The translations under genes and the position numbers were made by a program. The notes under the pieces are model-generated. The model was not told where the DNA came from. It worked only from the letters and a program-made list of their open reading frames with translations, and searched no databases. DNA of 64,000 nucleotides from IMG/VR virus record IMGVR_UViG_3300021600_000005, positions 1 through 64,000 of that record. One strand, given 5' to 3'. This stretch comes from a virus. Shown piece by piece: positions 1 through 64,000 of the stretch; the first letter of the stretch is position 1; each line of letters opens with the position of its first letter.

Positions 1-82
1 CCTATTTTGAATTGGGGTCTATATGTAAAAAAAAAATTTTGGAAAAAATTTATATATATATGGGTTGGTATATTTATTATAG

Positions 83-784
83 ATGAAAAGATTAATTATA
101 ACAGAGGAAGAAAAGATAAGTATAAAAGGTTTATATGAACAAAAGGCTTTATTAAATATTTTAAAGGGACTTGGTAAAAACCTTGGTTTGGGGTTTGAAA
201 AAAAAGTTGGACTTGGGGTATCAAAACAAATTGCAAAATCCCCAACTAAAATAAAATTAAAACCGGTATTAGGTTTGGGTAAGGAACATATAGTATATGA
301 ATCTGCAATATTCCCTAATAAAATAATTAAAGTTGAATTAACACCAGGTACTATCAATAAGTGGTATACTATTTTTAACAATAGACCTGATATTTTTCCA
401 AAGATATATAAGACCATACAATTGGTTGATAAGGAAGGTAAAAAATTAACTGGTGTTGTTATGGAAAAATTAAACACTTCAAAATTTACAAAGTTGTGGT
501 ATGAGATTGAAGATGAAATGTATCTATTCTATAAAAACTCACCAACCTTAGATAAAGAAGGTTCATTGGAGGGGATTGTTAAATATATCAAAGAACCTAA
601 GGTTAAAAAACAATGGGAAGAACTTTTAATATATGTAAAGAAAGAAAAACCTGAGTTAAGTAAAAGTATTGATGAGTTTTCAAAAATGGTGAATGAGTTA
701 TATAAGATTAAAACAAATCCGGATATTAGAAAATATAATTTTGGTTATGACAATAACGGCGTTTTAAAATGTTTGGATATATAA
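83..784 (+). CDS. Protein-kinase-fold protein (Ser/Thr or APH-like kinase) with IITE leader
   Basis: Motifs in kinase order: Gly-rich LGLGKEHIVY, IIKV lysine, GVVMEKL hinge, DIRKYN catalytic loop, LKCLDI (DFG-equivalent). Confidence 0.6.
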   Translation: MKRLIITEEEKISIKGLYEQKALLNILKGLGKNLGLGFEKKVGLGVSKQIAKSPTKIKLKPVLGLGKEHIVYESAIFPNKIIKVELTPGTINKWYTIFNNRPDIFPKIYKTIQLVDKEGKKLTGVVMEKLNTSKFTKLWYEIEDEMYLFYKNSPTLDKEGSLEGIVKYIKEPKVKKQWEELLIYVKKEKPELSKSIDEFSKMVNELYKIKTNPDIRKYNFGYDNNGVLKCLDI

Positions 785-800
785 AAATGACATGTCTCCC

Positions 801-848
801 GGTCCAAACTCCCTTCGGTCGTGGTCAATCCCCCCGCCCCCTTTTTTT
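801..848. repeat. Intergenic C-rich motif GGTCCAAAC...GGTCGTRRTCAATCYCCCC...TTTTTT, copy 1
   Basis: Near-identical copies at 5183-5212 and 7654-7698. Confidence 0.7.
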
Positions 849-927
849 GGAATATGAAATATGAAAAAATTTTAATTCTTAACTATTGAACTTTAATGGT
901 AATTTATTATTTTTATAATAAAAAAAT

Positions 928-2250
928 ATGTCATTAAACTTAAAACATTACGATTTTATTGAGATTGGTACTTCAGATTTTGACACATTAATTGGGGACT
1001 CAAATGATGACACGGTTGGTATTAGTATTGAACCGATAAAATATTATATTAACAGATTACCCAATAAACAGAATGTAATAAAAGTTCAAGCTGCTTTATC
1101 TACAGAAGATGGTGAGGTTGATGTCTACTATATTGAGGATTGGAAAATAGAAAAAAATAATTTACCTTGGTGGGTTAGAGGTAGTAATTCAATTAATAAT
1201 GCCCACCCTTTCGTAATTAAAGAATTAGGTGAAGAATTATATAATAGTTTGGTTACCATAGAAAAAGTACCAACAATTAGTTGGGGAACATTAATTGACA
1301 CTTACGGTGTTGAGTCAATAGGTTATTTAAAAATTGACACTGAAGGACACGACCATATTATTTTTAGGGATTTTTTGAACTATTGTGAAAAACATTCATT
1401 TCCAATTCCAAGTAAGATAACATTAGAGTATCACGATGGGGTTTCAAATAAAATTGAGATTGATAAATTAATTTCGGAGTTATCCGGATATCACATTACC
1501 AATCACAATAGTGATATTACTTTAATTAAACCTCAAATTCCAAGAATAATTCATCAAACATTTAAAACAAATAATTTACCAACTGAATTAAATGTGGTTG
1601 TTAAAAGATTACAAGATATGAACCCCACTTTTGAATACCGATATTATGACGATGAGGGTTGTATTGAATTTATTAAAGAAAATTACGATGAGGAAACATT
1701 AAATCTTTATTTAAGTATCAATTCAATTTATGGGGCAGCAAGAGCAGATTTCTTTAGATATCTTTTAATGTACAAGGTTGGTGGTGTCTATTTAGATATT
1801 AAGAGTTGTACTACAATTCCATTGGAAGAAACGTTATTACCTACCGATGAATATTTGTTAACTCATTGGGAAGGTTTAGATTGGGCTGACGAATTAAATT
1901 ATCAATTTGGGGAATTTCAAAATTGGCATATCATTTGTCGACCTAAACATCCGTTCTTACATCGTGTTATTGAAATCGTTAAAGAAAATATTAAAAATTA
2001 TATTGATGGGGATAGTAAATTAGATGTGTTAAGAGTTACCGGACCTATTGCATATAGTCGAGGTATTCTTGAATTATTATCAACCCATAAAACAAACCAA
2101 TTTAATTCTCCGGTAAGAGAATTTTTATTGGAAAATGAGATTGGGTTAGGGTATGTTCAAACCTCAACACATCACTATCATATTTATGATAAATCATTCT
2201 CAAAAGATGAACCTTTAATTATAAAAGACGTTTTAGGTAAAACGGAGTAG
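928..2250 (+). CDS. FkbM-family methyltransferase fused to GT32-like (DXD) glycosyltransferase
   Basis: N-terminal FIEIG..., IEP, LKIDTEGHD; C-terminal IPRIIHQT, RADFFRY..GGVYLD, TGP. Confidence 0.8.
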   Translation: MSLNLKHYDFIEIGTSDFDTLIGDSNDDTVGISIEPIKYYINRLPNKQNVIKVQAALSTEDGEVDVYYIEDWKIEKNNLPWWVRGSNSINNAHPFVIKELGEELYNSLVTIEKVPTISWGTLIDTYGVESIGYLKIDTEGHDHIIFRDFLNYCEKHSFPIPSKITLEYHDGVSNKIEIDKLISELSGYHITNHNSDITLIKPQIPRIIHQTFKTNNLPTELNVVVKRLQDMNPTFEYRYYDDEGCIEFIKENYDEETLNLYLSINSIYGAARADFFRYLLMYKVGGVYLDIKSCTTIPLEETLLPTDEYLLTHWEGLDWADELNYQFGEFQNWHIICRPKHPFLHRVIEIVKENIKNYIDGDSKLDVLRVTGPIAYSRGILELLSTHKTNQFNSPVREFLLENEIGLGYVQTSTHHYHIYDKSFSKDEPLIIKDVLGKTE

Positions 2251-2300
2251 TCTTTTGATTTAATCCCCCCTTTTTTTGGGATTAAAGATATTTATTTGAT

Positions 2301-2669
2301 ATGAGAATTATTATTACGGAGAACAAGTTGGTGAATATGGTTAACAACACATTGGGGTATGACTTGTCGGATAAGATTGACATGATTACTGATTACTGGG
2401 ATGCCGATGTTCTTATACGCCGTATGTTTGAAAATAAAACAACATTTACCAAACTATTAAATCATTGGGGACCCATGTTTTGGATTAGTACCCCCAAGGA
2501 TGGTAGATGGTTGGCACAACAACGTGAAGGTCGTAAATGGTTTATTTTTAAAGGTGGTTGGGACCGGCGTTGGGGTATTGATGAACACCAATTATTATCT
2601 TATATGGGTCTTGGTATGTTTGGGGTGCCGCTTGATACTATTATTGATAACTTTGTAAAAGAAAAATAA
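2301..2669 (+). CDS. Hypothetical protein with IITE leader
   Basis: ORF; TATTTAT at 2289-2295; starts MRIIITEN. Confidence 0.6.
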   Translation: MRIIITENKLVNMVNNTLGYDLSDKIDMITDYWDADVLIRRMFENKTTFTKLLNHWGPMFWISTPKDGRWLAQQREGRKWFIFKGGWDRRWGIDEHQLLSYMGLGMFGVPLDTIIDNFVKEK

Positions 2670-2716
2670 AATGACACCCTCTTCAATAGAAGGAGGTTTT
2701 ATATACGTGAATAACA

Positions 2717-3484
2717 ATGACACTACAAGAAAACATACAAAGAATAAGGGAAATGATGATTTCCGAGGAGATGGTCCAATCGGATGCATGGAAATCAATC
2801 AAGAAAACATTAGACATTCTTAAAGAGAAAAAAAAGGTTTTAATTTTAAGTTGTTCCAATAGATATAATTTTGATGAAAAAAATATAGACATACCAAAGT
2901 CTAAGATGATAGCCATGTACCTTAATGATGAGTTGGGGGATAAGTCAGTATTGATTGATGTTCCAGAACTTAATATTGTTCCTTGTGAGGGTAATGTATC
3001 AAAAAAAGATGGTAATAGTTGTGGATTACTAAAATCAGCTCTTAAAGACAAGAAAAAGAACCCATCCGGAGACCATAGATGTTGGGCAAGTATTAACAAT
3101 CCAAAGGATGAGTTATGGAAGATATCCAAAGAGTTATTTGAATCGGATGCGGTTATATTCTTTAGTTCAATTAGATGGGGACAAACCAATATGTTCTACC
3201 AAAACTTAATTGAAAGATTAAATTGGATTGAAAATAGACACACAACATTGGGGGAATCAAATATAGTAAAAGACATTGAGACTGGGTTCATTTGTGTTGG
3301 TCAGAATTGGAATGGGGAGAACGTCACTAAAATACAAAAGGATGTTCATAAGTTCTACGGATTCAAACCAAACGATGATTTATATTGGAACTGGCAGTAT
3401 ACCAAAAATGTGAATGATGAAACTCAAAAATCATATAAGGATTCATATAAGAAGTTTATTAAAGATACTAAATTACCTAAATAA
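2717..3484 (+). CDS. Flavodoxin-like NAD(P)H-dependent FMN reductase family protein with LQE leader
   Basis: VLILSCSNR, PCEGNVS...C, DELWKISKELFESDAVIFFSSIRWG, LIERL. Confidence 0.7.
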   Translation: MTLQENIQRIREMMISEEMVQSDAWKSIKKTLDILKEKKKVLILSCSNRYNFDEKNIDIPKSKMIAMYLNDELGDKSVLIDVPELNIVPCEGNVSKKDGNSCGLLKSALKDKKKNPSGDHRCWASINNPKDELWKISKELFESDAVIFFSSIRWGQTNMFYQNLIERLNWIENRHTTLGESNIVKDIETGFICVGQNWNGENVTKIQKDVHKFYGFKPNDDLYWNWQYTKNVNDETQKSYKDSYKKFIKDTKLPK

Positions 3485-3562
3485 TAATTTTCCATTCACT
3501 ATTGTTTATTTTTCTTTTTCTAAAGAATGTAAGTGATATATTTATTATTAAACAATTTTAAT

Positions 3563-4141
3563 ATGGGAAAGATTATTAAACTTACAGAAGGAGATTTGAT
3601 TAAATTAATAAAACGTGTTCTTGAGGAAGGGGAAATCACTGAGAAGTGTTGGTCTGGTTATAAACAAAAAGGGATGAAGACCATGTATGGAAAACGATAT
3701 CCAAATTGTGTAAAGAATGAATCTGAAGATGTGGAAACAAATGAAGCGTCAAGTCCTGCTCAACAATCTGCCATCGCCATCAATATGAAAAAGAAGGGAT
3801 TTAAACCCAAAAATGAAAGTTTATATGAGGACGAATATGGTTCGGTTGAATTGGTTAACTATAGTGAAGAATTTATCAATGAGGCGGTATATCATGGACG
3901 TAAGGTTCAACTTGGAAAGATTATGCAAGGCGACATAAAAAAGTCCAAGGTGTATGTTAAAAATGATAAGGGTAAAGTTGTTAAGGTTAACTTTGGGTTT
4001 GGTGGAAAATCTGCTCATGGTAAACGAATGGTCATTAAAAAAAATAATCCCGCTAGACGTAAATCTTTTAGAGCTCGTATGAAATGTGATACTCCAGGTC
4101 CAAGATGGAAACCAAGATATTGGGCATGTCGAACTTGGTAA
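3563..4141 (+). CDS. Conserved basic phage protein (CWxGY..PNCV and RRKSFRARxxC modules)
   Basis: ATG at 3563 after TATTTAT; MGKIIKLTEGDL leader; motifs recalled from large myophage hypothetical proteins. Confidence 0.6.
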   Translation: MGKIIKLTEGDLIKLIKRVLEEGEITEKCWSGYKQKGMKTMYGKRYPNCVKNESEDVETNEASSPAQQSAIAINMKKKGFKPKNESLYEDEYGSVELVNYSEEFINEAVYHGRKVQLGKIMQGDIKKSKVYVKNDKGKVVKVNFGFGGKSAHGKRMVIKKNNPARRKSFRARMKCDTPGPRWKPRYWACRTW

Positions 4142-4150
4142 TAAATTATT

Positions 4151-4181
4151 AACCCCATCTCTAATAAAGGTGGGGTTTTTT
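4151..4181 (+). terminator. Intrinsic terminator (identical copy at 4605-4635)
   Basis: AACCCCATCT-CTAATAA-AGGTGGGGTT followed by a T tract. Confidence 0.8.
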
Positions 4182-4215
4182 GTTTTATGTTATATTTATA
4201 TATAAAATATATATT

Positions 4216-4584
4216 ATGAAACATTTATTAAATAATTTAACGGAGCAAGAAAAAAATTCAATCCGTGAACAACATACAGGGGGAATGAAAGTGAGTAATT
4301 ACAGATTTAAGGAATTATTAGAAAATAAATTGGGTAACTCTAAACCATTGGTTGAAAAATTTTACGATGAGGATGACACCGATTTTGAGGATGAAGAACT
4401 TTATAGTGGAGCTCCTGAAAGACTAGTTAAACATATGGATAGTGGTAAAATTGTTGGTACACATAAACATGGTGTAGGTTATACTCCTAATGAACATGGA
4501 ATACGTTTGGGACATTCAAGTCACCCCACTTCAATTCCTAATTTTACAAAATTTGACGATGAGGACGATTACGATTTTGAGTAA
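4216..4584 (+). CDS. Hypothetical acidic protein with LTEQEKNSIREQH leader
   Basis: ORF; TATTTAT at 4193. Confidence 0.6.
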   Translation: MKHLLNNLTEQEKNSIREQHTGGMKVSNYRFKELLENKLGNSKPLVEKFYDEDDTDFEDEELYSGAPERLVKHMDSGKIVGTHKHGVGYTPNEHGIRLGHSSHPTSIPNFTKFDDEDDYDFE

Positions 4585-4604
4585 TTAACAACCTTGTACC
4601 TATT

Positions 4605-4635
4605 AACCCCATCTCTAATAAAGGTGGGGTTTTTT
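4605..4635 (+). terminator. Intrinsic terminator, duplicate of 4151-4181
   Basis: Same hairpin plus T tract. Confidence 0.8.
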
Positions 4636-4652
4636 ATTTAAATAATATTTCT

Positions 4653-4660
4653 TATATTTG
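4653..4660 (+). promoter_or_regulatory. Bacteroidetes-type -7 promoter element (TAnnTTTG)
   Basis: TATATTTG 4 nt before ATG 4665. Confidence 0.6.
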
Positions 4661-4664
4661 TATT

Positions 4665-5132
4665 ATGATATCTGAAAAATTAAAATCAATTATATTTGAT
4701 AAGTTATATCAGGATTTAAAACATTGTGAGATAATTTCTTACGATAAAAGTATATTTTTTATTGATAGGGATAATAAGTATTGGTATTTTGAATATGAAA
4801 AGGGTGGGACATTATGGTGGAGATACACATTCTTTAATGTTTTTTTTCAATTATTTTCTATAACATATAAGGAATTCCAACCCGTTCTTGGTGAGTGGGT
4901 GGAAGAGGTATTAAATTGTAAGGTATTAACAACAACCAGAAGCCACCTAAACGCTTCCAAATGGATGGAAGAGGTATTAAATTGTAAGGTATTAACAACC
5001 ATAAAAACGTGGCACAACCATTCTATTATGGTGGAAGAGGTATTAAATTGTAAGGTATTAACAACCAAAGGAACCCCCTACCTTGAAAAACATTTGGAAG
5101 ATGTGTTAAATTATAATGAATCTAAAACTTAA
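4665..5132 (+). CDS. Small protein whose C-terminus reads through a CRISPR-like array (WVEEVLNCKVLTT family)
   Basis: Homologous to the MKINITKTQ paralogues; 22-aa periodic C-terminus. Confidence 0.75.
   Translation: MISEKLKSIIFDKLYQDLKHCEIISYDKSIFFIDRDNKYWYFEYEKGGTLWWRYTFFNVFFQLFSITYKEFQPVLGEWVEEVLNCKVLTTTRSHLNASKWMEEVLNCKVLTTIKTWHNHSIMVEEVLNCKVLTTKGTPYLEKHLEDVLNYNESKT
4898..5128. CRISPR. Gene-embedded CRISPR-like mini-array: three 36-nt repeats, one degenerate repeat, spacers of 30/30/27 nt
   Basis: G(G/A)TGGAAGAGGTATTAAATTGTAAGGTATTAACAAC at 4898-4933, 4964-4999, 5030-5065; degenerate copy 5093-5128; spacers mutually unrelated. Confidence 0.6.
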
Positions 5133-5271
5133 GAATCGTTTTGTATAATAGCCTTATTTATTAGGTAATTGATATCTCGCACGGTCGTAATCAATCCCCC
5201 ACCCCTTTTTTTAAAGATTGTATATTATTCATTTGAAAAAGAATGTAAGTAATGTATTTATAGATATTATT

Positions 5272-5703
5272 ATGAACCTACAAGAACAAATATCAAAAAT
5301 ACAATCAATGATGGGGAAGAAAAAAGATTCTTCCGTTAAGGTTTTTAATTACAAAAACTACACACTTATTCTGTCTAAAAATCCTTGTGATATATTTACA
5401 CATTTTAAAGTAGAAGATTTACACGGACTAAACTATCAAAAATGTTTGAAACATAAAAATACAAAAGAAAGCGCATATATTGCGGGGCTCACAAATAAAT
5501 CACCAAAAACAAAAAAAGATTTTTTATTTTTAAACTTAAATAGATTAGGTAAAGATGAAGAAAAGATGGGGCTAATTATGCACGAGACAATGCACTTATC
5601 ATTAGAGTTACACAAACATGATGTTAATAAAAAAGAAGAAGAAATAATTACTTGGGCAGAAAAAGAGGCTTATAAAATTTATAATATTATAAAAAAATTA
5701 TGA
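5272..5703 (+). CDS. HExxH putative zinc metallopeptidase with LQE leader
   Basis: LIMHETMH...EEE; ATG 5272 after TATTTAT 5255. Confidence 0.55.
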   Translation: MNLQEQISKIQSMMGKKKDSSVKVFNYKNYTLILSKNPCDIFTHFKVEDLHGLNYQKCLKHKNTKESAYIAGLTNKSPKTKKDFLFLNLNRLGKDEEKMGLIMHETMHLSLELHKHDVNKKEEEIITWAEKEAYKIYNIIKKL

Positions 5704-6359
5704 ACCTACAAGAGAACATACAAAGGATTAAATCCATGATGGGATTACTTGTTGAAGAACAACAACGGTCCTATGAAAGTAAACCAATTATTTTGATTGG
5801 ACCTCAAGGAACGGGTAAATCAACTACCGCAAAGGCTTTATCTAAAAAGTTAGGAATTCCATTAGTTACGACTGATATGTCGATGATTGATAAAAAGTAT
5901 GTGAATTTATGTAAAGACGAGCCAGGTGTAGAAGTAAAAATTAAAGAACATCCAACATTAGGAACATACAATGAATCAAATGACGAATATGTTTTTTGTG
6001 TATTAAATAAATTAATGGATGAATATGGTGATAAACAAATTGTTTTAGATGTAGGTGGAACCCACGCATATGCTAGTGAAAAACTATCCTCCGATATTAT
6101 AAAACTATATAGTCAATCACCTAATTTATTTGTGTTTAATGTAAGTGGTGATGAAGATGAGACTTATGAGTTTTTAAAAAAGAGACGTGAAGGTAGAGGT
6201 GAAGAAACTAAAGGTGAGGATGATAAAAAATTCAGAGACACGATTGATAAGTTGAAGAATTATTATAAAGGAACTCAAAAAATATCAATCATAAAGAAAG
6301 ATAAATCTGAAAAAACAACTGATGAATTAGTTGATGAAATAATGACAAAATTATCTTAA
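5700..6359 (+). CDS. Shikimate/NMP-kinase-like P-loop protein
   Basis: IILIGPQGTGKSTTAKALSKKLG..TD; VLDVGGT; KRR lid. Confidence 0.7.
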   Translation: MNLQENIQRIKSMMGLLVEEQQRSYESKPIILIGPQGTGKSTTAKALSKKLGIPLVTTDMSMIDKKYVNLCKDEPGVEVKIKEHPTLGTYNESNDEYVFCVLNKLMDEYGDKQIVLDVGGTHAYASEKLSSDIIKLYSQSPNLFVFNVSGDEDETYEFLKKRREGRGEETKGEDDKKFRDTIDKLKNYYKGTQKISIIKKDKSEKTTDELVDEIMTKLS

Positions 6360-6360
6360 A

Positions 6361-7009
6361 ATGAACCTACAAGAAACCATAAGAAGAATATTAAGGGAAG
6401 AAAGAAAACCATCTAATTTTTTAAGAAGAAGAGTGGAAATGTTGGATTATGAAGTCGAATCTAATTTTTATGAAATTGAACATAGAATAGAGACGTACAG
6501 TGGTATTGATATATGTATAATATATAAAAACGGGGTAAGCTTATTTGAAACAATTATGGAGAATTCAATTAGTAATATGTATTATAATCATTATTCTAAT
6601 ATAGATGATAATTATGATAATTCAAAAGAATGGGCCCATGAATATCTTGATATGGTTAATTATATTAGAAACAAATACCAAGACAAAATAATAAAGTATT
6701 ACGAAGATAATTGTCCCTCTCCAAAATTAAAGTAATATGAAATATATCATAACTGAATCTCAAAATAATAAATGGTGGTTATTACGAAGACATGATATTG
6801 TAAATCATTCTTTTAAAAAAGCCATTTCAACTATCAATCCTTGTGGTGAAAAATCATTTGATACGTTTAAATATAAAATTTATCGAGTTTTTAATTTTTA
6901 TATGAGTATGATGGATAATGAAATTTCTGATTATGATGAAGTAAAATTTGTGTTTATTGAAATGTTTAATGATAAGTTAACTGAGATATATGATAATAAA
7001 GAATGTTAG
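6361..7009 (+). CDS. Two small paralogous hypothetical proteins (6361-6735, 6737-7009), LRRR..PC family
   Basis: ORFs with LQE/ITE leaders, LRR motif and terminal Y...C. Confidence 0.55.
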
Positions 7010-7060
7010 AATCTGTTAATTAATTGTGAGTTTGATATATTTATATAATAAATATATATT

Positions 7061-7558
7061 ATGAAAAAAATTATAAGATTAACTGAATCCGATTTAATGA
7101 GATTGGTTAAAAGAGTTATTAATGAACAAATTAAAACCAGTAATGGACCATCAAAGCCTACTGATTCTTACAAAGGGAAAACGGTTAACTTTTATGCAGA
7201 TAATGATAATAAAATGTTTTTTAAAACTGGTGAAATTATTGATGTTTATTCGAAAAGAAATGGTGAAATTAGGTTGGAAATTAATTTTAAAAATTTAAAA
7301 CCTGGCACGCCAACCAGTGAATTTGTGGGAGATACAAGACTTAAATTTAATTGCGCTTTTTCGAACAATGGTTTTGGGGAAGTTAGCACAACAGGCGTTT
7401 TTGGAAAACTTAATCCAAAAATTGCTTATTCGAACTCTTTATCAGATAAATTAAAGAAAGACTTTTGTATGACAAATAAATCCGGAGTACAAGTTCCAAA
7501 GGCAGACTTTGCTTCTACAAACGATTCTCAAGATGATTCTCAAGATGATTTAAGTTAG
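7061..7558 (+). CDS. Hypothetical protein with MKKIIRLTESDL leader
   Basis: First 23 aa nearly identical to 9284-9826; remainder unrelated. Confidence 0.65.
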   Translation: MKKIIRLTESDLMRLVKRVINEQIKTSNGPSKPTDSYKGKTVNFYADNDNKMFFKTGEIIDVYSKRNGEIRLEINFKNLKPGTPTSEFVGDTRLKFNCAFSNNGFGEVSTTGVFGKLNPKIAYSNSLSDKLKKDFCMTNKSGVQVPKADFASTNDSQDDSQDDLS

Positions 7559-7733
7559 TAGATTAAAATAACAACTAAAGAATATTATTAAACATTATTA
7601 CCCACCCCATAAAGGTGGGTTTTTGTTTTATATTGTATTTTGTTAACTTGTATGGTCCAAACCCCCCCTTTGGTCGTAATCAATCTCCCCCCTTTTTTCC
7701 AAACTTTTTCTGTTGCGTTTATATTTATGTTAT

Positions 7734-8687
7734 ATGCAAAGATTTATTATAACTGAAGAGGATAAAAGAAACATACTTGGAATGTATGGTTTAATTAATG
7801 AACAAAACTCAGAACCCCCAATATGTTCAAATACAGGGTGTAAAGGAACTTATACAGGTCCTGAATTTGAAAATGATAATGATATAGCCCATGATTATTC
7901 AAATGTAATTACTAAATCCGTGGCGGCTAAATTAAAAGAACTTTACAAAAGTGGAGATTACGTTAAAGTAAACTTTGACGGAATTAAATTATCTACAAAA
8001 GGAATGGGTACGGGAAATGTGGTCTACGAAGTAGAAATACCTTTTGAAAGTGTTAATAATAAATGTGATGCAAGGACAGGATTTGCTCATGTGGGTGGAT
8101 GGGGACATCCCGGAGCCGGAGTTAACAAAAGAAAAGAAGAGATTTTTAATGATACTACAAAAGATTCTGTTAGAACAAATCCTGTGGTAGGAACAATTAA
8201 TGATATGGAATTCTCAAAAAAAACATCAACAGATGAAGGTCTTGTCGAATATTGGATTCAATGGAAACATTCTTCATTACAAAGTGATTGTGGTCAAAAA
8301 ACTACAAACGGAACATCAGAAAAAGAAAAAGTAACAACAAGTACAGATGAAAAAAAATCAGGTGCTAATTTTAGAAGTGATAGTTTAAGTGGGTTAATAA
8401 ATCAAATTAACCAAGGAGAATTGGTTGATAGTAAAACAAACGGATTTGATTTAAGTAAACCAGTTACTATAGATTTCAAAGAGCATATATATATGTTACA
8501 CGCTCCTGGAGGTAAAGATGGGTTCTTCACTTTAAAATTAGCGTTGAACATTTCTAAGGAACATGAATTAGGACAGTTCCCATCTAAAAAATCTTTAGAA
8601 AACCAAGGTTATACAGTTTGGGATGATGGAACATTCCAACTAAAAGGAGAAGGTGTAAGAGATTGGGCGTTAATGTATAAAAAATAA
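7734..8687 (+). CDS. Hypothetical protein with IITEEDK leader
   Basis: ATG 7734 after TATTTAT 7722. Confidence 0.6.
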   Translation: MQRFIITEEDKRNILGMYGLINEQNSEPPICSNTGCKGTYTGPEFENDNDIAHDYSNVITKSVAAKLKELYKSGDYVKVNFDGIKLSTKGMGTGNVVYEVEIPFESVNNKCDARTGFAHVGGWGHPGAGVNKRKEEIFNDTTKDSVRTNPVVGTINDMEFSKKTSTDEGLVEYWIQWKHSSLQSDCGQKTTNGTSEKEKVTTSTDEKKSGANFRSDSLSGLINQINQGELVDSKTNGFDLSKPVTIDFKEHIYMLHAPGGKDGFFTLKLALNISKEHELGQFPSKKSLENQGYTVWDDGTFQLKGEGVRDWALMYKK

Positions 8688-8798
8688 CCTAATAGTTTAA
8701 TCCTAGATAAAGGTGGGGTTTTTGTTTTACACTTGACAATTAAAAAAATAATTAAAAATAAATTTGGATATATTAATTTCATTTAATATCTTTACAGT

Positions 8799-9260
8799 AT
8801 GAAAAATATATCGATAACATTAATATTAGTTGTTTTATCAACTATTGGTTTTGGACAAACCCCTTTTAAAAGTTTAACAGTTCACATAGATACCACACAA
8901 TTTATGTCTTGGGAATTAGGTTTGAATTATAAAACGGCAAAAGACCAAAATAAAATAAAAAATGAAAAACTTTATCTTTTTAATCATAATATTATTGTTG
9001 ATTTAATATCCAAAACGGTAACCGTTTTTTCGGTAACTGAAAACACAGTAAACGATGTATGGAAACTTAAAAGTTTTGAAGTTTATAAAACAGGGTACTT
9101 TTTTGAATTCTGGGAAGAAGGAATTGTTCAAAATTACAAAGCGTTGATTTGTGAAAATGTAGGGGGAACCTATTCATTTATAGAACAAGACGGTTTAAAT
9201 AAAAAAACTAAAATATGTGGGGGACAATATGATAGGGATGTAAAAATTACTATAAAATAA
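8799..9260 (+). CDS. Secreted hypothetical protein
   Basis: Signal peptide MKNISITLILVVLSTIGFG-Q (Bacteroidetes Q-rule-like cleavage). Confidence 0.6.
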   Translation: MKNISITLILVVLSTIGFGQTPFKSLTVHIDTTQFMSWELGLNYKTAKDQNKIKNEKLYLFNHNIIVDLISKTVTVFSVTENTVNDVWKLKSFEVYKTGYFFEFWEEGIVQNYKALICENVGGTYSFIEQDGLNKKTKICGGQYDRDVKITIK

Positions 9261-9283
9261 AAAAGGGGAATTACATTCCTTTT

Positions 9284-9826
9284 TTATTTTGTTATTCTAG
9301 ATTGCAATAGTGTTGAATAGTATTTAAAAACATCAGAGTCAAATTTATATTTTACCAAGAAATCAACACCATTGGAAAAACTATCTAACGTATCATAGTC
9401 TGGATTATAAACACTTAAAGCATTATAATCAATTGTTTTAAGTAAATTTTTTGCTTTTTCTAAGGTTATTGGGGAGGATTCTCCTGTTATGGCGTTAAGT
9501 GTTAATAATACCTCTACGACACTGAATATTTGATTTGAGATTGTCTTTGGTTTAGTAGATAAAGACGACTTAAAATTTTCTGAGTTCTCTCCAAAAACGT
9601 TTTTTAAAAAGTCTTTATGTGAATACTTGCCAAAGTTATTGGACGGCCAAGTAAAACGGGATATTGATTCTTCATCTTTAAGTTGTGGTAACTTATAGGT
9701 TAAATCGCCAATTTCAAGCCCCTTACTTTGATTACTTAATGGTTTTACATTATCCGTTTGTTCATTAATAACTCGTCTTACTAATCTAATCAAATCAGAC
9801 TCTGTTAATCTTATAATTTTTTTCAT
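9284..9826 (-). CDS. Hypothetical protein with MKKIIRLTESDL leader
   Basis: TATTTAT on the minus strand at 9847-9853. Confidence 0.65.
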   Translation of the reverse strand: MKKIIRLTESDLIRLVRRVINEQTDNVKPLSNQSKGLEIGDLTYKLPQLKDEESISRFTWPSNNFGKYSHKDFLKNVFGENSENFKSSLSTKPKTISNQIFSVVEVLLTLNAITGESSPITLEKAKNLLKTIDYNALSVYNPDYDTLDSFSNGVDFLVKYKFDSDVFKYYSTLLQSRITK

Positions 9827-9899
9827 AATATTATTTTTAATCTATTATAAATATATGATAGAACTAAAATATATAACAATTAAAGAATATTTATATTAA

Positions 9900-10256
9900 A
9901 TGAAATACATTATTAGTGAACATAAACTTGATAAATTAATCTTTGAATTTATTGATGATTTTTTTAAAAAACATAGACAAATTATTGATTCATATATAAT
10001 GTATAATCAAAGCGGATTTTATGAGCATGAAGATTTTGAGGCTACAATTGAATATGACCATGAAGACAAAAGGTTATATATTGACAAAAACTTTGTCATG
10101 TTAATTGCTAACATGTTTGGTCTTACCCCCCAACAGTCTCAATTAAAAATTTACGATTGGTTTACAGTAACCGAAAATATTTTTCCAAAGTATATGGAGT
10201 CACCATATTTAGAAGGGTTTTGGAGACAAAATGCCCCTCGTAGGGATGGGAATTAA
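9900..10256 (+). CDS. Small paralogue (IISE leader; ..NMFGL..IYDWF family)
   Basis: Shares pattern with 11647, 15656, 19731 and the array-bearing family. Confidence 0.55.
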   Translation: MKYIISEHKLDKLIFEFIDDFFKKHRQIIDSYIMYNQSGFYEHEDFEATIEYDHEDKRLYIDKNFVMLIANMFGLTPQQSQLKIYDWFTVTENIFPKYMESPYLEGFWRQNAPRRDGN

Positions 10257-10299
10257 AGTTAATTTATCTTTTTTTTATTAATTAATGTATTTATGTGAT

Positions 10300-11595
10300 A
10301 TGAGAATATTAATTAAAGAAAACCAATATGGGTTATTATTAGAACAATTAAATATTTCTTTGAAGTATAATGATATTGTTGACGCGTCGTCAGGTCCTGG
10401 TACTGACCCGGATAAAATATTAAACGCCCTTAATGACATTAAAGACGTTAAAGAATTTAAAACTTTGTTATCTATGTTTAAAGATAAAAAAACCGGATAT
10501 AAAAGTTTTGAAGAAATGGTTAATCAAGAGTACGATAGGTTTAATTATGATGATATTGTAAAATTAAAAGATAGACTATATTCTTTAGGGGTTATAGTTT
10601 CGTTTAGAAAGGCGGAAAATAATTTTGGTCAAAATTTATTTGCGGGCAATTTTAAAATTCAAAGTTATCTGACACGTACTTCAAAAACATCAGAAATTTC
10701 TAAAAAAAACAATATTTTACATGACAAAGAGTTATATGAAAGATATATTAATACATATGAACCTTTATTATCACAAGCAAAAAAATATTGGATTGATTGG
10801 TTATCTAATCCAATTACTAAAGAAAAATTTATTAAAAATTGGTCAGATAGAAATTATAGTAGTGATGATGTTAATAACATTTTTAAAAATTATTTAAATT
10901 CACTAAATAAACTTAAATTATTTTTTTATGATAAGTCAACAAAAACCATCAACAATGTTGATATTGATGACCGTGAAAAAGGAGCTTATGCGTTTGTAGA
11001 TAAAGAGTCACCAAATAATGTTTATATTAATTGTTTCTTGAGTAAGAAAGATGATGACAAATTAGGAACAATGATTCACGAAATTCAACATTTAATTTAT
11101 TTTATACACCCATTAAATCCTGACGTTAAAGTTGGAGAGTTATTTGTTAATAAAAATACTAAAAAAATAGAACCTTTTGATTTTTTTAATAATTTTAGTA
11201 CGGTTTATAATAATAATCATAAAATGAATTATAGTTTGTCCCAAAACATTATAAACACCTCCAAAATTTATAATGTTGATTCTAAAATATTGCAAAATTT
11301 ACTTGTTGTTGCAACCAAAAATGAAAAAAACGGCCCAGGGTATTCTTGTAATGAAAATGAAAAAATGTCTAATATTAGTGCAATAAGAAAATTGTTTAAT
11401 ATTAAACCAGGACAAGACATAACAGTAAAAATGTTGACACCATATATTAAAGGTCAAAAAAAAGATTTAAATGTTTCTTGGTTATTAATTTGTTGGGCTT
11501 TAAAGGATTTCCCAGATATCTCTGAATTGGTTAATAAAATAAACCAATTGGCTTACCAAGATTTTCAAAAACAAAATAATACAAAACTTGTATAA
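10300..11595 (+). CDS. HExxH putative metallopeptidase with annexin-repeat-like N-terminal motif
   Basis: ASSGPGTDPDKIL resembles annexin GxGTDE; TMIHEIQH...Y...NEK. Confidence 0.5.
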   Translation: MRILIKENQYGLLLEQLNISLKYNDIVDASSGPGTDPDKILNALNDIKDVKEFKTLLSMFKDKKTGYKSFEEMVNQEYDRFNYDDIVKLKDRLYSLGVIVSFRKAENNFGQNLFAGNFKIQSYLTRTSKTSEISKKNNILHDKELYERYINTYEPLLSQAKKYWIDWLSNPITKEKFIKNWSDRNYSSDDVNNIFKNYLNSLNKLKLFFYDKSTKTINNVDIDDREKGAYAFVDKESPNNVYINCFLSKKDDDKLGTMIHEIQHLIYFIHPLNPDVKVGELFVNKNTKKIEPFDFFNNFSTVYNNNHKMNYSLSQNIINTSKIYNVDSKILQNLLVVATKNEKNGPGYSCNENEKMSNISAIRKLFNIKPGQDITVKMLTPYIKGQKKDLNVSWLLICWALKDFPDISELVNKINQLAYQDFQKQNNTKLV

Positions 11596-11646
11596 CTAAC
11601 TTTTGACTCAACCCCTTTTTTTTATTAATTACCATATTTATGTAAT

Positions 11647-13238
11647 ATGAAATTTATAATAACCGAATCTAGGATAGACCAAATTATTGTTAACTATTTG
11701 GATGAAAATTTTATTCCTAATTATGGTTGGGCAACTATTGATTATTATAGAAGTCAAGTTGCAAAGTGGAATAATTATAATTTTTTAATTGAGGACGATG
11801 AAGCGTATGCGTATTATAGGGAATATGATGGAAATCAAAACGTTTTGGCTGTAAACGATTGGTTAACAGATAAATTAACAGCTTTATTTGGTAATAAGTG
11901 GCCACCAGTTTTTAAAGACTGGTTTGAAGATGCTACCAGTCTTAAGGTTAAAACATTTTTATATGAAAGGGAACATTTTATTAATAACGATAACGATACA
12001 AGTTTTTCATAATTTTTAATATGATTATAAAATATTTATAAAAATGGATTTAGAACTACTAACAAAAGAACAAATAAGGGGAATTCAATTAGCTCTTAAA
12101 GCTTGTAGTAAGGAGTATCCATTTATTAAAGGATTCTTTTTAGAAAAAGATAATGTCAATTATAAAACCGTTTTATTTATTGTGTTATTAGTTGATTATG
12201 AACTTGTGTCAAAGTTTTATAATCGTGAAATAAATTACAGAGGGTATCTCAGGAATACAGACACGTATAACACATTTGGAATCCCATTTGAATGGGGGGA
12301 ACCAAGTACTAAAGAATATAAATTTAATCTTGATTTTTGGTCAAATGAAAAAAGTAAAGTTCAAGATTTATTAGAATTGTTTATAAACGCGTTACCAGAA
12401 AAATATAAATGCTCTACTGGTTCACTGAGGGTCACCATACCACATATCCAAGGGTATTGTCAAATTGGAACTCCATGTGTTGACAATAATATTGATGACG
12501 TGTATGGAAAAGTTTTTTTATTGGGGAAAGATTAATATGAAACTACGAGAATCCATAAAAAGAATAATAAGGGAAGAAAAAAATGTATCCCCAAGACTTT
12601 TGAGAAGAATTTCTGGGAATGACTTGGAACAAATTTTTATTAATTGTTATTATGAAGCATTAAAGGATGTGGTTCATGAGAAATTCTATTATGAAACCAA
12701 TAGATTGGTTCGGCTTATAAATAGGACAATAAGTTATATGATGGATGAGTTTCACCCTATGTTATATAATACAATACCTGAAGGAGAAATGTGGTATGAT
12801 GAAATACATAATGGATTAGAACGCCACTATAAAGGTCGAATAATTAATTTGTATAATAACAAGACCCCCCGTTCTGACTTTAATTATTAAACAAGAGGTA
12901 TATTTATTATCATGAACATAATAATCACAGAAAGACAAGTTAAGTTAATAATGGAGAGTTCTCCTTCAGCTAGACTTCGTAGAAGATTGTTTGACAAAAA
13001 TTTTCTTCAAGACTTTTTAGATTACGATATTTTAGAATATGAAAATCCTTGTGATTGGGATAATGTTGGAGAATTTGTTGGAGATGTTTGTGATACTCTG
13101 GCAATCCAAACTATTGATTATTTTACAGAACAAACAGGAGAAAAATTATCACCAAAAGAATCTGATTATTTTTATTATTATTGTCTTGATAACTTTGGTA
13201 AGCACATTGAAACTTTTTACAAAAAAAAATGTGCGTAA
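11647..13238 (+). CDS. Four small hypothetical proteins (11647-12012, 12044-12535, 12537-12890, 12912-13238)
   Basis: Tandem ORFs, most with ITE/LRE leaders and upstream TATTTAT. Confidence 0.55.
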
Positions 13239-13287
13239 TATGTAAATATTAATTTACTTATTTAAATAAAAAACGTATTATTGGAAT

Positions 13288-13644
13288 ATGAAAAAATATC
13301 TTACACTTAAAAACTTGGGATGGGTGTTAACCGCCTTAGTAACGATTATGATGGGAATGTCTGGAGTTTCTAAATTAATGGGAACCGAAGAGATGATTAA
13401 AAACTTTACATACATGAACCTTTTACCTTACCTTGCTTTGTTTGGGGTCTTGGAACTTGCTGGTGTTGTAATGTTAATAATCCCTAAAACGTCTAAGTAT
13501 GGTGCAGTATTACTTTCTTCTTATTTGTCTGGTGCGGTGGCAATCCACTTGAGTATGATGGGAGGAACTGGAATAATGGTACCATTCCTAATTGGTTTGA
13601 TTGTATGGGGAGCCCATTGTTTGAGAACTTATAGTATCAAATAA
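13288..13644 (+). CDS. DoxX-family membrane protein
   Basis: Four hydrophobic segments; SGVSKL, GVLELAG..LIIPKT...GA...YL.GAV..H. Confidence 0.8.
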   Translation: MKKYLTLKNLGWVLTALVTIMMGMSGVSKLMGTEEMIKNFTYMNLLPYLALFGVLELAGVVMLIIPKTSKYGAVLLSSYLSGAVAIHLSMMGGTGIMVPFLIGLIVWGAHCLRTYSIK

Positions 13645-13736
13645 TACCCATAACAAAACATTAAACCCTCCATCTTTAATTAGTTGGGGGGTTTATTTTT
13701 TTTCAAACCTTTTTACCCTATTGTATATTTATAATT

Positions 13737-16030
13737 GTGAAAATATTAATAACTGAATCACAAAATAATTTTTTATGGTTACGTAGAAGATTAAAAGATT
13801 CTGACCTCATGGACCATTTAAGAGAAATTGTGGTGGAAGGTTTTGATTATTCATTCCCATGTGATTATGTTAATGATATTAATAACCCTCTTGAACGTTA
13901 TGATGAGTATTTATCGGATTTAACAACTGGGTCAATATGGACCTTTTATTATTCATATGATGAACTTTATAGTTCCGGAGACAACTTAAAAAAACTTGAA
14001 TTATTTTTATTTAATTTAATTAAAACACGGTTTGGGAAATTAATAAAAACTAATTTTTTAGATTCTATTGAAGAGTGCTAAGAAAAAAAATAATTATTTT
14101 ATGAAAATTATAATTAACGAACAACAATACCAACAATTATTTGAATCCGATTCTAAAAAAATAGAGTTTTATCAATCATATGTTAATAATTCGTTAAAAA
14201 ATATAATTAATAACTGTGAAAAGGAAGAGCGTTATTATTATAATAATATATGTGATTATGTTAGCTCAATTAACAATATTAAAGTTGTGAGTGTCACAAA
14301 ATCCAGTATAAGTCCTACAACTAAAAAACCATTAATTAATGTTAAAACTCCAATCGTTATTGATATTATGATTAATTATGAATCTATTGTAGATTTATCT
14401 TTTGATGATTTCACACATCAATTAAGGTATGAGATATCTCATCTTTTTGGAAGTATGCCCACAAATAGACCTAATTTTAATATTATTTATCAAAGTAATA
14501 ATCTTAATAAAAATCATAATTGGTAATGAAATATGTTTTAACAGATAAACAGAAAAACGCATTATATTGGGTTATTGATAATTTAATAAAATCAACATTT
14601 CAAAGTATTATTGAAGATTCTGAAGAATGGGGGCTTGGAGAAATGCATGAATTTGAATTAGTTAATTCAATACAGGACATAAAAATAAATAGAATTGTTA
14701 CTCATACTAATATTAAAGTTTATGTTGACATATACACTCCAATGGCTAATGTATTTGAACGAGAAGATTATTTTGAAATTATTTCAGAATATACTTATCG
14801 AATTTCTGAAACTATACCTAATGTACAAATAATTATAAATGACATTATTTTAGATGAACATAATTAATTTTAAAAAAAAATGAAATACCTTATAACTGAG
14901 AATAGAGTAAATGAAACTATTAAAAAATATATTATGACAATGTACCCAATTGTTTATGATGTTAAGTTTAATATTGTCAAAAAAGTTTTAGGGTTCAGTG
15001 AAGGGATGCCGGTAGTTGAAAAAACAGTTATTGTTGTTATTTTTAATGATTCAAATAATGACCTTAATACTGATTTATTGTATTCGACACGTGAGGAAAT
15101 TATAAATTTAGTAGACACAACATTTAATTTAGAACATAGGTTATATGGTAGTAACTGGGATTTTAAATTTTTTAAATTATCTGTTGTTCAACTTGGGACA
15201 TTAACTGCTGGAGATAAAGGTTATCTAAAATAGATTAGACAATCTATAGTTCTATTTCACAATCTTTTTTTAATATTCCTTTTAAATTACCTTCATGGTT
15301 TACATAATAATCTCTAACACATATTGAGTCAATCGTAAACAATTCTCCAATATTATTACAATACCAATAATTTTCACTTTGACATGTGACTACCCTGATT
15401 TTTATTTTTTCATTCCAAAAATTTCTTTGTTCGTATAACATAAATAATAATATTAAATATTGGATTAAAATCAATTTTTTTAATACATTTATATTAATTA
15501 AAATTAATACATAAATGGAAAAAAATAATGATAAAAAACCAGTTTTGGCTGAAGTGTTAATAATGGGATTGTGTTTGGTAATAGTCATGTGCGTTTCATT
15601 TTTTATTATTTATTTACTTCGCAATAATGTGGACATGTAGATATATTTATGGAAGATGAAATATATTATAAATGAAAAAAAATACGATTTAATTTTTAAA
15701 GAATATTTAAACGATATGTTTTCTAATTTTAAAATTAGTATTTTTTTAAAACCAAAAACATCAAAAAATCCATTAAAAAATGGCAGAATTGATTTTAAAC
15801 TTAACGGTAAATTAAAAGCAACTGTATTTTTTTCAAACGATAATTTTATTAATGAAATAATGATTGAGGATAAAATTTACGATGGGATTTTTAATTTTTT
15901 TTCCATGTCAAATTACTACGACATTCAAAAACATTTACTAATGTGGTTTAAAGGTTTTAATATTTTAGAAAATTATAATTTTGATTTATTATCAAGTATT
16001 AATATATTTGATAATGAAGAATACGTTTAG
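13737..16030 (+). CDS. Run of small ITE/INE-leader hypothetical proteins (13737-14081, 14101-14526, 14526-14867, 14880-15233, 15656-16030)
   Basis: Tandem ORFs with shared leader. Confidence 0.55.
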
Positions 16031-16059
16031 TTCAGTTTTTAATCGTATATTTGTAAAAT

Positions 16060-16536
16060 ATGAAAATATCCGAAAAAAAAATAATCCAAATTGAGGAAAC
16101 CTTAAAAGATTTTAAATCTTTAATACCAAGGTTTAAAGAAATTAAAGATAATCCTATTTTACTTAAAATGTTTTGCTCTAGAAATAGAAATCCTTTATAT
16201 GATATAACTAGTATTTCTTATTTTAAAACAGGTTTAGTTTCTGAGGGATTAATAAAGAGCGGAGGTAAAGGGGTTGATGACCATTACATTCAAAGAGCTT
16301 TCTCTACGAAGATTATCTTTAATTTGTTATGTGAAAACCCCAACATGGGAGTTGATGAATTTATTTTATTAATTAAAAAATACTCATCAACAATTTCAAT
16401 AACAAAAGACGAACACAAAAAAATAACATTGTTAACTAGAAATACTAGTGAAATTAATTATCATGTTTATGATAAAATTGGAATTTTAGTTCCAGGTCTT
16501 TTAGAACATATGAACGTTAAATTACACACAAATTAA
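16060..16536 (+). CDS. Hypothetical protein, possible degenerate HNH-like fold
   Basis: VDDHYIQR...ITKDEHKK; host-type promoter TATATTTG at 16046-16053. Confidence 0.4.
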   Translation: MKISEKKIIQIEETLKDFKSLIPRFKEIKDNPILLKMFCSRNRNPLYDITSISYFKTGLVSEGLIKSGGKGVDDHYIQRAFSTKIIFNLLCENPNMGVDEFILLIKKYSSTISITKDEHKKITLLTRNTSEINYHVYDKIGILVPGLLEHMNVKLHTN

Positions 16537-16593
16537 AAAATTAACTTTATTCTTATTAAAAAGTTGATTATACTTATATAAAACAAATATCAT

Positions 16594-17667
16594 ATGAAAA
16601 AAACAATTTTAATTTTCTTGTTAGCGGCGTCATTAGTTACGTCAGCACAAGACGGAACTTCAGTTAGTAGTACTAACTCAAGTGATAAAATAAAAGAATA
16701 TGTTACATTAGTCTCTGACGCGATTAATAATGGGCATGTCGGTGATTCTCATTTAATCTCATTAGAAAGTGAAATTAAATGTCTTTTAACTGAAGACCAA
16801 GTTATGACTGTTGATATTAACTTATCACGACCAAATGTTCGTCAATCACTTTGTCATAACGAATGGCCTGAAGTTATTACAATCTCTAAAGACGATTTGA
16901 ATAAATTCGGTTCAAGTTACCAAACTTACCAAAAAAAATTCCCAAGTACGTCTTCGTCTAAAGGAAGCACTAGTCCGGTAAAAACTCAAACTACTCGTTA
17001 ATTAAATTAAAAACTTGGTCTATTAACATATAGGCTAAGTTTTTTTATTTGTTATAATATGAAACTAATATCGATTTTATTAATTTTATTAACAAGTTGC
17101 ACGATTTCACGACTAACTACAGATGAGTTAATAAATTGGCAAGTTGAAAAAGATACAATATTTTATCAAAACAAGCCCGTTGCAAAAATAGTTGTTTATT
17201 CAAAAGCGTCTTTAATTCCTATAAACAGTACATGTGACCGTTCAAAAGATTATAAAAATAAAGAACAATACGAATTAATTCATGGAATTAACGCATTAGA
17301 AACTTTAATAGTCCGAATTAATAAAGAAGTTGAAATGACTAAATTATTAAAAAAATTTACAGATACCAAATATAAAGAACTTAATTATTATAGATAAATT
17401 ATGACAACAACAAAACAAATTATTATACTTGGAGCCGCCATAGTACTTTCAAGTTCATTTATGTGGATACCACGATTTCAACCAGTAAATATAAACACCC
17501 CTAACACAACAAAAAAAGATGTGTGTGTGGATTTAATAGATTCGTTAACTGAAATTATTGTTGACCAAAAAGACCAAATACATTTTTTAAGAGACGAACT
17601 TCAATATAAAGAATCTGAGATTAGTTATTGGGGACACAAATACGATTCAATTAAAGTAATAAAATAA
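16594..17667 (+). CDS. Three secreted, lipo- or membrane-protein ORFs (16594-17001, 17059-17397, 17401-17667)
   Basis: Signal peptide ...TSA-Q; lipobox LLTSC; N-terminal TM plus coiled coil. Confidence 0.5.
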
Positions 17668-18365
17668 TGAACGATTCGATTTGTTTAGTAATTGCACATG
17701 CCAATACAAATTATAGAAAAAGGTTATTAAATGAATGTTTAAATTCTATTAATACTCCAATTGTTTTATCTACAAATTATCCGGTTAACGAAGAAACTCA
17801 ACAATTATGTGATAATTATCTTTATAATAAAAATAACCCTTTATTATATAAAGAAGATTATGACAAATATAACGTAATTTATAATTATTGGAAGTTAGAC
17901 AGTAATGGAGATAAAGTAACAATACCATTTGAATTTGAACACGGTTATGCTGTTTATTGTTTAATAAAAGATGGATTAGACCTTATAGAAAAACTAGGTT
18001 ATAAAAAAGTCCATATAATAAACTATGATTATCAAATTTCAAGTGATACCCTTAATGATAATTCAAAATCTTTAGATGATTTTGATATGGTTGTTTATGA
18101 GTACGATAAACAAATTTATGGGGTTAATAGTTATTGTTCTGGTTTTATTTCATCAAAATTAGAACATATATTACCATTTTTTAGCCAATTTAAAGATTTA
18201 GAATCTTATTATACCTCAGGTGAGTATTTTACTCTTTTAGAAATAAAATTAAAAAAATATTTAGACCTCCAAAATTTAAATATTTCTAAAAAGTTATTTG
18301 ATAATTTACAAGAAAACAACAAATTAAATCAAGAAGGTCTTCTTGAATTTTCAAAAGAAAAATAA
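17667..18365 (+). CDS. Glycosyltransferase-like protein
   Basis: VIAHA..., LSTNYP, HGYAV...G...GYKKVHIINYD pattern. Confidence 0.4.
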   Translation: MNDSICLVIAHANTNYRKRLLNECLNSINTPIVLSTNYPVNEETQQLCDNYLYNKNNPLLYKEDYDKYNVIYNYWKLDSNGDKVTIPFEFEHGYAVYCLIKDGLDLIEKLGYKKVHIINYDYQISSDTLNDNSKSLDDFDMVVYEYDKQIYGVNSYCSGFISSKLEHILPFFSQFKDLESYYTSGEYFTLLEIKLKKYLDLQNLNISKKLFDNLQENNKLNQEGLLEFSKEK

Positions 18366-18602
18366 AAAAATATAAATAAAAAAAACTTATGAACGACGAA
18401 CAAAAATCAGTAATATACGAACAATTGTTGTCTCAACACGACAACGTTTCAAATCAAATCTCCGCAATTAAAGGGGAGGATATTAATTTAAATGAATCTC
18501 AAGAAAATCGAATTAATGTTTTAAAAACAAAACAAATAGATATAATGAGACAAATGCAAAAATTAGTAGGACAATAACTATTTTTATTGGTATTTATTGG
18601 AT

Positions 18603-20153
18603 ATGAAAATAATAATATCCGAAAATAAGTTTTCTAAAATCGCAATAGAACTTCTTAATACTTATGGGTATGTTGGTGCCGCTAAATTAACAAGCAAATC
18701 GCTTTGTGAATTTTTATTATCAATTAAAACTCCAATAAATATTGATTCGGATATGGCACATTCTTTCATTATATCAGCGTTTATAGATGGTGAATTACAA
18801 AACCAAATGGGGGATTTTAAATTACATTATGACAATTTTGAAGGTGTTTTATATTGGTTTTATGAAAACGATAACTTAAATGGTCCTGAATCAGGTTTAA
18901 AATTACCTTATTCTAAATATCATGAAAGAATGGTATCTATGTGTACACCTTTTTGGGATGGTATGTTTATTATTCCAGTGGAAAGTAGTTTTTATCGCAA
19001 TCGTAATTTTAAATCTGAAGAAGATTATTTAGACTCTATTGAATTGAGAAGTAAATTAATAGGTAAAGAAAGTTATACATATTTTAATTCTGGGAACGAA
19101 ATTATAACATGGTTTAATGATTTTTATATTCCTAATGTTTATGATATATTATTAAACACTCATTTACCTAAATACCGATTACTTTATAAGAAATCAGGTT
19201 TAAACGAATCAATTAATTATAATGAACACAAATCTAATAACTGATATACAAAAAAATGGATTGGACCTTGTTTTTAAATACATAAAAAAAACAAACCCTT
19301 TTGTTGTGTCATACAGAATATCAAAAGATAATAAAGACAGTTATAGATACTCGTTATATTTAGAATATGGTGTTGATTATGAAATATTAAGACAAATGTA
19401 TAATCAAGAATGGGCGAGTGAGTCTCATAAAAAAGATTACTATAATAATACTATGAAGGATTATTCGTTTATTGGAAATCCGTTTTATCCTCATCATCTT
19501 AATAATAAAACTGAGGAATATGAAAAATATTTTAACGATTTTTTTTATTTAAAAAAAAATATAGAAGCGGAAATGAATGAATTCTATAGAGAAATTCCGG
19601 ATGAAAAACAAATATTTGTAATAAGAGACAAATATTATAATGACATTGAACCTTTTAATTTGGTTACTTTATCTATTGATAATTTTTATTCGGATAAAAA
19701 AGTTAATAAATAACATTATAAATTAATTTTATGAAATTTATTATAAATGAAAATAATTTAATAAAAGGGTTTAATAATTATATGGATTATGAGCTTAGTA
19801 AATTATTAAAATTTAATCGTATCCCTACTCGACCATCAAGTATTTTTTTTTACGATAAACACAGCGGTGAAATAATTTTTGAAATTGATAATTCAAAAAA
19901 AACAAAACGAACTTTTTTTATAATTAATTGGGGGTTTTTTGAAACCCTTAATAATATGTTTCCTTATAATTCACCTGGTCTTGGTAAAATCGGAGTTGAT
20001 TCTAAAAAATTATTGATTAATTGGGCTAAAGAAAAATTAAGTGATTTAATTTTTTATGATGATGTTATTTTTGATTTCGACGAATATGATATGACTTCAA
20101 ATTCAATTTTTGATATGGCTCATATACAAGGTGTTGATTTAAACAATAATTAA
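18603..20153 (+). CDS. Three hypothetical proteins (18603-19244, 19222-19713, 19731-20153)
   Basis: ISE/INE leaders; 19222 resembles 12044. Confidence 0.5.
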
Positions 20154-21993
20154 TATTAAAAAACTTATTGTATTTTTATTAAATTTTAAAACTATTGCGG
20201 TATTTATTGTTATGTCAATAAAGTCCCAATATTCTAAATTATTAAACGATATTGTTTTAGTTAAAAACAAAGAAGAATTTGAAAATATTAAGGATGAGGT
20301 GAAAGATTTTGTTGAAAAAAACCAAGACAATGAAGAGTTACGGAGTTCTTTAAAAAATTTAAATCAGTTGGTTAAACTTATGGGGGTTAAGATAAATAAT
20401 AAAAGAAAATTACAGTTTGAATGTAATAATGTTTTAATAACCCAAGACCAATTAAAAATGGTTGTCGAAAACCTATCTGGAAAAACAACTCCAAGCACTC
20501 CTTTTTAATTAAAAATTTTATTGATTAAATCAATAATTTAGATTACATTTGTTTATGAAAAAACTTGTAATTTTATTTTTAATTGTTTTATTTTCTTGTG
20601 GTCAAAATAATAAAATTGAGCCTGGAGATATTGTCCAAAAATGTGTAATTGTTTCTAAAAAAAACAAACTCCCACAATCAACTATTGAGTTTGATGTTAA
20701 ATGGGTCTACACGACAGATTGCGGATTTTCGTTATTTACATTAGACGAAAAATCTTACGAAATTGGTGACACTATTATTTACGTAATTAAAAAAAAGGTA
20801 AAAGAATAATATGAAAAAAATTATAACAAAAATACAATTTAAAATTACTGATTGGTTATATCGTAAAAGAATTATTTTCCCTCAATTATTAGAAAATAAG
20901 AACATTCATGTTTTAGATACGGTAACTTTAGATAATGTTTATCTTGAATATGTTAGTCAAACTACTAAAGAAATAAACGAATTAAAAATGTACGGTTCGG
21001 TTTTAAATAGAAATGATTTTGTTAATGAATTAACAAATGATAAAAGATTTGCAAACAAATGGTTAAAGTAAGTTATGGAAAATAAAAAATGGTCAAGAGA
21101 AGATGCCGAACAAAATAAAAACAAAATACTTGAAGAGTTAAAAGAATTGCCCACATCAGAAAGTAATTTAGAATGGGTGACAAAAGAACTTATTCAACTT
21201 ATTGATGAAGAAGAATTAAGGCAAGAAATGTTTTCAATTCCAAAAAATCTAATTATAAATACCCCAAATGATTCTGAGTTAGGAGAAAAAGTTAGGGCTT
21301 ATTACAACAAACTTTAAAAAATATGAAAACAAAAATAAAACAAATTTTAATAAAATTAGAACAGTGGTTTAATAAACATTGCGCCTGGTTTTTTACTAAC
21401 GGGAATAAAATATGAAAAACATATTAATATTCGTAATGTTATTATTAAGTTTAACAACGTCATCGCAAACCAAACATATGGATTCTGTTGATTGTGTAAG
21501 AACAATTAACATGTATAAAAAATTAGAAGTTAAGTTACAAAATAATATAAATTATCAGAATACCAATTTAAAATTAAAGTTGAGCGAAATTGATTTATTA
21601 AATGAAAGTATTATAAACAAAAACAAACGACTTAAACGACAAAGAATATGTATGTGGACTTCAATCACGGCTAATTTTGTGTTAGGTTATTTTATTGTGA
21701 TAAAAAAATGATAAATGAAATTAAACTTGATTCAGATGTTTTATTGTTTAAATATTATATAATTAGGGACAATAAATTAAATTATACTGATAATTTAAAC
21801 GATGTTTTTATTGATGAAAAATATTGTCATTTTTATAAATCACCTTCAATCCCACATGAGTTAATTTTATTTTTACATAGTAAAACTAACGAAAGTTTAA
21901 AAAACTTTGATTCAGATATAAATAAAATTATTAGTCCGGATTATCCTACACTGGAAAATATTTTTAATTTAATAAAATAAAAAAGTTTATTGT

Positions 21994-22305
21994 ATGTCTA
22001 AAAAATATTTAAAAATAATTAAAGAATATAAAGATGCTACCTTTCATGAAATTTGGGAAGGGGTTAGAGATAATTTTATTTTTGGGTTCTTAGGTGCTAT
22101 TTTAGTTGTTTTTATTGCCACTAAAACAGATTTTGCGGTATTAGTTGGGTATTTGTGTTATTATTTATACATGGGTAAAATAGTTAACCGTCCCAAGTAT
22201 ATTACTAGTTTGGGACGATTAATAGTATTTCCATTCCCATCCGCATTTGGCGCTTTTACTGGATATAAATTATCATATTTTTTTATTGAATTTATTAGTA
22301 AATAA
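21994..22305 (+). CDS. Membrane protein
   Basis: Three hydrophobic segments. Confidence 0.55.
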   Translation: MSKKYLKIIKEYKDATFHEIWEGVRDNFIFGFLGAILVVFIATKTDFAVLVGYLCYYLYMGKIVNRPKYITSLGRLIVFPFPSAFGAFTGYKLSYFFIEFISK

Positions 22306-22327
22306 TTTTTTTATTATTTAACTATTT

Positions 22328-22723
22328 ATGAGAATGAAAGTTGAGGTTAATTATATTAATTCAGGTATACCTGAGAAAGATTACCCAATCGTAAATAAAT
22401 TTATATCGTTTCTTCAAGAAAAATACCCACTTAATAATGATTTAAAAATCATATTTTTAGGTGAAAGAACAAATAATATGACTACAGGTTCTAGAAATTC
22501 TAAACACGTCATTAAAGTTTTATCTAAAAATAGGATTAAAAGAGACATATTTAGAACAATTGCTCATGAATGGGTTCACGAATATGAATGTGATGTTCTA
22601 GATATTAAACATACAAGTGATATTGGAGGTAAAAATGAAAATATCGCTAACGCTCAATCCGGAATTGCAATTAAAACATTTGAAAAGTTATTTCCTAAAC
22701 TTGAAAAACATTTATATCAATAA
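22328..22723 (+). CDS. HExxH putative metallopeptidase
   Basis: RTIAHEWVH...ENIANA. Confidence 0.55.
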   Translation: MRMKVEVNYINSGIPEKDYPIVNKFISFLQEKYPLNNDLKIIFLGERTNNMTTGSRNSKHVIKVLSKNRIKRDIFRTIAHEWVHEYECDVLDIKHTSDIGGKNENIANAQSGIAIKTFEKLFPKLEKHLYQ

Positions 22724-23286
22724 GTTATAGAAACCCATTTTATTTGGTAATTTTTATTTTCATCACAAAACTTAGCGTATTTGTTAATTATAGGTCTTCC
22801 TGTGTTATAAGCTCCGCAAACAATCTCCCAGTCACCGTATTTTTCATATAAATAAGAAAGTAGTTTCATACTAGTTTCCACATTAAGTTCAATATCGGTT
22901 TTTAATTTTTTTGTATTTGTTTTTTTACCATTAATAAATGTTGCGGTTGATGGCATAATTTGCATTGGTCCAACCGCACCACTTCGTGATGTCCTATTAG
23001 GGTTATATTTCCAATCAAACGGGCCTCGATAAGCGGTTTCTAAAAATGCAATATTAAACGCCACGTGTTTTGGGACGCAATATTTTGTTGATAATTTATC
23101 AATAAAGTCAAACATGACTATTGAATTTGGATAAATAATTGTGGAGTCTCTTTTACCATTTAAAATAATAACATGTGAGGTTTTATTAACTTTACATGGA
23201 ATTAACGATAGTAAAAAAATAATTGGTAATGTTAAAATTAAATAAAATAGTATTTTTTTTCTTAATGTCATTTTTTTTAAAAACAT
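22717..23286 (-). CDS. Lytic transglycosylase (SLT domain) with N-terminal membrane anchor
   Basis: FLET, SGAVGPMQIMPSTA, NVETSMKLL, GAYNTG. Confidence 0.85.
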   Translation of the reverse strand: MFLKKMTLRKKILFYLILTLPIIFLLSLIPCKVNKTSHVIILNGKRDSTIIYPNSIVMFDFIDKLSTKYCVPKHVAFNIAFLETAYRGPFDWKYNPNRTSRSGAVGPMQIMPSTATFINGKKTNTKKLKTDIELNVETSMKLLSYLYEKYGDWEIVCGAYNTGRPIINKYAKFCDENKNYQIKWVSITY

Positions 23287-23298
23287 AATAATTAATTT

Positions 23299-24576
23299 TT
23301 AACTAATCAATTTTTTACTTTTTTTGTCTCTATGAAAATTAATTGTGAATCTATGGACCTCTTCTTGAATTTTTGATAAGTAAAAAAACTCCTCTGAACT
23401 TTCAATTTTAATTTCTGAACTATCACATAAATGTATTGTTTCTGATTTATGATTATTATTTTTTGATATTGATATTAAATCTATTTTATCTAACAAATTT
23501 AATCTGGTAAGAACTGTTTTACCAACGTTTAATTGACCTTTACCACCATCAATTAATATCATTGAAGGTAAGACACCCTTCTCATCTAAAAGTCTTTTTA
23601 ATCGTCTATAAATGACTTCATCAAACGATGCATAATCATCTGGGCCAACAACATTTTTTAAATTATATTTACGATAAGAACTTTTTTCAGGTAACCCATT
23701 AACAAATCTTACGGAAGCCGAAACAATACAATCACCATTATGGTGTGAATTATCAAAAGATTCTATTATCAGAGGAGTGTTTTTTAAATTTAATATTTTT
23801 TTTATATTTTTAGTTAAATTTATACTTTTTTGAATTCTTGATGGTTCTAAAAGAATTTTTATTTTTTCAAGTTCGTCAATTTTAAATTTTATTTGTAGAG
23901 CTTTTTCAAACTCAAAAGAGTCTGAGCACGATTTCATTATTTTCCAAAGATGAGTTTCTACTTTTTTATAATTAAACGTTAAAATTTCTTTTGCCAAATC
24001 ACAATTTTTTTTATAATCAAATTTATTAATTTTAGATTCGCATGGAGCCGAACATCTATTAATGTGAAATTCAAGACAAGATTTAAATTTTTTATTTTCA
24101 ATATTATTTTTAGATAAATTATAAGAACAATTCCTAAGATTCACTATTCTATGTATAGTTTCATAAACTTCATGACAAGTATTACTACTAGAAAACTCAC
24201 AGATAATTTCATTAGTCGAAGTTTTAATTGGGGTTATTTCTAATTTTGGAAAATCTCCACAAGAAAAACTAATCCCCCATTTTTTAGTTCTGTCATCTTT
24301 ACCTTTAACATTAAATTTTGGTCGATATAGTTTAATCAAATCGTCTTCAAGTAAAATCGCTTCGTTTTCGTTAATTGTACTAATAAAATCCACATCTTTA
24401 ATTCTTTCTAATAAAGCTTTTGTTTTAAGTTCGATTGGGTTTGGTCTAAAATAAGACATAACTCTATTTGGCAAATATTTTGATTTACCAACATATATTA
24501 TTTTTTCTTTTTCATCTTTAAATAAATAACAACCAGGTGTTTCTGGAATTAATGATAATTTTATTTTAAGTGACAT
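23299..24576 (-). CDS. uvrC: Excinuclease ABC subunit C (truncated, no C-terminal HhH)
   Basis: GIY-YIG (PGCYLF..IIYVGKS..RV.SYF), Cys cluster, UVR domain, ESFDNSH, DDYASF, ILIDGGKGQ, EVHRF. Confidence 0.9.
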   Translation of the reverse strand: MSLKIKLSLIPETPGCYLFKDEKEKIIYVGKSKYLPNRVMSYFRPNPIELKTKALLERIKDVDFISTINENEAILLEDDLIKLYRPKFNVKGKDDRTKKWGISFSCGDFPKLEITPIKTSTNEIICEFSSSNTCHEVYETIHRIVNLRNCSYNLSKNNIENKKFKSCLEFHINRCSAPCESKINKFDYKKNCDLAKEILTFNYKKVETHLWKIMKSCSDSFEFEKALQIKFKIDELEKIKILLEPSRIQKSINLTKNIKKILNLKNTPLIIESFDNSHHNGDCIVSASVRFVNGLPEKSSYRKYNLKNVVGPDDYASFDEVIYRRLKRLLDEKGVLPSMILIDGGKGQLNVGKTVLTRLNLLDKIDLISISKNNNHKSETIHLCDSSEIKIESSEEFFYLSKIQEEVHRFTINFHRDKKSKKLIS

Positions 24577-24608
24577 TTTATAAAGTTATTATATGTATAT
24601 TTATTATT

Positions 24609-25103
24609 ATGTCAAATTTAAGTAAATTAACGGATAAAGAAAAAAAAATTGTTAAAATAATTGTTAATAATTTTTCATTAGAAAGCCTTAAAGAAGAAAT
24701 TGAGTTGTTTGTTACTGATGGTGACCCTCCAGAGTCTATATCAAACTTATTTAAACTAATGAGTTTAACTAAATATAACAGATATGGTATACAATATGTA
24801 AATTATTGTTGTGAAAATTATTTAGAGCTTAAAGAAAATATTTTTGACGCTCCAATAAGTAGAACTAATGACTTTGAAATAAAACTTAATACTACTGAGA
24901 CTGAAATAGTGTACAAAAAACACACATTAACAATAGAATGTCCTACTTTTTTACTAAAACGTAGAATGGAATACCTTAAGGAAACTTTTTGGGAGTACGA
25001 CCCAGACTCAATGATTCAAGATTATGGTGAAAGTGAAATTATTGATGAAGATTTTGACAAACCTAAAGACCTAGGTCCATCATTCGGTAATGTTATTAAT
25101 TAA
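24609..25103 (+). CDS. Hypothetical protein
   Basis: ORF after TATTTAT. Confidence 0.5.
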   Translation: MSNLSKLTDKEKKIVKIIVNNFSLESLKEEIELFVTDGDPPESISNLFKLMSLTKYNRYGIQYVNYCCENYLELKENIFDAPISRTNDFEIKLNTTETEIVYKKHTLTIECPTFLLKRRMEYLKETFWEYDPDSMIQDYGESEIIDEDFDKPKDLGPSFGNVIN

Positions 25104-25521
25104 CACTAACAACTTCTAAATCAAAAATTAATTTTTTACCTGCTAAAGGATGGTTAGCATCAATAGTTACTTTTTCATCTGTCACTTTTGTTACTCTTAC
25201 AGTAATTGGTCCATTTTGACCCATACCTTGCAAAGATTCTCCAACGGTTACTCCTTCAGGAGCTTGGTTTTTATCTAGTTCGGTAATAAAATCTTCTTTA
25301 ACTGGTCCATAAGCGTCTTCATGTTCAATATGGATTGTTTTCTTTTCACCAACCGACATATTAATTAACCCATCTTCAAATCCTTTAATAAGACTTCCTT
25401 GACCTAACGTTACTTTTAATGGTTCACGGTCTGATTTTAATGACGTATCAAAGATAGTCCCATCTTCTAATTTACCTGTGTAGTTTACAACTACTAAATC
25501 ACCTTTTTTAATTTTTTCCAT
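25096..25521 (-). CDS. FKBP-type peptidyl-prolyl isomerase (SlyD/FkpB-like, no His tail)
   Basis: VNYTGKLEDGTIFDTS, LIKGFE, AYG, DANHPLAGKKLIFDLEV. Confidence 0.92.
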   Translation of the reverse strand: MEKIKKGDLVVVNYTGKLEDGTIFDTSLKSDREPLKVTLGQGSLIKGFEDGLINMSVGEKKTIHIEHEDAYGPVKEDFITELDKNQAPEGVTVGESLQGMGQNGPITVRVTKVTDEKVTIDANHPLAGKKLIFDLEVVSVN

Positions 25522-26634
25522 TATTCTTTTTTTAAAAAATTAGATATTTTTTTTTATTTTTAAAGATAAAAATATATCTTTGTGTCAATATTTATTATAA
25601 ATCAAAATCTTATGTCAAATTCAGAAATAGTTGAAGAAATTTTATTTTGTGTACATCAAAACAAAATTATAAATGAATTTCAAAACAAAGTAAAAGAATT
25701 AGAAAAATCTCATCCGAGTTTTCATTTTTTTGATTTAGCCCAAATGGCTTATTTTTTACTTGAAAAAGAAAAAGTGGTTATAACAAATCAACAGCACTAA
25801 TAACCTCAACCCCTTCATTAAACCCCATAAATTTCCAAGAATCGGAAATTAAATAGTATAGTCCGTCAGGATATGCGTTTGTTAATAGTTTTGGGTCGTT
25901 TAAAAATAATTTACAATCAATAACATATTTTTTTTTATTTGTCGAATAAAAAATATTATTAACTTTTATTTTAGAGTCTTCTCCAAATAGGAGTATTTTT
26001 TCTGGTTCATTTAAATGATTTATAACTTTTTCAAATGAACGTTTCATATTATGTAAATATTAGTAAGATTATTTAAAAAATCTATTGACAGTGCAATATA
26101 TTTATTGTAAATTTTAATATGTATTTAGAAATAATTTTAACGTTAATTTTATTATTAATGGTTTGGATACCAGTAATGATAATCCTATGGTGGTTCAAAG
26201 TAGGTAGAAAAATAATTAAAACTTTTTCAGGGATGAAAAATGTTTTAAATCAAAAACCTAATATTGAGACCCCCCCAATTCATAATATAACAACGGAGCA
26301 AAAAATTGAACCTCCGTTAAAAAATCAACAACCACCTATGCCGGATATTGCTCAACTTATGGGGATGGTGGACCAGTTTGGAAAAATGTTTGGAAACAAT
26401 AGGAAATAATATGGAAATAATGATTTTAAAAAAAGAATATGAATGGGTTTTAAAAATATTAAACTCTTCTATTAATTTATATCAAATAAAAACATCTGAA
26501 AATTTATTTAATGCGTTTATTAATAAATGGGATGATGAAATATCTGATGAAAAAAAAATAACTTTATTTTATGAATTTAAAAAAAATAAGTTATCAAAAT
26601 GTGATGAAATTGGTTTTTCAACCTTTAAAATTTA

Positions 26635-26943
26635 TTAAGGATAATTATTCATATGTAGGTATATAGTTGAGGTAGTTATATAACCCTTCAAATTTAATGT
26701 TTCCTCCACCCAGTCTTTTGTAATCGACTGAAGTTCTTTATATTCAAGTGAAAACATGGATTCTAAAAATGACCAAATTGTATCATAATCAAAATAAAAT
26801 TGTTTATTTATCCTATCTATCTGAGCAAGTCTTTTTTTATTTTTAACATAATAAGAACCAATAATTTCAACATCAGAAAACATATCGTTTAACCAATCCT
26901 TAACCAATCTTGCCCTTTGCGTTTTTGTTATGTTAATTTTCAT
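26635..26943 (-). CDS. MKINITKTQ paralogue with 36-nt repeat in its 3' end
   Basis: Repeat GGTGGAGGAAACATTAAATTTGAAGGGTTATATAAC at 26710-26675. Confidence 0.75.
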   Translation of the reverse strand: MKINITKTQRARLVKDWLNDMFSDVEIIGSYYVKNKKRLAQIDRINKQFYFDYDTIWSFLESMFSLEYKELQSITKDWVEETLNLKGYITTSTIYLHMNNYP

Positions 26944-26983
26944 TTAATATAAATACTTTAAAATTTAACGACTCTTTCACCGA

Positions 26984-27289
26984 TTATGTCCTCCATATAG
27001 TAGTATTGGGATTATAAGTAGTTTTATGGCCCTTCAAATTTAATGTTTCTTCCACCCAGTCTTCTGTAATAGCTTGCAGTTCCCTATATTCAAGTGAAAA
27101 CACGGATTCTAAAAATAACCAAATTGTATTATAATCAAACCAAAACTCCTTATTTTTTTTATCATGGAAACCAATGTTTTTTTTATTTTTAACATAATAA
27201 GACCCAAGTATTTCAGCATCAGAAAACATATCGTTTAACCAATCCTTAACCAATCTTGCCCTTTGTGTTTTTGTTATGTTAATTTTCAT
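26984..27289 (-). CDS. MKINITKTQ paralogue with repeat-spacer-repeat 3' end
   Basis: Repeat 27056-27021, 39-nt spacer, degenerate repeat 26981-26946 carrying TATTTAT for the next gene. Confidence 0.75.
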   Translation of the reverse strand: MKINITKTQRARLVKDWLNDMFSDAEILGSYYVKNKKNIGFHDKKNKEFWFDYNTIWLFLESVFSLEYRELQAITEDWVEETLNLKGHKTTYNPNTTIWRT

Positions 27290-27296
27290 TTTCTTA

Positions 27297-28118
27297 TTAA
27301 GAAAGTGATGAATATATTTTTTTAAATTCTTTCAATCTATGGTCTAAACCTATTGTTCCACCATTTACTCGTTTTGTTACAGCGATTACTGTAGAATCGT
27401 CAGAGCCTTTATCACAAATAGACCAAAGTTTATTAGAGTCAAAGAAAAACGCAGCTGACGCTAACGGATATTTAGTTGCAACTAATTCTGGATTTTTCAT
27501 AATATCGTCATCAACAGTTTTATCAAATTTTGAATAATTATCTTTACCGGTTAATTGAATATATCCTCTGCCGCAAAATAAATAACCTTCTTTAGTTAAT
27601 TCATTACCATTACCCATTCTATTTCCATAAACAAGGGAGGCGATTTTTTCTGGATTACGAGCGTATGATTCACTTAAATTACCCGGAAAATATTTAGGGA
27701 ATATTTTTTTAAGTCCATCAGAGCTGTAATTTAAATTTTCTTTAACCGCTTTAAATCCTCCAGATTCATGACTACATTGAGCCAAAAAATGAGACAATCT
27801 TAAATTGTTTGTAATATTAAATTTAATAGCCGTTTCAGGTATTTGAGAAATTACCAAATCTGGAATTAGGCCTTTTAATTTATCTAGTTTTAACCCTTCT
27901 ACTTTTGGAGTAGATACAGTTTCATTTATGGGTGATAAATTAATTCCCATTTTTTCCAAAGTTGATTGACCGGCAATCCCGTCTGAAATTAAACCGTTTT
28001 TAGTTTGCCATTCTTTTAATGTTTTTTCTGTGTTAGGGCCAAAGACACCATCAAGTGTTAACCCTAATTTTGATTGAAGTTGTTTAACAATTTCACCATT
28101 TGAACCTAATTTTACCAT
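27297..28118 (-). CDS. Endolysin: peptidoglycan-binding domain plus GH19 (chitinase/lysozyme-like)
   Basis: DGVFGPNT..WQ..NGL..DGIAG; HFLAQCSHESGGF..ENLNYS; GRGYIQLTGKDNY; TKRVNGGTIGL. Confidence 0.9.
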   Translation of the reverse strand: MVKLGSNGEIVKQLQSKLGLTLDGVFGPNTEKTLKEWQTKNGLISDGIAGQSTLEKMGINLSPINETVSTPKVEGLKLDKLKGLIPDLVISQIPETAIKFNITNNLRLSHFLAQCSHESGGFKAVKENLNYSSDGLKKIFPKYFPGNLSESYARNPEKIASLVYGNRMGNGNELTKEGYLFCGRGYIQLTGKDNYSKFDKTVDDDIMKNPELVATKYPLASAAFFFDSNKLWSICDKGSDDSTVIAVTKRVNGGTIGLDHRLKEFKKIYSSLS

Positions 28119-28263
28119 AAATAATTTTTATTAATAAATATCCAAATAATTTTTTTATGGTATTTAATAAATTTTATAAAATTTTATGATTGTTTAATGT
28201 AATTTAAAATATTTATATGTAAATACTATAATTAAAAATTAATAAGAACTAAACACTAAAAAT

Positions 28264-28518
28264 ATGGACGCACAAACTATAGTTATTATTACCGCTTTAA
28301 TAGGAATTCTTAAAGGAAAGGATGTGTGGGAGTATTTTAAATTTAGAATTGAAAATAAAAGTAAAGGTAACGATAAAATTATTGACATTTATGAAAAAAG
28401 AATTTTATCTCTTGAATCAGAAATAAAAGAATTAAGGGATAAACAAGATGAATTACTTAAAAGAATGGAAAGTAAAATATTAAAAAGCCGAGGAACTAAA
28501 AAAGAGGTTTTAGGGTAA
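28264..28518 (+). CDS. Small TM plus coiled-coil protein (possible holin/lysis accessory)
   Basis: Hydrophobic N-terminus; divergent from the endolysin. Confidence 0.35.
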   Translation: MDAQTIVIITALIGILKGKDVWEYFKFRIENKSKGNDKIIDIYEKRILSLESEIKELRDKQDELLKRMESKILKSRGTKKEVLG

Positions 28519-28550
28519 TTTATTTGTCTTTGTCAAATGAATCATTGTCT

Positions 28551-29099
28551 TTATAATCCGGAATCAGCAATAGGGATGCCATTGCTAACGACATCGAAAA
28601 CCGAAACAACCTGCACCCGACCAAAGTAAGTTTTAGGCTGCCACACCAATACATCAGACAAAAGAAACTTCTCTTGTGCCTTTTTGTATGTTCCAGATGG
28701 ATTTGCAGGGATAAACCAATGCTGAAAAATAATCCTTTTACTTGCTACTCTTGAAAGTTCAGTTAGTAAATCGTGATTCCATTGAAACTTTCCGTTGTAT
28801 GGTGGGTCGCAAATAACCGTTTCAAATTCGTTATCCTTTACAAAGTCTTTCATATTTGAAGCATCGCAAATTATATCAGGTTTATTTTCAGCATCAGCAT
28901 CTAATCGAACATCTCCAAGCATTGATTTACCACTACAAACGTGCAATGTTCTACCGATGAACAATCCTTGCAAAACATCTTCAATGCTATCGTTCCAAAG
29001 TTTCTTTTTAACTCTGTAAATGTGGCTCGTTCCTGCCAACGGCACACTTCCTTTTGTCTTGTCAATAGCAGGTTGATTTTTGTAAGTTACATTTCCCAT
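28551..29099 (-). CDS. Minimal SAM-dependent amino-methyltransferase (DPPY), probably N6-adenine/N4-cytosine
   Basis: LHVCSG motif I, ICDA, VICDPPY motif IV. Confidence 0.7.
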   Translation of the reverse strand: MGNVTYKNQPAIDKTKGSVPLAGTSHIYRVKKKLWNDSIEDVLQGLFIGRTLHVCSGKSMLGDVRLDADAENKPDIICDASNMKDFVKDNEFETVICDPPYNGKFQWNHDLLTELSRVASKRIIFQHWFIPANPSGTYKKAQEKFLLSDVLVWQPKTYFGRVQVVSVFDVVSNGIPIADSGL

Positions 29100-29140
29100 A
29101 TTTATTATTTATTTAAGTTTTCGTTTCAAAATCCGCAACG

Positions 29141-29240
29141 GCATATAACAGCGGTTTTGTGCTATTTGCCCCATCAACATTTGTGGTAACTTGAAACTTT
29201 GTGCAAGGGGCAAACAGACACAAAGTCAGTACGGTCATAA
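29141..29240. mobile_element. attC-like imperfect palindrome (integron-cassette-type site)
   Basis: GCATATAAC end box; arms TTTTGTGCTATTTGCCCC / GGGGCAAACAGACACAAAG with extrahelical bases; GC-richer than surroundings. Confidence 0.5.
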
Positions 29241-29267
29241 TTATAGTTAATATTATTGTCACAACTT

Positions 29268-29519
29268 TTATTTTTTTATTATTGGATTAATTATTATCAC
29301 TTCTGATTCGGTTTCAATTATTACTCTTGCCCCACAAGATAGTATTGGTTTAGCATCACACCCCTCACCACCATATATTATTTTACTCGGACCTAAAATT
29401 TCAACTTCATTACAATAAGTATTTTTTTTACCTTGTTTAACTGTAATCACAGGTAAATCAGTTCCTTTAGTTTTGTTAGAACGAATATTATGTTGGTTAA
29501 CATGTATTCTTGTTTTCAT
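29268..29519 (-). CDS. Conserved small phage protein
   Basis: IHVNQHNIRSN...PVITVK...LSCGARV.IET. Confidence 0.6.
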   Translation of the reverse strand: MKTRIHVNQHNIRSNKTKGTDLPVITVKQGKKNTYCNEVEILGPSKIIYGGEGCDAKPILSCGARVIIETESEVIIINPIIKK

Positions 29520-29522
29520 AAC

Positions 29523-30647
29523 TTAATTACTTAAAGGGGCTTTAATTGTTGGGTGTGATTGATAGTTTATAAGTTTGAAGTTATCATAAACATATTCATC
29601 AAACTTTAAATCAGGATTAGTGACCATAACTAAGGTTGGTAACTTAAATGATTCTCTACTGATTTGTTCTTTAGCTTGCTCAATATGATTGAGATACAAG
29701 TGAGTATCACCTAAGTTTCCAATTAGCTCATCAGGAACCATATTAACTTCTTTAGCAATAATTTCTAATAACAATCCATAACTTGCAATGTTAAATGGTA
29801 AACCTAAGAATGTATCTACTGAACGTTGATTCCACATTAAAGAGATTGCTCTGGTTGGAATGTTATAATCATCAAATAAACTATTCCACCCATTTTCATC
29901 CGTTGGGAAAACATCCTTAATCCAAGATGATTTGTCGTAAATGTTTTTACGTTCTTGTGAACTCAACTCTTTTGTATAAACTTGAAATCCATAATGACAA
30001 GGTGGAAGAGTCATTTGGTCTAATTCTCCAACATTCCAGCTTGAAACCATTAATCGTCTTGAGTCTGGATTTGTTTTAAGGTCGTTGATTAGATTTGCGA
30101 TTTGGTCTATTGAATTATTTTGGTGCGTTACTTTAACATCATATTTACTATAATCTCCACCATCACGAATTAAGTCCATAACTTTAACTTTGTCAGAACT
30201 TTTTACATTTTCTAAATCATAATTTATTACGTTTTTTTTACCCCAACTTCTCCATTGCTTACCATAAATTGGACCTAACTCACCCCACTTATTTTCCCAT
30301 TCTTTATCTGTTTTAATTTTATTGACAAAATCTTCTTTACTATATGGAATCTTAACTTCAGGACTATTAACATATCTCTTATAAGCATCGCCGTCCCAAA
30401 TATGACAATCATTATCAACTAAATACTTAATATTAGTATCTCCTTTTAAAAACCATAACAATTCAGTTACAATAGTTTTAAATGCCATCTTCTTAGTTGT
30501 AAGCAATGGAAATCCTTCACTCATCTTATGACGTATCTGTCTTCCAAAGATACTGATTGTTCCAGTCCCTGTTCTGTCCGACTTGGTTACTCCATTATCT
30601 AAGATGTCTTGGAGTAGGTCTGTGTATTGTTTATCTAATTTATTCAT
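29523..30647 (-). CDS. thyA: Thymidylate synthase (alternative in-frame start at 30740)
   Basis: DRTGTGT, FPLLTTKK, ELLWF, LGPIYGKQWR, LPPCH, QRSVD.FLGLPFNIASY, HLYLNH. Confidence 0.95.
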   Translation of the reverse strand: MNKLDKQYTDLLQDILDNGVTKSDRTGTGTISIFGRQIRHKMSEGFPLLTTKKMAFKTIVTELLWFLKGDTNIKYLVDNDCHIWDGDAYKRYVNSPEVKIPYSKEDFVNKIKTDKEWENKWGELGPIYGKQWRSWGKKNVINYDLENVKSSDKVKVMDLIRDGGDYSKYDVKVTHQNNSIDQIANLINDLKTNPDSRRLMVSSWNVGELDQMTLPPCHYGFQVYTKELSSQERKNIYDKSSWIKDVFPTDENGWNSLFDDYNIPTRAISLMWNQRSVDTFLGLPFNIASYGLLLEIIAKEVNMVPDELIGNLGDTHLYLNHIEQAKEQISRESFKLPTLVMVTNPDLKFDEYVYDNFKLINYQSHPTIKAPLSN

Positions 30648-30736
30648 AACTTTTTCTTTTTGTGCGTAAGATAATACAGATGGCATACCACTATAATGAC
30701 ACCACAACTCACCTAAATTATCTTCATTATCTTCTT

Positions 30737-31084
30737 TCATTTTACAAACAATTGAATTCCTAGTATGGTAAGGGCTAATATTAAACAAATAATTGTTTTT
30801 GTATTAAAAGGTTCATTAAAAAGATACCAACTAAAGTAAGTAAATACTATTGCTCCTAATGAAAATCCTATTAATCTTGATGGCCACATTTGACCTTCAT
30901 ATGCAATTACCATATTCTTTACTGAATACATAAAAAACATTGATGCCGGTATACCCATTAAAACAACCAACCAGTAATTGTTTTTAAACCAATCATACTT
31001 CATTTGTCCCTGTAATTGAAAGAAAGTTACGATTTGAGCAAGAATGCCAAACACAATACCGATTATAAGTTTTCCTACGTTCAT
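30737..31084 (-). CDS. Four-TM small membrane protein (DMT/SMR-like)
   Basis: Four hydrophobic helices, FNEP motif. Confidence 0.5.
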   Translation of the reverse strand: MNVGKLIIGIVFGILAQIVTFFQLQGQMKYDWFKNNYWLVVLMGIPASMFFMYSVKNMVIAYEGQMWPSRLIGFSLGAIVFTYFSWYLFNEPFNTKTIICLILALTILGIQLFVK

Positions 31085-31108
31085 TTTATTTTAATAACTT
31101 TCTATTAT

Positions 31109-31744
31109 TTAATCCCACCACCACGACATACGTTCATTTAAAATTTTAAACAAAAGACTATGAGCTTTTTGTTGGTTATAATGACCGATATTCATAGCGA
31201 TTCTTTGTTTTATTTCAACTGTGTTTTCTTCTTCTCCTATTTTAATATTAAAAATTTGAAGTTTTTTGTTGGATAAAACTTTTTTATATGAAAGTGGGTA
31301 CTTTTTAAAATACGAATCAAAGTCTTCGTGTATTATCTTTATGTCTAATGTTTTATTTTCAGTATCTCCAGGAATATCTAAAAAATTATATTCGGTTTTT
31401 TCATAGTCTGAGTATTCAATTGAATAGAAATCTTCTTGTACTCGTTGAATAAGATTCAAACATAAAGTCATATCTCGATTGTCTCGTTCAACTTCACTAT
31501 GTCTATTAGACGTAACAATATATTTACGTTGTAGTTCAATCTTACGTTTTAACACTTCAAAAATATAATTACTATCCCAATGTCTATCATTAAAAATAAC
31601 TGAAAACCAATCAATAAGATTTTTTACACCTCTTAAAAATTCTAAAAACCATACCGGTAAATAATTTTTCCAGGAGTTTCTATCCCAAGCGCTATCTTTC
31701 GGCATTGGAAGTTTTTTGATTATTTTGTTATTATAAATGTCCAT
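31109..31744 (-). CDS. Conserved phage hypothetical protein
   Basis: DRHWD..Y, C-terminal WWD. Confidence 0.6.
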   Translation of the reverse strand: MDIYNNKIIKKLPMPKDSAWDRNSWKNYLPVWFLEFLRGVKNLIDWFSVIFNDRHWDSNYIFEVLKRKIELQRKYIVTSNRHSEVERDNRDMTLCLNLIQRVQEDFYSIEYSDYEKTEYNFLDIPGDTENKTLDIKIIHEDFDSYFKKYPLSYKKVLSNKKLQIFNIKIGEEENTVEIKQRIAMNIGHYNQQKAHSLLFKILNERMSWWWD

Positions 31745-31800
31745 TTTTTACGTTAAATATTTTATAAAGATATGTAAAAAATATTAATAATCAAATAAAA

Positions 31801-33162
31801 TCATTTTTTTAAAAACACATTCAAATCTTCAGGAGTCCCCAGTCCCCACATTTTTTCAATATCAAAAGTTCTAATTTTTTTACAATCTTTAATTGCTTGG
31901 TTAAAAACGGGACAAATATAAAATTCATCATTCACTCTGATATTTTTCTTAATCATTTCTTCTGAGTATTTTACATAGTCAGAACCTTTTTTCCAAAAAT
32001 AAATTCCAGCGGTTGCAATATTTGATATTGGGTTTTTTTCTGCAACCTCTGTTACATAACCATTGTCATCAATTTTAGCAAATGACCATTTTGGATGAGT
32101 GGAACGGAATGTAACAATACCTCCATCAGAATTTGTTTCCATCATTTTGTACATAAATTCATTTGAATCCCATTCAATAAATTGGTCAGAATTCGCAATT
32201 AAAAGCGGATTTTCATTATTAATATAATCTTTGGTTAATAAAGTTGTGCAAGCGGCTCCTTCAGTTAATTTATCTACCTCAACAATTTTACAATTAGGTG
32301 AAATTAATTTTAATAACGCGTCTAAGTTATATTTTTCCCTATGTGATTTTTGAACAATATAAATAAAATTGGCATTAATATTAAGATTTTCGGTTACTAC
32401 TTTAATCATTGGTTCTCCGTTAATTTCAATTAATGGTTTTGGAAAAGAATATCCGGCTTTTTCAAATCTTGAACCGGCTCCCGCCATCGGAATTAAAACG
32501 TTTAATTTATTGTCAGACCATTTTGGGATTATCATAATTTTGTTTTTGTTTAATTTATTTTTTATTTTTTCAATTGTTAAATCTGAAGGATTGTTAACCC
32601 TTAAAACATTTGCGTTACTTCTACCGGCAGCTAAAAGCCCTGGAGGGGAATCCTCAACAATTAAAGTTTCTTCAGGTAAAACTCCCATTGTACTCATGGT
32701 TTTCCAATACATTTCAGGATGAGGTTTACTATTTTTAACGTCTTCATTTGAAATAATTAAATCCATGTATTCAATAATACCAATTTTTGATAACATAACC
32801 AACACAGACCTTCTAATTGAATTTGAAGCGCATGATAATCGATATCCCATTTTTCTTAATTCTTTGAACAATTCAATCATTTTAATGTTTGGTTGTAATT
32901 CGGAAATTAAGTTAATTGTTAAATTTTGTTTTTGATTCCAAATATCATCATATGTATTTGGATTTAGACCTTTATTAACTGTTAGTAATTCTAATTTTTG
33001 ATAGGTTTTTAAACCGTCATATATTGATAAATGTTCTGTTTCGGATATAACATATTTTTCAGTATTGCAAACTTCTCTCAAAGATTGGTTTAATGTTTGA
33101 AAATGTATTTGTTTAGCGTCAACTAAAACCCCATCTAAATCAAATATTATTAATTTAATCAT
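31801..33162 (-). CDS. HAD phosphatase fused to sugar-nucleotidyltransferase
   Basis: FDLDGVL, KPHPE, EDS..G; IPMAGAGSRF...PKPLI, LGTPEDL. Confidence 0.88.
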   Translation of the reverse strand: MIKLIIFDLDGVLVDAKQIHFQTLNQSLREVCNTEKYVISETEHLSIYDGLKTYQKLELLTVNKGLNPNTYDDIWNQKQNLTINLISELQPNIKMIELFKELRKMGYRLSCASNSIRRSVLVMLSKIGIIEYMDLIISNEDVKNSKPHPEMYWKTMSTMGVLPEETLIVEDSPPGLLAAGRSNANVLRVNNPSDLTIEKIKNKLNKNKIMIIPKWSDNKLNVLIPMAGAGSRFEKAGYSFPKPLIEINGEPMIKVVTENLNINANFIYIVQKSHREKYNLDALLKLISPNCKIVEVDKLTEGAACTTLLTKDYINNENPLLIANSDQFIEWDSNEFMYKMMETNSDGGIVTFRSTHPKWSFAKIDDNGYVTEVAEKNPISNIATAGIYFWKKGSDYVKYSEEMIKKNIRVNDEFYICPVFNQAIKDCKKIRTFDIEKMWGLGTPEDLNVFLKK

Positions 33163-33589
33163 TTTTATATCTTTTAATAAAATCTGAGCAAATACCTTCG
33201 CATTTGTTCACATTTTCATTGTATAATTCTGGTTTGACAGCAATGCTACCAATAATTGGTTGAGTCCCAGGATAAGCCCATATGTAATTTTTAGAAGTTA
33301 ATGTTACAGTATCTTCTTCATGCCAAAAATAATGTATATCATATTTTTTCATTTCCACTAACGCGTCCAAATTTTTGGCGTGGCACCATAATTTTTTATT
33401 CATCAAAAACTTATAATCCACATCATATTTTGCTTCATCATGTCCTAACATAAATTTTCCATTAATATACCAAACATCAATTTCAACATCGTAACCTAAC
33501 TTAATTGCCGATTCAATATATGTAGGGGTATTTTCAAGTTCATGAAATTCACCATCAATATTTCCTCTGTGAGATATTAGTATTGTCAT
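33155..33589 (-). CDS. GDPD/PLC-like phosphodiesterase, short form
   Basis: ISHRGN, EN, DVEIDVW, LGHD, ICSD. Confidence 0.7.
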   Translation of the reverse strand: MTILISHRGNIDGEFHELENTPTYIESAIKLGYDVEIDVWYINGKFMLGHDEAKYDVDYKFLMNKKLWCHAKNLDALVEMKKYDIHYFWHEEDTVTLTSKNYIWAYPGTQPIIGSIAVKPELYNENVNKCEGICSDFIKRYKND

Positions 33590-34359
33590 ATTTTTGTTGG
33601 TATGTTTACATCAATATTTGGGGTTTTCCAAGGACTATCCCTTACATTTAACCTACGTAATAATCCCCAAGTAGCATATTCTAAACCATACGCATAAAGT
33701 TTAGTTTTTAACCCTAATTCTTCAGTTCTATATTTCCAAATAGCGTGGCAAGAGGTTATATTTGTTTCATCCATTCCGTGATTTTTAATAAATTTAAAAT
33801 AATCGTTTTCTAAATTAAAATAACTATCAAGTTTATCGTAAATTAATCCAATATTTTTCATGTTTTCATAACCAGAAATAAACCATCCATCATTAAATCC
33901 CCACCCTTCGTCTAAAAGATGCCAATGACTAACGTAAAAATTTTCAGGGGATAACAAACTAAAATCAATCTTCTCATAAAAAACAGTATCAAATCTTGAA
34001 ATTAATACCATATCATATGAATCATCAATCAATTCCATTGTTTTTTTAAGTGAATAAAATCTTGAATAATTGTTATTTAAATAATTTTTGGTATTCCAAG
34101 GACCATCCGGTACAAAATTGTAATCTTTGTACGGATGGTCAAACAATCTTTGTTTTTCAAGAATAAATTTTTTTGGGTTAACTGTGCTAATTAATCTTTC
34201 GCTTTCTTGTGTAGAATCGTCCCATCCATGAAAAAATATGTCCGTATTTTCTGTAATTACATTTTTTTTTAAATAATCAAAAGGGATTTTAAATCCTTGT
34301 ATTTCATCTCGACTATTTTTGCCTGTAAATTTACCGTAGAAACATAAAGCAATTTTCAT
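33586..34359 (-). CDS. Glycan-biosynthesis-associated protein
   Basis: KIALCF.G, DIFFHGW, YD.V..SRFD, FND motifs; cluster context. Confidence 0.55.
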   Translation of the reverse strand: MKIALCFYGKFTGKNSRDEIQGFKIPFDYLKKNVITENTDIFFHGWDDSTQESERLISTVNPKKFILEKQRLFDHPYKDYNFVPDGPWNTKNYLNNNYSRFYSLKKTMELIDDSYDMVLISRFDTVFYEKIDFSLLSPENFYVSHWHLLDEGWGFNDGWFISGYENMKNIGLIYDKLDSYFNLENDYFKFIKNHGMDETNITSCHAIWKYRTEELGLKTKLYAYGLEYATWGLLRRLNVRDSPWKTPNIDVNIPTKI

Positions 34360-34380
34360 ATATAAACAATTTAATATAAA

Positions 34381-35244
34381 TTATATTAATTCTTTTATTT
34401 CCTCAATAGTGAATTGTTCAACTTCAGATGAAAATGGACCGTCTTCTAATATTTTTTCATGAAAATTTTCTCCAGGTTGGAGACCAATAACATTTATTTT
34501 TTGTTTTGCGTTTTTTTGACCATATTTTTGATACATTGTTTCAAGTAAATTTTCAATACTCATTGATTTCATACCAGGGACATATGGTTTTGATGTGTTG
34601 CAATTATCTAAACAACTAAAAATTAAATCAATTGCTTGGTCAACTGTCCAAAAAAATCTTGTTGCTTTAGGTTCGGTAACTATTACAGGTTTATCATTTT
34701 GTATTAATTCTTTCCATTTACACAATACAGACCCTGTTGAATAAAGAACATTTCCATATCTAACTATTCTGTAATCACATTTAGGGTTTAATTCTTGATA
34801 TTGTGAACAAAGTCTTTCCATTAATAATTTACTAGCCCCATAAACACCAACAACTTGAGCCGCCTTATCCGTTGAAATACTAATAAAGAATTCTAAGTTT
34901 TCGTTTAGAGAACAATCTAATAGATTCATAGTACCTATTGTATTAGATTTAACGCATTCTCTAACTTGTTTTTCAGCTAAACCAACATGTTTTGATGCCG
35001 CCAAATGAAAAACGGCTTTAACATCTTTCATTGCTTGTTTTGAGTCAAATGGGTCAGAAATGTCCCCTGTTAAGATTTCAACATCAGGAAATTCTGATTT
35101 CAAATCAATTAATTTGCCTTCATTTCTGGCAATTGTCCGTACATTAGCTCCTAGTTTAAGTAATTCTTTTATTAAAGGTTTCCCTAAAAATCCTGAACCA
35201 CCGGTTACTAAAACTAATTTGTTTTTTAAATCGTATTTTTCCAT
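34381..35244 (-). CDS. UDP-GlcNAc 4,6-dehydratase-like (PseB/CapD, Polysacc_synt_2)
   Basis: VTGGSGFLG, HLAASKHV, ISTDKA, YGASK, RYGNV..S.GSV, TRFF, GLQPGE..HE. Confidence 0.88.
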   Translation of the reverse strand: MEKYDLKNKLVLVTGGSGFLGKPLIKELLKLGANVRTIARNEGKLIDLKSEFPDVEILTGDISDPFDSKQAMKDVKAVFHLAASKHVGLAEKQVRECVKSNTIGTMNLLDCSLNENLEFFISISTDKAAQVVGVYGASKLLMERLCSQYQELNPKCDYRIVRYGNVLYSTGSVLCKWKELIQNDKPVIVTEPKATRFFWTVDQAIDLIFSCLDNCNTSKPYVPGMKSMSIENLLETMYQKYGQKNAKQKINVIGLQPGENFHEKILEDGPFSSEVEQFTIEEIKELI

Positions 35245-35257
35245 TTAAATTAAATTT

Positions 35258-36076
35258 TTATTTACCAAATATTTCAATTTCCCAACCACCAAGAACATTA
35301 TAAAACCAAGCATCGTTCATTAATGGTTCGAATTTTTTTATTCTATCATTTTCATGTTTTAATTTTTCCATTTGTTCGATATCTTCTTGTCTAATCGCTC
35401 TAACATTTATCATTCCGGGCCATTGATTACTTAAACATTCTATTTTTTTAATTGCCCATCTATCAACAGAACCAATAACTTTATATCCATCACCGTTTGC
35501 AAAAGACATACTTCCTATTGTTTCCCATCCCCAAGGTGTCCAATTTCTTTTAATATTTTTTAAAAACCATTTTCGATTCCAGATAGAAAAAGCCGCTGCG
35601 TTTTGATATAAATTAACATTACCTGGTGCAGAGTCAATAAGAGATATAAATTCAATACCGTTTTTTTCAACGTATGGTTTTACATGATTTTTATCTCGAG
35701 CGTGTTGTAAAGAAGGTTGTAAATCAATTCTACCTACATTTTCGTTTAACAATTCCAAACAAGTTTCAAAAACTTCAATGTCAACAGGTCTTGCTATCAT
35801 AAAATCATCTAATCCAAAAACAAAATATTCGTCTTTAATACTTGAAAAAAAATCAATTAAATAATTTGACCAACCATCAGCTCCCCCAACCTGTTCTTTT
35901 CCCATTGAGATAAATTCAAAATTACTTTCTAATTTAAAATCTGGAGGGGTAAAACCTAAAATTTTAACATTTATATCTTTACTCCAATATTTGTTAAAAA
36001 AATATTGGAAATATTTTACAATGAATATATTACTATCACATGTTGAAATGTATACATTCAATTTATTGGTTGTCAT
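35258..36076 (-). CDS. Putative glycosyltransferase
   Basis: STCD, WS..L, GLDDF, W..E; cluster context. Confidence 0.5.
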   Translation of the reverse strand: MTTNKLNVYISTCDSNIFIVKYFQYFFNKYWSKDINVKILGFTPPDFKLESNFEFISMGKEQVGGADGWSNYLIDFFSSIKDEYFVFGLDDFMIARPVDIEVFETCLELLNENVGRIDLQPSLQHARDKNHVKPYVEKNGIEFISLIDSAPGNVNLYQNAAAFSIWNRKWFLKNIKRNWTPWGWETIGSMSFANGDGYKVIGSVDRWAIKKIECLSNQWPGMINVRAIRQEDIEQMEKLKHENDRIKKFEPLMNDAWFYNVLGGWEIEIFGK

Positions 36077-36086
36077 AACTTTTATA

Positions 36087-36512
36087 TTAATTTATTTTAT
36101 TCATGTGTCTAATATAGTTTATTAATAAACTATCTATGTTTGCTTTACCAACTGGATTAGCTGATTGTATATTGTATAATGGTAATGATTTATTATTATC
36201 TAAACAATAGTCAACTAACCATTTAGCACAATCAAACCCTGTTTTTTCTTTTTGTTTTAATAATCTTGACTTTTTCTTAGTCATGCCTTTGGACCTTGCA
36301 TCTAAAGACACGTCCATCCCTAAATCGTGGTCAAAACATATTGCTTCAGGTAATTCGTTATTTTTAATCCAATTAATAAATTCGTTATAAGACTTAACCC
36401 ATTCTATATGTTTTAAATCATCATTTAATATTGGACTAAATGTAACAACCCAGTGATTTTCAAACGGGTTTCTTACATCATCTAACCAAAGCAATGTCCC
36501 CTTATTTTTCAT
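36087..36512 (-). CDS. Cyclic-phosphate-processing receiver-like domain protein
   Basis: LWLDDVR, SYNEF, FDHDLG, TGFDCAKWL, SANPVG. Confidence 0.75.
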   Translation of the reverse strand: MKNKGTLLWLDDVRNPFENHWVVTFSPILNDDLKHIEWVKSYNEFINWIKNNELPEAICFDHDLGMDVSLDARSKGMTKKKSRLLKQKEKTGFDCAKWLVDYCLDNNKSLPLYNIQSANPVGKANIDSLLINYIRHMNKIN

Positions 36513-37180
36513 AAGTTTTTTATTTCTTGTTTAACTTCATTCCAATAATTAAATCTTTTAGTTTCCCATTGAACATTATCACTTCCATTCCAATTATAAC
36601 ATTCATTGATAATTTCGTAAACTGCGATTGTCGCCGCATGTTTACCACCATCTATTGTTAGGAGACATTCGTTTTCGTATTTTTCAACTAGTTCTATTGC
36701 TTTTTCTTTTGGTGTCATAGTTTTATTTTCTTCAATATGTTCATATGCTCCATCTCTTTCTAATTCTTCAGGTGTTGCAAATGGTTTTAGACATTGTTCT
36801 TTCCAATATTGTTCTTCTAACTCCTCTGTCCAATCTTCAGTGTGTTCATATGCTCCATCTGGACCAATTTGAAAGTCATCACTAATATATGGTTCATCTT
36901 CTAAACCATCATTTAACGTTACATCCCAATCCTTTAATTCAGATTCTTCAGGTGTAATTATCTTAGCGTATTTAGGAAAGTGCTCAGGTCCGTTGTTATC
37001 ATAGCCAGCGACCATTTCAAATTCTACTTCTAAACCTTCATTAGAGTCGTATAGTTTTAACCCATCTATATGGCCATTGTCTACTAATGGATACTGGTTG
37101 ATTAGTTTAGCGTCTGGTCCTTCTTTAACCACTTGCTTTACTACCCACCCACGATTTGTTTTATTTAATATTCCTTTCAT
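36509..37180 (-). CDS. Composite acidic hypothetical protein
   Basis: Duplicated DGAYEH motif; C-terminal MTPKEKA...YWNEVKQEI module. Confidence 0.55.
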   Translation of the reverse strand: MKGILNKTNRGWVVKQVVKEGPDAKLINQYPLVDNGHIDGLKLYDSNEGLEVEFEMVAGYDNNGPEHFPKYAKIITPEESELKDWDVTLNDGLEDEPYISDDFQIGPDGAYEHTEDWTEELEEQYWKEQCLKPFATPEELERDGAYEHIEENKTMTPKEKAIELVEKYENECLLTIDGGKHAATIAVYEIINECYNWNGSDNVQWETKRFNYWNEVKQEIKNL

Positions 37181-37860
37181 ATTTCAATTATATTTCCGTT
37201 ACTACTTAATTTACCAAACTTACCATCAGTTACTACACTTCCATTACTATAGATTGTATCACCTATTGATAGTTTCATTGTTCCTGCATTAATGATGTCT
37301 TCGCTATTGTGGATATGACCAAACAAACATAGTTTAGGTTTTAAATTTAACATACGCTTTTTAAGTGAAGTATCACCACAAAATTCTAATTTACCAGTTA
37401 CATCATAAGATAAGTCTAGTATTCCTTTTGGTGGTCCATGTACAACTACAATATTAGTATCATCAGGAATATGTTTCCAAACCTCAGAAGTCTTAGCTCT
37501 ATTCTTATTGAATGCCCATCCATTACCAAATGTTGGTGTGATTGGAGAACCCCATATTTTAATCCCTTCTATTTCAATCCAATCATTCTCCAAGTATATA
37601 ATACCTGCTCTTTCAAAGTCATCTTTTTTAATAAAGTTTCTTTCAATACAAACGTCGTGATTACCTGCTACAAATACTTTATATTTGATTGGTAATAAGC
37701 TATACCAAGATATAAAACTTTGCATTTCATCTTCACTTAGGTAAGGGTCTCTTGGATTAGTAGCGTCTCCACTATGAATCACAATGTCAATATTTTCTGG
37801 AATATCTAATAACTCATGATATGTGTGAGTGTCCGATATATGCCATACTGTTTGTTTCAT
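37177..37860 (-). CDS. Calcineurin-like metallophosphoesterase (MPPED/239FB-like)
   Basis: ISDTH, HSGD, AGNHD, HGPP, FGHIH. Confidence 0.9.
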   Translation of the reverse strand: MKQTVWHISDTHTYHELLDIPENIDIVIHSGDATNPRDPYLSEDEMQSFISWYSLLPIKYKVFVAGNHDVCIERNFIKKDDFERAGIIYLENDWIEIEGIKIWGSPITPTFGNGWAFNKNRAKTSEVWKHIPDDTNIVVVHGPPKGILDLSYDVTGKLEFCGDTSLKKRMLNLKPKLCLFGHIHNSEDIINAGTMKLSIGDTIYSNGSVVTDGKFGKLSSNGNIIEI

Positions 37861-37861
37861 G

Positions 37862-38209
37862 TTATTTAGTTATTAGTTCGTAAGTTGAATTTTGTGTTTG
37901 AAATTTAATGTATCCTTCTCTTTGTTCCACTATCTCAGTAATTACCGTTGTAAGCCAAGTATAACTTACTGGATGTGGATTTAATATTAATGACCTCCCA
38001 ATAGACGGTTCATCATGTATTTCTTTACCTGTAGATTCACCAATTTCATTCCATTCAACCCAACCAATATTTGAACCTACATTAATTAAACCATCGTTTA
38101 ATCTTTTTAAGGTATATTTTGACGGTTCATCTATTGGTACGATTGAATCGGATATTCTTGGTACGATTGAATCAGCATCATATTTATTTTGTTTTCCTAT
38201 TTTGTTCAT
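37862..38209 (-). CDS. Hypothetical protein
   Basis: ORF with YTWLTT..TEI...F.T.NS.Y motif. Confidence 0.55.
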   Translation of the reverse strand: MNKIGKQNKYDADSIVPRISDSIVPIDEPSKYTLKRLNDGLINVGSNIGWVEWNEIGESTGKEIHDEPSIGRSLILNPHPVSYTWLTTVITEIVEQREGYIKFQTQNSTYELITK

Positions 38210-38842
38210 ATTAGTCTTGTTTTTAAAATGACCATACTAAAAAAGGTATACTTAAAAATAACACTATTCCTAGTATTAATAATAAATGTGCTCCAACATA
38301 TTCTATTTTTTCTTTTGTTATCATTTTGTTATTAAATTTAATGAGTTTATTGATAAAAACAAAACACCAATAGTGGTAAAACCAATAATTAAAATTATTA
38401 GTATTTCAATCGGTGTTAAAAACATTTTATTTATTTTCATATTTTCCAATTTTAATTAGTAATCCTAAAGATATTAACAATACCACAGCTCCAATTATTT
38501 TACTTGCGGCTTCATATGTATTATTAGATATTTCCATTTTAGTTTAACAATTAATTTATTCTTTCAAAGATACATTAAAATTTAAATATAAACAAATAAA
38601 TTTATTTATAATTTAGTTCTTTTAACTTTTTTACCAACAGGCAGTTCGTTTGATTTATATTTTACCTCAACTTCATATGGGTTTATTGAACTTATTTTTG
38701 AATTATATTTCCATATGAATTTAGCAACGTCATTTTCAGAAATAACTTCCCATTTAAAATTATTTAACGTTTTATTTTTTTCCATTTAACAATGATAGTT
38801 AAAAAATAGATAAAAACCTAATTAAATGTATTTATAAGAGGT

Positions 38843-39886
38843 ATGAATATTATAATTAAAGAACATCAATATTTAAAAATATTAACTGAATCTTTAGGGG
38901 TTTCTAGAGCAAGTTTACATTATGTTAATGTGATTTATAAAATATTGGAACCTACGGTCTTAAAATTTTTAAATTCAAATCGTGATTTAAATGAAAAAAT
39001 AAATATTGATTTAAATGATTTAAAGGAAGTTTATCAAGATTTTCCTGAAGATTATATTGAATTTCCAATTGAACAAATTGTTATTAATCTTAATTGTAAA
39101 AAAATAAATAAAATTAATGACAATGCGAATTTTTTTTCTGGGGGAGGGGCTTATAGTATTAGACCAAAAAAAGAAAAAACAACCCATGTAAAAATTCCAT
39201 CTAAATTCTTACCAAAATATGTTACAGACGAAATAAATAAAACTATTATTTCTGAGTTTGATTTTACGGTTACTATATTTAAAAACTATGAAGAAACTAA
39301 TAAAGACGATTTATTGTTTTTATTACGTGATGCAATATCTCATGAATGTAACCATATGTTTGAGTATTATAAAAGAAACGAAAACAATGCTCCCGATGTG
39401 GATAACAGATTTACCTGGTCAGGAGTTAAAAATTACAACGTACCTAAAAACATTTGGAATATTTGGGAACAATTTACAACAATGCTTTATTTTTCTCAAC
39501 CACAAGAAATGAATGCTATGACACAAGAAGTTTATAGTGTTAGTTTAAGGAAATCTTTTGAAGAATTTAAACAAGGTGGTTATTGGCGCTCCGCAATTGT
39601 TATGGAAAATTTTGACGCTGACGAATTTATGGACAATTTAGTTAATGAGATTAATAAATATAATCCAGACTATATTAAACCTATACTAATAAATTTAAGA
39701 AATTGGTTTATAAAAGATTATGTAAATTATGGGGTTTCTGAAAAACTTCCAATAAATCAAAAACTTTTAAGTAAAAAAGAAATTTTTAGTTTGACAAAAT
39801 TTTTTGAACCAAGAATACGGTTAGCCGGTAAAAAACTTAAATCTAATTTCATTAGGACTTTTTCTATCCCTAGAGAATCGATATAA
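38843..39886 (+). CDS. HExxH putative metallopeptidase with IIKE leader
   Basis: ISHECNH...LY....EMNA. Confidence 0.55.
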   Translation: MNIIIKEHQYLKILTESLGVSRASLHYVNVIYKILEPTVLKFLNSNRDLNEKINIDLNDLKEVYQDFPEDYIEFPIEQIVINLNCKKINKINDNANFFSGGGAYSIRPKKEKTTHVKIPSKFLPKYVTDEINKTIISEFDFTVTIFKNYEETNKDDLLFLLRDAISHECNHMFEYYKRNENNAPDVDNRFTWSGVKNYNVPKNIWNIWEQFTTMLYFSQPQEMNAMTQEVYSVSLRKSFEEFKQGGYWRSAIVMENFDADEFMDNLVNEINKYNPDYIKPILINLRNWFIKDYVNYGVSEKLPINQKLLSKKEIFSLTKFFEPRIRLAGKKLKSNFIRTFSIPRESI

Positions 39887-39930
39887 TGACTGGTCAGAAG
39901 AAACATTAAATTTTAAGGTATTTATATAAA

Positions 39931-40245
39931 ATGAAAATTAACATAACTAAAACACAAAGAGCAAGATTGGTTAAGGATTGGTTAAACGATATGTTTTCTG
40001 GTGCTGAAATAAAAAATACTGATTATGGTAATTCTTATTATATTAAAAATGAAAAAAACCTTGCTTTTCAGAATAAAAAAAATAAAGATTTTCGGTTTGA
40101 TTACGACCTAATTTGGTCATTTTTAGAATCCATTTTTTCACTTGAATATGAAGAACTGCAATCTATCACAAAAGACTGGTTGGACGAGACATTAAATTTG
40201 AAGGGATATACAACATCTTATTTACGCAACTTATCTTGGACATAG
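39931..40245 (+). CDS. MKINITKTQ paralogue 1
   Basis: Ends WLDETLNLKGYTT plus spacer-encoded SYLRNLSWT. Confidence 0.75.
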   Translation: MKINITKTQRARLVKDWLNDMFSGAEIKNTDYGNSYYIKNEKNLAFQNKKNKDFRFDYDLIWSFLESIFSLEYEELQSITKDWLDETLNLKGYTTSYLRNLSWT

Positions 40246-40282
40246 TTGGGCGAGACATTAAATTTGAAGGTATTTATATAAA

Positions 40283-40582
40283 ATGAAAATTAACATAACT
40301 AAAACACAAAGGGCAAGATTGGTTAAGGATTGGTTAAACGATATGTTTTCTGATACTGAAATAATTGATTCTTATTATGTTAAAAATGGAAAAAAAATTG
40401 CTTTTCGGGAGAAAGAAAATAAAGAGTTTTGGTTTGATTATGACTTAATTTGGTCATTTTTAGAATCCATGTTTTCACTTAAATATAAAGAACTGCAAGC
40501 TATTACAGAAGACTGGGTGGATGAAACATTAAATTTTAGGGGTTATACAACTTCGCCTCACATGTATCTCGAACAACGTTAG
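40283..40582 (+). CDS. MKINITKTQ paralogue 2
   Basis: Ends WVDETLNFRGYTT plus SPHMYLEQR. Confidence 0.75.
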   Translation: MKINITKTQRARLVKDWLNDMFSDTEIIDSYYVKNGKKIAFREKENKEFWFDYDLIWSFLESMFSLKYKELQAITEDWVDETLNFRGYTTSPHMYLEQR

Positions 40583-40619
40583 GTGGATGAAACATTAAAT
40601 TTGAAAGTAATTATATAAA

Positions 40620-40925
40620 ATGAAAATTAACATAACAAAAACACAAAGAGCAAGATTGGTTAAGGAATGGTTAAACGATATGTTTTCTGATGTTGAAATT
40701 ATTGGTTCTTTTGATAATAGAGGAGTGACTTATAGTAAAAACGGAGAAAATATTGCTTTCCAGGATAAAAAAGATAAAGACTTTTGGTTTGATTATGATA
40801 TAATTTGGTTATTTTTAGAATCTATGTTTTCGCTCGAATATGAAGAACTGCAATCCATTACAGAAGACTGGTTGGAAAAAACATTAAATTTGAAAGGTTA
40901 TAGAACGTCAGGGGCTCCAGTGTAA
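40620..40925 (+). CDS. MKINITKTQ paralogue 3
   Basis: Ends WLEKTLNLKGYRT plus SGAPV. Confidence 0.75.
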   Translation: MKINITKTQRARLVKEWLNDMFSDVEIIGSFDNRGVTYSKNGENIAFQDKKDKDFWFDYDIIWLFLESMFSLEYEELQSITEDWLEKTLNLKGYRTSGAPV

Positions 40926-41084
40926 TTAAACACATTTGTTGGATGAGACATTAAATTTAAGGGACAAACAAGTATATTAACTGACATTATGTCAGTTTTT
41001 TTATGCTTGGTATAATTTTTAATATGTGGGGTTTGTGCTTGACACATTAAAATTAAAAATATATATTTTAATAAAAAATTATTT

Positions 41085-42956
41085 ATGGGTAAAATTATTG
41101 GTATTGATTTAGGAACTACGAATTCGTGTGTTTCTGTAATGGAAAATGGGGAACCTGTTGTTATAACAAATAACGAAGGAAAAAGAACCACCCCCTCAAT
41201 TGTTGGTTTTTTAAAAGATGGTGAAAGAAAAATTGGTGACCCGGCAAAAAGACAATCGGTTACAAATCCAACTAACACTGTTTATTCAATAAAAAGATTT
41301 ATGGGGTTAAATTTTGACGAATCAAAATCAGAAATTAAAAAAGTACCTTATAAAGTTGTTAAAGGTGATAATAATACAACTAGAGTTGATATTGACGGAA
41401 AATTATATTCTCCTCAAGAAATTTCATCAGTTATTTTACAAAAAATGAAACAAACTGCTGAAGATTATTTAGGTCAAGAAGTGACTGAAGCGGTTATTAC
41501 AGTTCCGGCTTATTTTAACGACGCTCAACGTCAATCAACAAAAGAAGCCGCAGAAATTGTTGGGTTAAAAGTTGCTAGAATTATTAATGAGCCTACAGCT
41601 GCCGCCTTAGCTTATGGTTTTGACAAAAAAGATAAAGATATGAAAATCGTTGTTTTTGATTGTGGTGGAGGAACTCACGATGTTTCAGTGTTACAATTAG
41701 GAGATGGTATTTTTGAAGTGTTATCTACTGACGGAAATACTCATTTAGGTGGAGATGATTTTGATGACGTTATTATTGACTATTTAGTAAAAGAGTTTAA
41801 AAAAGATAATGGTATTGACCTTAAAAAAGATTCAATGGCGTTACAACGATTGAGAGAGGCGGCTGAAAAAGCTAAAATAGAACTTTCTTCGTCGATTTCA
41901 ACTGAAATTAATTTACCTTACATTATGCCGGTAGACGGTATTCCTAAACATTTGGTTACTAATTTAACAAGGTCAAAATTTGAACAATTAGTTAATGATT
42001 TAGTTAAAAAAACAATTAACCCATGTAAATCCGCTTTAGAAAAGGCTAAATTAAAAGTATCGGATATTGATGAAATTATTCTTGTTGGGGGGTCAACTCG
42101 TATTCCAGTTATTCAACAAGCGGTGAAAGACTTTTTTGGTAAAGAACCGTCAAAAAGTGTTAATCCTGATGAAGTTGTTGCTCTTGGAGCCGCAATTCAA
42201 GGGGGAGTATTAGGTGGTGACGTTAAAGATGTTTTATTATTAGATGTTACTCCGTTATCCTTAGGTATTGAAACTATGGGAGGTGTTTTTACTAAATTAA
42301 TAGATTCAAATACAACTATTCCAACCAGACAGTCTCAAGTATTTTCGACAGCTGTTGATAATCAACCAAGTGTAGAAATACATGTTTTGCAAGGCGAACG
42401 TCCAATGTCATCCGATAACAAAACAATTGGAAGATTTCATTTAGATGGACTTCCTCCGGCTCGTAGAGGAACACCTCAAATTGAAGTGGTTTTTGATATT
42501 GACGCTAATGGTATTATAAATGTTTCAGCAATTGATAAAGCGACTGATAAAAAACAATCAATACGTATTGAATCATCTACTGGTTTATCAAAAGAAGAAA
42601 TTCAAAAAATGAAACAAGACGCTGAGTTAAACGCCGAATCAGACAAAAAGAAAAAAGAAGATGTTGAAACGTTAAATACTGCGGACAACTTAATGTTTCA
42701 AACTGAGAAAACTTTAAATGAAAGTGAAACTAAAATTCCATCGGATAAAAAAACTGAAATTGATAACACAATTAAAGAACTAAGACAACATCATTTAGAA
42801 AAAAATATTCCAATGGTTGAAAAATTAATGGGTGAACTTAATGAACAAATTCAAAAAGTTGTTAGTGTGATGTACGAATCAAAAGAACCTCAAGATAATT
42901 CCACAGAAAATTCTGGTGAAAACTTAACAGATGTTGAGTTTGAAAACGTTAAATAA
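41085..42956 (+). CDS. dnaK: Chaperone DnaK (Hsp70)
   Basis: [40 protein letters not shown]; Bacteroidetes-like tail DVEFENVK. Confidence 0.98.
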
Positions 42957-42960
42957 AATG

Positions 42961-42988
42961 ACCCCTTCTTAAAAAAGAGGGGGTTTTT
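42961..42988. terminator. Terminator hairpin between convergent genes
   Basis: ACCCCTTCTT-AAA-AAAGAGGGGGT plus T tract. Confidence 0.7.
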
Positions 42989-43202
42989 ATTTTTTCTTAG
43001 AGGTAAACTTATCAACTGATGAAAGTCCAAGACATCCAAATGCTAATAAAGCGACTGATTCTACTAATATATTAGAAGGAGCTTGGTCTAATGATGAAAA
43101 TGAGTTATGATACATTGTAACACAAAGTGCTACCGTACAAAAAAGACCACAAACTCTTTTCATTGATAATTTACCTGTTTCGTCAAAAAATAATTGCTTC
43201 AT
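42987..43202 (-). CDS. Two-TM holin-like small membrane protein
   Basis: G.LS.KR, two hydrophobic helices, basic tail. Confidence 0.5.
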   Translation of the reverse strand: MKQLFFDETGKLSMKRVCGLFCTVALCVTMYHNSFSSLDQAPSNILVESVALLAFGCLGLSSVDKFTSKKK

Positions 43203-43248
43203 AATGTTTTTTATTATAAATATTTACATTTTTTATTAAAGAACTATA

Positions 43249-43383
43249 TTAACGACCTTGTCCTTTATATTTTTTTGGTTTTTCCGATTTTGGACCAAAA
43301 CTTTTTTTTAATTTTCCTGATTTTTTAACACCAAAAGTCACTTTCTTTGAGCCAGAGTCTTTTGAAACTTTAGATTTTGCCAT
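43249..43383 (-). CDS. 44-aa highly basic protein, absent from the ORF track
   Basis: MAKSKVSKDSGSKKVTFGVKKSGKLKKSFGPKSEKPKKYKGQGR; TATTT-type motif upstream. Confidence 0.55.
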   Translation of the reverse strand: MAKSKVSKDSGSKKVTFGVKKSGKLKKSFGPKSEKPKKYKGQGR

Positions 43384-43530
43384 AAATTATTTTTTTAAAA
43401 TAAATATTGTTAAAACCATTTACTTTTAAAATATTGTTAAAATTATTTTATTTTTAATTAATATTTTTCAATTAATTTTTAATAAAATAAATTCAAACTA
43501 TCATATATTTATTTAAAAAGAATTTCTTAA

Positions 43531-44031
43531 ATGAAAAAAAATATTTTTAATATAGTTGAACTTCGTAAAACTGTGAGAAAACACATTTTAGAACAAATAG
43601 AAAATAAAGAAGAAACAAAACAAAGATGTTTAACTTCTAATGTAATAGCTTTAGATAATATTGTAGGTCCTTCAAAAATTTTTACAAACTATAATTCAAA
43701 CACATTGAAAAGAAATGGTGGTATTCATGGTATGGTGGACACTTTGGATTTATTAAAAACATTAAGATTACATCCACATATTTCAGATTCCGGTGAACAT
43801 TTAGCGTACGATTTAATGAATCATTTAAATACGTTTAGAAATAAACATTATTTAGATGAAACAAATTCTCAATGTCAAAAAGCAATGGATAAAGTTATTG
43901 AACTTTATAAAGAAAATGAACATGGTGAAGATTTAGTTAAAGATATCGAAAAAGTTTTATCCCACGCCCATCCAAGCCCTAGAGCTAAGGAATACTTAAA
44001 AAGGTGTATAATTTTAGTTAAAGAAAAATAG
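43531..44031 (+). CDS. Hypothetical protein
   Basis: ORF after TATTTAT. Confidence 0.55.
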   Translation: MKKNIFNIVELRKTVRKHILEQIENKEETKQRCLTSNVIALDNIVGPSKIFTNYNSNTLKRNGGIHGMVDTLDLLKTLRLHPHISDSGEHLAYDLMNHLNTFRNKHYLDETNSQCQKAMDKVIELYKENEHGEDLVKDIEKVLSHAHPSPRAKEYLKRCIILVKEK

Positions 44032-44328
44032 TCCCCTTTAATAAAGGGTTTAGGACCGTTATCGTTATGGTAACAAAAAAGGGGAAAGCTCGCTACTGTC
44101 CCCTTTTTAAATTTAGTCATCATTATTACTAATAACTATTTGTAACCAAATATCGAACGTTAAAAATAATATCCACCAATTATTTTTTTGTTGGGTCATT
44201 TCATACGGACTATTATATGAGGTAATTAAAAATCTAAAAACCAAAATAAAAATAATGATTCGAACTATAGTTAAGATTATTTTAAAAAAAATTTTCATGT
44301 TAATTAATTATAGGTATATTTATGAATA

Positions 44329-45300
44329 ATGACAAATAATTTTAATAATTTAATTCGTAAAGCAGTAAAAGAATATGTAAACCCCTCTATGTCATTATGT
44401 GAAAATGTAAAAATATCAAAAGATTTAAAATACCATTTAGATAATAAAATTACTTTAAGTGAAAATATATTTAGGGGGGGTTCTAAAAATTTTTTTAATT
44501 TAATTAAGGAAGTAAGAAGTTTATATAATAAAAATTTAATTAAATTAAATGATGACGATTGTTGGATTGTTGAATCTGATTTAAATAAAAACGTTATTTT
44601 AGAAAATGAGAACTTATTTAGAGTGTATGATAACAGCGCAGGAGTAAGAGTTAATGGTAATGATATAGATTTGAGTTATTTTGAAAATATAAAAAAAATT
44701 TTACAAAAATTAATTAATAGGGAATTAATACCTAAATTAATAGAACAAAATAAAGTTTATGATGATTTTACGGACCTACAAATAAACATTAAAAAAATTT
44801 TGGTGGCTAAAAACCAGGATATGAATAGAAATTTGATTGTTATTGATATCATTCCGTGGTCTAATATTACTTGGGGTAGAGTTATATCTGGAGTATGGGA
44901 ATTATTAGAAATCCTTGGGATTTCAAAACATGATTTTGTAGTTGAATATCTTAAACCTACTCACAATCGAATAAGTAGATTATCTGATTATTATGCCGAA
45001 GAATATATAGTTGTTGAAAATAAACAATCTTTACCATTTAGTGAAGAAATTAAAGACGGTAAAAAAATAAGAACATTTTTAGAAAATGTTAGTTTTGAAG
45101 AATTAAAATGGCGTTTTGATAATGAAGATAGAATTATACGACCTTTAAATGAAACTAACTGGCAATACCAATCAGATAACAAATTGCCAATTTTATTAGA
45201 AAATAATAAAACTATATATATTCCAAAAGGAAAGTATCATAGACTTATTAAAGGTTCTGGAGAACTAAAAGTTGAAATTTCAACTAAAGGAACATATTAA
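44329..45300 (+). CDS. Multi-module protein with C-terminal cupin-like domain
   Basis: C-terminal ELKW..D.EDR...WQYQ.DN.LP...IYIPKG.YHRLIKG. Confidence 0.55.
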   Translation: MTNNFNNLIRKAVKEYVNPSMSLCENVKISKDLKYHLDNKITLSENIFRGGSKNFFNLIKEVRSLYNKNLIKLNDDDCWIVESDLNKNVILENENLFRVYDNSAGVRVNGNDIDLSYFENIKKILQKLINRELIPKLIEQNKVYDDFTDLQINIKKILVAKNQDMNRNLIVIDIIPWSNITWGRVISGVWELLEILGISKHDFVVEYLKPTHNRISRLSDYYAEEYIVVENKQSLPFSEEIKDGKKIRTFLENVSFEELKWRFDNEDRIIRPLNETNWQYQSDNKLPILLENNKTIYIPKGKYHRLIKGSGELKVEISTKGTY

Positions 45301-45449
45301 AAATATTCATAGATTTAATCCAAAGGTTAACAATTTTAATGTAACACCAATTATACGCATCGAAAAGTTTTTCTTTCATATTTACTATTTATAAGTAATT
45401 ATAATTATGTTGTTAAAAAGAAATTTAATCAACATAAAAAAGAAATAAT

Positions 45450-46043
45450 ATGGATTTAAATAATAAAATAAACATTACCGAATCTAAAATGTTGAGAGTC
45501 CCTATAAGGACAATTGTTAAAGACATTGTTGAAATTTTAAAACTTAAAAAAGTAGGGACTTTTAATTTACCGTCAGATAGTTTTTATAGTTTTCAAAATT
45601 CAATGAGTGATTTTTCAGTAGAATTATATTTAAAAAAGAAAAAAAAATTACCGTTACCAATTATTACCGGTAATTACATTCATGAAGAGGACGTTATTGA
45701 AATTATTATATTTTATAATCCTGAAACAATTGAAAAAAATTTATACTTTGTAATTGGCGAATTAAATGACATATTGGCTCATGAATTAACTCATATGAAG
45801 CAAGGATATAAAGGAGAATTACCTTCAGTTGAGCCAAATTTAACTCCGTTTGAGTACTATACACAAAAACATGAGATTGAATCCCAAGTTGAGGGGTTTA
45901 AAAGGGTGTCCAAATTAACAAATAAAAATTTTGAAGATGTTGCAACACAATGGTTTGAGACTCATAGAGACATTCATCATTTAACAAAAAAAGAAGAGAC
46001 GATAATTATAAATAAATTAATTGATTTTAAAAATGGAAATTGA
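45450..46043 (+). CDS. HExxH putative metallopeptidase
   Basis: LAHELTHMKQ...YY...HEIES. Confidence 0.6.
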   Translation: MDLNNKINITESKMLRVPIRTIVKDIVEILKLKKVGTFNLPSDSFYSFQNSMSDFSVELYLKKKKKLPLPIITGNYIHEEDVIEIIIFYNPETIEKNLYFVIGELNDILAHELTHMKQGYKGELPSVEPNLTPFEYYTQKHEIESQVEGFKRVSKLTNKNFEDVATQWFETHRDIHHLTKKEETIIINKLIDFKNGN

Positions 46044-46437
46044 ACAAGTAAATAAAAAATTAGAAATTCTTAAATATTTGTTTTGGTCATATACTCAAAC
46101 AAAAAGTGAAGAATATGAGATTGATATTGAAACAAGTTACAATCCAGATAGTACAAATAATCTTTTTAATTTTGAGGAGCTTTCGTGGAACATAAGAGTT
46201 ACACTTATGTGTCCTCCAGAAATAACCAGAATAAGTTATAAATTAAAGAACGCCGAAAATATAATAGAAAGTTTTTTTAAAAAATATTCGTTTGATTCAA
46301 ATAATCTTAAAATTTTAAATAGTCCTAGTGAAATGTACCCTATAATTTGTGAAAATTTAAATTATGAATTTGGTGATGAAACTTTAAAATTTAATTTAAA
46401 TTTTTTTATTAGTTGTAAATAATAATTTAAACTTTTT

Positions 46438-47070
46438 TTACTTATCGGAAAACTTTTTAAAAATTGTTTTTATTAAACTTTCAATAGTTGAGCTAGACGC
46501 GGTAATAAATCCATAAGATGCTAGTCTAATACCAATTTCAGTTATTTGTTTTTCATTTAAACTACCCGATGTTGCAATATTAAATATAATTTCTAAAATT
46601 GGGATTATAAAAGTATAACTTAACATGTTTATTACTTTATGTATTGTAACTCCTAACCCGCTTAAAAAATTTATAAATGTTGTTTTAAGTTCGTCGCTTT
46701 TTTCAAGAGAGATTTTAAATTGAGTTAATAAATTTTCAGATTTTATTTTTTCAAAAATTTTTAATAAAATATCTTTATTATCTACATAATACGTACATAT
46801 AATTGCAGTAACAATTAAACTTACATTTAAAGAAGATAATTCTGGAAATTTACCTTCAACAAAATCAGAAACAGGTTGAAAAAAACCCCCTATACCTGCA
46901 CCCCAAGTAAATAAAAATTTAAAATCAAGTCCTGTTTGAGTTTCGGCTTTTTTTAAAATATTTTTAGCAAAACTATACTCGCGTTCAATTGAATCACCAA
47001 GTTTTTTACTTACATTTTCAATTAAAATTTTATTTTTTTGACTTTCGTTAATTAAAATTAATATTGACAT
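46438..47070 (-). CDS. Hydrophobic protein with INE leader
   Basis: TWGAGIGG plus hydrophobic segments. Confidence 0.5.
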   Translation of the reverse strand: MSILILINESQKNKILIENVSKKLGDSIEREYSFAKNILKKAETQTGLDFKFLFTWGAGIGGFFQPVSDFVEGKFPELSSLNVSLIVTAIICTYYVDNKDILLKIFEKIKSENLLTQFKISLEKSDELKTTFINFLSGLGVTIHKVINMLSYTFIIPILEIIFNIATSGSLNEKQITEIGIRLASYGFITASSSTIESLIKTIFKKFSDK

Positions 47071-47114
47071 ACAATAATAAATACTTCAAACATATTTATT
47101 TAAAAATAATTTTT

Positions 47115-47348
47115 ATGAATCCAGAATTAAATATAGGTGATAATGTAAGATGTCTTTATATGCCAGATGAGCATAGTTCAGTACCCCCAGGTACTTTTGG
47201 CATTGTTAAAGGTGTTCATGTAATACTTGGAGTTAAACAATACGATGTAATCTGGGAAAATGGGTCTAAATTGGCGTTATTATCAGATGCTGATATCTGG
47301 GATAAAGGTGAAAGAACAAAAAAACACACAAATGAAAAATATAAATAA
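47115..47348 (+). CDS. Small SH3-like/DUF4314-like protein
   Basis: GD.V...M.D...VPPGT.G.V....V.WENGS.LAL...D. Confidence 0.55.
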   Translation: MNPELNIGDNVRCLYMPDEHSSVPPGTFGIVKGVHVILGVKQYDVIWENGSKLALLSDADIWDKGERTKKHTNEKYK

Positions 47349-47428
47349 CTATTTGAAAAAATGGTCACGTAAAGTATTACTAACTTACGTAAATTTATTT
47401 TTTTAATATATTTATAATAAAATTAATT

Positions 47429-48019
47429 ATGAGCGCATACTTTTTTAAAATGACAAATGAGGAGAAACAAAATATCCTTGACAAACATAAAACGGTTTAT
47501 GATGGGTTTGTTACCAATTATATTAAACCTAAACAACAAGAACTATATGTTCAAGATTTTGCCAACGATAAAGAAGGTATAACTATTAATAACAAAGGTG
47601 TTGTTACAAATTATAAAAATATGGGGATTAATGAAGGGATGGTTGAAAATGAAGAAAACGATTCTTACATGGTAAGTGTTGGAGAACAAATCGATATGAT
47701 TGGCGACGGAGAAAATGATTTGAAACACGGCACAGTTGGCGATGACATCATGGACCCTGAGTTATTTAACGATAATATAGAACAATGTGAACATTGTGGC
47801 GGTCTTGGCTATCATGAAGACACTGATGAGGAATGTGAAGAATGTGATGGAACTGGATTTTATGATAAATTATATAATCTTAAGGATGAAGATTCATTAA
47901 ATATGGATTTTCCTTATAGTGACGATATTAAATTAGATGTTGAAGAGGAATTACAAGAACCTTTAATGGAACAATTAGATAAAACATTAGATATGTTTAA
48001 AAGATTTAAAAATTACTAG
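47429..48019 (+). CDS. Acidic protein with DnaJ-type CxxCxGxG zinc finger
   Basis: CEHCGGLG...CEECDGTG. Confidence 0.6.
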   Translation: MSAYFFKMTNEEKQNILDKHKTVYDGFVTNYIKPKQQELYVQDFANDKEGITINNKGVVTNYKNMGINEGMVENEENDSYMVSVGEQIDMIGDGENDLKHGTVGDDIMDPELFNDNIEQCEHCGGLGYHEDTDEECEECDGTGFYDKLYNLKDEDSLNMDFPYSDDIKLDVEEELQEPLMEQLDKTLDMFKRFKNY

Positions 48020-48021
48020 TA

Positions 48022-48589
48022 ATGCAAATTAAAGATTTGGTGTCTTATTATATTAATGATTCAACTAAAACTATTGAAGTTGGATTTAAATTAGAAAACG
48101 ACCTTGATGATGAAATTAGGGAAGATATTATTGAGTTACAAGAATGTGAAAATTTTGGTTATAAATTCATTAAAAATAATATATCTGAAATAAAAGACCT
48201 TTATGATGAGGAATTCTTTGATGAGGATGATGAATTTTTTGAAGACGATGATGAAAATAATAGTGAATTCAATAATCAAGAAGTCGCATCATTTTTAAAT
48301 GAATATTATTTAATCTACCCTGACAAAATGCCTAAACCTGAATTATTTTAATATGAGCCTTAATATAGACGAACTAATAAAATTAATGAAGAGATTTACC
48401 CCAAACGAAAATTTCAACGAATTTAATGAACAAGATTCTGCTGGGCAAACAACGGCTAGTAGTGAAAAACCTGAATACCCGACAGTTACAAAATGGGCAA
48501 CAGGAAGAAAATTTGGACCAACATATAACCCAGAACAAAAAACTTGGGCTTCAGGTGTTGTTAGAAGTAAAGCTAATACTTTACTATAA
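48022..48589 (+). CDS. Two hypothetical proteins (48022-48351, 48353-48589)
   Basis: Tightly packed ORFs. Confidence 0.5.
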
Positions 48590-48781
48590 AAAAATTAAAA
48601 TGAAAACGTTAAATAAAATGTTATCATAAAGATACTTTTTTGGGTAATAACCAATAAAGTTAAACCATCTAAAAGAAAGGGGTGTTTAATATCTAGCAAA
48701 AAGGTGTCCAAAAGACATCTTTTTGTCTTTTATAACGTTTGGTTTAGTGATTATAAATGATTATTATTTAGTAATTAAATT

Positions 48782-48853
48782 GCCCCCGTAGGTAAAGGGA
48801 TATACCAAAAATTTTCTAAATTTTCGTTTCTGGTTCGAGTCCAGACGGGGGTA
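48782..48853 (+). tRNA. tRNA-Arg(UCU)
   Basis: GCCCCCG/CGGGGGT acceptor stem; AAAAT-TTTCTAA-ATTTT anticodon arm; TCTGG-TTCGAGT-CCAGA T-arm; CCA not encoded. Confidence 0.85.
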
Positions 48854-49003
48854 CAAAAAATAAGTTTAAAATAAATTTGGTGGTTTTAAATAAAATGACT
48901 AAATTTGTATTGTGGTTGAGAAATCAACATAATTGAGACCGAATTAACTCAATTAGGGGTGAAAAAGAAAACGATTTAGATACTAAGTTCTCCCCCACAT
49001 TTT

Positions 49004-49417
49004 TTAAATTTCAATAACATATTGATTTTCTGAGGTTCTAAATTGTAAATCTTCAGATTCCCTAAAAACAGTAATTACAAATAAGGACCAATAATATCCA
49101 ATATTATGAACTGGATTTATTGCCACGGCCAATTCTTTTTCTTTAGATTTAATGATAAAACGAGTTTGGTCTTTTATTAACCCGGTTAAAATACCTTCAG
49201 AGATTTGTTTTTTAGCCGCCTCAATAAAGTATTTAATTTCGCCATTTGTTATTTCTTTATCGTTATAGTCGTTAATGTCATCCCTTGTACTTCTTATAAA
49301 TGCGTGTCTAGTCCTATGAATTTCAAACACAAAAGTTATTTCAGAAGTAGAAACAAATTGTCCTATTTTTTTTTCTAGTAATAATGATTGAGTACTAACG
49401 ATATATTGAGCGTTCAT
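49004..49417 (-). CDS. Hypothetical protein, possible RNase-toxin-like fold
   Basis: TRHA..R ... VITV pattern. Confidence 0.4.
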   Translation of the reverse strand: MNAQYIVSTQSLLLEKKIGQFVSTSEITFVFEIHRTRHAFIRSTRDDINDYNDKEITNGEIKYFIEAAKKQISEGILTGLIKDQTRFIIKSKEKELAVAINPVHNIGYYWSLFVITVFRESEDLQFRTSENQYVIEI

Positions 49418-49473
49418 TATCTTAAATACTTTAAAAAATAAATTTGGTTAATTAAAAAAAAGTTTGTAATTTT

Positions 49474-49770
49474 ATGGTTATGAATAATATCGGATTAATA
49501 GGCAGTTTATTTTTAACGTTCTGTGCTGTACCAGAACTCATTAGAACGATTAAAAACAAAAAGTGTCACTTAGGGTGGGGTTTTCTTTTAATGTGGTTAT
49601 TTGGGGAAGTATTTTGTTTTTTCTACGGGTTTCAATTAAATGAAATTCCCTTAATCATCAATTATACATTTAATTTGTTAGTTGTGTCTTTAATGATGTT
49701 TTTTAAAATTAAAGAAAATTTGATTTATATAAAAAATATAATTATGTTTTCTACTCATAATAAAAATTAA
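49474..49770 (+). CDS. PQ-loop/SemiSWEET-like membrane protein
   Basis: IG.IG..F.....PELIRTIK.K....L, three TM helices. Confidence 0.7.
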   Translation: MVMNNIGLIGSLFLTFCAVPELIRTIKNKKCHLGWGFLLMWLFGEVFCFFYGFQLNEIPLIINYTFNLLVVSLMMFFKIKENLIYIKNIIMFSTHNKN

Positions 49771-50692
49771 AAAAAAACAACATGCAGACCCTTATTTTTG
49801 ATACCACAAAAAAACAAGCAATTTTATTAAATGGAGCTAGAAGTTCTTCAACAGTTATCGAATCTTTTAACGATGTTTCAACAGTTAAAGTAAATGTTGC
49901 TCACTATGAAGTAATGCAAAAGATAGGTGAGGAATCAGATTGGCAAGACCGAAGTGCGATTCCTGTTATGAGAGTACCAATTTCTAACACAAATATGATA
50001 ATTTTAAAATAACAATAATATGAAACATATCTTAAAACAAAATGAAAACGGAGACTTTATAATCATAGAGGAAAGTTTTGCCGAGCAACCAGATTTTTTA
50101 TACACTACTTCATTAGAACATAAAGAAATTTGGAATAAAAATTTTATGAAAGATGTTGATGTATTTAAGGGGGTTAGTCTTATATTGGACAATGACTTTA
50201 GTTTAACTGAAACACAAATTGATGATGAGACATATCAAGTCATTGCTAATCCAATAATTAAATCGTAAATAAAATGATAAATAATTATAATTGGGTTTCA
50301 ACAACCACGTTTGAAGGTGTTAATTTTACTTATCATATAATTTGAAAATTATGAGCGGAGGTCATTTTGAATATAAACAACATTTTATCCAAGAAATTTA
50401 CAATGAAATTGACTTTATTGTGGAAAAAAACGGTAAAGAAAAAACTCCGGAAGAAATAAATGAAGAATGGGGGGATTCTAACTGGTATGAAAATTCAAAT
50501 GAAGGTAAATTTTATCGGAAATTTCCAGTAGAAATTATTAATGAATTTAAAAACGCCCAAAAAATCTTAAAACTAGCCGAAATTTATACCACCCGAATTG
50601 ATTGGTTATTATCGGGGGATGATAATGAATCTGATTTTTTAACTAGATTAAAAAAACAGATTAACGAACCACCAAAAATTTAAAAAAATAAA

Positions 50693-50724
50693 TTTGGCAG
50701 TTCGGAATTAAATTTATATATTTG
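50693..50724 (+). promoter_or_regulatory. Bacteroidetes primary-sigma promoter (-33 TTTG, -7 TAnnTTTG)
   Basis: TTTG 50693-50696; TATATTTG 50717-50724. Confidence 0.7.
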
Positions 50725-50744
50725 TATCCTAAACTATATAAATT

Positions 50745-51485
50745 ATGACACAAGATACAATCACAAAAATTACAAATTATCAAGGAAATAACTCATTTTT
50801 AATTAAAATGAAAGAATCCTTTCAGAAATACGGAAACTTAACTCCAAATCAACTAACCGCAGTTGAAAATATCTTAGGTAAACCGACTCCAAAATCATTT
50901 GAGGAATTACCTGAAGAAGTGAAGGAAATCGCCTTATATAACGGTAATAATAAATTCTTAATTGATATTAAAACCAAGTTAATTGAGAAACGTTCTTTAA
51001 CTGAAAAACAAATTGAAGTGGCAATTAAACAAAATCGCCAGGAAAAAGACAAAAACAGAAAAGTGAAGATGAAAGTTCCAACCATTGGGGAAACTATTAA
51101 AATTGGTCGTAAAGTTGGAACCGGTCTTAAAGAAAAATATTCTTTAAAATTTAACCCAATTTTAATTGATATTACTAAAGTTCTTGCCTTAACTCCAAAA
51201 TCAGTTTTATTCTCTGGTAAAATGACCATAAAACGTGGTGATGTTTGTATGATTTGTGCAAAAACATTAACTGACGAATTTTCAATGTTAACTCGTATGG
51301 GTAAAACATGTGCTAAACATCTTAAAGTAGAATATATTACCGATTCATCACAAGCAGAAAGATTCCGTAACGAATATTTAAAAAAAGTGAATGAAATTGG
51401 AGAAATGGAATTTTGGGTACCGATTTCACAAATTGTAAAATGGGATGGTGACTCTAAAGTTATTTTAGATATTGTTCACGTTTAA
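50745..51485 (+). CDS. Hypothetical protein with repeated LTxxQ helical units and a Zn ribbon (DUF6011-like)
   Basis: CMICAKTLTD..S...MGKTCA. Confidence 0.55.
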   Translation: MTQDTITKITNYQGNNSFLIKMKESFQKYGNLTPNQLTAVENILGKPTPKSFEELPEEVKEIALYNGNNKFLIDIKTKLIEKRSLTEKQIEVAIKQNRQEKDKNRKVKMKVPTIGETIKIGRKVGTGLKEKYSLKFNPILIDITKVLALTPKSVLFSGKMTIKRGDVCMICAKTLTDEFSMLTRMGKTCAKHLKVEYITDSSQAERFRNEYLKKVNEIGEMEFWVPISQIVKWDGDSKVILDIVHV

Positions 51486-51497
51486 TTTTTATAAAAT

Positions 51498-51568
51498 AGT
51501 CAGGTGGCGGAATGGTAGACGCAGGTATCTCAAGATATGATTACAAGGTTCGATTCCTGTTCTGATTA
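51498..51568 (+). tRNA. Degenerate tRNA-Leu-like element
   Basis: Leu-type D-arm GCGGAATGGTAGACGC; T-loop GGTTCGATTCC; acceptor AGTCAGG/TCTGATT; anticodon arm irregular; no long variable arm. Confidence 0.55.
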
Positions 51569-51571
51569 CAC

Positions 51572-51785
51572 AAGTCGAGTTGTGTTCGACTAATGTGCTC
51601 CCGCATGATAGAAGTGGTGTCACAACCACAGGGACCTGGGCTAACACTTGAATCTAAGTTGGTTGGTTGGTGTACCAGTAACAACAGTAAGTTAACACAC
51701 AAGTCCTAACCTCCCATTTACGTGGGTTGCCGCTGAAGTCTCAAGAAACTATTCGGTATTAGGGACAGTCAGAAATGATTGGACG
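51572..51785 (+). ncRNA. Candidate structured ncRNA
   Basis: ORF-free and GC-richer; hairpins GTCGA..TCGAC, GTGGT..ACCAC, GTCCTAA..TTAGGGAC, CAGTCA-GAAA-TGATTG. Confidence 0.5.
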
Positions 51786-52074
51786 TTTATTTTTTTAAAT
51801 TGTTAAAAAAAAATTAGTTTTTAATTAATAAAATAGTATCTTTGTTGTTATGGAAGAACAGTTAATAAGAAAAATAAAAGGTGGGTTAATGGGGATTAAA
51901 ATGAAAACTAAACAACCTAAAGATGTTGCAGTGTTATTAAATAAGTTAAAACTTGTCAACAAATTAATGTATGAAGATTTATTGAACGATTATAAACAAA
52001 CTTTAAAATCGATTAATTTTTAATTAGACATATCTTTTTTGTAATAAGTTATATTTATTATAAATTATAAATTA

Positions 52075-52677
52075 ATGTCAACTCCCGTAATTGTAGCATT
52101 TATCACTGGTGTATTAGGTCCTATATTAGTATTATATATTAAAAGCTTTATAGATAAAAAAAACCCAAATGATATGGTTAGAGACACTCTTCGTGTTAGT
52201 GAACTAGTAACCACAAAAATAGAACAAATTAAAGACGAATTTGATTCGGATAGAGTTTGGATAACTCAATTTCATAATGGAGGTTCTTTTTACCCAACAG
52301 GTAAATCAATGGCCAAATTTAGTATTATTTATGAAAGCGTTGCTCCCGGAGCAACATCTATACAAAGTAATTTTCATAATATTCCAGTAAATTTATTTAG
52401 TAAATCAATAAATCAGTTATTAGAAAACGATTTAATTGAAGTTCCTGATTATAAAGATGAAGTAATTCACACTTTTGGTTTAAGATATGTTGCTCAAGAT
52501 ACTGGTTGTAAATCAGGTTATTTATTCGCTATTAAAACTATTGAAGGAAAATTTATTGGGACTTTAGGTCTTGATTATACAAAGAAAAAACATAAACTAG
52601 ACGAAGAGTCTATAATTCAGTTACAAGTACATGCATCTTCTTTAGGTGGGGTACTTATGACTCATTTATTAGGATAA
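52075..52677 (+). CDS. Holin-like protein (N-terminal TM plus GAF domain, T4 gp t-like)
   Basis: TM 4-22; DRVWITQFHNGG...KFSI.YE; IGTLGLDY. Confidence 0.6.
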   Translation: MSTPVIVAFITGVLGPILVLYIKSFIDKKNPNDMVRDTLRVSELVTTKIEQIKDEFDSDRVWITQFHNGGSFYPTGKSMAKFSIIYESVAPGATSIQSNFHNIPVNLFSKSINQLLENDLIEVPDYKDEVIHTFGLRYVAQDTGCKSGYLFAIKTIEGKFIGTLGLDYTKKKHKLDEESIIQLQVHASSLGGVLMTHLLG

Positions 52678-52689
52678 AAAACAAATAAT

Positions 52690-53259
52690 ATGGATGATAT
52701 AATAAGTAATATACTAATTGGGGTTAATCCAAAGGTAAAGTCCGGTAGTTTTGGGATTGGTGAGAATACCGCAACTTATAATTGTAGTAGTAATGTTGAT
52801 GTTTCATCACCAGTTGGCGGTAAAATTGAAAAAATAAATGGAACTGAGGTCATTATTGTATCTAATGCGGGAAATAAGTATACAATTAATGGAGTTTCTA
52901 CTTCTTTGAGCGTAGGAGCCTCAGTATCTTCAGGGACTTCAATTGGTAAAACAAGTGGTAGACAGATAACCTTAAAATCCAGACAAGATTTATCAAGTTT
53001 AGAGTCTACAGATGAAAAAAAAGAAAATAATGTTAATAATACTGAAAACTCAGGCGAGTTAGGGTTTAATAGTGGTGAAACTCAAAAAATTTGGGATAAA
53101 ACCGTAGGTAAGATGATTGGCATTTCAAACATACCATATGATGTTGCTTCAAAACGTATAAAAAAGGCAATTAAAAAGGTAACCTTAAAAAAAGAATCTA
53201 TTGATATTAAAGATAATGTTTTATCTGAAGAATTAAAAAGAATCAAAAGTTTATTCTAA
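52690..53259 (+). CDS. Protein with degenerate M23/barrel-hybrid domain and C-terminal LSEELKRIK motif
   Basis: VSSPVGGKI, LSVGASVSSGTSIG; no Zn-binding His. Confidence 0.4.
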   Translation: MDDIISNILIGVNPKVKSGSFGIGENTATYNCSSNVDVSSPVGGKIEKINGTEVIIVSNAGNKYTINGVSTSLSVGASVSSGTSIGKTSGRQITLKSRQDLSSLESTDEKKENNVNNTENSGELGFNSGETQKIWDKTVGKMIGISNIPYDVASKRIKKAIKKVTLKKESIDIKDNVLSEELKRIKSLF

Positions 53260-53313
53260 AAAAAATCCCCATTGTTAAATGAGGAATCAAAAAATCTATG
53301 TTTTTTTAAACTC

Positions 53314-53514
53314 TTAGTGAGTTGTGCTTGTAGCAACAACTGACATTGTTTCAACTGGTAGAACAACTGTAGAATCTACAACTTTGTTACAAGTGTCTTC
53401 ACAACATGTAACTGTGGTTGAATCTGTTGTTGTTGGTTTAGTTGAATCACCACTTACACAAGATGCAAGTGAAAGTGCGGTTACTAGGACTGATGTTAAA
53501 ATTACTTTTTTCAT
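53314..53514 (-). CDS. Small Thr-rich lipoprotein
   Basis: Lipobox LASC. Confidence 0.6.
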   Translation of the reverse strand: MKKVILTSVLVTALSLASCVSGDSTKPTTTDSTTVTCCEDTCNKVVDSTVVLPVETMSVVATSTTH

Positions 53515-53601
53515 TTTTTATATTGTTTTTATTTACTCAATAAATATACTATTTCACCCAATAAGTCAACATTTATTAAAAAAATATTTTTTTTAATAAA
53601 A

Positions 53602-53901
53602 TTTGGTTTTTAATATAAAATGATTACATTTGTAGAACTTTGATAAAGTTTAATGTATTTATAAAACACGTAAAATTTATTAAAAAAAGATTTGACAGTT
53701 TAAAAAAAATGTCTTATTTTTGTAAAAGAATTGATAGTTTTTAATGTATTTGTAAGACATAAAAAAATATTAAAAAAAGATTTGGTAAATCAAAAAACTT
53801 TACCTAACTTTGTAAAAGAATTGATAGTTTTTAATGTGTTTGTAAAACATAAAAAAAATTAAAAAAAGATTTGGTAAATTAAAAAAAAATACCTAACTTT
53901 G
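53602..53901 (+). promoter_or_regulatory. Four tandem ~90-bp units, each a Bacteroidetes promoter
   Basis: TTTG/TAnnTTTG pairs at 53602/53625, 53691/53715, 53781/53805, 53870/53894. Confidence 0.75.
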
Positions 53902-53944
53902 TAAAAGATATCAGAAACGTCTGATTGTGTTCTTTGAAATATTA

Positions 53945-54808
53945 TTATCCGTTTGACGGATTAAAATGAAACCTTCGGGTTAATTTTGAACTCCGTCAAT
54001 AAATGATAATCGGCCGTGTATGGTCGTTAAATAAACCACGAAAGTGGGATAAAGTGAATTTACTTGTGTTAGTAAGTTTGCGGTTTCTTTAGAAACTCGA
54101 GTACACAAGTGGGATATCATCCGACCTTTATTACTGAGGGCGACGCTTTAAGGAAAGTGGTTGGATGGTTTGGGAATGTGGATTCTCAAACTGAGTTCGG
54201 AAGAACAATAAAAGTAACCCATAGGAATCAAGTAAAAAATGTGGCACCAACCATATAATTGCGGGTTCCAATGTTAAAGAGGACTTAAAACCGAAAGGTA
54301 AGATAAAGAACAAGTGGTGTTGTTATTATCCTTACATATCATCCGCCAAGATGTATGTTTGAAGTAATCTTAAAATATTGAGATAGGGATATTTCACTGA
54401 GTAGAAAAGCATTTTGATTCTCAAAAGGAGTTGAAGCTTAAGATGGACCTCTACTTGGACGCATCCACGACACATAAAACTTATACCAAATTTTAAGTAA
54501 AATTAAACTAAATATAAGCAAAAGTGTTCATCAGGTTTTGATGAAAGTCGCCTACATAGTCATGGGTTGTCCATGGCATACTAAGACCGCAAGTCGAAGT
54601 ATATTTTTACCAAAAACCTCTAAGGAGTCGAATCCTGAGTTAACTCGCAAGGTTAAGGAGAGTGGAGTAGTAAAAGAGTAGTTGAAACCTTTAGGAGTGA
54701 TTAGTCTAACTAATCGGCGATGAGACTTACCATTCAAAAGATGGTGGAAACAAAGGGAACTAATAATCCTTTAAAAGATTCTCACATATAGGTGTATTCT
54801 CAGCCTAA
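53945..54808 (+). ncRNA. Large structured ncRNA, GOLLD-like
   Basis: ~850 nt without a credible ORF; many GNRA/UUCG hairpins (CCTTCGGG, CACGAAAGTG, ACCGAAAGGT, CCGCAAG, CTCGCAAG); recurrent GAGTAG; tRNA/tmRNA neighbourhood. Confidence 0.65.
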
Positions 54809-55235
54809 ATTAAATATTGTAACAAAAATTGTTTATTAAATTAAACACTGGAGATGATACCTCATTACAATACAAGTGGTTCCCAAGTTGTTTCCTTCAT
54901 AACAACAGCAATGAACTAAAACTTGCAAAAATAAAATGAAAGGTTTTTTATTGGTGATTTAGTTAATTTATCACATTTTGGTACCACATCCAAAAAGATT
55001 AAAAAATAAACACTTTTTATGACTTCGGATGTCACAGGTTAGTTCAAACCAAAAAAACTCATGTCACTTTTGTTTAGAAAGTTTTGTTTTATAAACAGTC
55101 TTCTATTTTAGTGGTTAACTAAAAATGAAACAATTGAATAAACGGTTTTGTTAGAATTACCAAAAAAAAGTAACGTCACAAACTACTTTCGTATAATATC
55201 CAATTTACGTTCTAACAACTGGGTAAAGGCTAAAT

Positions 55236-55273
55236 AGGGAGGTTTGATTAGCCGTCAGACCTCCCTTTCTTTT
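55236..55273 (+). terminator. Intrinsic terminator
   Basis: AGGGAGGTTTGA...TCAGACCTCCCT plus TTCTTTTT. Confidence 0.8.
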
Positions 55274-55333
55274 TGAAAAATCTTTAATATTATTATGGTA
55301 CCCTTGAGGTATAAAAACTAAAAATTTAATAGC

Positions 55334-55669
55334 ATGGAAATGTATTATTTTTCTTTAGGTATTCTTTCGATTATTAGTCTAATTTTTTGTAGTCTAATTG
55401 TTTGGGGTTTAGTTAAGGTGATTAAAACAAAAAATGATTTAGAAAATTTCAAAGAGTCTTATAAATGGGATTTAGAATGTAACCATAGAAGATTTGATGA
55501 CAACAAAAGAGAGGTTAATCTTCATATGGAAGCTTTCAATAGAAATATTGAAGAGACCGTTAACAGTGTACACCGCTCAATTGATGAAAATTTTAATGAA
55601 TCTAGAAGTTACACCGACAAACGAATTGACAAATTTTTAAACAAGTCAATTGACTCTGAAAAGAATTAA
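55334..55669 (+). CDS. TM plus coiled-coil protein
   Basis: N-terminal hydrophobic helix. Confidence 0.55.
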   Translation: MEMYYFSLGILSIISLIFCSLIVWGLVKVIKTKNDLENFKESYKWDLECNHRRFDDNKREVNLHMEAFNRNIEETVNSVHRSIDENFNESRSYTDKRIDKFLNKSIDSEKN

Positions 55670-55670
55670 C

Positions 55671-55699
55671 AAAAACCCCACTTATATGTGGGGTTTTTT
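55671..55699. terminator. Bidirectional terminator
   Basis: AAAAACCCCAC-TTATAT-GTGGGGTTTTTT. Confidence 0.8.
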
Positions 55700-55702
55700 A
55701 AT

Positions 55703-56095
55703 TGGTGGAGGCGGAGGGCTCCGACTCCCTCGTCCAAGTAACCCCGATTAACCAGGACTACACGCTTAGTATAAAGTTTTCTAACTTTCCAAAAATACTT
55801 AATTCTCTTATTTTATAGTGGTTCGATTTATCAAGAACTTAACTTCCACTTGTCTCTTTTTGGGTAGAGTCCACACCATTGCAAGGACTTCTGTTCCTAG
55901 GTTATATGTCCGCCGACCCGAAACTGTTACTTAATCTAATTAAGCTACAGCAACTTCCTCAGTACGGATTAATCCAACTGATGAAAGTTTGTTGATGATG
56001 TTATCACCTGAAAAGTAAACCAGTTTTTACAAGGTTAGTTTAGCCTCGACGTGCCCCAATTAACAGAAAAAACCTGTCAAATCCAAAGCGCCCCC
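55703..56095 (-). ncRNA. ssrA: tmRNA
   Basis: 5' GGGGGCG..GGATTTGAC; 3' CGCCTCCACCA with G3:U wobble; tag ORF 56008-55940 GDNIINKLSSVGLIRTEEVAVA*. Confidence 0.9.
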
Positions 56096-56188
56096 AATAT
56101 GTTAATGAACGATTATTAAGATACAAATATAATTATAATTTGACAATTATCAAATTTTTAATATTTATTCTTAAACATATTTATAAAT

Positions 56189-57589
56189 ATGCCAGAACAA
56201 GAAGAAGAAAATAAAAACTTAGCTTATGAACATTCTAGGGTTTTATATGATACTGACGATTTGATGTTAGTTGAAGTTGAAAATTACGATGGGGCTAAGT
56301 ATTTTGGACCTAATTTTGTAGAAAGAAATTATTTTAAAAATTATAATAATGGTGTCTTGTATTTTATTATTAATAAAAAAGAAATAACTAAAGAGTCTTT
56401 TAAATCGTCAACCTATACAATTTATATTGAGGGTAAGGGCAATGAAACCCATATTTTTAATCCTTTGGGGGATAAAATTTCATTGTCTGAAATTATTAAA
56501 ACATTTCCAGTTTTAGAAACTCGTTTAATAGAAATACTAGGTGTTAGTGGTATATATTCAGCATTATTATCAATAAAGAATGGGAATGAAACGACTTCAT
56601 ACCAATTACAAAGACATGATGATTTAATATCTGGGTTTAAATTTAAAGAAAAATCTCCCGGTAATAGTATGGTATCTTTAACGTTTGCTAATGAAAGTAA
56701 ATTTTTTGAGTTATTTGGATTTGATGAAAATGACATGTGGGCTTTAAACGTAATTATGAGTAGATATGGAGCCGATGATGTATTTTACTCAAATGACTAC
56801 GCATATTCAGATTTTAAAGAAGGATACCTTATTAGGGAGTTTTCTAATGAAAATATGGATAAAGTCAAAGAAATAATATCGTATTTAGAACCATCAATAC
56901 TTCCTATAAATGATGAAAATGATAAATTAGAGAATGTTTCACAGATTTTATTTAAAACTTTTGAAAGTGAATGTGAATCATTTATTAATGATTATTCAAG
57001 TATGATGAATAACTGCAAACAAAGCGCAGCTCTTGACGATGTATACGATGATTTAGGGGATGTTTTAATTAAATATGGAATGTTAACTAAAACACCACTA
57101 TATAAATATTACACAACTGTATCAACTCTTTTAGCTCTATATGATATGACAGGAGTAAAAGATGGAAGTATAACTGATGTTTTAACTAAGTTACTAAATG
57201 ATTCTCACGGCGGAGGATGGTCCGATAGTTTATATGAATACGATTGTAAAGATTTTGGTAGTGAAGAATTTAATAACGGCGTTTCTTGGGAATTAGATAA
57301 AATGTTAGAACAACTTTTAGATTCTGATAAATTTGCTAATTTAGAAGTGTATAGAAAGGCTCTTTCAATTTTAGATAAATACACTATAGGGTTTACCTAT
57401 GAACTTCCAAGAAATAAAAAGGAAAAGTTTAAAATTATGAGTCTTGACCCGGCAACAAACAAATTTACAATAAGATATTTTTCAAGCGAAAATACTTCTG
57501 GTATTGGGACTAGAAATAATCCTGGAGAATTAAGGTCATTCACTTTGGATGAATTTAACAATTTTTTACATACACCAGAACTTTTTTAA
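56189..57589 (+). CDS. Large acidic hypothetical protein
   Basis: 466-aa ORF after TATTTAT; ends PELF like 48022-48351. Confidence 0.6.
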   Translation: MPEQEEENKNLAYEHSRVLYDTDDLMLVEVENYDGAKYFGPNFVERNYFKNYNNGVLYFIINKKEITKESFKSSTYTIYIEGKGNETHIFNPLGDKISLSEIIKTFPVLETRLIEILGVSGIYSALLSIKNGNETTSYQLQRHDDLISGFKFKEKSPGNSMVSLTFANESKFFELFGFDENDMWALNVIMSRYGADDVFYSNDYAYSDFKEGYLIREFSNENMDKVKEIISYLEPSILPINDENDKLENVSQILFKTFESECESFINDYSSMMNNCKQSAALDDVYDDLGDVLIKYGMLTKTPLYKYYTTVSTLLALYDMTGVKDGSITDVLTKLLNDSHGGGWSDSLYEYDCKDFGSEEFNNGVSWELDKMLEQLLDSDKFANLEVYRKALSILDKYTIGFTYELPRNKKEKFKIMSLDPATNKFTIRYFSSENTSGIGTRNNPGELRSFTLDEFNNFLHTPELF

Positions 57590-57625
57590 TTATTAATTAT
57601 TAAGATTTTTTAGTATATTTGTACT

Positions 57626-58459
57626 ATGGAAAGAAATTATGAATTATTAAAAAGTGTATTATCTGTAGCAACTCACACTTATCAGGAAGAATTAATGATT
57701 AATTTTATTGAAAATTGGTTAGTTGAAAATAATCTACCATATTTTGTTGATGATATGGGGAATATTTATGTAACAAAACAAACTGACCAAAATATTAAAT
57801 TTTTTCCATGTGTTGTCTCTCATACAGATACTGTACATAATATCGACACCATTAACATTCGAGAGACTATATTACCAAACACTCAAAATATAATGAAACC
57901 ATCTTTAAATGCCTTTAATAACGAAGGTAAACCAACTGGGATTGGCGGGGATGATAAATGTGGAGTTTACGCTTGTTTAGAATTACTTAAAGAATTACCT
58001 AATTTAAAGGCGGCGTTTTTTGTTTCAGAAGAAACTGGGTGTTATGGTTCAAGGTCAGCAAATAAATCATTTTTTGAAAATGTTGGTTATGCTATACAGT
58101 TTGACGCTCCTGGTAATAGAATGATTACTGAAATCTCTATGGGTACTAGGTTATTTGAACTAAATGGAGACTTTCATAAAATAACAAGTAATATTTTAAA
58201 TGAAGAATTTAACGGTACTGGAGAATATGGTTCACATCCATATACCGATATATATGCTTTAAAACATTTATTTGATTTTTCATGTATTAACATCTCTATT
58301 GGGTATTATAGATACCATACAAGAAATGAGTACGTGGTTATTGAAGATGTTTATAACGGTATTAATGTTGGAAAAAAAATAATTGAAGGACTGTCGTATA
58401 AAAAATACAAATATTTACCAGATTCAAATTATTTATTTAATACAAAAAAACAGTTTTAA
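57626..58459 (+). CDS. M20/M28-family zinc peptidase
   Basis: SHTDTV, GGDDKCG, EETG, FD, YHT. Confidence 0.8.
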   Translation: MERNYELLKSVLSVATHTYQEELMINFIENWLVENNLPYFVDDMGNIYVTKQTDQNIKFFPCVVSHTDTVHNIDTINIRETILPNTQNIMKPSLNAFNNEGKPTGIGGDDKCGVYACLELLKELPNLKAAFFVSEETGCYGSRSANKSFFENVGYAIQFDAPGNRMITEISMGTRLFELNGDFHKITSNILNEEFNGTGEYGSHPYTDIYALKHLFDFSCINISIGYYRYHTRNEYVVIEDVYNGINVGKKIIEGLSYKKYKYLPDSNYLFNTKKQF

Positions 58460-60522
58460 TCAATCTTTTTTTTCTTTCTTGTTTTTTTTGGTTTTTCTTC
58501 AATTTCATTTTGATTATCAGGCAAAAGTATTTTAACCAAGTTGTTTTCTGAAGTCAAAGAATAGTTACCATTTTCGATAATGTTACCTTTAATAATTTCT
58601 TCAGATATAAAATCTTCTATTTTATCCTGAATAGCTCTTTTTATTGGTCTTGCACCATATGTTTCATCAAACCCAACTTCAGAAATTAAATTTAAGACTG
58701 TTTCATCAAAAGTTATATTATAATTTAAACCAATTAACCTTTTAGATAGAACATCCAATTCTATAGTTACTATTTTTTTAATATCTTCTTTAACCAACGC
58801 GTTAAAAATTACTATTTCATCAACTCTATTTAAAAATTCAGGAGAAAAAAAGTTTTTAAGTTCTTTTTTTAACACATCTCTACGATGTTCTTCTTCAGCA
58901 TATGAATTATTAATAGTTTTAAATCCAACTCCAGTTCCAAAATCTTGTAATTTTTTTGAACCAATATTAGAGGTCATAATGATTACACAATTTTTAAAAT
59001 TAATTTTTTTACCTAAACTATCCGTTAAATGTCCTTCATCTAGTACTTGAAGTAACGTTGAAAAAATATCTTTATGGGCTTTTTCAACCTCATCAAATAA
59101 AATTACAGAATACGGTCTATTTTTAACTTGTTCAGTTAATTGTCCTCCATCTTCATAACCAACATACCCACTAGGAGCTCCAATTAATCTTGATATAGTG
59201 TGTTTTTCTTGATATTCTGACATATCCACACGAATTAAATTATCTTCACTACCAAACATTTCTTTTGCTAATTTTTTGGCCAATAACGTTTTACCAACAC
59301 CTGTTGACCCGAGAAAAATAAAAGAACCAATTGGTTTATTAGGGTCTTTTATACCTAACCTATTTCTTCTAATTGATTTTGCAACTTTTAATACCGCTTC
59401 TTCCTGACCAATAACTTTACCAGATAAATTATCTGCCAATTTTGATAATAAAACTGTTTCGTCAAAATTTAATTTTGTAATTGGAATTTTAGTCATATTT
59501 GATACGACCTCATAAACCAAGTCAATTGTGATTATTTTCTTTTTTATTAAGAGTTCTTCTTCAAATTTTTTCTTTTCAGAACTTAATTTATCTAAAATTT
59601 TCTTTTCTTTATCTCTAAGATTTGCGGCCTCTTCATAGTTTTGTTTTTTAACAACATCTATTTTTTGTTGTTTAATTTTTTGCGCCTGTTCTTTCAAATC
59701 GTCAATAACAAATGGCATTTTAACTTCAACCTGACTACGAGCTCCAACTTCATCAATAATATCAAATGCTTTATCTGGGAATTCTCTGTCTGTAATATAT
59801 CTTTCAGACAAATCAACACATAACGATAAAACTTCATCACTATAGAGTACTTTATGAAAAGTTTCATATTTATCCTTAACATTTTTAAGGATTTCTAAGG
59901 TTTCTTTTTTACTTGTTGGGTCAATTATTACTTTTTGAAAACGTCTTTCTAATGCTCCATCTTTTTCAAAGTTTTTTCTATACTCATCTAATGTTGTTGC
60001 TCCAACACATTGAATTTCACCTCTAGCTAACGCTGGTTTAAATATATTAGAAGCGTCTAAAGAACCTGAAGAATTACCGGCTCCAACGATTGTGTGTATT
60101 TCATCAATAAAAACAATAATATTAGATTGAGACTGAAGTTCATCTATAATAACTTTCATTCTTTCTTCAAATTGACCTCTGTATTTAGTTCCGGCAACAA
60201 TTGAGGTCATATCTAATGAAACTACTCTTTTATCCGCTAAATTTCTTGGACAATCACCATTATATATTTTTATTGCTAACCCTTCAATAATAGCCGTTTT
60301 TCCACTTCCTGGAGCCCCAATAATAATTGGGTTATTTTTTTTACGTCTAGATAAAATTTGAGCAATTCTCATTATTTCACGTTCACGTCCAATTACCGGG
60401 TCAAGTTTACCTTCCTCCGCCAATTTTATTAAATCTCTACTAAAGTTATCTAAAACTGGTGTTGGGGAGTCAGAATCTTTTTTTGGTTTTTGTTTACCAT
60501 CATTTTCTACAGAATCGGTCAT
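58456..60522 (-). CDS. clpC: ClpC-like AAA+ ATPase lacking the Clp-N domain
   Basis: GAPGSGKT, FIDEIH, DGALERRFQ, UVR helix, GSTGVGKT, LFDEVEKAH, GVGF loop, YGARP. Confidence 0.85.
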   Translation of the reverse strand: MTDSVENDGKQKPKKDSDSPTPVLDNFSRDLIKLAEEGKLDPVIGREREIMRIAQILSRRKKNNPIIIGAPGSGKTAIIEGLAIKIYNGDCPRNLADKRVVSLDMTSIVAGTKYRGQFEERMKVIIDELQSQSNIIVFIDEIHTIVGAGNSSGSLDASNIFKPALARGEIQCVGATTLDEYRKNFEKDGALERRFQKVIIDPTSKKETLEILKNVKDKYETFHKVLYSDEVLSLCVDLSERYITDREFPDKAFDIIDEVGARSQVEVKMPFVIDDLKEQAQKIKQQKIDVVKKQNYEEAANLRDKEKKILDKLSSEKKKFEEELLIKKKIITIDLVYEVVSNMTKIPITKLNFDETVLLSKLADNLSGKVIGQEEAVLKVAKSIRRNRLGIKDPNKPIGSFIFLGSTGVGKTLLAKKLAKEMFGSEDNLIRVDMSEYQEKHTISRLIGAPSGYVGYEDGGQLTEQVKNRPYSVILFDEVEKAHKDIFSTLLQVLDEGHLTDSLGKKINFKNCVIIMTSNIGSKKLQDFGTGVGFKTINNSYAEEEHRRDVLKKELKNFFSPEFLNRVDEIVIFNALVKEDIKKIVTIELDVLSKRLIGLNYNITFDETVLNLISEVGFDETYGARPIKRAIQDKIEDFISEEIIKGNIIENGNYSLTSENNLVKILLPDNQNEIEEKPKKTRKKKKID

Positions 60523-60616
60523 ATGTTTTTTTTTAAAAATATAACTAATAAAAATAAAAAACTCAACCTATTAAAAATTAAGTTTATAATTTTATAAAAT
60601 TTAATATATTTAAATT

Positions 60617-60859
60617 ATGGCAATTAAAAAAGAAACAATAGAAGGTACAAAGATTATTAATGAAATTGATTCTAGTAACTTATCAAAAACCGAATACGAT
60701 ACTGAAACTAAAAAACTTTTAGTTGAGTTTAAAAATGGTTTAAAATATGAATATTATGAAGTCCCTCATAAACTACACGTTCAATTTAGAATGTCTGAAT
60801 CTCAAGGTAAATTTTTTAGTTTAAATATCTCAAAAACATATAAGTATAAAAAAATATAA
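60617..60859 (+). CDS. KTSC-domain protein
   Basis: SSNL....YD.....L.VEFKNG..YEY..VP......F..SESQGKFF...I. Confidence 0.85.
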   Translation: MAIKKETIEGTKIINEIDSSNLSKTEYDTETKKLLVEFKNGLKYEYYEVPHKLHVQFRMSESQGKFFSLNISKTYKYKKI

Positions 60860-60889
60860 TATTAATATTTATTATGATATTTATTGTCA

Positions 60890-62935
60890 ATGAGTAATTT
60901 AAAAAACATTTTATCTAGTTTTAAACTTAGAAATACTTTAAACCTTAAAATTTGGGAGTTATCAGATAAAGATAAGGATTCAAATAACACTACTAATAAT
61001 TATAAAATTTACCCTGAAGTCAGAGAAAGACTTTTAGAAATTGCTTATCGTTTTATAGATAGTTTTGACATTGAGGTTGTTATTGATGATATCATAATAA
61101 CAGGTTCGTTAGTTAATTTTAACTGGTCAAAATTTTCAGATGTTGATTTACACGTTTTAATAAATTTTAAACAATTTCCAGAAAAACATAGACCTCTTTA
61201 TGTTGAATTATTGGACCTTAAAAAAGTTCTATTTAATTTAAAGTATAATATAAAAGTTAAAGGATTTGATGTTGAATTATACGCTCAAGATAAATCAGTA
61301 ACTAGTTTTAGTTCTGGAGTTTATTCCGTATTGTTTGATAAGTGGGAAAGTTTCCCTAACAAAGAAAAAGTTGAAATTGATAAAGAAGCGATTTTGAATA
61401 AAACAAATCAATGGACACAAATTATTGATTCCGCAATTGAAGAGGCTTCCGATAAAAATTTAGAAGACGGGTTAAAAATACTTAACAAATTTAAAGATAA
61501 ATTAAAAAAATATAGAACAAGTGGATTAGAAGAAGGTGGTGAGTATTCAAATGAAAATTTAGTTTTTAAAGCCTTAAGAAGAAATGGGTACATTGGAAAA
61601 TTATATGATTTTAAAAATAAGTTAATGAGTAATAAATTATCATTAACTGAATCTTATTTAAATGAAGCGAACACCTATGGTTTCCCTGAAGGTAATGTTG
61701 ATTCGGGGAAGGTATTAACAGGCGGTGTTGGAGGTAATTGGGGTGGTTCTATGGATATTGCGTTAGAAATATTAAGTTTTGCTAAAGATTGTAAAGGAGG
61801 GGATATAGTTGTTTCATCACAAAAAAGAAGTAGGAAAAAAACCGCATCTGGTAATGTTTCCGACCATTACGTTGGTAATTTAGGGGCATATGCTGTAGAT
61901 ATACCTACGAGTGGGAAACAAGGAGATGAATTGCTCTCATGTATAATGGAAAAATGGAATGGGGGGTCTAATAAAGATTATAAGGGGGGTAAATGGTTAA
62001 ACGTTAATGTTGGAGAATATAGATACCAATTTGGTTGGAGGGTTAAGGACCACTATGACCATATTCATGTTGGGGTTAAAAAAAATAACATAAAGTCAGG
62101 AATTGATACTGATTCTGAAATAAAAAATGAATTAGTTACTGATGCAGAAAAATCAGAATTTTTAGAAGAACTTAAATCAATTGCAAATTCTGATAAAACA
62201 TTTAAAAATCTTAAAACAGATGGTAATAGAATCCCATACGACCCTGATGTTGAAATAATTCAAACTTCATTACAATTTTTAGGGTTTTTATTGCCAAAAT
62301 GGGGTGTTGATGGAAAATTTGGACCTGAAACCGAAGCGTCGTCAAATGGATTTAAATCAAAGTATCTTCCAATACTTAAAAAATTTAAACATTTAATATC
62401 GTCTGAAAAAAATGTTTTAACAAGTGATGATATAAAAGTATTATACGCTTCTTTACTTGAAGAAGGTTTTGAAGAGTCTGATTTAACCGGTATACAAAAA
62501 AAGTCTGATTTTAGTAAAATGGATATTGGAGATGATAAAGAATTTTATGAACAAATTCTTAACTGTGTAGGAGCCCCAATAACGGAAGAAAATTTAAAAT
62601 TTTTATATGCTTGGAGGCAAGCAGAAAATGCTAACGCTGCTAATAACCCTTTCAATACTACTATGCCATTTAAAAACGCCACACTTTACGGAACAAATAA
62701 GGCAAAAGTAAAAGAATATCAAACACGTCAAGATGGTCTTGAAGCAACTTGTAAAACACTTAACTTAAGTTATTATACATGTATTGTTGATGGACTTGTT
62801 AATGACATTGGGGCTGAACTTATTTCAACAAAATGTGACTCCGCATTAAAAAAATGGGGGACTCATGCAACTACTCCATTAATAACAAAGGTATTAAAAG
62901 GTAAAATTGACCCACCACCAATTGCTACATCATAA
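60890..62935 (+). CDS. Pol-beta-type nucleotidyltransferase fused to peptidase-M15-like, PG-binding and lysozyme-like modules
   Basis: TGS..NFNWS..SDVDLH..DVELY; SDH...AVDI...HYDHIHVG; GVDGKFGPET; AWRQAE...NNPFNTT. Confidence 0.65.
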   Translation: MSNLKNILSSFKLRNTLNLKIWELSDKDKDSNNTTNNYKIYPEVRERLLEIAYRFIDSFDIEVVIDDIIITGSLVNFNWSKFSDVDLHVLINFKQFPEKHRPLYVELLDLKKVLFNLKYNIKVKGFDVELYAQDKSVTSFSSGVYSVLFDKWESFPNKEKVEIDKEAILNKTNQWTQIIDSAIEEASDKNLEDGLKILNKFKDKLKKYRTSGLEEGGEYSNENLVFKALRRNGYIGKLYDFKNKLMSNKLSLTESYLNEANTYGFPEGNVDSGKVLTGGVGGNWGGSMDIALEILSFAKDCKGGDIVVSSQKRSRKKTASGNVSDHYVGNLGAYAVDIPTSGKQGDELLSCIMEKWNGGSNKDYKGGKWLNVNVGEYRYQFGWRVKDHYDHIHVGVKKNNIKSGIDTDSEIKNELVTDAEKSEFLEELKSIANSDKTFKNLKTDGNRIPYDPDVEIIQTSLQFLGFLLPKWGVDGKFGPETEASSNGFKSKYLPILKKFKHLISSEKNVLTSDDIKVLYASLLEEGFEESDLTGIQKKSDFSKMDIGDDKEFYEQILNCVGAPITEENLKFLYAWRQAENANAANNPFNTTMPFKNATLYGTNKAKVKEYQTRQDGLEATCKTLNLSYYTCIVDGLVNDIGAELISTKCDSALKKWGTHATTPLITKVLKGKIDPPPIATS

Positions 62936-63014
62936 TAATTAATTTTAATTATAACAATTTGAATTAATTATATATTTATATAAAAATAATTTATTTAAAA
63001 AAAAAATAAAAAAA

Positions 63015-64000
63015 ATGGGAAATTTAAGACCTATAGGAAGTGAAAAACTCACAGGAATGGAAAAAATTAATCGTATGATTGAAATTTCAAGATACAATGA
63101 GAGCATTCCTAAATCAATCAATGAAGATAAATCAGTTGAATTTAGTAAAACTTTAACTGATGGTAACAATTATATCATCCAAAAAGAAAAAAGTGGATAC
63201 GTAATTAAACGTACTATAACAGAATCAGATTCAAATTATGAGTATATTGAACCTATGAAAAATAGGAAATATTATTCTTCATATTCAACAGCGCTAAAAA
63301 GGTTGAATCTTATTTCAAATGAAATTAATAAAATTGAAGGTTCTAATGAAAACTTATCTCTTTTTGGAGAAAGTGATGAATCTACAAAATATTTTTTAAA
63401 ATTCGGAGAAAAAAACGAACAAACCGCTCCGGCAACAGCTCCAACCCCGGTTCCAGCTCCGGCTCCGGCTCCAGCACCAGTTCCAGAACCATTACCTACC
63501 GAAACCCCTTCACCTGAAGAAGATGAAGATTTAGATTTTGGTGATGAAATCGAAACTGATGATGATGATATGTCAAACGACGACGAACCTGTTACATTAA
63601 AAACAATTCAAAAATTAACTGGTAAGTTAGCTCAAAAATTAAGAGCGTTTTCTTCAGACGAAGAAAACAAAATGTCATCTAACGATGTTAAATACGTAAT
63701 CAATTCTGTTTTATCAGCGTTAGATTTAAATTCATTAGAAGATGAAGATAAAGAAGAAATTATGTCAAAATTTGAAGGTGGTGATGAGTTATCAGACGAA
63801 GAACCAATGGATAATAATGATATGAATGATGAAGATGACGATACCGATATGGGTGGAGAAGAAGTAACTTCTGAACCTCCGGCAAATCCTGAAGGTGAAA
63901 TGGGCGAATCTAACCATTACCGTTCATTTGATAGTGATGATAATTTTGGACATGATGATTTTGACCATAATGAGTTTGACACATACAAAAATTTACATCA
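63015..64000 (+). CDS. Large acidic, Pro-rich putative virion/scaffold protein, running off the window end
   Basis: ATG 63015 (MGNLRPIGSEKL...) after TATTTAT; open to the window end; APAPAP and D/E-rich linkers. Confidence 0.6.
   Translation, partial: MGNLRPIGSEKLTGMEKINRMIEISRYNESIPKSINEDKSVEFSKTLTDGNNYIIQKEKSGYVIKRTITESDSNYEYIEPMKNRKYYSSYSTALKRLNLISNEINKIEGSNENLSLFGESDESTKYFLKFGEKNEQTAPATAPTPVPAPAPAPAPVPEPLPTETPSPEEDEDLDFGDEIETDDDDMSNDDEPVTLKTIQKLTGKLAQKLRAFSSDEENKMSSNDVKYVINSVLSALDLNSLEDEDKEEIMSKFEGGDELSDEEPMDNNDMNDEDDDTDMGGEEVTSEPPANPEGEMGESNHYRSFDSDDNFGHDDFDHNEFDTYKNLH

Follow-up and report, generated by a model that had tools for sequence, protein, structure and literature searches.

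The nearest described counterparts of the locus studied here are the type VI-B CRISPR arrays of Flavobacterium columnare. Type VI-B repeats are 36 nt long, begin with GUUG and end with CAAC, and have a defined hairpin with a poly-U loop; the spacers between them measure 30 nt and the crRNA 66 nt. In F. columnare, the VI-B array has no cas1 or cas2 and is filled in trans by the Cas1-Cas2 of the type II-C system, with spacers taken about evenly from phage and host; the II-C and VI-B repeats are both 36 bp long and share a leader-distal GTTGT (PMC8092290). CRISPR-type elements on phage genomes are also already known, in the form of mini-arrays and solitary repeats (PMC11656645; PMC10651486); the repeats of the described viral mini-arrays are identical to those of the host, and their spacers mostly target related viruses. 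According to the prevailing view, CRISPR arrays are non-coding and translations of them are database artefacts. The phage array reported here, in contrast, forms the reading frame of a conserved gene family on which selection appears to be visible, and no description of an array serving as a gene's reading frame, with selection on that frame, was found in the literature searched.

The window, that is, the whole stretch of DNA analysed, consists of 64,000 nucleotides and corresponds to bases 1 to 64,000 of the 90,168-bp IMG/VR record IMGVR_UViG_3300021600_000005, which is about 30% complete and has a GC content of 0.28. The record encodes a T4-type terminase, a gp20 portal protein, ThyA and an endolysin. 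It also codes for a DnaK/Hsp70 (41085-42956), a ClpB-like double AAA ATPase (58459-60522, minus strand) and a UvrC-like GIY-YIG nuclease (23302-24576, minus strand), and contains a full-length GOLLD RNA (54397-54806, plus strand; Rfam RF02032, 306.8 bits) with a 90-nt tandem repeat upstream of it (53649-53908), a phage tmRNA (55703-56095, minus strand; RF00023, 98.6 bits), a tRNA-Arg(TCT) (48782-48854) and a weak tRNA (51498-51568). Because of the T4-type terminase, the gp20 portal and these other genes and RNAs, we regard the record as a fragment of a T4-like jumbo phage. Many unrelated small ORFs (83-12012, and elsewhere) open with shared, leader-like N-terminal motifs: MK.IITES..., MKKIIRLTESDL.RLV.RVINEQ and MNLQE.I.RI..MMG. 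The array locus itself occurs in no fewer than 14 DNA runs of lake or freshwater origin, which represent 11 or more studies; the phage lineage carrying it is common in lakes.

The array is the 3' part of an ORF of 155 amino acids at 4665-5132 (plus strand), whose product combines a folded N-terminal domain with a translated array. The gene body (4665-4897, 78 codons) lies on what would be the 'leader' side of the array; it encodes an alpha-beta4-alpha-alpha domain, is nearly invariant in eight loci and is 31% identical to five paralogs. It is followed by repeat 1 (4898-4933), which is gene-proximal and codes for the final part of the last helix, (W)VEEVLNCKVLTT, and then by spacer 1 (4934-4963; 30 nt, GC 0.47, peptide TRSHLNASK), repeat 2 (4964-4999), spacer 2 (5000-5029; 30 nt, peptide IKTWHNHSI), which is also present in the ortholog P0108, and repeat 3 (5030-5065). 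The trailer spacer at 5066-5092, with the peptide KGTPYLEK, is common to all freshwater arrays; it measures 27 nt (or 30 nt if extended to 5095, the terminal repeat then being 3 nt shorter). A decayed terminal repeat (5093-5128) and the stop codon (5130-5132) close the ORF, and this last stretch (5093-5132) is identical in seven loci. All these elements lie on the plus strand. The three 36-nt repeats are identical over 34 to 36 nt, position 2 being G, A and G, respectively, and their 33-nt core, GGAAGAGGTATTAAATTGTAAGGTATTAACAAC, occurs in three exact copies at 4901, 4967 and 5033 (0 expected, from 100 shuffles). Successive repeats lie 66, 66 and 63 nt apart, each distance being divisible by three. 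This anatomy (three repeats, spacers of 30, 30 and 27 nt that are unrelated to one another, a decayed repeat at the stop and an in-frame 66-nt period) had been described accurately, down to the three peptides, in an earlier sequence-only reading.

An AF2 model of the ORF translation predicts residues 1-86 to be folded (pLDDT 70-91), with the last helix of the alpha-beta4-alpha-alpha domain finishing within repeat 1, and the array-encoded residues 87-155 to be disordered. The protein belongs to no named family in Pfam, PHROGs or the protein atlas, and a fold search revealed no related fold (top Z 4.9, within noise). An intrinsic terminator hairpin, present in two 97% identical copies (4147-4185 and 4601-4639), ends two consecutive genes, and its second copy lies just upstream of the ORF; the ORF itself is followed by no predicted terminator before the next genes.

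A profile search yielded 549 relatives of the protein, and the orthologs of ORF 4665-5132 measure 155, 177, 199/200, 221 or 243 residues, in steps of 22. Scanning metagenomes with the repeat DNA gave eleven loci, eight of them with arrays, so that nine arrays could be compared when the window was included. All nine follow a strict 66-nt period (units of 36 + 30 nt) and differ by whole units. The order of spacers is shared: it reads 1-2-3 in the window and 9-10-11-12-13-14-3 in L013, L014 and L021; L016, L019 and L020 lack spacer 10, and L015 reads 9-3. New units adjoin the gene body (P0116 versus P0114, P0099 versus P0104, P0011 (other subfamily)), the repeats near the gene body are identical, and those on the trailer side are decayed. 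One DNA run contains an extra, new 30-nt spacer flanked by two canonical repeats. A contig from an RNA library spans a spacer, a repeat and the next spacer, these being assembled contigs in which RNA ends are not shown and DNA carry-over is possible. Among the 14 distinct spacers, in-register identity is 0.26, and their GC content is 0.42, against 0.28 for the genome.

Homologues thus differ by 66-nt units that are gained at one end with exact duplication of the repeat, which is the polarised growth that the sequence-only reading had proposed to look for, and its main claim, a CRISPR-type array in frame within the C-terminus of a protein, is borne out by these whole-unit dynamics. Among the signs of an ordinary protein repeat, it had also named alignable spacers and synonymous divergence among repeats: the spacers of the arrays do not align (identity 0.26), and synonymous divergence of the repeats was found only in the distant locus L009. 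Judged by these comparisons, the array of ORF 4665-5132 is one that behaves as a CRISPR array, and not as a protein tandem repeat.

The record holds six arrays in all, the other five belonging to paralogs of about 100 residues each, 31% identical to the product of ORF 4665-5132 and located at 39931-40925 (plus strand) and 26635-27289 (minus strand). On the plus strand, a solitary decayed repeat (39893-39928) precedes paralog B1 (39931-40280, 104 residues), which has a repeat at 40179-40214, a spacer ending in the stop at 40215-40244 and a second repeat at 40245-40280. In paralog B2 (40283-40617), repeat, spacer and second repeat lie at 40516-40551, 40552-40581 and 40582-40617, and in B3 (40620-40973) a 31-nt spacer separates repeats at 40871-40906 and 40938-40973. 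On the minus strand, paralog C1 (26946-27289) has repeats at 27056-27021 and 26981-26946 around a 39-nt spacer, and C2 (26613-26943) a repeat at 26710-26675 followed by a tail and a second, partly decayed repeat. Every paralog closes with a conserved segment, W-(V/L)-(D/E)-E-T-L-N-L-K-G, and the DNA encoding it reappears 63 to 75 nt downstream, past an unrelated stretch that holds the stop. Both repeat copies of a unit carry the same private variants, such as GGTGGATGAA in B2. In the five paralogs the stop usually falls within the first spacer; translation through the array is therefore not general to the family. More distantly, the same repeat pair, 65 nt apart, is seen in a relative with 32% identity that is encoded by a complete phage genome of 309 kb, and relatives of the B and C types combine bodies of 62 to 88% identity with over 35 tails unrelated to one another.

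Several of the downstream repeat copies (40245-40280, 40582-40617, 39893-39928 and, on the minus strand, 26981-26946) end in GTATTTATATAAA immediately before the next ATG. The TAAATTTG within these copies agrees with the -7 promoter box of Bacteroidota, TAnnTTTG, and the copies may act as promoter for the gene that follows. Array-like stretches bearing repeats are also present in two related jumbo-phage records (G003:C1:4078-4237 and G004:C1:212767-212923), so that several arrays per genome seem usual.

The question arises as to which type of CRISPR repeat these sequences resemble. We compared them with the repeats of F. columnare (sequences from PMC5395568). Against the VI-B repeat, in the same orientation, the phage repeats match at 20 to 24 of 36 positions without gaps (24 for repeats A and B1), and B1 reaches 27 with one indel pair; z-scores are 5.3 to 7.3, and none of 500 shuffles attained the observed score. 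We saw no likeness to the II-C repeat of F. columnare, and only a weak or marginal one to the V-A repeat. Of the two array types to which the 36/30 geometry had been linked beforehand, II-C and VI-B, the second is thus retained, on statistical grounds (24 to 27 of 36), and likeness to the II-C repeat is not. The ends read GTTG...CAAC in B1 and GGTG...CAAC in A, and the leader-distal GTTGT motif closes the A, B1 and B2 repeats. The repeats of the paralogs differ from one another by about 30%, yet all carry insertions.

The hairpin of VI-B repeats, in contrast, is missing from the phage repeat, in which the GCCC arm is replaced: predicted folding energies are 0 to -2.3 kcal/mol on both strands, no better than those of shuffled sequences. 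The ends and the length being kept and the hairpin lost, the repeat would retain what an integrase might read, and not what Cas13b is known to need. The absence of the VI-B hairpin and the unstructured repeat also leave unsupported the earlier suggestion of an mRNA that could serve at the same time as precursor of a crRNA or decoy. No CRISPR direct repeat of Rfam matches the sequence, no tracr-like anti-repeat longer than 14 nt occurs in the 90 kb, and no ORF of the 90-kb record is large enough for an adjacent cas13b (none exceeds 688 residues). The A-type and B-type repeat cores had no match in IMG/VR, and a pattern scan of 185,579 species for a bacterial array with the phage repeat returned 14 single chance matches and no array; no cas locus of a host came to light either. 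These comparisons are best explained by a phage repeat that has arisen from a Flavobacterium type VI-B repeat or imitates one.

As regards the source of the spacers, the sequence-only reading had proposed a search for protospacers and a shared PAM, and the outcome is mixed. For the three spacers of the window, neither a protospacer nor a PAM emerged: 401 Flavobacterium genomes gave only AT-rich matches straddling junctions, at a noise level about tenfold above the nominal E, and 391 Flavobacteriales genomes contained no source. When the arrays were compared with 50,697 phage records (BLASTN), matches were at chance level (E of at least 0.1); exact 20- to 23-mers of spacers 9 and 1 had no match in IMG/VR, and five related viral records showed no match limited to a spacer. 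Spacer 11, on the other hand, found in the sister arrays L013 to L021, has counterparts in the rpoB gene of 33 of 386 Flavobacterium genomes; these coincide exactly with the limits of the spacer and agree with it at 25 to 27 of 30 positions, and its other matches in the 386 genomes number only about eight and are scattered. The site is assigned to rpoB by Pfam (motif ...GLARMARTIR...), and species vary there at third codon positions. With respect to the best-matching genome (27 of 30), spacer 11 shows two synonymous changes and one Ala to Ser replacement; it is antisense to rpoB. By this pattern of variation, spacer 11 is one more allele of Flavobacterium rpoB. Since no match with three mismatches or fewer was found in 401 other Flavobacteriaceae genomes, we place its source in an unsampled bacterium close to Flavobacterium, which is presumably the phage host. 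The flank of the rpoB protospacer is without the TTTANNNNN motif of F. columnare, a single case that proves nothing.

The arrays were collected by DNA and not by ORF, so that the spacer sample is not biased towards open frames. Depletion of in-frame stops, which had been suggested as a further point to look at, is found in the spacers: none of the 14 contains a stop in the frame of the ORF, against 7 and 9 in the other two sense frames and 3, 4 and 6 in the antisense frames, that is, 21 to 64% in each other frame. With the rate of the other two sense frames, 0 of 14 would be expected with a probability of about 7e-6, and with the rate of the five other frames taken together, 6e-4. Moreover, SNPs within spacers are synonymous rather than non-synonymous by 6:1 in the ORF frame, and by 0:7 and 1:6 in control frames; this bias rests on five polymorphic sites (four of five synonymous, four at third positions, two triallelic; p about 0.045 by sites). 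Variants of old repeats are mostly non-synonymous (1:10), which fits poorly with the constant part of the tail mattering as protein. Taken together, the stops and the spacer SNPs suggest that the array is translated under selection, as it appears to be from these counts.

How could such an array be generated and maintained? We consider it probable that an array derived from type VI-B sits on a phage gene, has been extended with captured DNA by a Cas1-Cas2-type integrase, and has been kept open and translated. The T4-like jumbo phage would have as its host a lake bacterium resembling Flavobacterium, and the 3' end of ORF 4665-5132 would be a genuine CRISPR-type array, whose 36-nt repeat doubles as the code for the last helix of a small folded domain. 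An integrase equipped with a ruler would insert new units at the gene-proximal repeat, duplicating that repeat exactly, and the inserted DNA would be a captured 30-bp fragment, for which the host chromosome would be one source. As 36 + 30 nt amount to 22 codons, each insertion would add 12 constant and 10 new residues, resulting in a disordered, modular tail. Selection would then purge units with in-frame stops and conserve the captured peptides. Purging of stops together with conservation of peptides favours the translated tail, and not a crRNA, as the entity that would be maintained.

As for the use of such a tail, the phage might exploit host spacer capture to generate protein sequence, 30-bp fragments being turned into 10-residue cassettes in the tails of small proteins and the useful ones kept by selection. 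We propose this tentatively, as a possibility to be entertained; that the tail would be 'diversified' for a function, as the sequence-only reading put it, is something that we infer.

The same array, filled in the same way, could instead be selected at the DNA or RNA level, as a decoy soaking up the host Cas1-Cas2 or as a repeat-mimic RNA directed against Cas13b, its translation being incidental. The frame would then be open only because a premature stop leaves hundreds of bases untranslated and causes a polar (Rho-type) loss of the downstream genes. Such selection would agree with the presence of six arrays in the record, with the lack of a predicted terminator between the ORF and the downstream genes, and with stops that are tolerated in the single-spacer paralogs, where about 40 nt separate them from the next start, and avoided only in the long array. 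It would also agree with the free change of old repeats at the protein level and with the retention of VI-B-like ends but not of the hairpin that a working crRNA has, and phage repeat-mimic RNAs are known (PMC10651486; PMC11656645). The synonymous bias of SNPs within spacers is not predicted by it, however, and binding to Cas13b is made less likely by the missing hairpin. We regard selection at this level as the main alternative but as rather unlikely, and return to an array that is translated and kept as such.

Such an array would need an integrase. No cas gene had been noticed in the window, which holds for the 90-kb record as a whole: cas genes are lacking there, with no ORF above the 688 residues mentioned, no integrase domain was found among its larger ORFs, and a Pfam search detected neither Cas1 nor Cas2, be it in the record or in its four relatives, of which two are complete. 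Since cas1 and cas2 were not found in the phage records and one spacer originates in the host rpoB, an integrase of the host accounts for the insertions most economically. We infer that it is most likely a host type II-C Cas1-Cas2, acting in trans, that inserts the units. For the earlier idea of a Cas1-Cas2-like integrase inserting spacers into a coding repeat, whole-unit gain, the rpoB spacer and the phage records without cas1 or cas2 all speak in favour, and the naming of the enzyme is where it becomes conjectural.

An integrase encoded by the phage is conceivable, because only about 30% of its genome is in hand. Units might then be inserted by machinery of the phage itself, be it such an integrase that has escaped recognition or recombination between members of the family when phages co-infect a cell, without the host Cas1-Cas2. 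The repeats of the paralogs, all with insertions and diverging by about 30%, are indeed much to ask of one host integrase, each pair of repeats has its private variants in common, and about 70% of the genome is unseen. We nevertheless hold this to be improbable: Cas1, Cas2 and integrase domains were not found among the larger ORFs or in the two complete relatives, recombination shuffles units and cannot create exact 30-nt pieces of host rpoB, and the likeness to a VI-B repeat of host type would be left unexplained. The host enzyme therefore remains our preferred agent.

A distant orthologous locus, L009 (2950-3654 of a 97.7-kb viral contig), encodes a 234-residue ortholog whose repeats are 73 to 84% identical, with synonymous divergence included, and spaced by 66, 66, 117 and 63 nt. 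By its sequence it looks like an old, inactive array that is retained as protein. Repeats diverged to this extent, synonymous sites included, resemble those of a normal protein, and one could imagine for the array of ORF 4665-5132 an ordinary tandem repeat, with a conserved part homogenised by gene conversion and fast-diverging linkers. This is very improbable, as the spacers are unalignable and shifted in GC, the arrays grow at one end by entire units, the repeat is CRISPR-like, and a host rpoB spacer with exact 30-nt limits largely refutes it. Equally hard to credit is that the long ORF is an annotation artefact, a small gene followed by a non-coding phage CRISPR array that is open by chance: spurious proteins, the 'spaced-repeat proteins' of databases, are known to come from translated arrays (PMC7673337) and a 66-nt period by itself preserves any frame, but stops are missing only in the ORF frame (0 of 14, against 7 and 9), the arrays were found by DNA, the spacer SNPs are synonymous in that same frame, and the first repeat encodes part of the last helix of the folded domain.

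If the host Cas1-Cas2 does write into phage genes, the adaptation machinery would act on invader genomes too, and the outcome would be heritable phage variation, possibly a decoy for immunisation, or a new route of protein diversification. Should the tails be true cassette generators, they would be a capture-based counterpart of diversity-generating retroelements (DGRs) and the first case of CRISPR adaptation writing protein. Flavobacterium hosts with II-C and VI-B systems are culturable and genetically tractable, so that the case is testable.

With the VI-B arrays of F. columnare (PMC8092290; repeats in PMC5395568), the phage array shares the 36/30-nt units, a repeat identical at 24 to 27 of 36 positions, the GTTG...ACAAC ends, the leader-distal GTTGT, growth at the leader end, a decayed terminal repeat, a locus devoid of adaptation genes, and, in the sister arrays, a spacer from the host chromosome. 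It differs in being phage-borne with no cas13b nearby, in its unstructured repeat without the hairpin arm, and in that its 'leader' is a protein-coding gene with which the array is in frame and stop-free. Like the viral mini-arrays and single repeat units that act as RNA anti-CRISPRs (PMC11656645; PMC10651486), the arrays lack Cas genes, lie on viral genomes and would depend on host CRISPR components, and five paralogs have one spacer each. In contrast to these, no identical host repeat turned up in the scan of 185,579 species, no spacer matched a related phage, one spacer comes from the host rpoB, and the arrays reach at least seven units and are coding. Spurious translated CRISPR arrays, which adjoin cas genes in bacterial and archaeal genomes and are considered artefacts, likewise yield predicted proteins in which constant peptides alternate with variable ones of a fixed length (PMC7673337). 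The phage frame differs from those cases in its continuity with a conserved folded domain, its frame-specific depletion of stops and its synonymous SNP bias.

In DGRs, a reverse transcriptase rewrites the adenine positions of an existing variable repeat. A DGR-type origin was dropped, the spacers being wholly unrelated and not adenine-altered. The resemblance is one of functional analogy only, in that a dedicated nucleic-acid mechanism would vary the C-terminal part of a phage protein; in contrast to DGRs, whole 10-residue cassettes of captured DNA would be added here.

Follow-up and report, generated by a model that had tools for sequence, protein, structure and literature searches.

What would a CRISPR-like array be doing at the end of a phage gene, and how would it be filled in a phage in which no cas gene is found? 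The question is raised by three tandem paralogous genes of about 100 aa each, lying within positions 39888-40997 of a 64,000-nt stretch of DNA (hereafter the window; positions 1 to 64,000 of IMG/VR record IMGVR_UViG_3300021600_000005) from an uncultured freshwater jumbo phage. The 3' end of each gene is made of a 36-nt repeat, a unique spacer (30, 30 and 31 nt) and a second copy of the repeat, and a terminator ends the unit. A preliminary description had proposed either mini-arrays that hijack or decoy Cas proteins of the host, or integration targets producing variable protein tails. Our analysis leads us to regard them as probably being orphan CRISPR mini-arrays of type VI-B descent that have become joined to a phage gene, with an integrase of the host filling them in trans.

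Organization of the three-gene unit

All features of the unit lie on the + strand. Gene 1 (39931..40245, from the list of ORFs) encodes a small folded phage protein of 104 aa. Its first repeat (40179..40214, 36 nt) is of the GTTGG...TTTGAAGGG...ACAAC type, and is followed by spacer 1 (40215..40244, 30 nt), which is unique and codes for the protein tail and for the TA of the TAG stop. The terminal repeat of this array (40245..40270) breaks off after 26 nt, where the leader of gene 2 takes over; within this repeat, a TAAATTTG box is located 17 nt 5' of the ATG. Gene 2 (40283..40582, 99 aa, from the list of ORFs and a homology search) contains a private variant of the repeat, TTTTAGGGG (40516..40551), the same variant that is duplicated in the related locus L008 (see below), and then spacer 2 (40552..40581, 30 nt), common to L008 and to another relative, L012 (one mismatch in L012). 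Its terminal repeat (40582..40607) also ends after 26 nt, giving way to the leader of gene 3 (40620..40925, 101 aa). The repeat of gene 3 lies at 40871..40906, and the stop codon of the gene falls inside spacer 3 (40907..40937, 31 nt), which is common to L010 and L012. The last terminal repeat (40938..40972) is full-length yet degenerate, with one base deleted. An intrinsic-terminator-like hairpin followed by a T run (40979..41004) closes the three-gene unit; two such sites were found, for 0.3 expected.

The repeat-spacer-repeat layout of the three paralogues, as first described, was thus recovered at exact coordinates, including the two TAG stops that straddle a spacer/repeat junction (40243-45 and 40580-82) and the spacer-coded C-termini (last 9, 9 and 4-5 residues in genes 1, 2 and 3). 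A second repeat is indeed present after each spacer, but the copies of genes 1 and 2 match the first 26 nt only. Recoding of TAG was considered and rejected, as stop usage is ordinary (TAA 82, TAG 12, TGA 12) and DnaK is readable under table 11. Allowing 3 mismatches at most, we counted 14 occurrences of the 16-nt repeat core in the window, versus 4.75 +/- 2.0 in shuffled sequences. For the promoter motif TANNTTTG, the window has 127 copies where 130 are expected, hence no enrichment.

An extra partial copy of the repeat, absent from the earlier description, lies upstream of gene 1 (39888..39918, + strand). Detected by the repeat-family search, it consists of two pre-repeat codons and the first 26 nt of the repeat, fused directly to the gene 1 leader, and its +1-frame translation gives the C-terminal motif of the family. 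Since these codons are the ones found just ahead of the repeat in the genes themselves, the copy looks like what remains of the 3' end of a lost gene.

Other copies and relatives

The same gene-repeat-spacer-repeat design is found in a second cluster of two paralogues (26635..27289, - strand), one spacer of which is 39 nt long: compared with L011, 9 nt are inserted in a 30-nt spacer. A distant paralogue (4665..5132, + strand) carries an array of three spacers, translated in frame, with periods of 66, 66 and 63 nt; its homology to the genes of the unit, noticed from the outset, holds (E 4.3e-5, plus alignment). In all, there are six gene copies of the family within the 90-kb record, and some 15 other contigs, viral or metagenomic, show the design downstream of homologues. 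The protein family has more than 600 members, with 615 homologues found. The protein belongs to a wider phage family, in which many members have no array.

On the approximately 15 contigs, 29 of 38 spacers are exactly 30 nt long and periods range from 65 to 68 nt, and 12 further spacers in a complete related phage (G002) measure 27-31 nt. Both sets support the suggestion that a fixed 36/30 geometry persists across divergent repeat lineages. Repeats are identical within an array and spacers are unrelated, so that the loci present the near-identical direct repeats of 23-55 nt and the unique spacers of constant length that define CRISPR arrays in general. Some arrays are irregular: that of L001 departs from the reading frame and contains stops, and that of L006 is degenerate, with diverged in-frame units and periods of 66, 66, 66, 51, 63 and 66 nt, all multiples of three, and hence behaves like a translated protein repeat. 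In L010, the second repeat resembles a hybrid between the repeats of neighboring paralogues; recombination between such repeats can account for some of the array differences among relatives.

The protein and its spacer-coded tail

Two lines of evidence indicate that the protein is real, the repeat-coded segment included. Its dN/dS is 0.52 in frame, versus 0.76 and 1.37 off frame, and AlphaFold2 predicts for the gene 1 product a small folded protein (pLDDT 91.5, pTM 0.83), in which residues 83-96, coded by the first repeat, form the last folded segment, made of a final helix turn and the last strand. The spacer-coded tail is predicted to be disordered (pLDDT about 52). Searches for known relatives gave little: neither Pfam nor PHROGs had a significant match to the proteins, ESM Atlas returned unnamed viral clusters alone, Foldseek found no match in the PDB, and a wide VIA-align search gave at best Z 5.0 (MCM N-terminal domain) along with weak winged-helix-like rows, all within noise.

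Tails are highly variable, with more than 45 different ones among 120 homologues and lengths of 4 to 12 residues. No sign of selection on them was detected when stop-free spacers were counted among the 38: there are 24 in the frame of the ORF, versus 28 in the +1 frame.

Spacer turnover

Near-identical phages differ by whole repeat-plus-spacer units, which indicates that the arrays are still gaining spacers, in the absence of any cas gene found in the phage. The clearest case is L008: when compared with the window and L012, about 200 nt of flanks are 100% identical except for one 68-nt insertion, which is an exact copy of the private 36-nt repeat variant of gene 2 plus 32 new nt. The extra unit sits on the gene side, between the gene and the old spacer. 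Similarly, three relatives with bodies 97-100% identical (P0113, P0114 and P0120) have their distal spacer in common and contain 3, 3 and 7 spacers, respectively; P0120 and the window have the distal spacer alone in common, and P0012 has one additional proximal spacer. Degenerate repeats are found at the gene-distal end of arrays. A polarized gain of units between close relatives, together with a degenerate distal repeat, is again what defines a CRISPR array.

As to where the spacers come from, their GC content is 0.37, versus 0.28 and 0.32 in random phage 30-mers (z 5.3 and 3.3). Beyond shared spacers, no match was found elsewhere in the 90-kb record and two related jumbo phages (G000, G002 and G003; relatives are few) or at the other loci. 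Neither spacers 1-3 in GenBank phages nor the three spacer cores in IMG/VR had a match, and a BLAST of the 4665 array against a sample of 101 genomes of the phylum to which G001 belongs gave chance-level matches in unrelated ORFs. As no protospacer appeared in these collections, it is by their composition and uniqueness that the spacers seem to be of foreign origin. Diversification of the type produced by diversity-generating retroelements (DGRs) was also considered and rejected, the spacers having no template-like similarity.

Kinship of the repeats with type VI-B

The preliminary description had noted that the repeat ends look like those of type VI-B, and this likeness holds against published Flavobacterium repeats (F. 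columnare and F. branchiophilum, Table 4 of PMC5395568). In sense orientation, alignment to the VI-B repeat of F. columnare gives z 5.5-7.9 (7.4 for the gene 1 repeat), and alignment to that of F. branchiophilum gives z 3.3-6.1; the L001 repeat matches VI-B at 29 of 36 positions. Against II-C and V-A-type repeats from the same source, z is mostly below 2.5, with one outlier at 4.0. Alignment therefore shows the repeats to be related in sequence to those of Flavobacterium type VI-B, and not of II-C or V-A; a 36-nt repeat akin to bona fide VI-B ones, with 30-nt spacers, is what a VI-B array is made of. Broader searches returned little. When 185,579 species genomes were scanned with a pattern of the positions that the phage repeats share, no CRISPR array came up, the only match being a chance-level one in a Rhodohalobacter MAG, and the pattern itself misses the published VI-B repeats. 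Among the CRISPR-DR families of Rfam, none reached the gathering threshold for the window, and none was found at E up to 10 for L001.

The kinship does not extend to the RNA structure. Cas13b binds and cleaves a hairpin made by the whole repeat (PMC13187072), and for real VI-B repeats the folding energies are -10.9 and -12.2 kcal/mol. Those of the window repeats are 0 to -0.9 kcal/mol (-0.7 for gene 1), no different from shuffled sequences, so that the internal hairpin, which had looked weak by eye, is confirmed to be so. The Cas13b hairpin is thus lost from the window repeats, and the whole-repeat RNA hairpin expected of a VI-B array is not found in them. An inner 5-bp stem is retained in the L001/L002 lineage. 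Use of the arrays at the RNA level is doubtful in this phage.

Absence of detectable cas genes

Our search of the rest of the phage for cas genes covered part of the genome: in the 90-kb record, which represents about 30% of a complete genome, no ORF exceeds 700 aa, and by this measure of length none could encode Cas13b or Cas9. The two CheckV-complete relatives, G002 and G003 (309 and 326 kb), lack Cas1 (PF01867), and eight of the ten G002 ORFs of at least 900 aa (all 904 to 1684 aa) had no cas match. The associated cas genes that usually accompany a CRISPR array were therefore not found, neither in the partial record nor, for Cas1, in the complete relatives. Given that the record is about 30% complete, an integrase or an effector may nevertheless be encoded elsewhere in the phage genome.

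How could the arrays be used?

Several scenarios are considered besides host-driven filling. The arrays may be guides or decoys for a host Cas13b, their mRNAs being cut into crRNAs that redirect the enzyme, or their repeat RNAs titrating it in the manner of Racrs or ecrRNAs. The repeats are VI-B-like in the transcribed orientation, there are six gene copies per 90 kb, the L001/L002 lineage keeps its inner stem, and an overexpressed leader-derived ecrRNA sequesters Cas13b and lowers defense about 1000-fold (PMC13187072). However, the window repeats fold like shuffled sequences where Cas13b needs a whole-repeat hairpin; a VI-B crRNA consists of a spacer and the downstream repeat, which in genes 1 and 2 is just 26 nt long; the phage repeat pattern finds no host repeat (with the caveat that it also misses published VI-B ones); and no spacer had a match in the few related phages available (G000, G002, G003 and the loci). 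Hijacking or Racr-like decoying of Cas13b, as initially proposed, is hence unlikely in this phage. A phage-encoded miniature nuclease of type V, similar to Cas12f or TnpB, may be the user instead, the arrays supplying it with repeat-then-spacer guides. Such a crRNA requires an intact repeat upstream of the spacer, an arrangement seen here, and can do without the downstream copy. Moreover, G002 encodes a 443-aa Cas12f-like protein (Pfam Cas12f1-like_TNB 2.5e-20; PADLOC Cas12f 1.7e-31), and about 230 nt downstream of its gene lies an array of four clean repeats with 29-30-nt spacers, the repeat of which aligns to the window repeats with z 4.2-5.6. (This array has one extra degenerate repeat at its gene-proximal end.) Yet a Cas12f-like nuclease adjacent to an array, as in type V-F, is present in G002 alone: no TNB domain was found in the 90-kb record of the window (G000), in the complete G003, or in G004 and G005. 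Furthermore, the family repeats of G002 are only weakly similar to its own Cas12f-array repeat (z 2.1-3.3, with sequences slightly out of register). We consider this scenario, too, to have a small chance of being correct.

Alternatively, the protein may be the selected product, spacer integration serving to generate variable C-terminal tails on a multi-copy family. The first repeat is in frame and within the fold, dN/dS is fairly high, and paralogues of the same genome bear different tails, in line with the diversity seen among homologues. The tails are short and predicted to be disordered, however, stop-free spacers are not more common in the ORF frame than in the +1 frame, and arrays with periods of 65, 67 or 68 nt go out of frame, which makes this scenario improbable. 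Of the earlier proposal of integration targets producing variable tails, integration thus gains from the clean insertion in L008 and from the number of different tails, while nothing indicates that the tails are selected. Finally, the loci may result from plain tandem duplication of a gene containing a protein repeat, unrelated to CRISPR: a 66-nt period makes 22 codons, the units of L006 are in frame and diverged, and recombination between repeats does occur. This explanation is very hard to maintain and is already contradicted by the array geometry (identical repeats with unrelated spacers, non-codon periods, and out-of-frame stretches with stops in some arrays), by the significant alignment to VI-B repeats and by the clean repeat-plus-spacer insertion in L008.

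A proposed model for filling in trans

Filling of the mini-arrays by a host integrase has a precedent. In F. columnare, it was shown experimentally that the Cas1-Cas2 of a II-C system fills, in trans, VI-B arrays that lack cas1/2 (PMC8092290). By analogy with that II-C system, the host would be the likely source of the integrase acting on the phage loci. The gene serves as the leader of its array, and Cas1-Cas2 would add repeat-plus-spacer units in trans at the gene-proximal end, while recombination between repeats would remove units again. The first repeat is translated as the last helix turn and strand of the protein, and the spacer provides a disordered tail and a stop, either directly or at the junction. 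The 26-nt copies of genes 1 and 2 are joined to the beginning of the gene that follows, for which unequal crossing-over between repeats is the simplest explanation. Since the repeat RNA of this lineage has no Cas13b hairpin, we infer that the arrays are more likely to be integration targets, either tolerated by-products or an integrase sink, than working Cas13b guides.

The sink could conceivably be a counter-defense acting at the adaptation stage, although we rate this as a minor possibility: leader-repeat mimics, expressed and in multiple copies, would soak up the Cas1-Cas2 of the host and divert new spacers into the phage. The spacer-coded tails would then be footprints of integration events, and a gene end with a tail-tolerant fold would render the sink harmless to the phage.

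Comparison with known systems

Off-target spacer integration at leader-repeat-like sites, named 'neo-CRISPR', was reportedly described by Nivala et al. in 2018. The term is used in 10.1101/148544. As in that case, the phage loci involve duplication of a repeat and insertion of a spacer away from a canonical CRISPR locus; unlike it, they do not sit on a one-off chance site but on a VI-B-like repeat that is conserved, multi-copy and retained in hundreds of phage genes.

Viral mini-arrays devoid of cas genes are known (reviewed in PMC11656645), as are huge-phage arrays without Cas1/2 and effectors (PMC7162821). The present arrays resemble viral mini-arrays in the low number of spacers, from one to a few, in the lack of neighboring adaptation genes, and in the Cas proteins presumed to act in trans. 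In known mini-arrays, however, repeats are identical to those of the host and spacers are mostly directed against related viruses, neither of which was found here in our searches; here, moreover, the first repeat is translated within the fold of a conserved protein, cassettes are in tandem and the structure of the repeat RNA is lost. With the F. columnare VI-B arrays, they share 36-nt repeats of the GTTGG...TTTGAAGGG...ACAAC type and 30-nt spacers (PMC8092290; PMC5395568), the leader-to-array orientation and a locus without cas1/cas2, but they are phage-borne, no cas13b is seen, the window repeats have no hairpin, and the leader is a protein-coding gene. As for Racrs (PMC10651486) and ecrRNAs (PMC13187072), a phage-borne mimic of a repeat could occupy a Cas effector. 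Racrs are non-coding, share at least 90% identity with repeats of the host, and have been reported for every type but VI (PMC10651486), whereas the repeat described here is unstructured and, instead of being solitary, is located inside an ORF, with a spacer and another repeat after it. As the tool of the Racr survey masks ORFs (PMC10651486), it would miss repeats located within genes.

In the literature searched, we found no description of an array with a first repeat that contributes to the structure of a conserved protein, let alone in a family of this size, of a type VI-like repeat carried by a virus, or of spacer turnover despite loss of the hairpin of the presumed effector. If the integrase is that of the host, these loci would naturally record the DNA available to Cas1-Cas2 in infected cells, and would provide a direct test of the minimal repeat that an integrase needs. 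If the arrays are an integrase sink, or guides for a miniature phage nuclease, they would represent a new viral mode of CRISPR exploitation.

Setting and layout of the loci

The IMG/VR record (90,168 nt, of which the window is the first 64 kb; 28% GC; completeness about 30% by CheckV) is a fragment of a jumbo phage, since it encodes a GOLLD RNA (306.8 bits), a tmRNA and two tRNA genes (RNA sites 54397-54806, 55703-56095 on the minus strand, 48782-48853 and 51498-51568), and a full-length DnaK gene (41085-42956, directly 3' of the cassettes) whose DNA is 67-70% identical to that of DnaK from uncultured phages of 484-735 kb. Window DNA occurs in contigs and sequencing runs from freshwater and lake metagenomes.

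Three tandem paralogues, genes 1 (39931-40245, 104 aa), 2 (40283-40582, 99 aa) and 3 (40620-40925, 101 aa), each carry at the 3' end a 36-nt repeat, followed by a unique spacer (30, 30 and 31 nt, respectively) and a second repeat copy. This layout, reported in the preliminary description, was confirmed in the sequence and is real, beyond chance. The straddling of the spacer/repeat junction by two TAG stops was also found as described: in genes 1 and 2 the stop consists of the last two spacer bases and the first base of the next repeat, and gene 3 stops within its own spacer. Behind the spacers of genes 1 and 2, the second copy matches over 26 nt only, lacks the last ten bases of the repeat and gives way to the conserved leader of the next gene; unequal crossing-over is the simplest explanation for such a junction. 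The final copy (40938-40972) has its full length, although degenerate, and precedes a terminator-like hairpin (40979-40997). At the other extremity, a partial copy (39888-39918) still carries the two codons found just ahead of the repeat in the genes, and we read it as the probable stump of a lost upstream paralogue.

Two further loci have the same gene-repeat-spacer-repeat design, 26635-27289 on the minus strand and 4665-5132, the latter with three spacers. One spacer (26982-27020, minus strand) measures 39 nt; the relative L011 has 30 nt at the same place and misses nine internal bases, so that the greater length is due to a secondary 9-nt insertion.

Repeats of the window lineage include TAAATTTG, a fit to the -7 promoter box of Bacteroidota, TAnnTTTG (40193-40200, 40259-40266, 40596-40603, 40885-40892, and, on the minus strand, 26689-26696 and 27035-27042). 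In the truncated downstream repeats this box lies 17 nt ahead of the ATG of the next gene, and these copies may therefore double as promoters. The motif is not enriched across the window as a whole.

Arrays of CRISPR type behind a conserved protein

A profile search collected 615 homologous proteins, all unnamed, and repeat-spacer structure was present behind close homologues on every contig with readable downstream DNA. Exactly 30 nt separate the repeats in 29 of the 38 distinct spacers, and repeat periods are 65-68 nt, which means that array spacing is not tied to codons. At locus L001, from another contig, five clean repeats and a degenerate sixth leave the ORF frame and cross stop codons, the last copies being degenerate there too. 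Could these be protein repeats? Within one array the repeats are identical or nearly so and the spacers are without any similarity, which is not how a protein repeat behaves, and this explanation is very unlikely. A distant homologue (L006:2683-3135) has diverged repeats with periods of 66, 66, 66, 51, 63 and 66 nt, all multiples of three and all within a single long ORF, and has the look of an ancient array now kept and read as a 22-residue protein repeat. The array detector also picked up, incidentally, long runs of an 18-nt tandem repeat at 28.7-30.9 kb of the relative G003 (L043:8700-10900), unrelated to the mini-arrays.

The small-gene frame stays open across hundreds of homologues in DNA of 28% GC, and dN/dS is 0.52 in frame versus 0.76 and 1.37 out of frame. 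The AlphaFold2 model is confident (pLDDT 91.5, pTM 0.83): one helix leads into a four-stranded sheet, after which come two helices and a closing strand. The repeat-coded residues 83-96 complete the last helix and make up the closing strand, and the spacer-coded tail is disordered. Stop-free spacers are no commoner in the ORF frame (24 of 38) than in the +1 frame (28 of 38), giving no evidence that tail readability is kept. Neither structure nor sequence searches returned a relative of known function. A repeat-pair scan found no pair at about 7 of 12 family matches in G002 and 4 of 5 in G003, both CheckV-complete relatives, and the family thus seems older and wider than its link with arrays. 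Its N-terminus reads MK-x-x-I-T-K/E (39931-39960, 40283-40312 and 40620-40649 in the window).

Kinship with type VI-B repeats

The repeats of Flavobacterium columnare CRISPR-2, the type VI-B locus studied in PMC8092290, and of the F. branchiophilum arrays are published (PMC5395568, Table 4). Phage repeats align with both in sense orientation, at z 5.5-7.9 over shuffles for the F. columnare VI-B repeat, with 29 of 36 positions matching for L001, versus mostly z < 2.5 (one outlier at 4.0) for the F. columnare II-C repeat and a V-A-type repeat. The 5'-GTTGT end common to II-C and VI-B repeats is leader-distal (PMC8092290), from which we infer a leader-proximal position for the GTTGG end and transcription in the direction from leader to array; on the phage, genes and arrays are ordered like the F. 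columnare VI-B leader and array. The VI-B resemblance proposed in the preliminary description is borne out by these alignments and this order.

The suggestion that the arrays hijack or decoy host Cas13b fares less well. Genuine VI-B repeats fold into a whole-repeat hairpin (-10.9 and -12.2 kcal/mol), of which L001 retains the inner 5-bp stem alone (-5.8 kcal/mol), whereas the window repeats, at 0 to -0.9 kcal/mol, all lack structure and fold no better than shuffles; the internal hairpin had indeed been suspected to be weak. In genes 1 and 2 the spacer is followed by a repeat that is ten bases short at its end, and no array among 185,579 species (one genome each) matches the shared positions of the phage repeats, a pattern that would itself miss published VI-B repeats. 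All three results argue against Cas13b use.

Spacer turnover and possible roles

Around one array, the window, L012 and L008 have some 200 nt of flanks identical save one mismatch in L012. L008 alone carries a 68-nt insertion between the gene and the old spacer, in which gene 2's own repeat variant is copied exactly and joined to 32 new bases. This would be exactly the footprint expected of spacer insertion at the leader-repeat junction with repeat duplication. At the protein level, bodies are 97-100% identical among the homologues P0113 (the window's 4665 gene), P0114 and P0120, which also have a common distal spacer and carry 3, 3 and 7 spacers in total; the distal spacer is the only one that P0120 shares with the window. 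P0012 has one additional proximal spacer relative to the 27-kb gene. Some array differences can instead be put down to recombination between repeats, and the second repeat of L010 resembles a hybrid of two neighbouring repeats. Spacer gain and loss in these arrays are active or recent.

The spacers look foreign to the phage, with a mean GC of 0.37 versus 0.28 for random phage 30-mers (z 5.3) and 0.32 for G002 30-mers (z 3.3). They match nothing elsewhere in the phage record, G002, G003 or the other loci compared, and neither GenBank phages nor IMG/VR gave a significant match to any of the three window spacers.

Which enzymes might act on these arrays? The 90-kb record has no ORF above 700 aa, Cas1 is absent from G002 (309 kb) and G003 (326 kb), which carry the family, and eight of the ten G002 ORFs of at least 900 aa (904-1684 aa) have no cas match. 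We propose that the host is the most likely source of an integrase acting in trans, as has been shown in F. columnare for VI-B arrays devoid of cas1/2 (PMC8092290). In a less probable rival reading, prompted by G002, the dispersed arrays would feed a phage nuclease using repeat-then-spacer guides: G002 encodes a 443-aa Cas12f/TnpB-like protein (L036:11950-13783, that is 291950-293783, minus strand; Cas12f1-like TNB domain, E 2.5e-20), followed by a structured gap of about 230 nt and an array of four clean repeats and a degenerate gene-proximal one, with spacers of 29-30 nt. Its repeat is also of the GTTGG...TTTGAAAGG...ACAAC kind (z 4.2-5.6 against window repeats), and resembles the small-gene and Flavobacterium VI-B repeats alike. 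An intact upstream repeat with a dispensable downstream copy would suit such a nuclease; however, no Cas12f-like gene was seen in G003, G004, G005 or the phage record (about 30% complete). The first ~40 residues of the Cas12f-like protein (L036:13690-13783) recur at two further sites in G002 and at one in G003 (60-67% over 30 aa), which suggests a common N-terminal signal.

No published description of a gene-fused, translated mini-array was found in the literature searched. In the survey of Racrs, ORFs were masked ahead of the search and no solitary repeats of type VI were reported from viruses (PMC10651486), which may be why such loci escaped notice. The best description of the locus is a multi-copy phage gene to which orphan CRISPR mini-arrays derived from VI-B are fused, the arrays being partly translated as part of that gene. 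As for the benefit to the phage, the arrays may be a tolerated by-product, act as a sink for the integrase, provide guides to a phage nuclease or diversify the protein tails.
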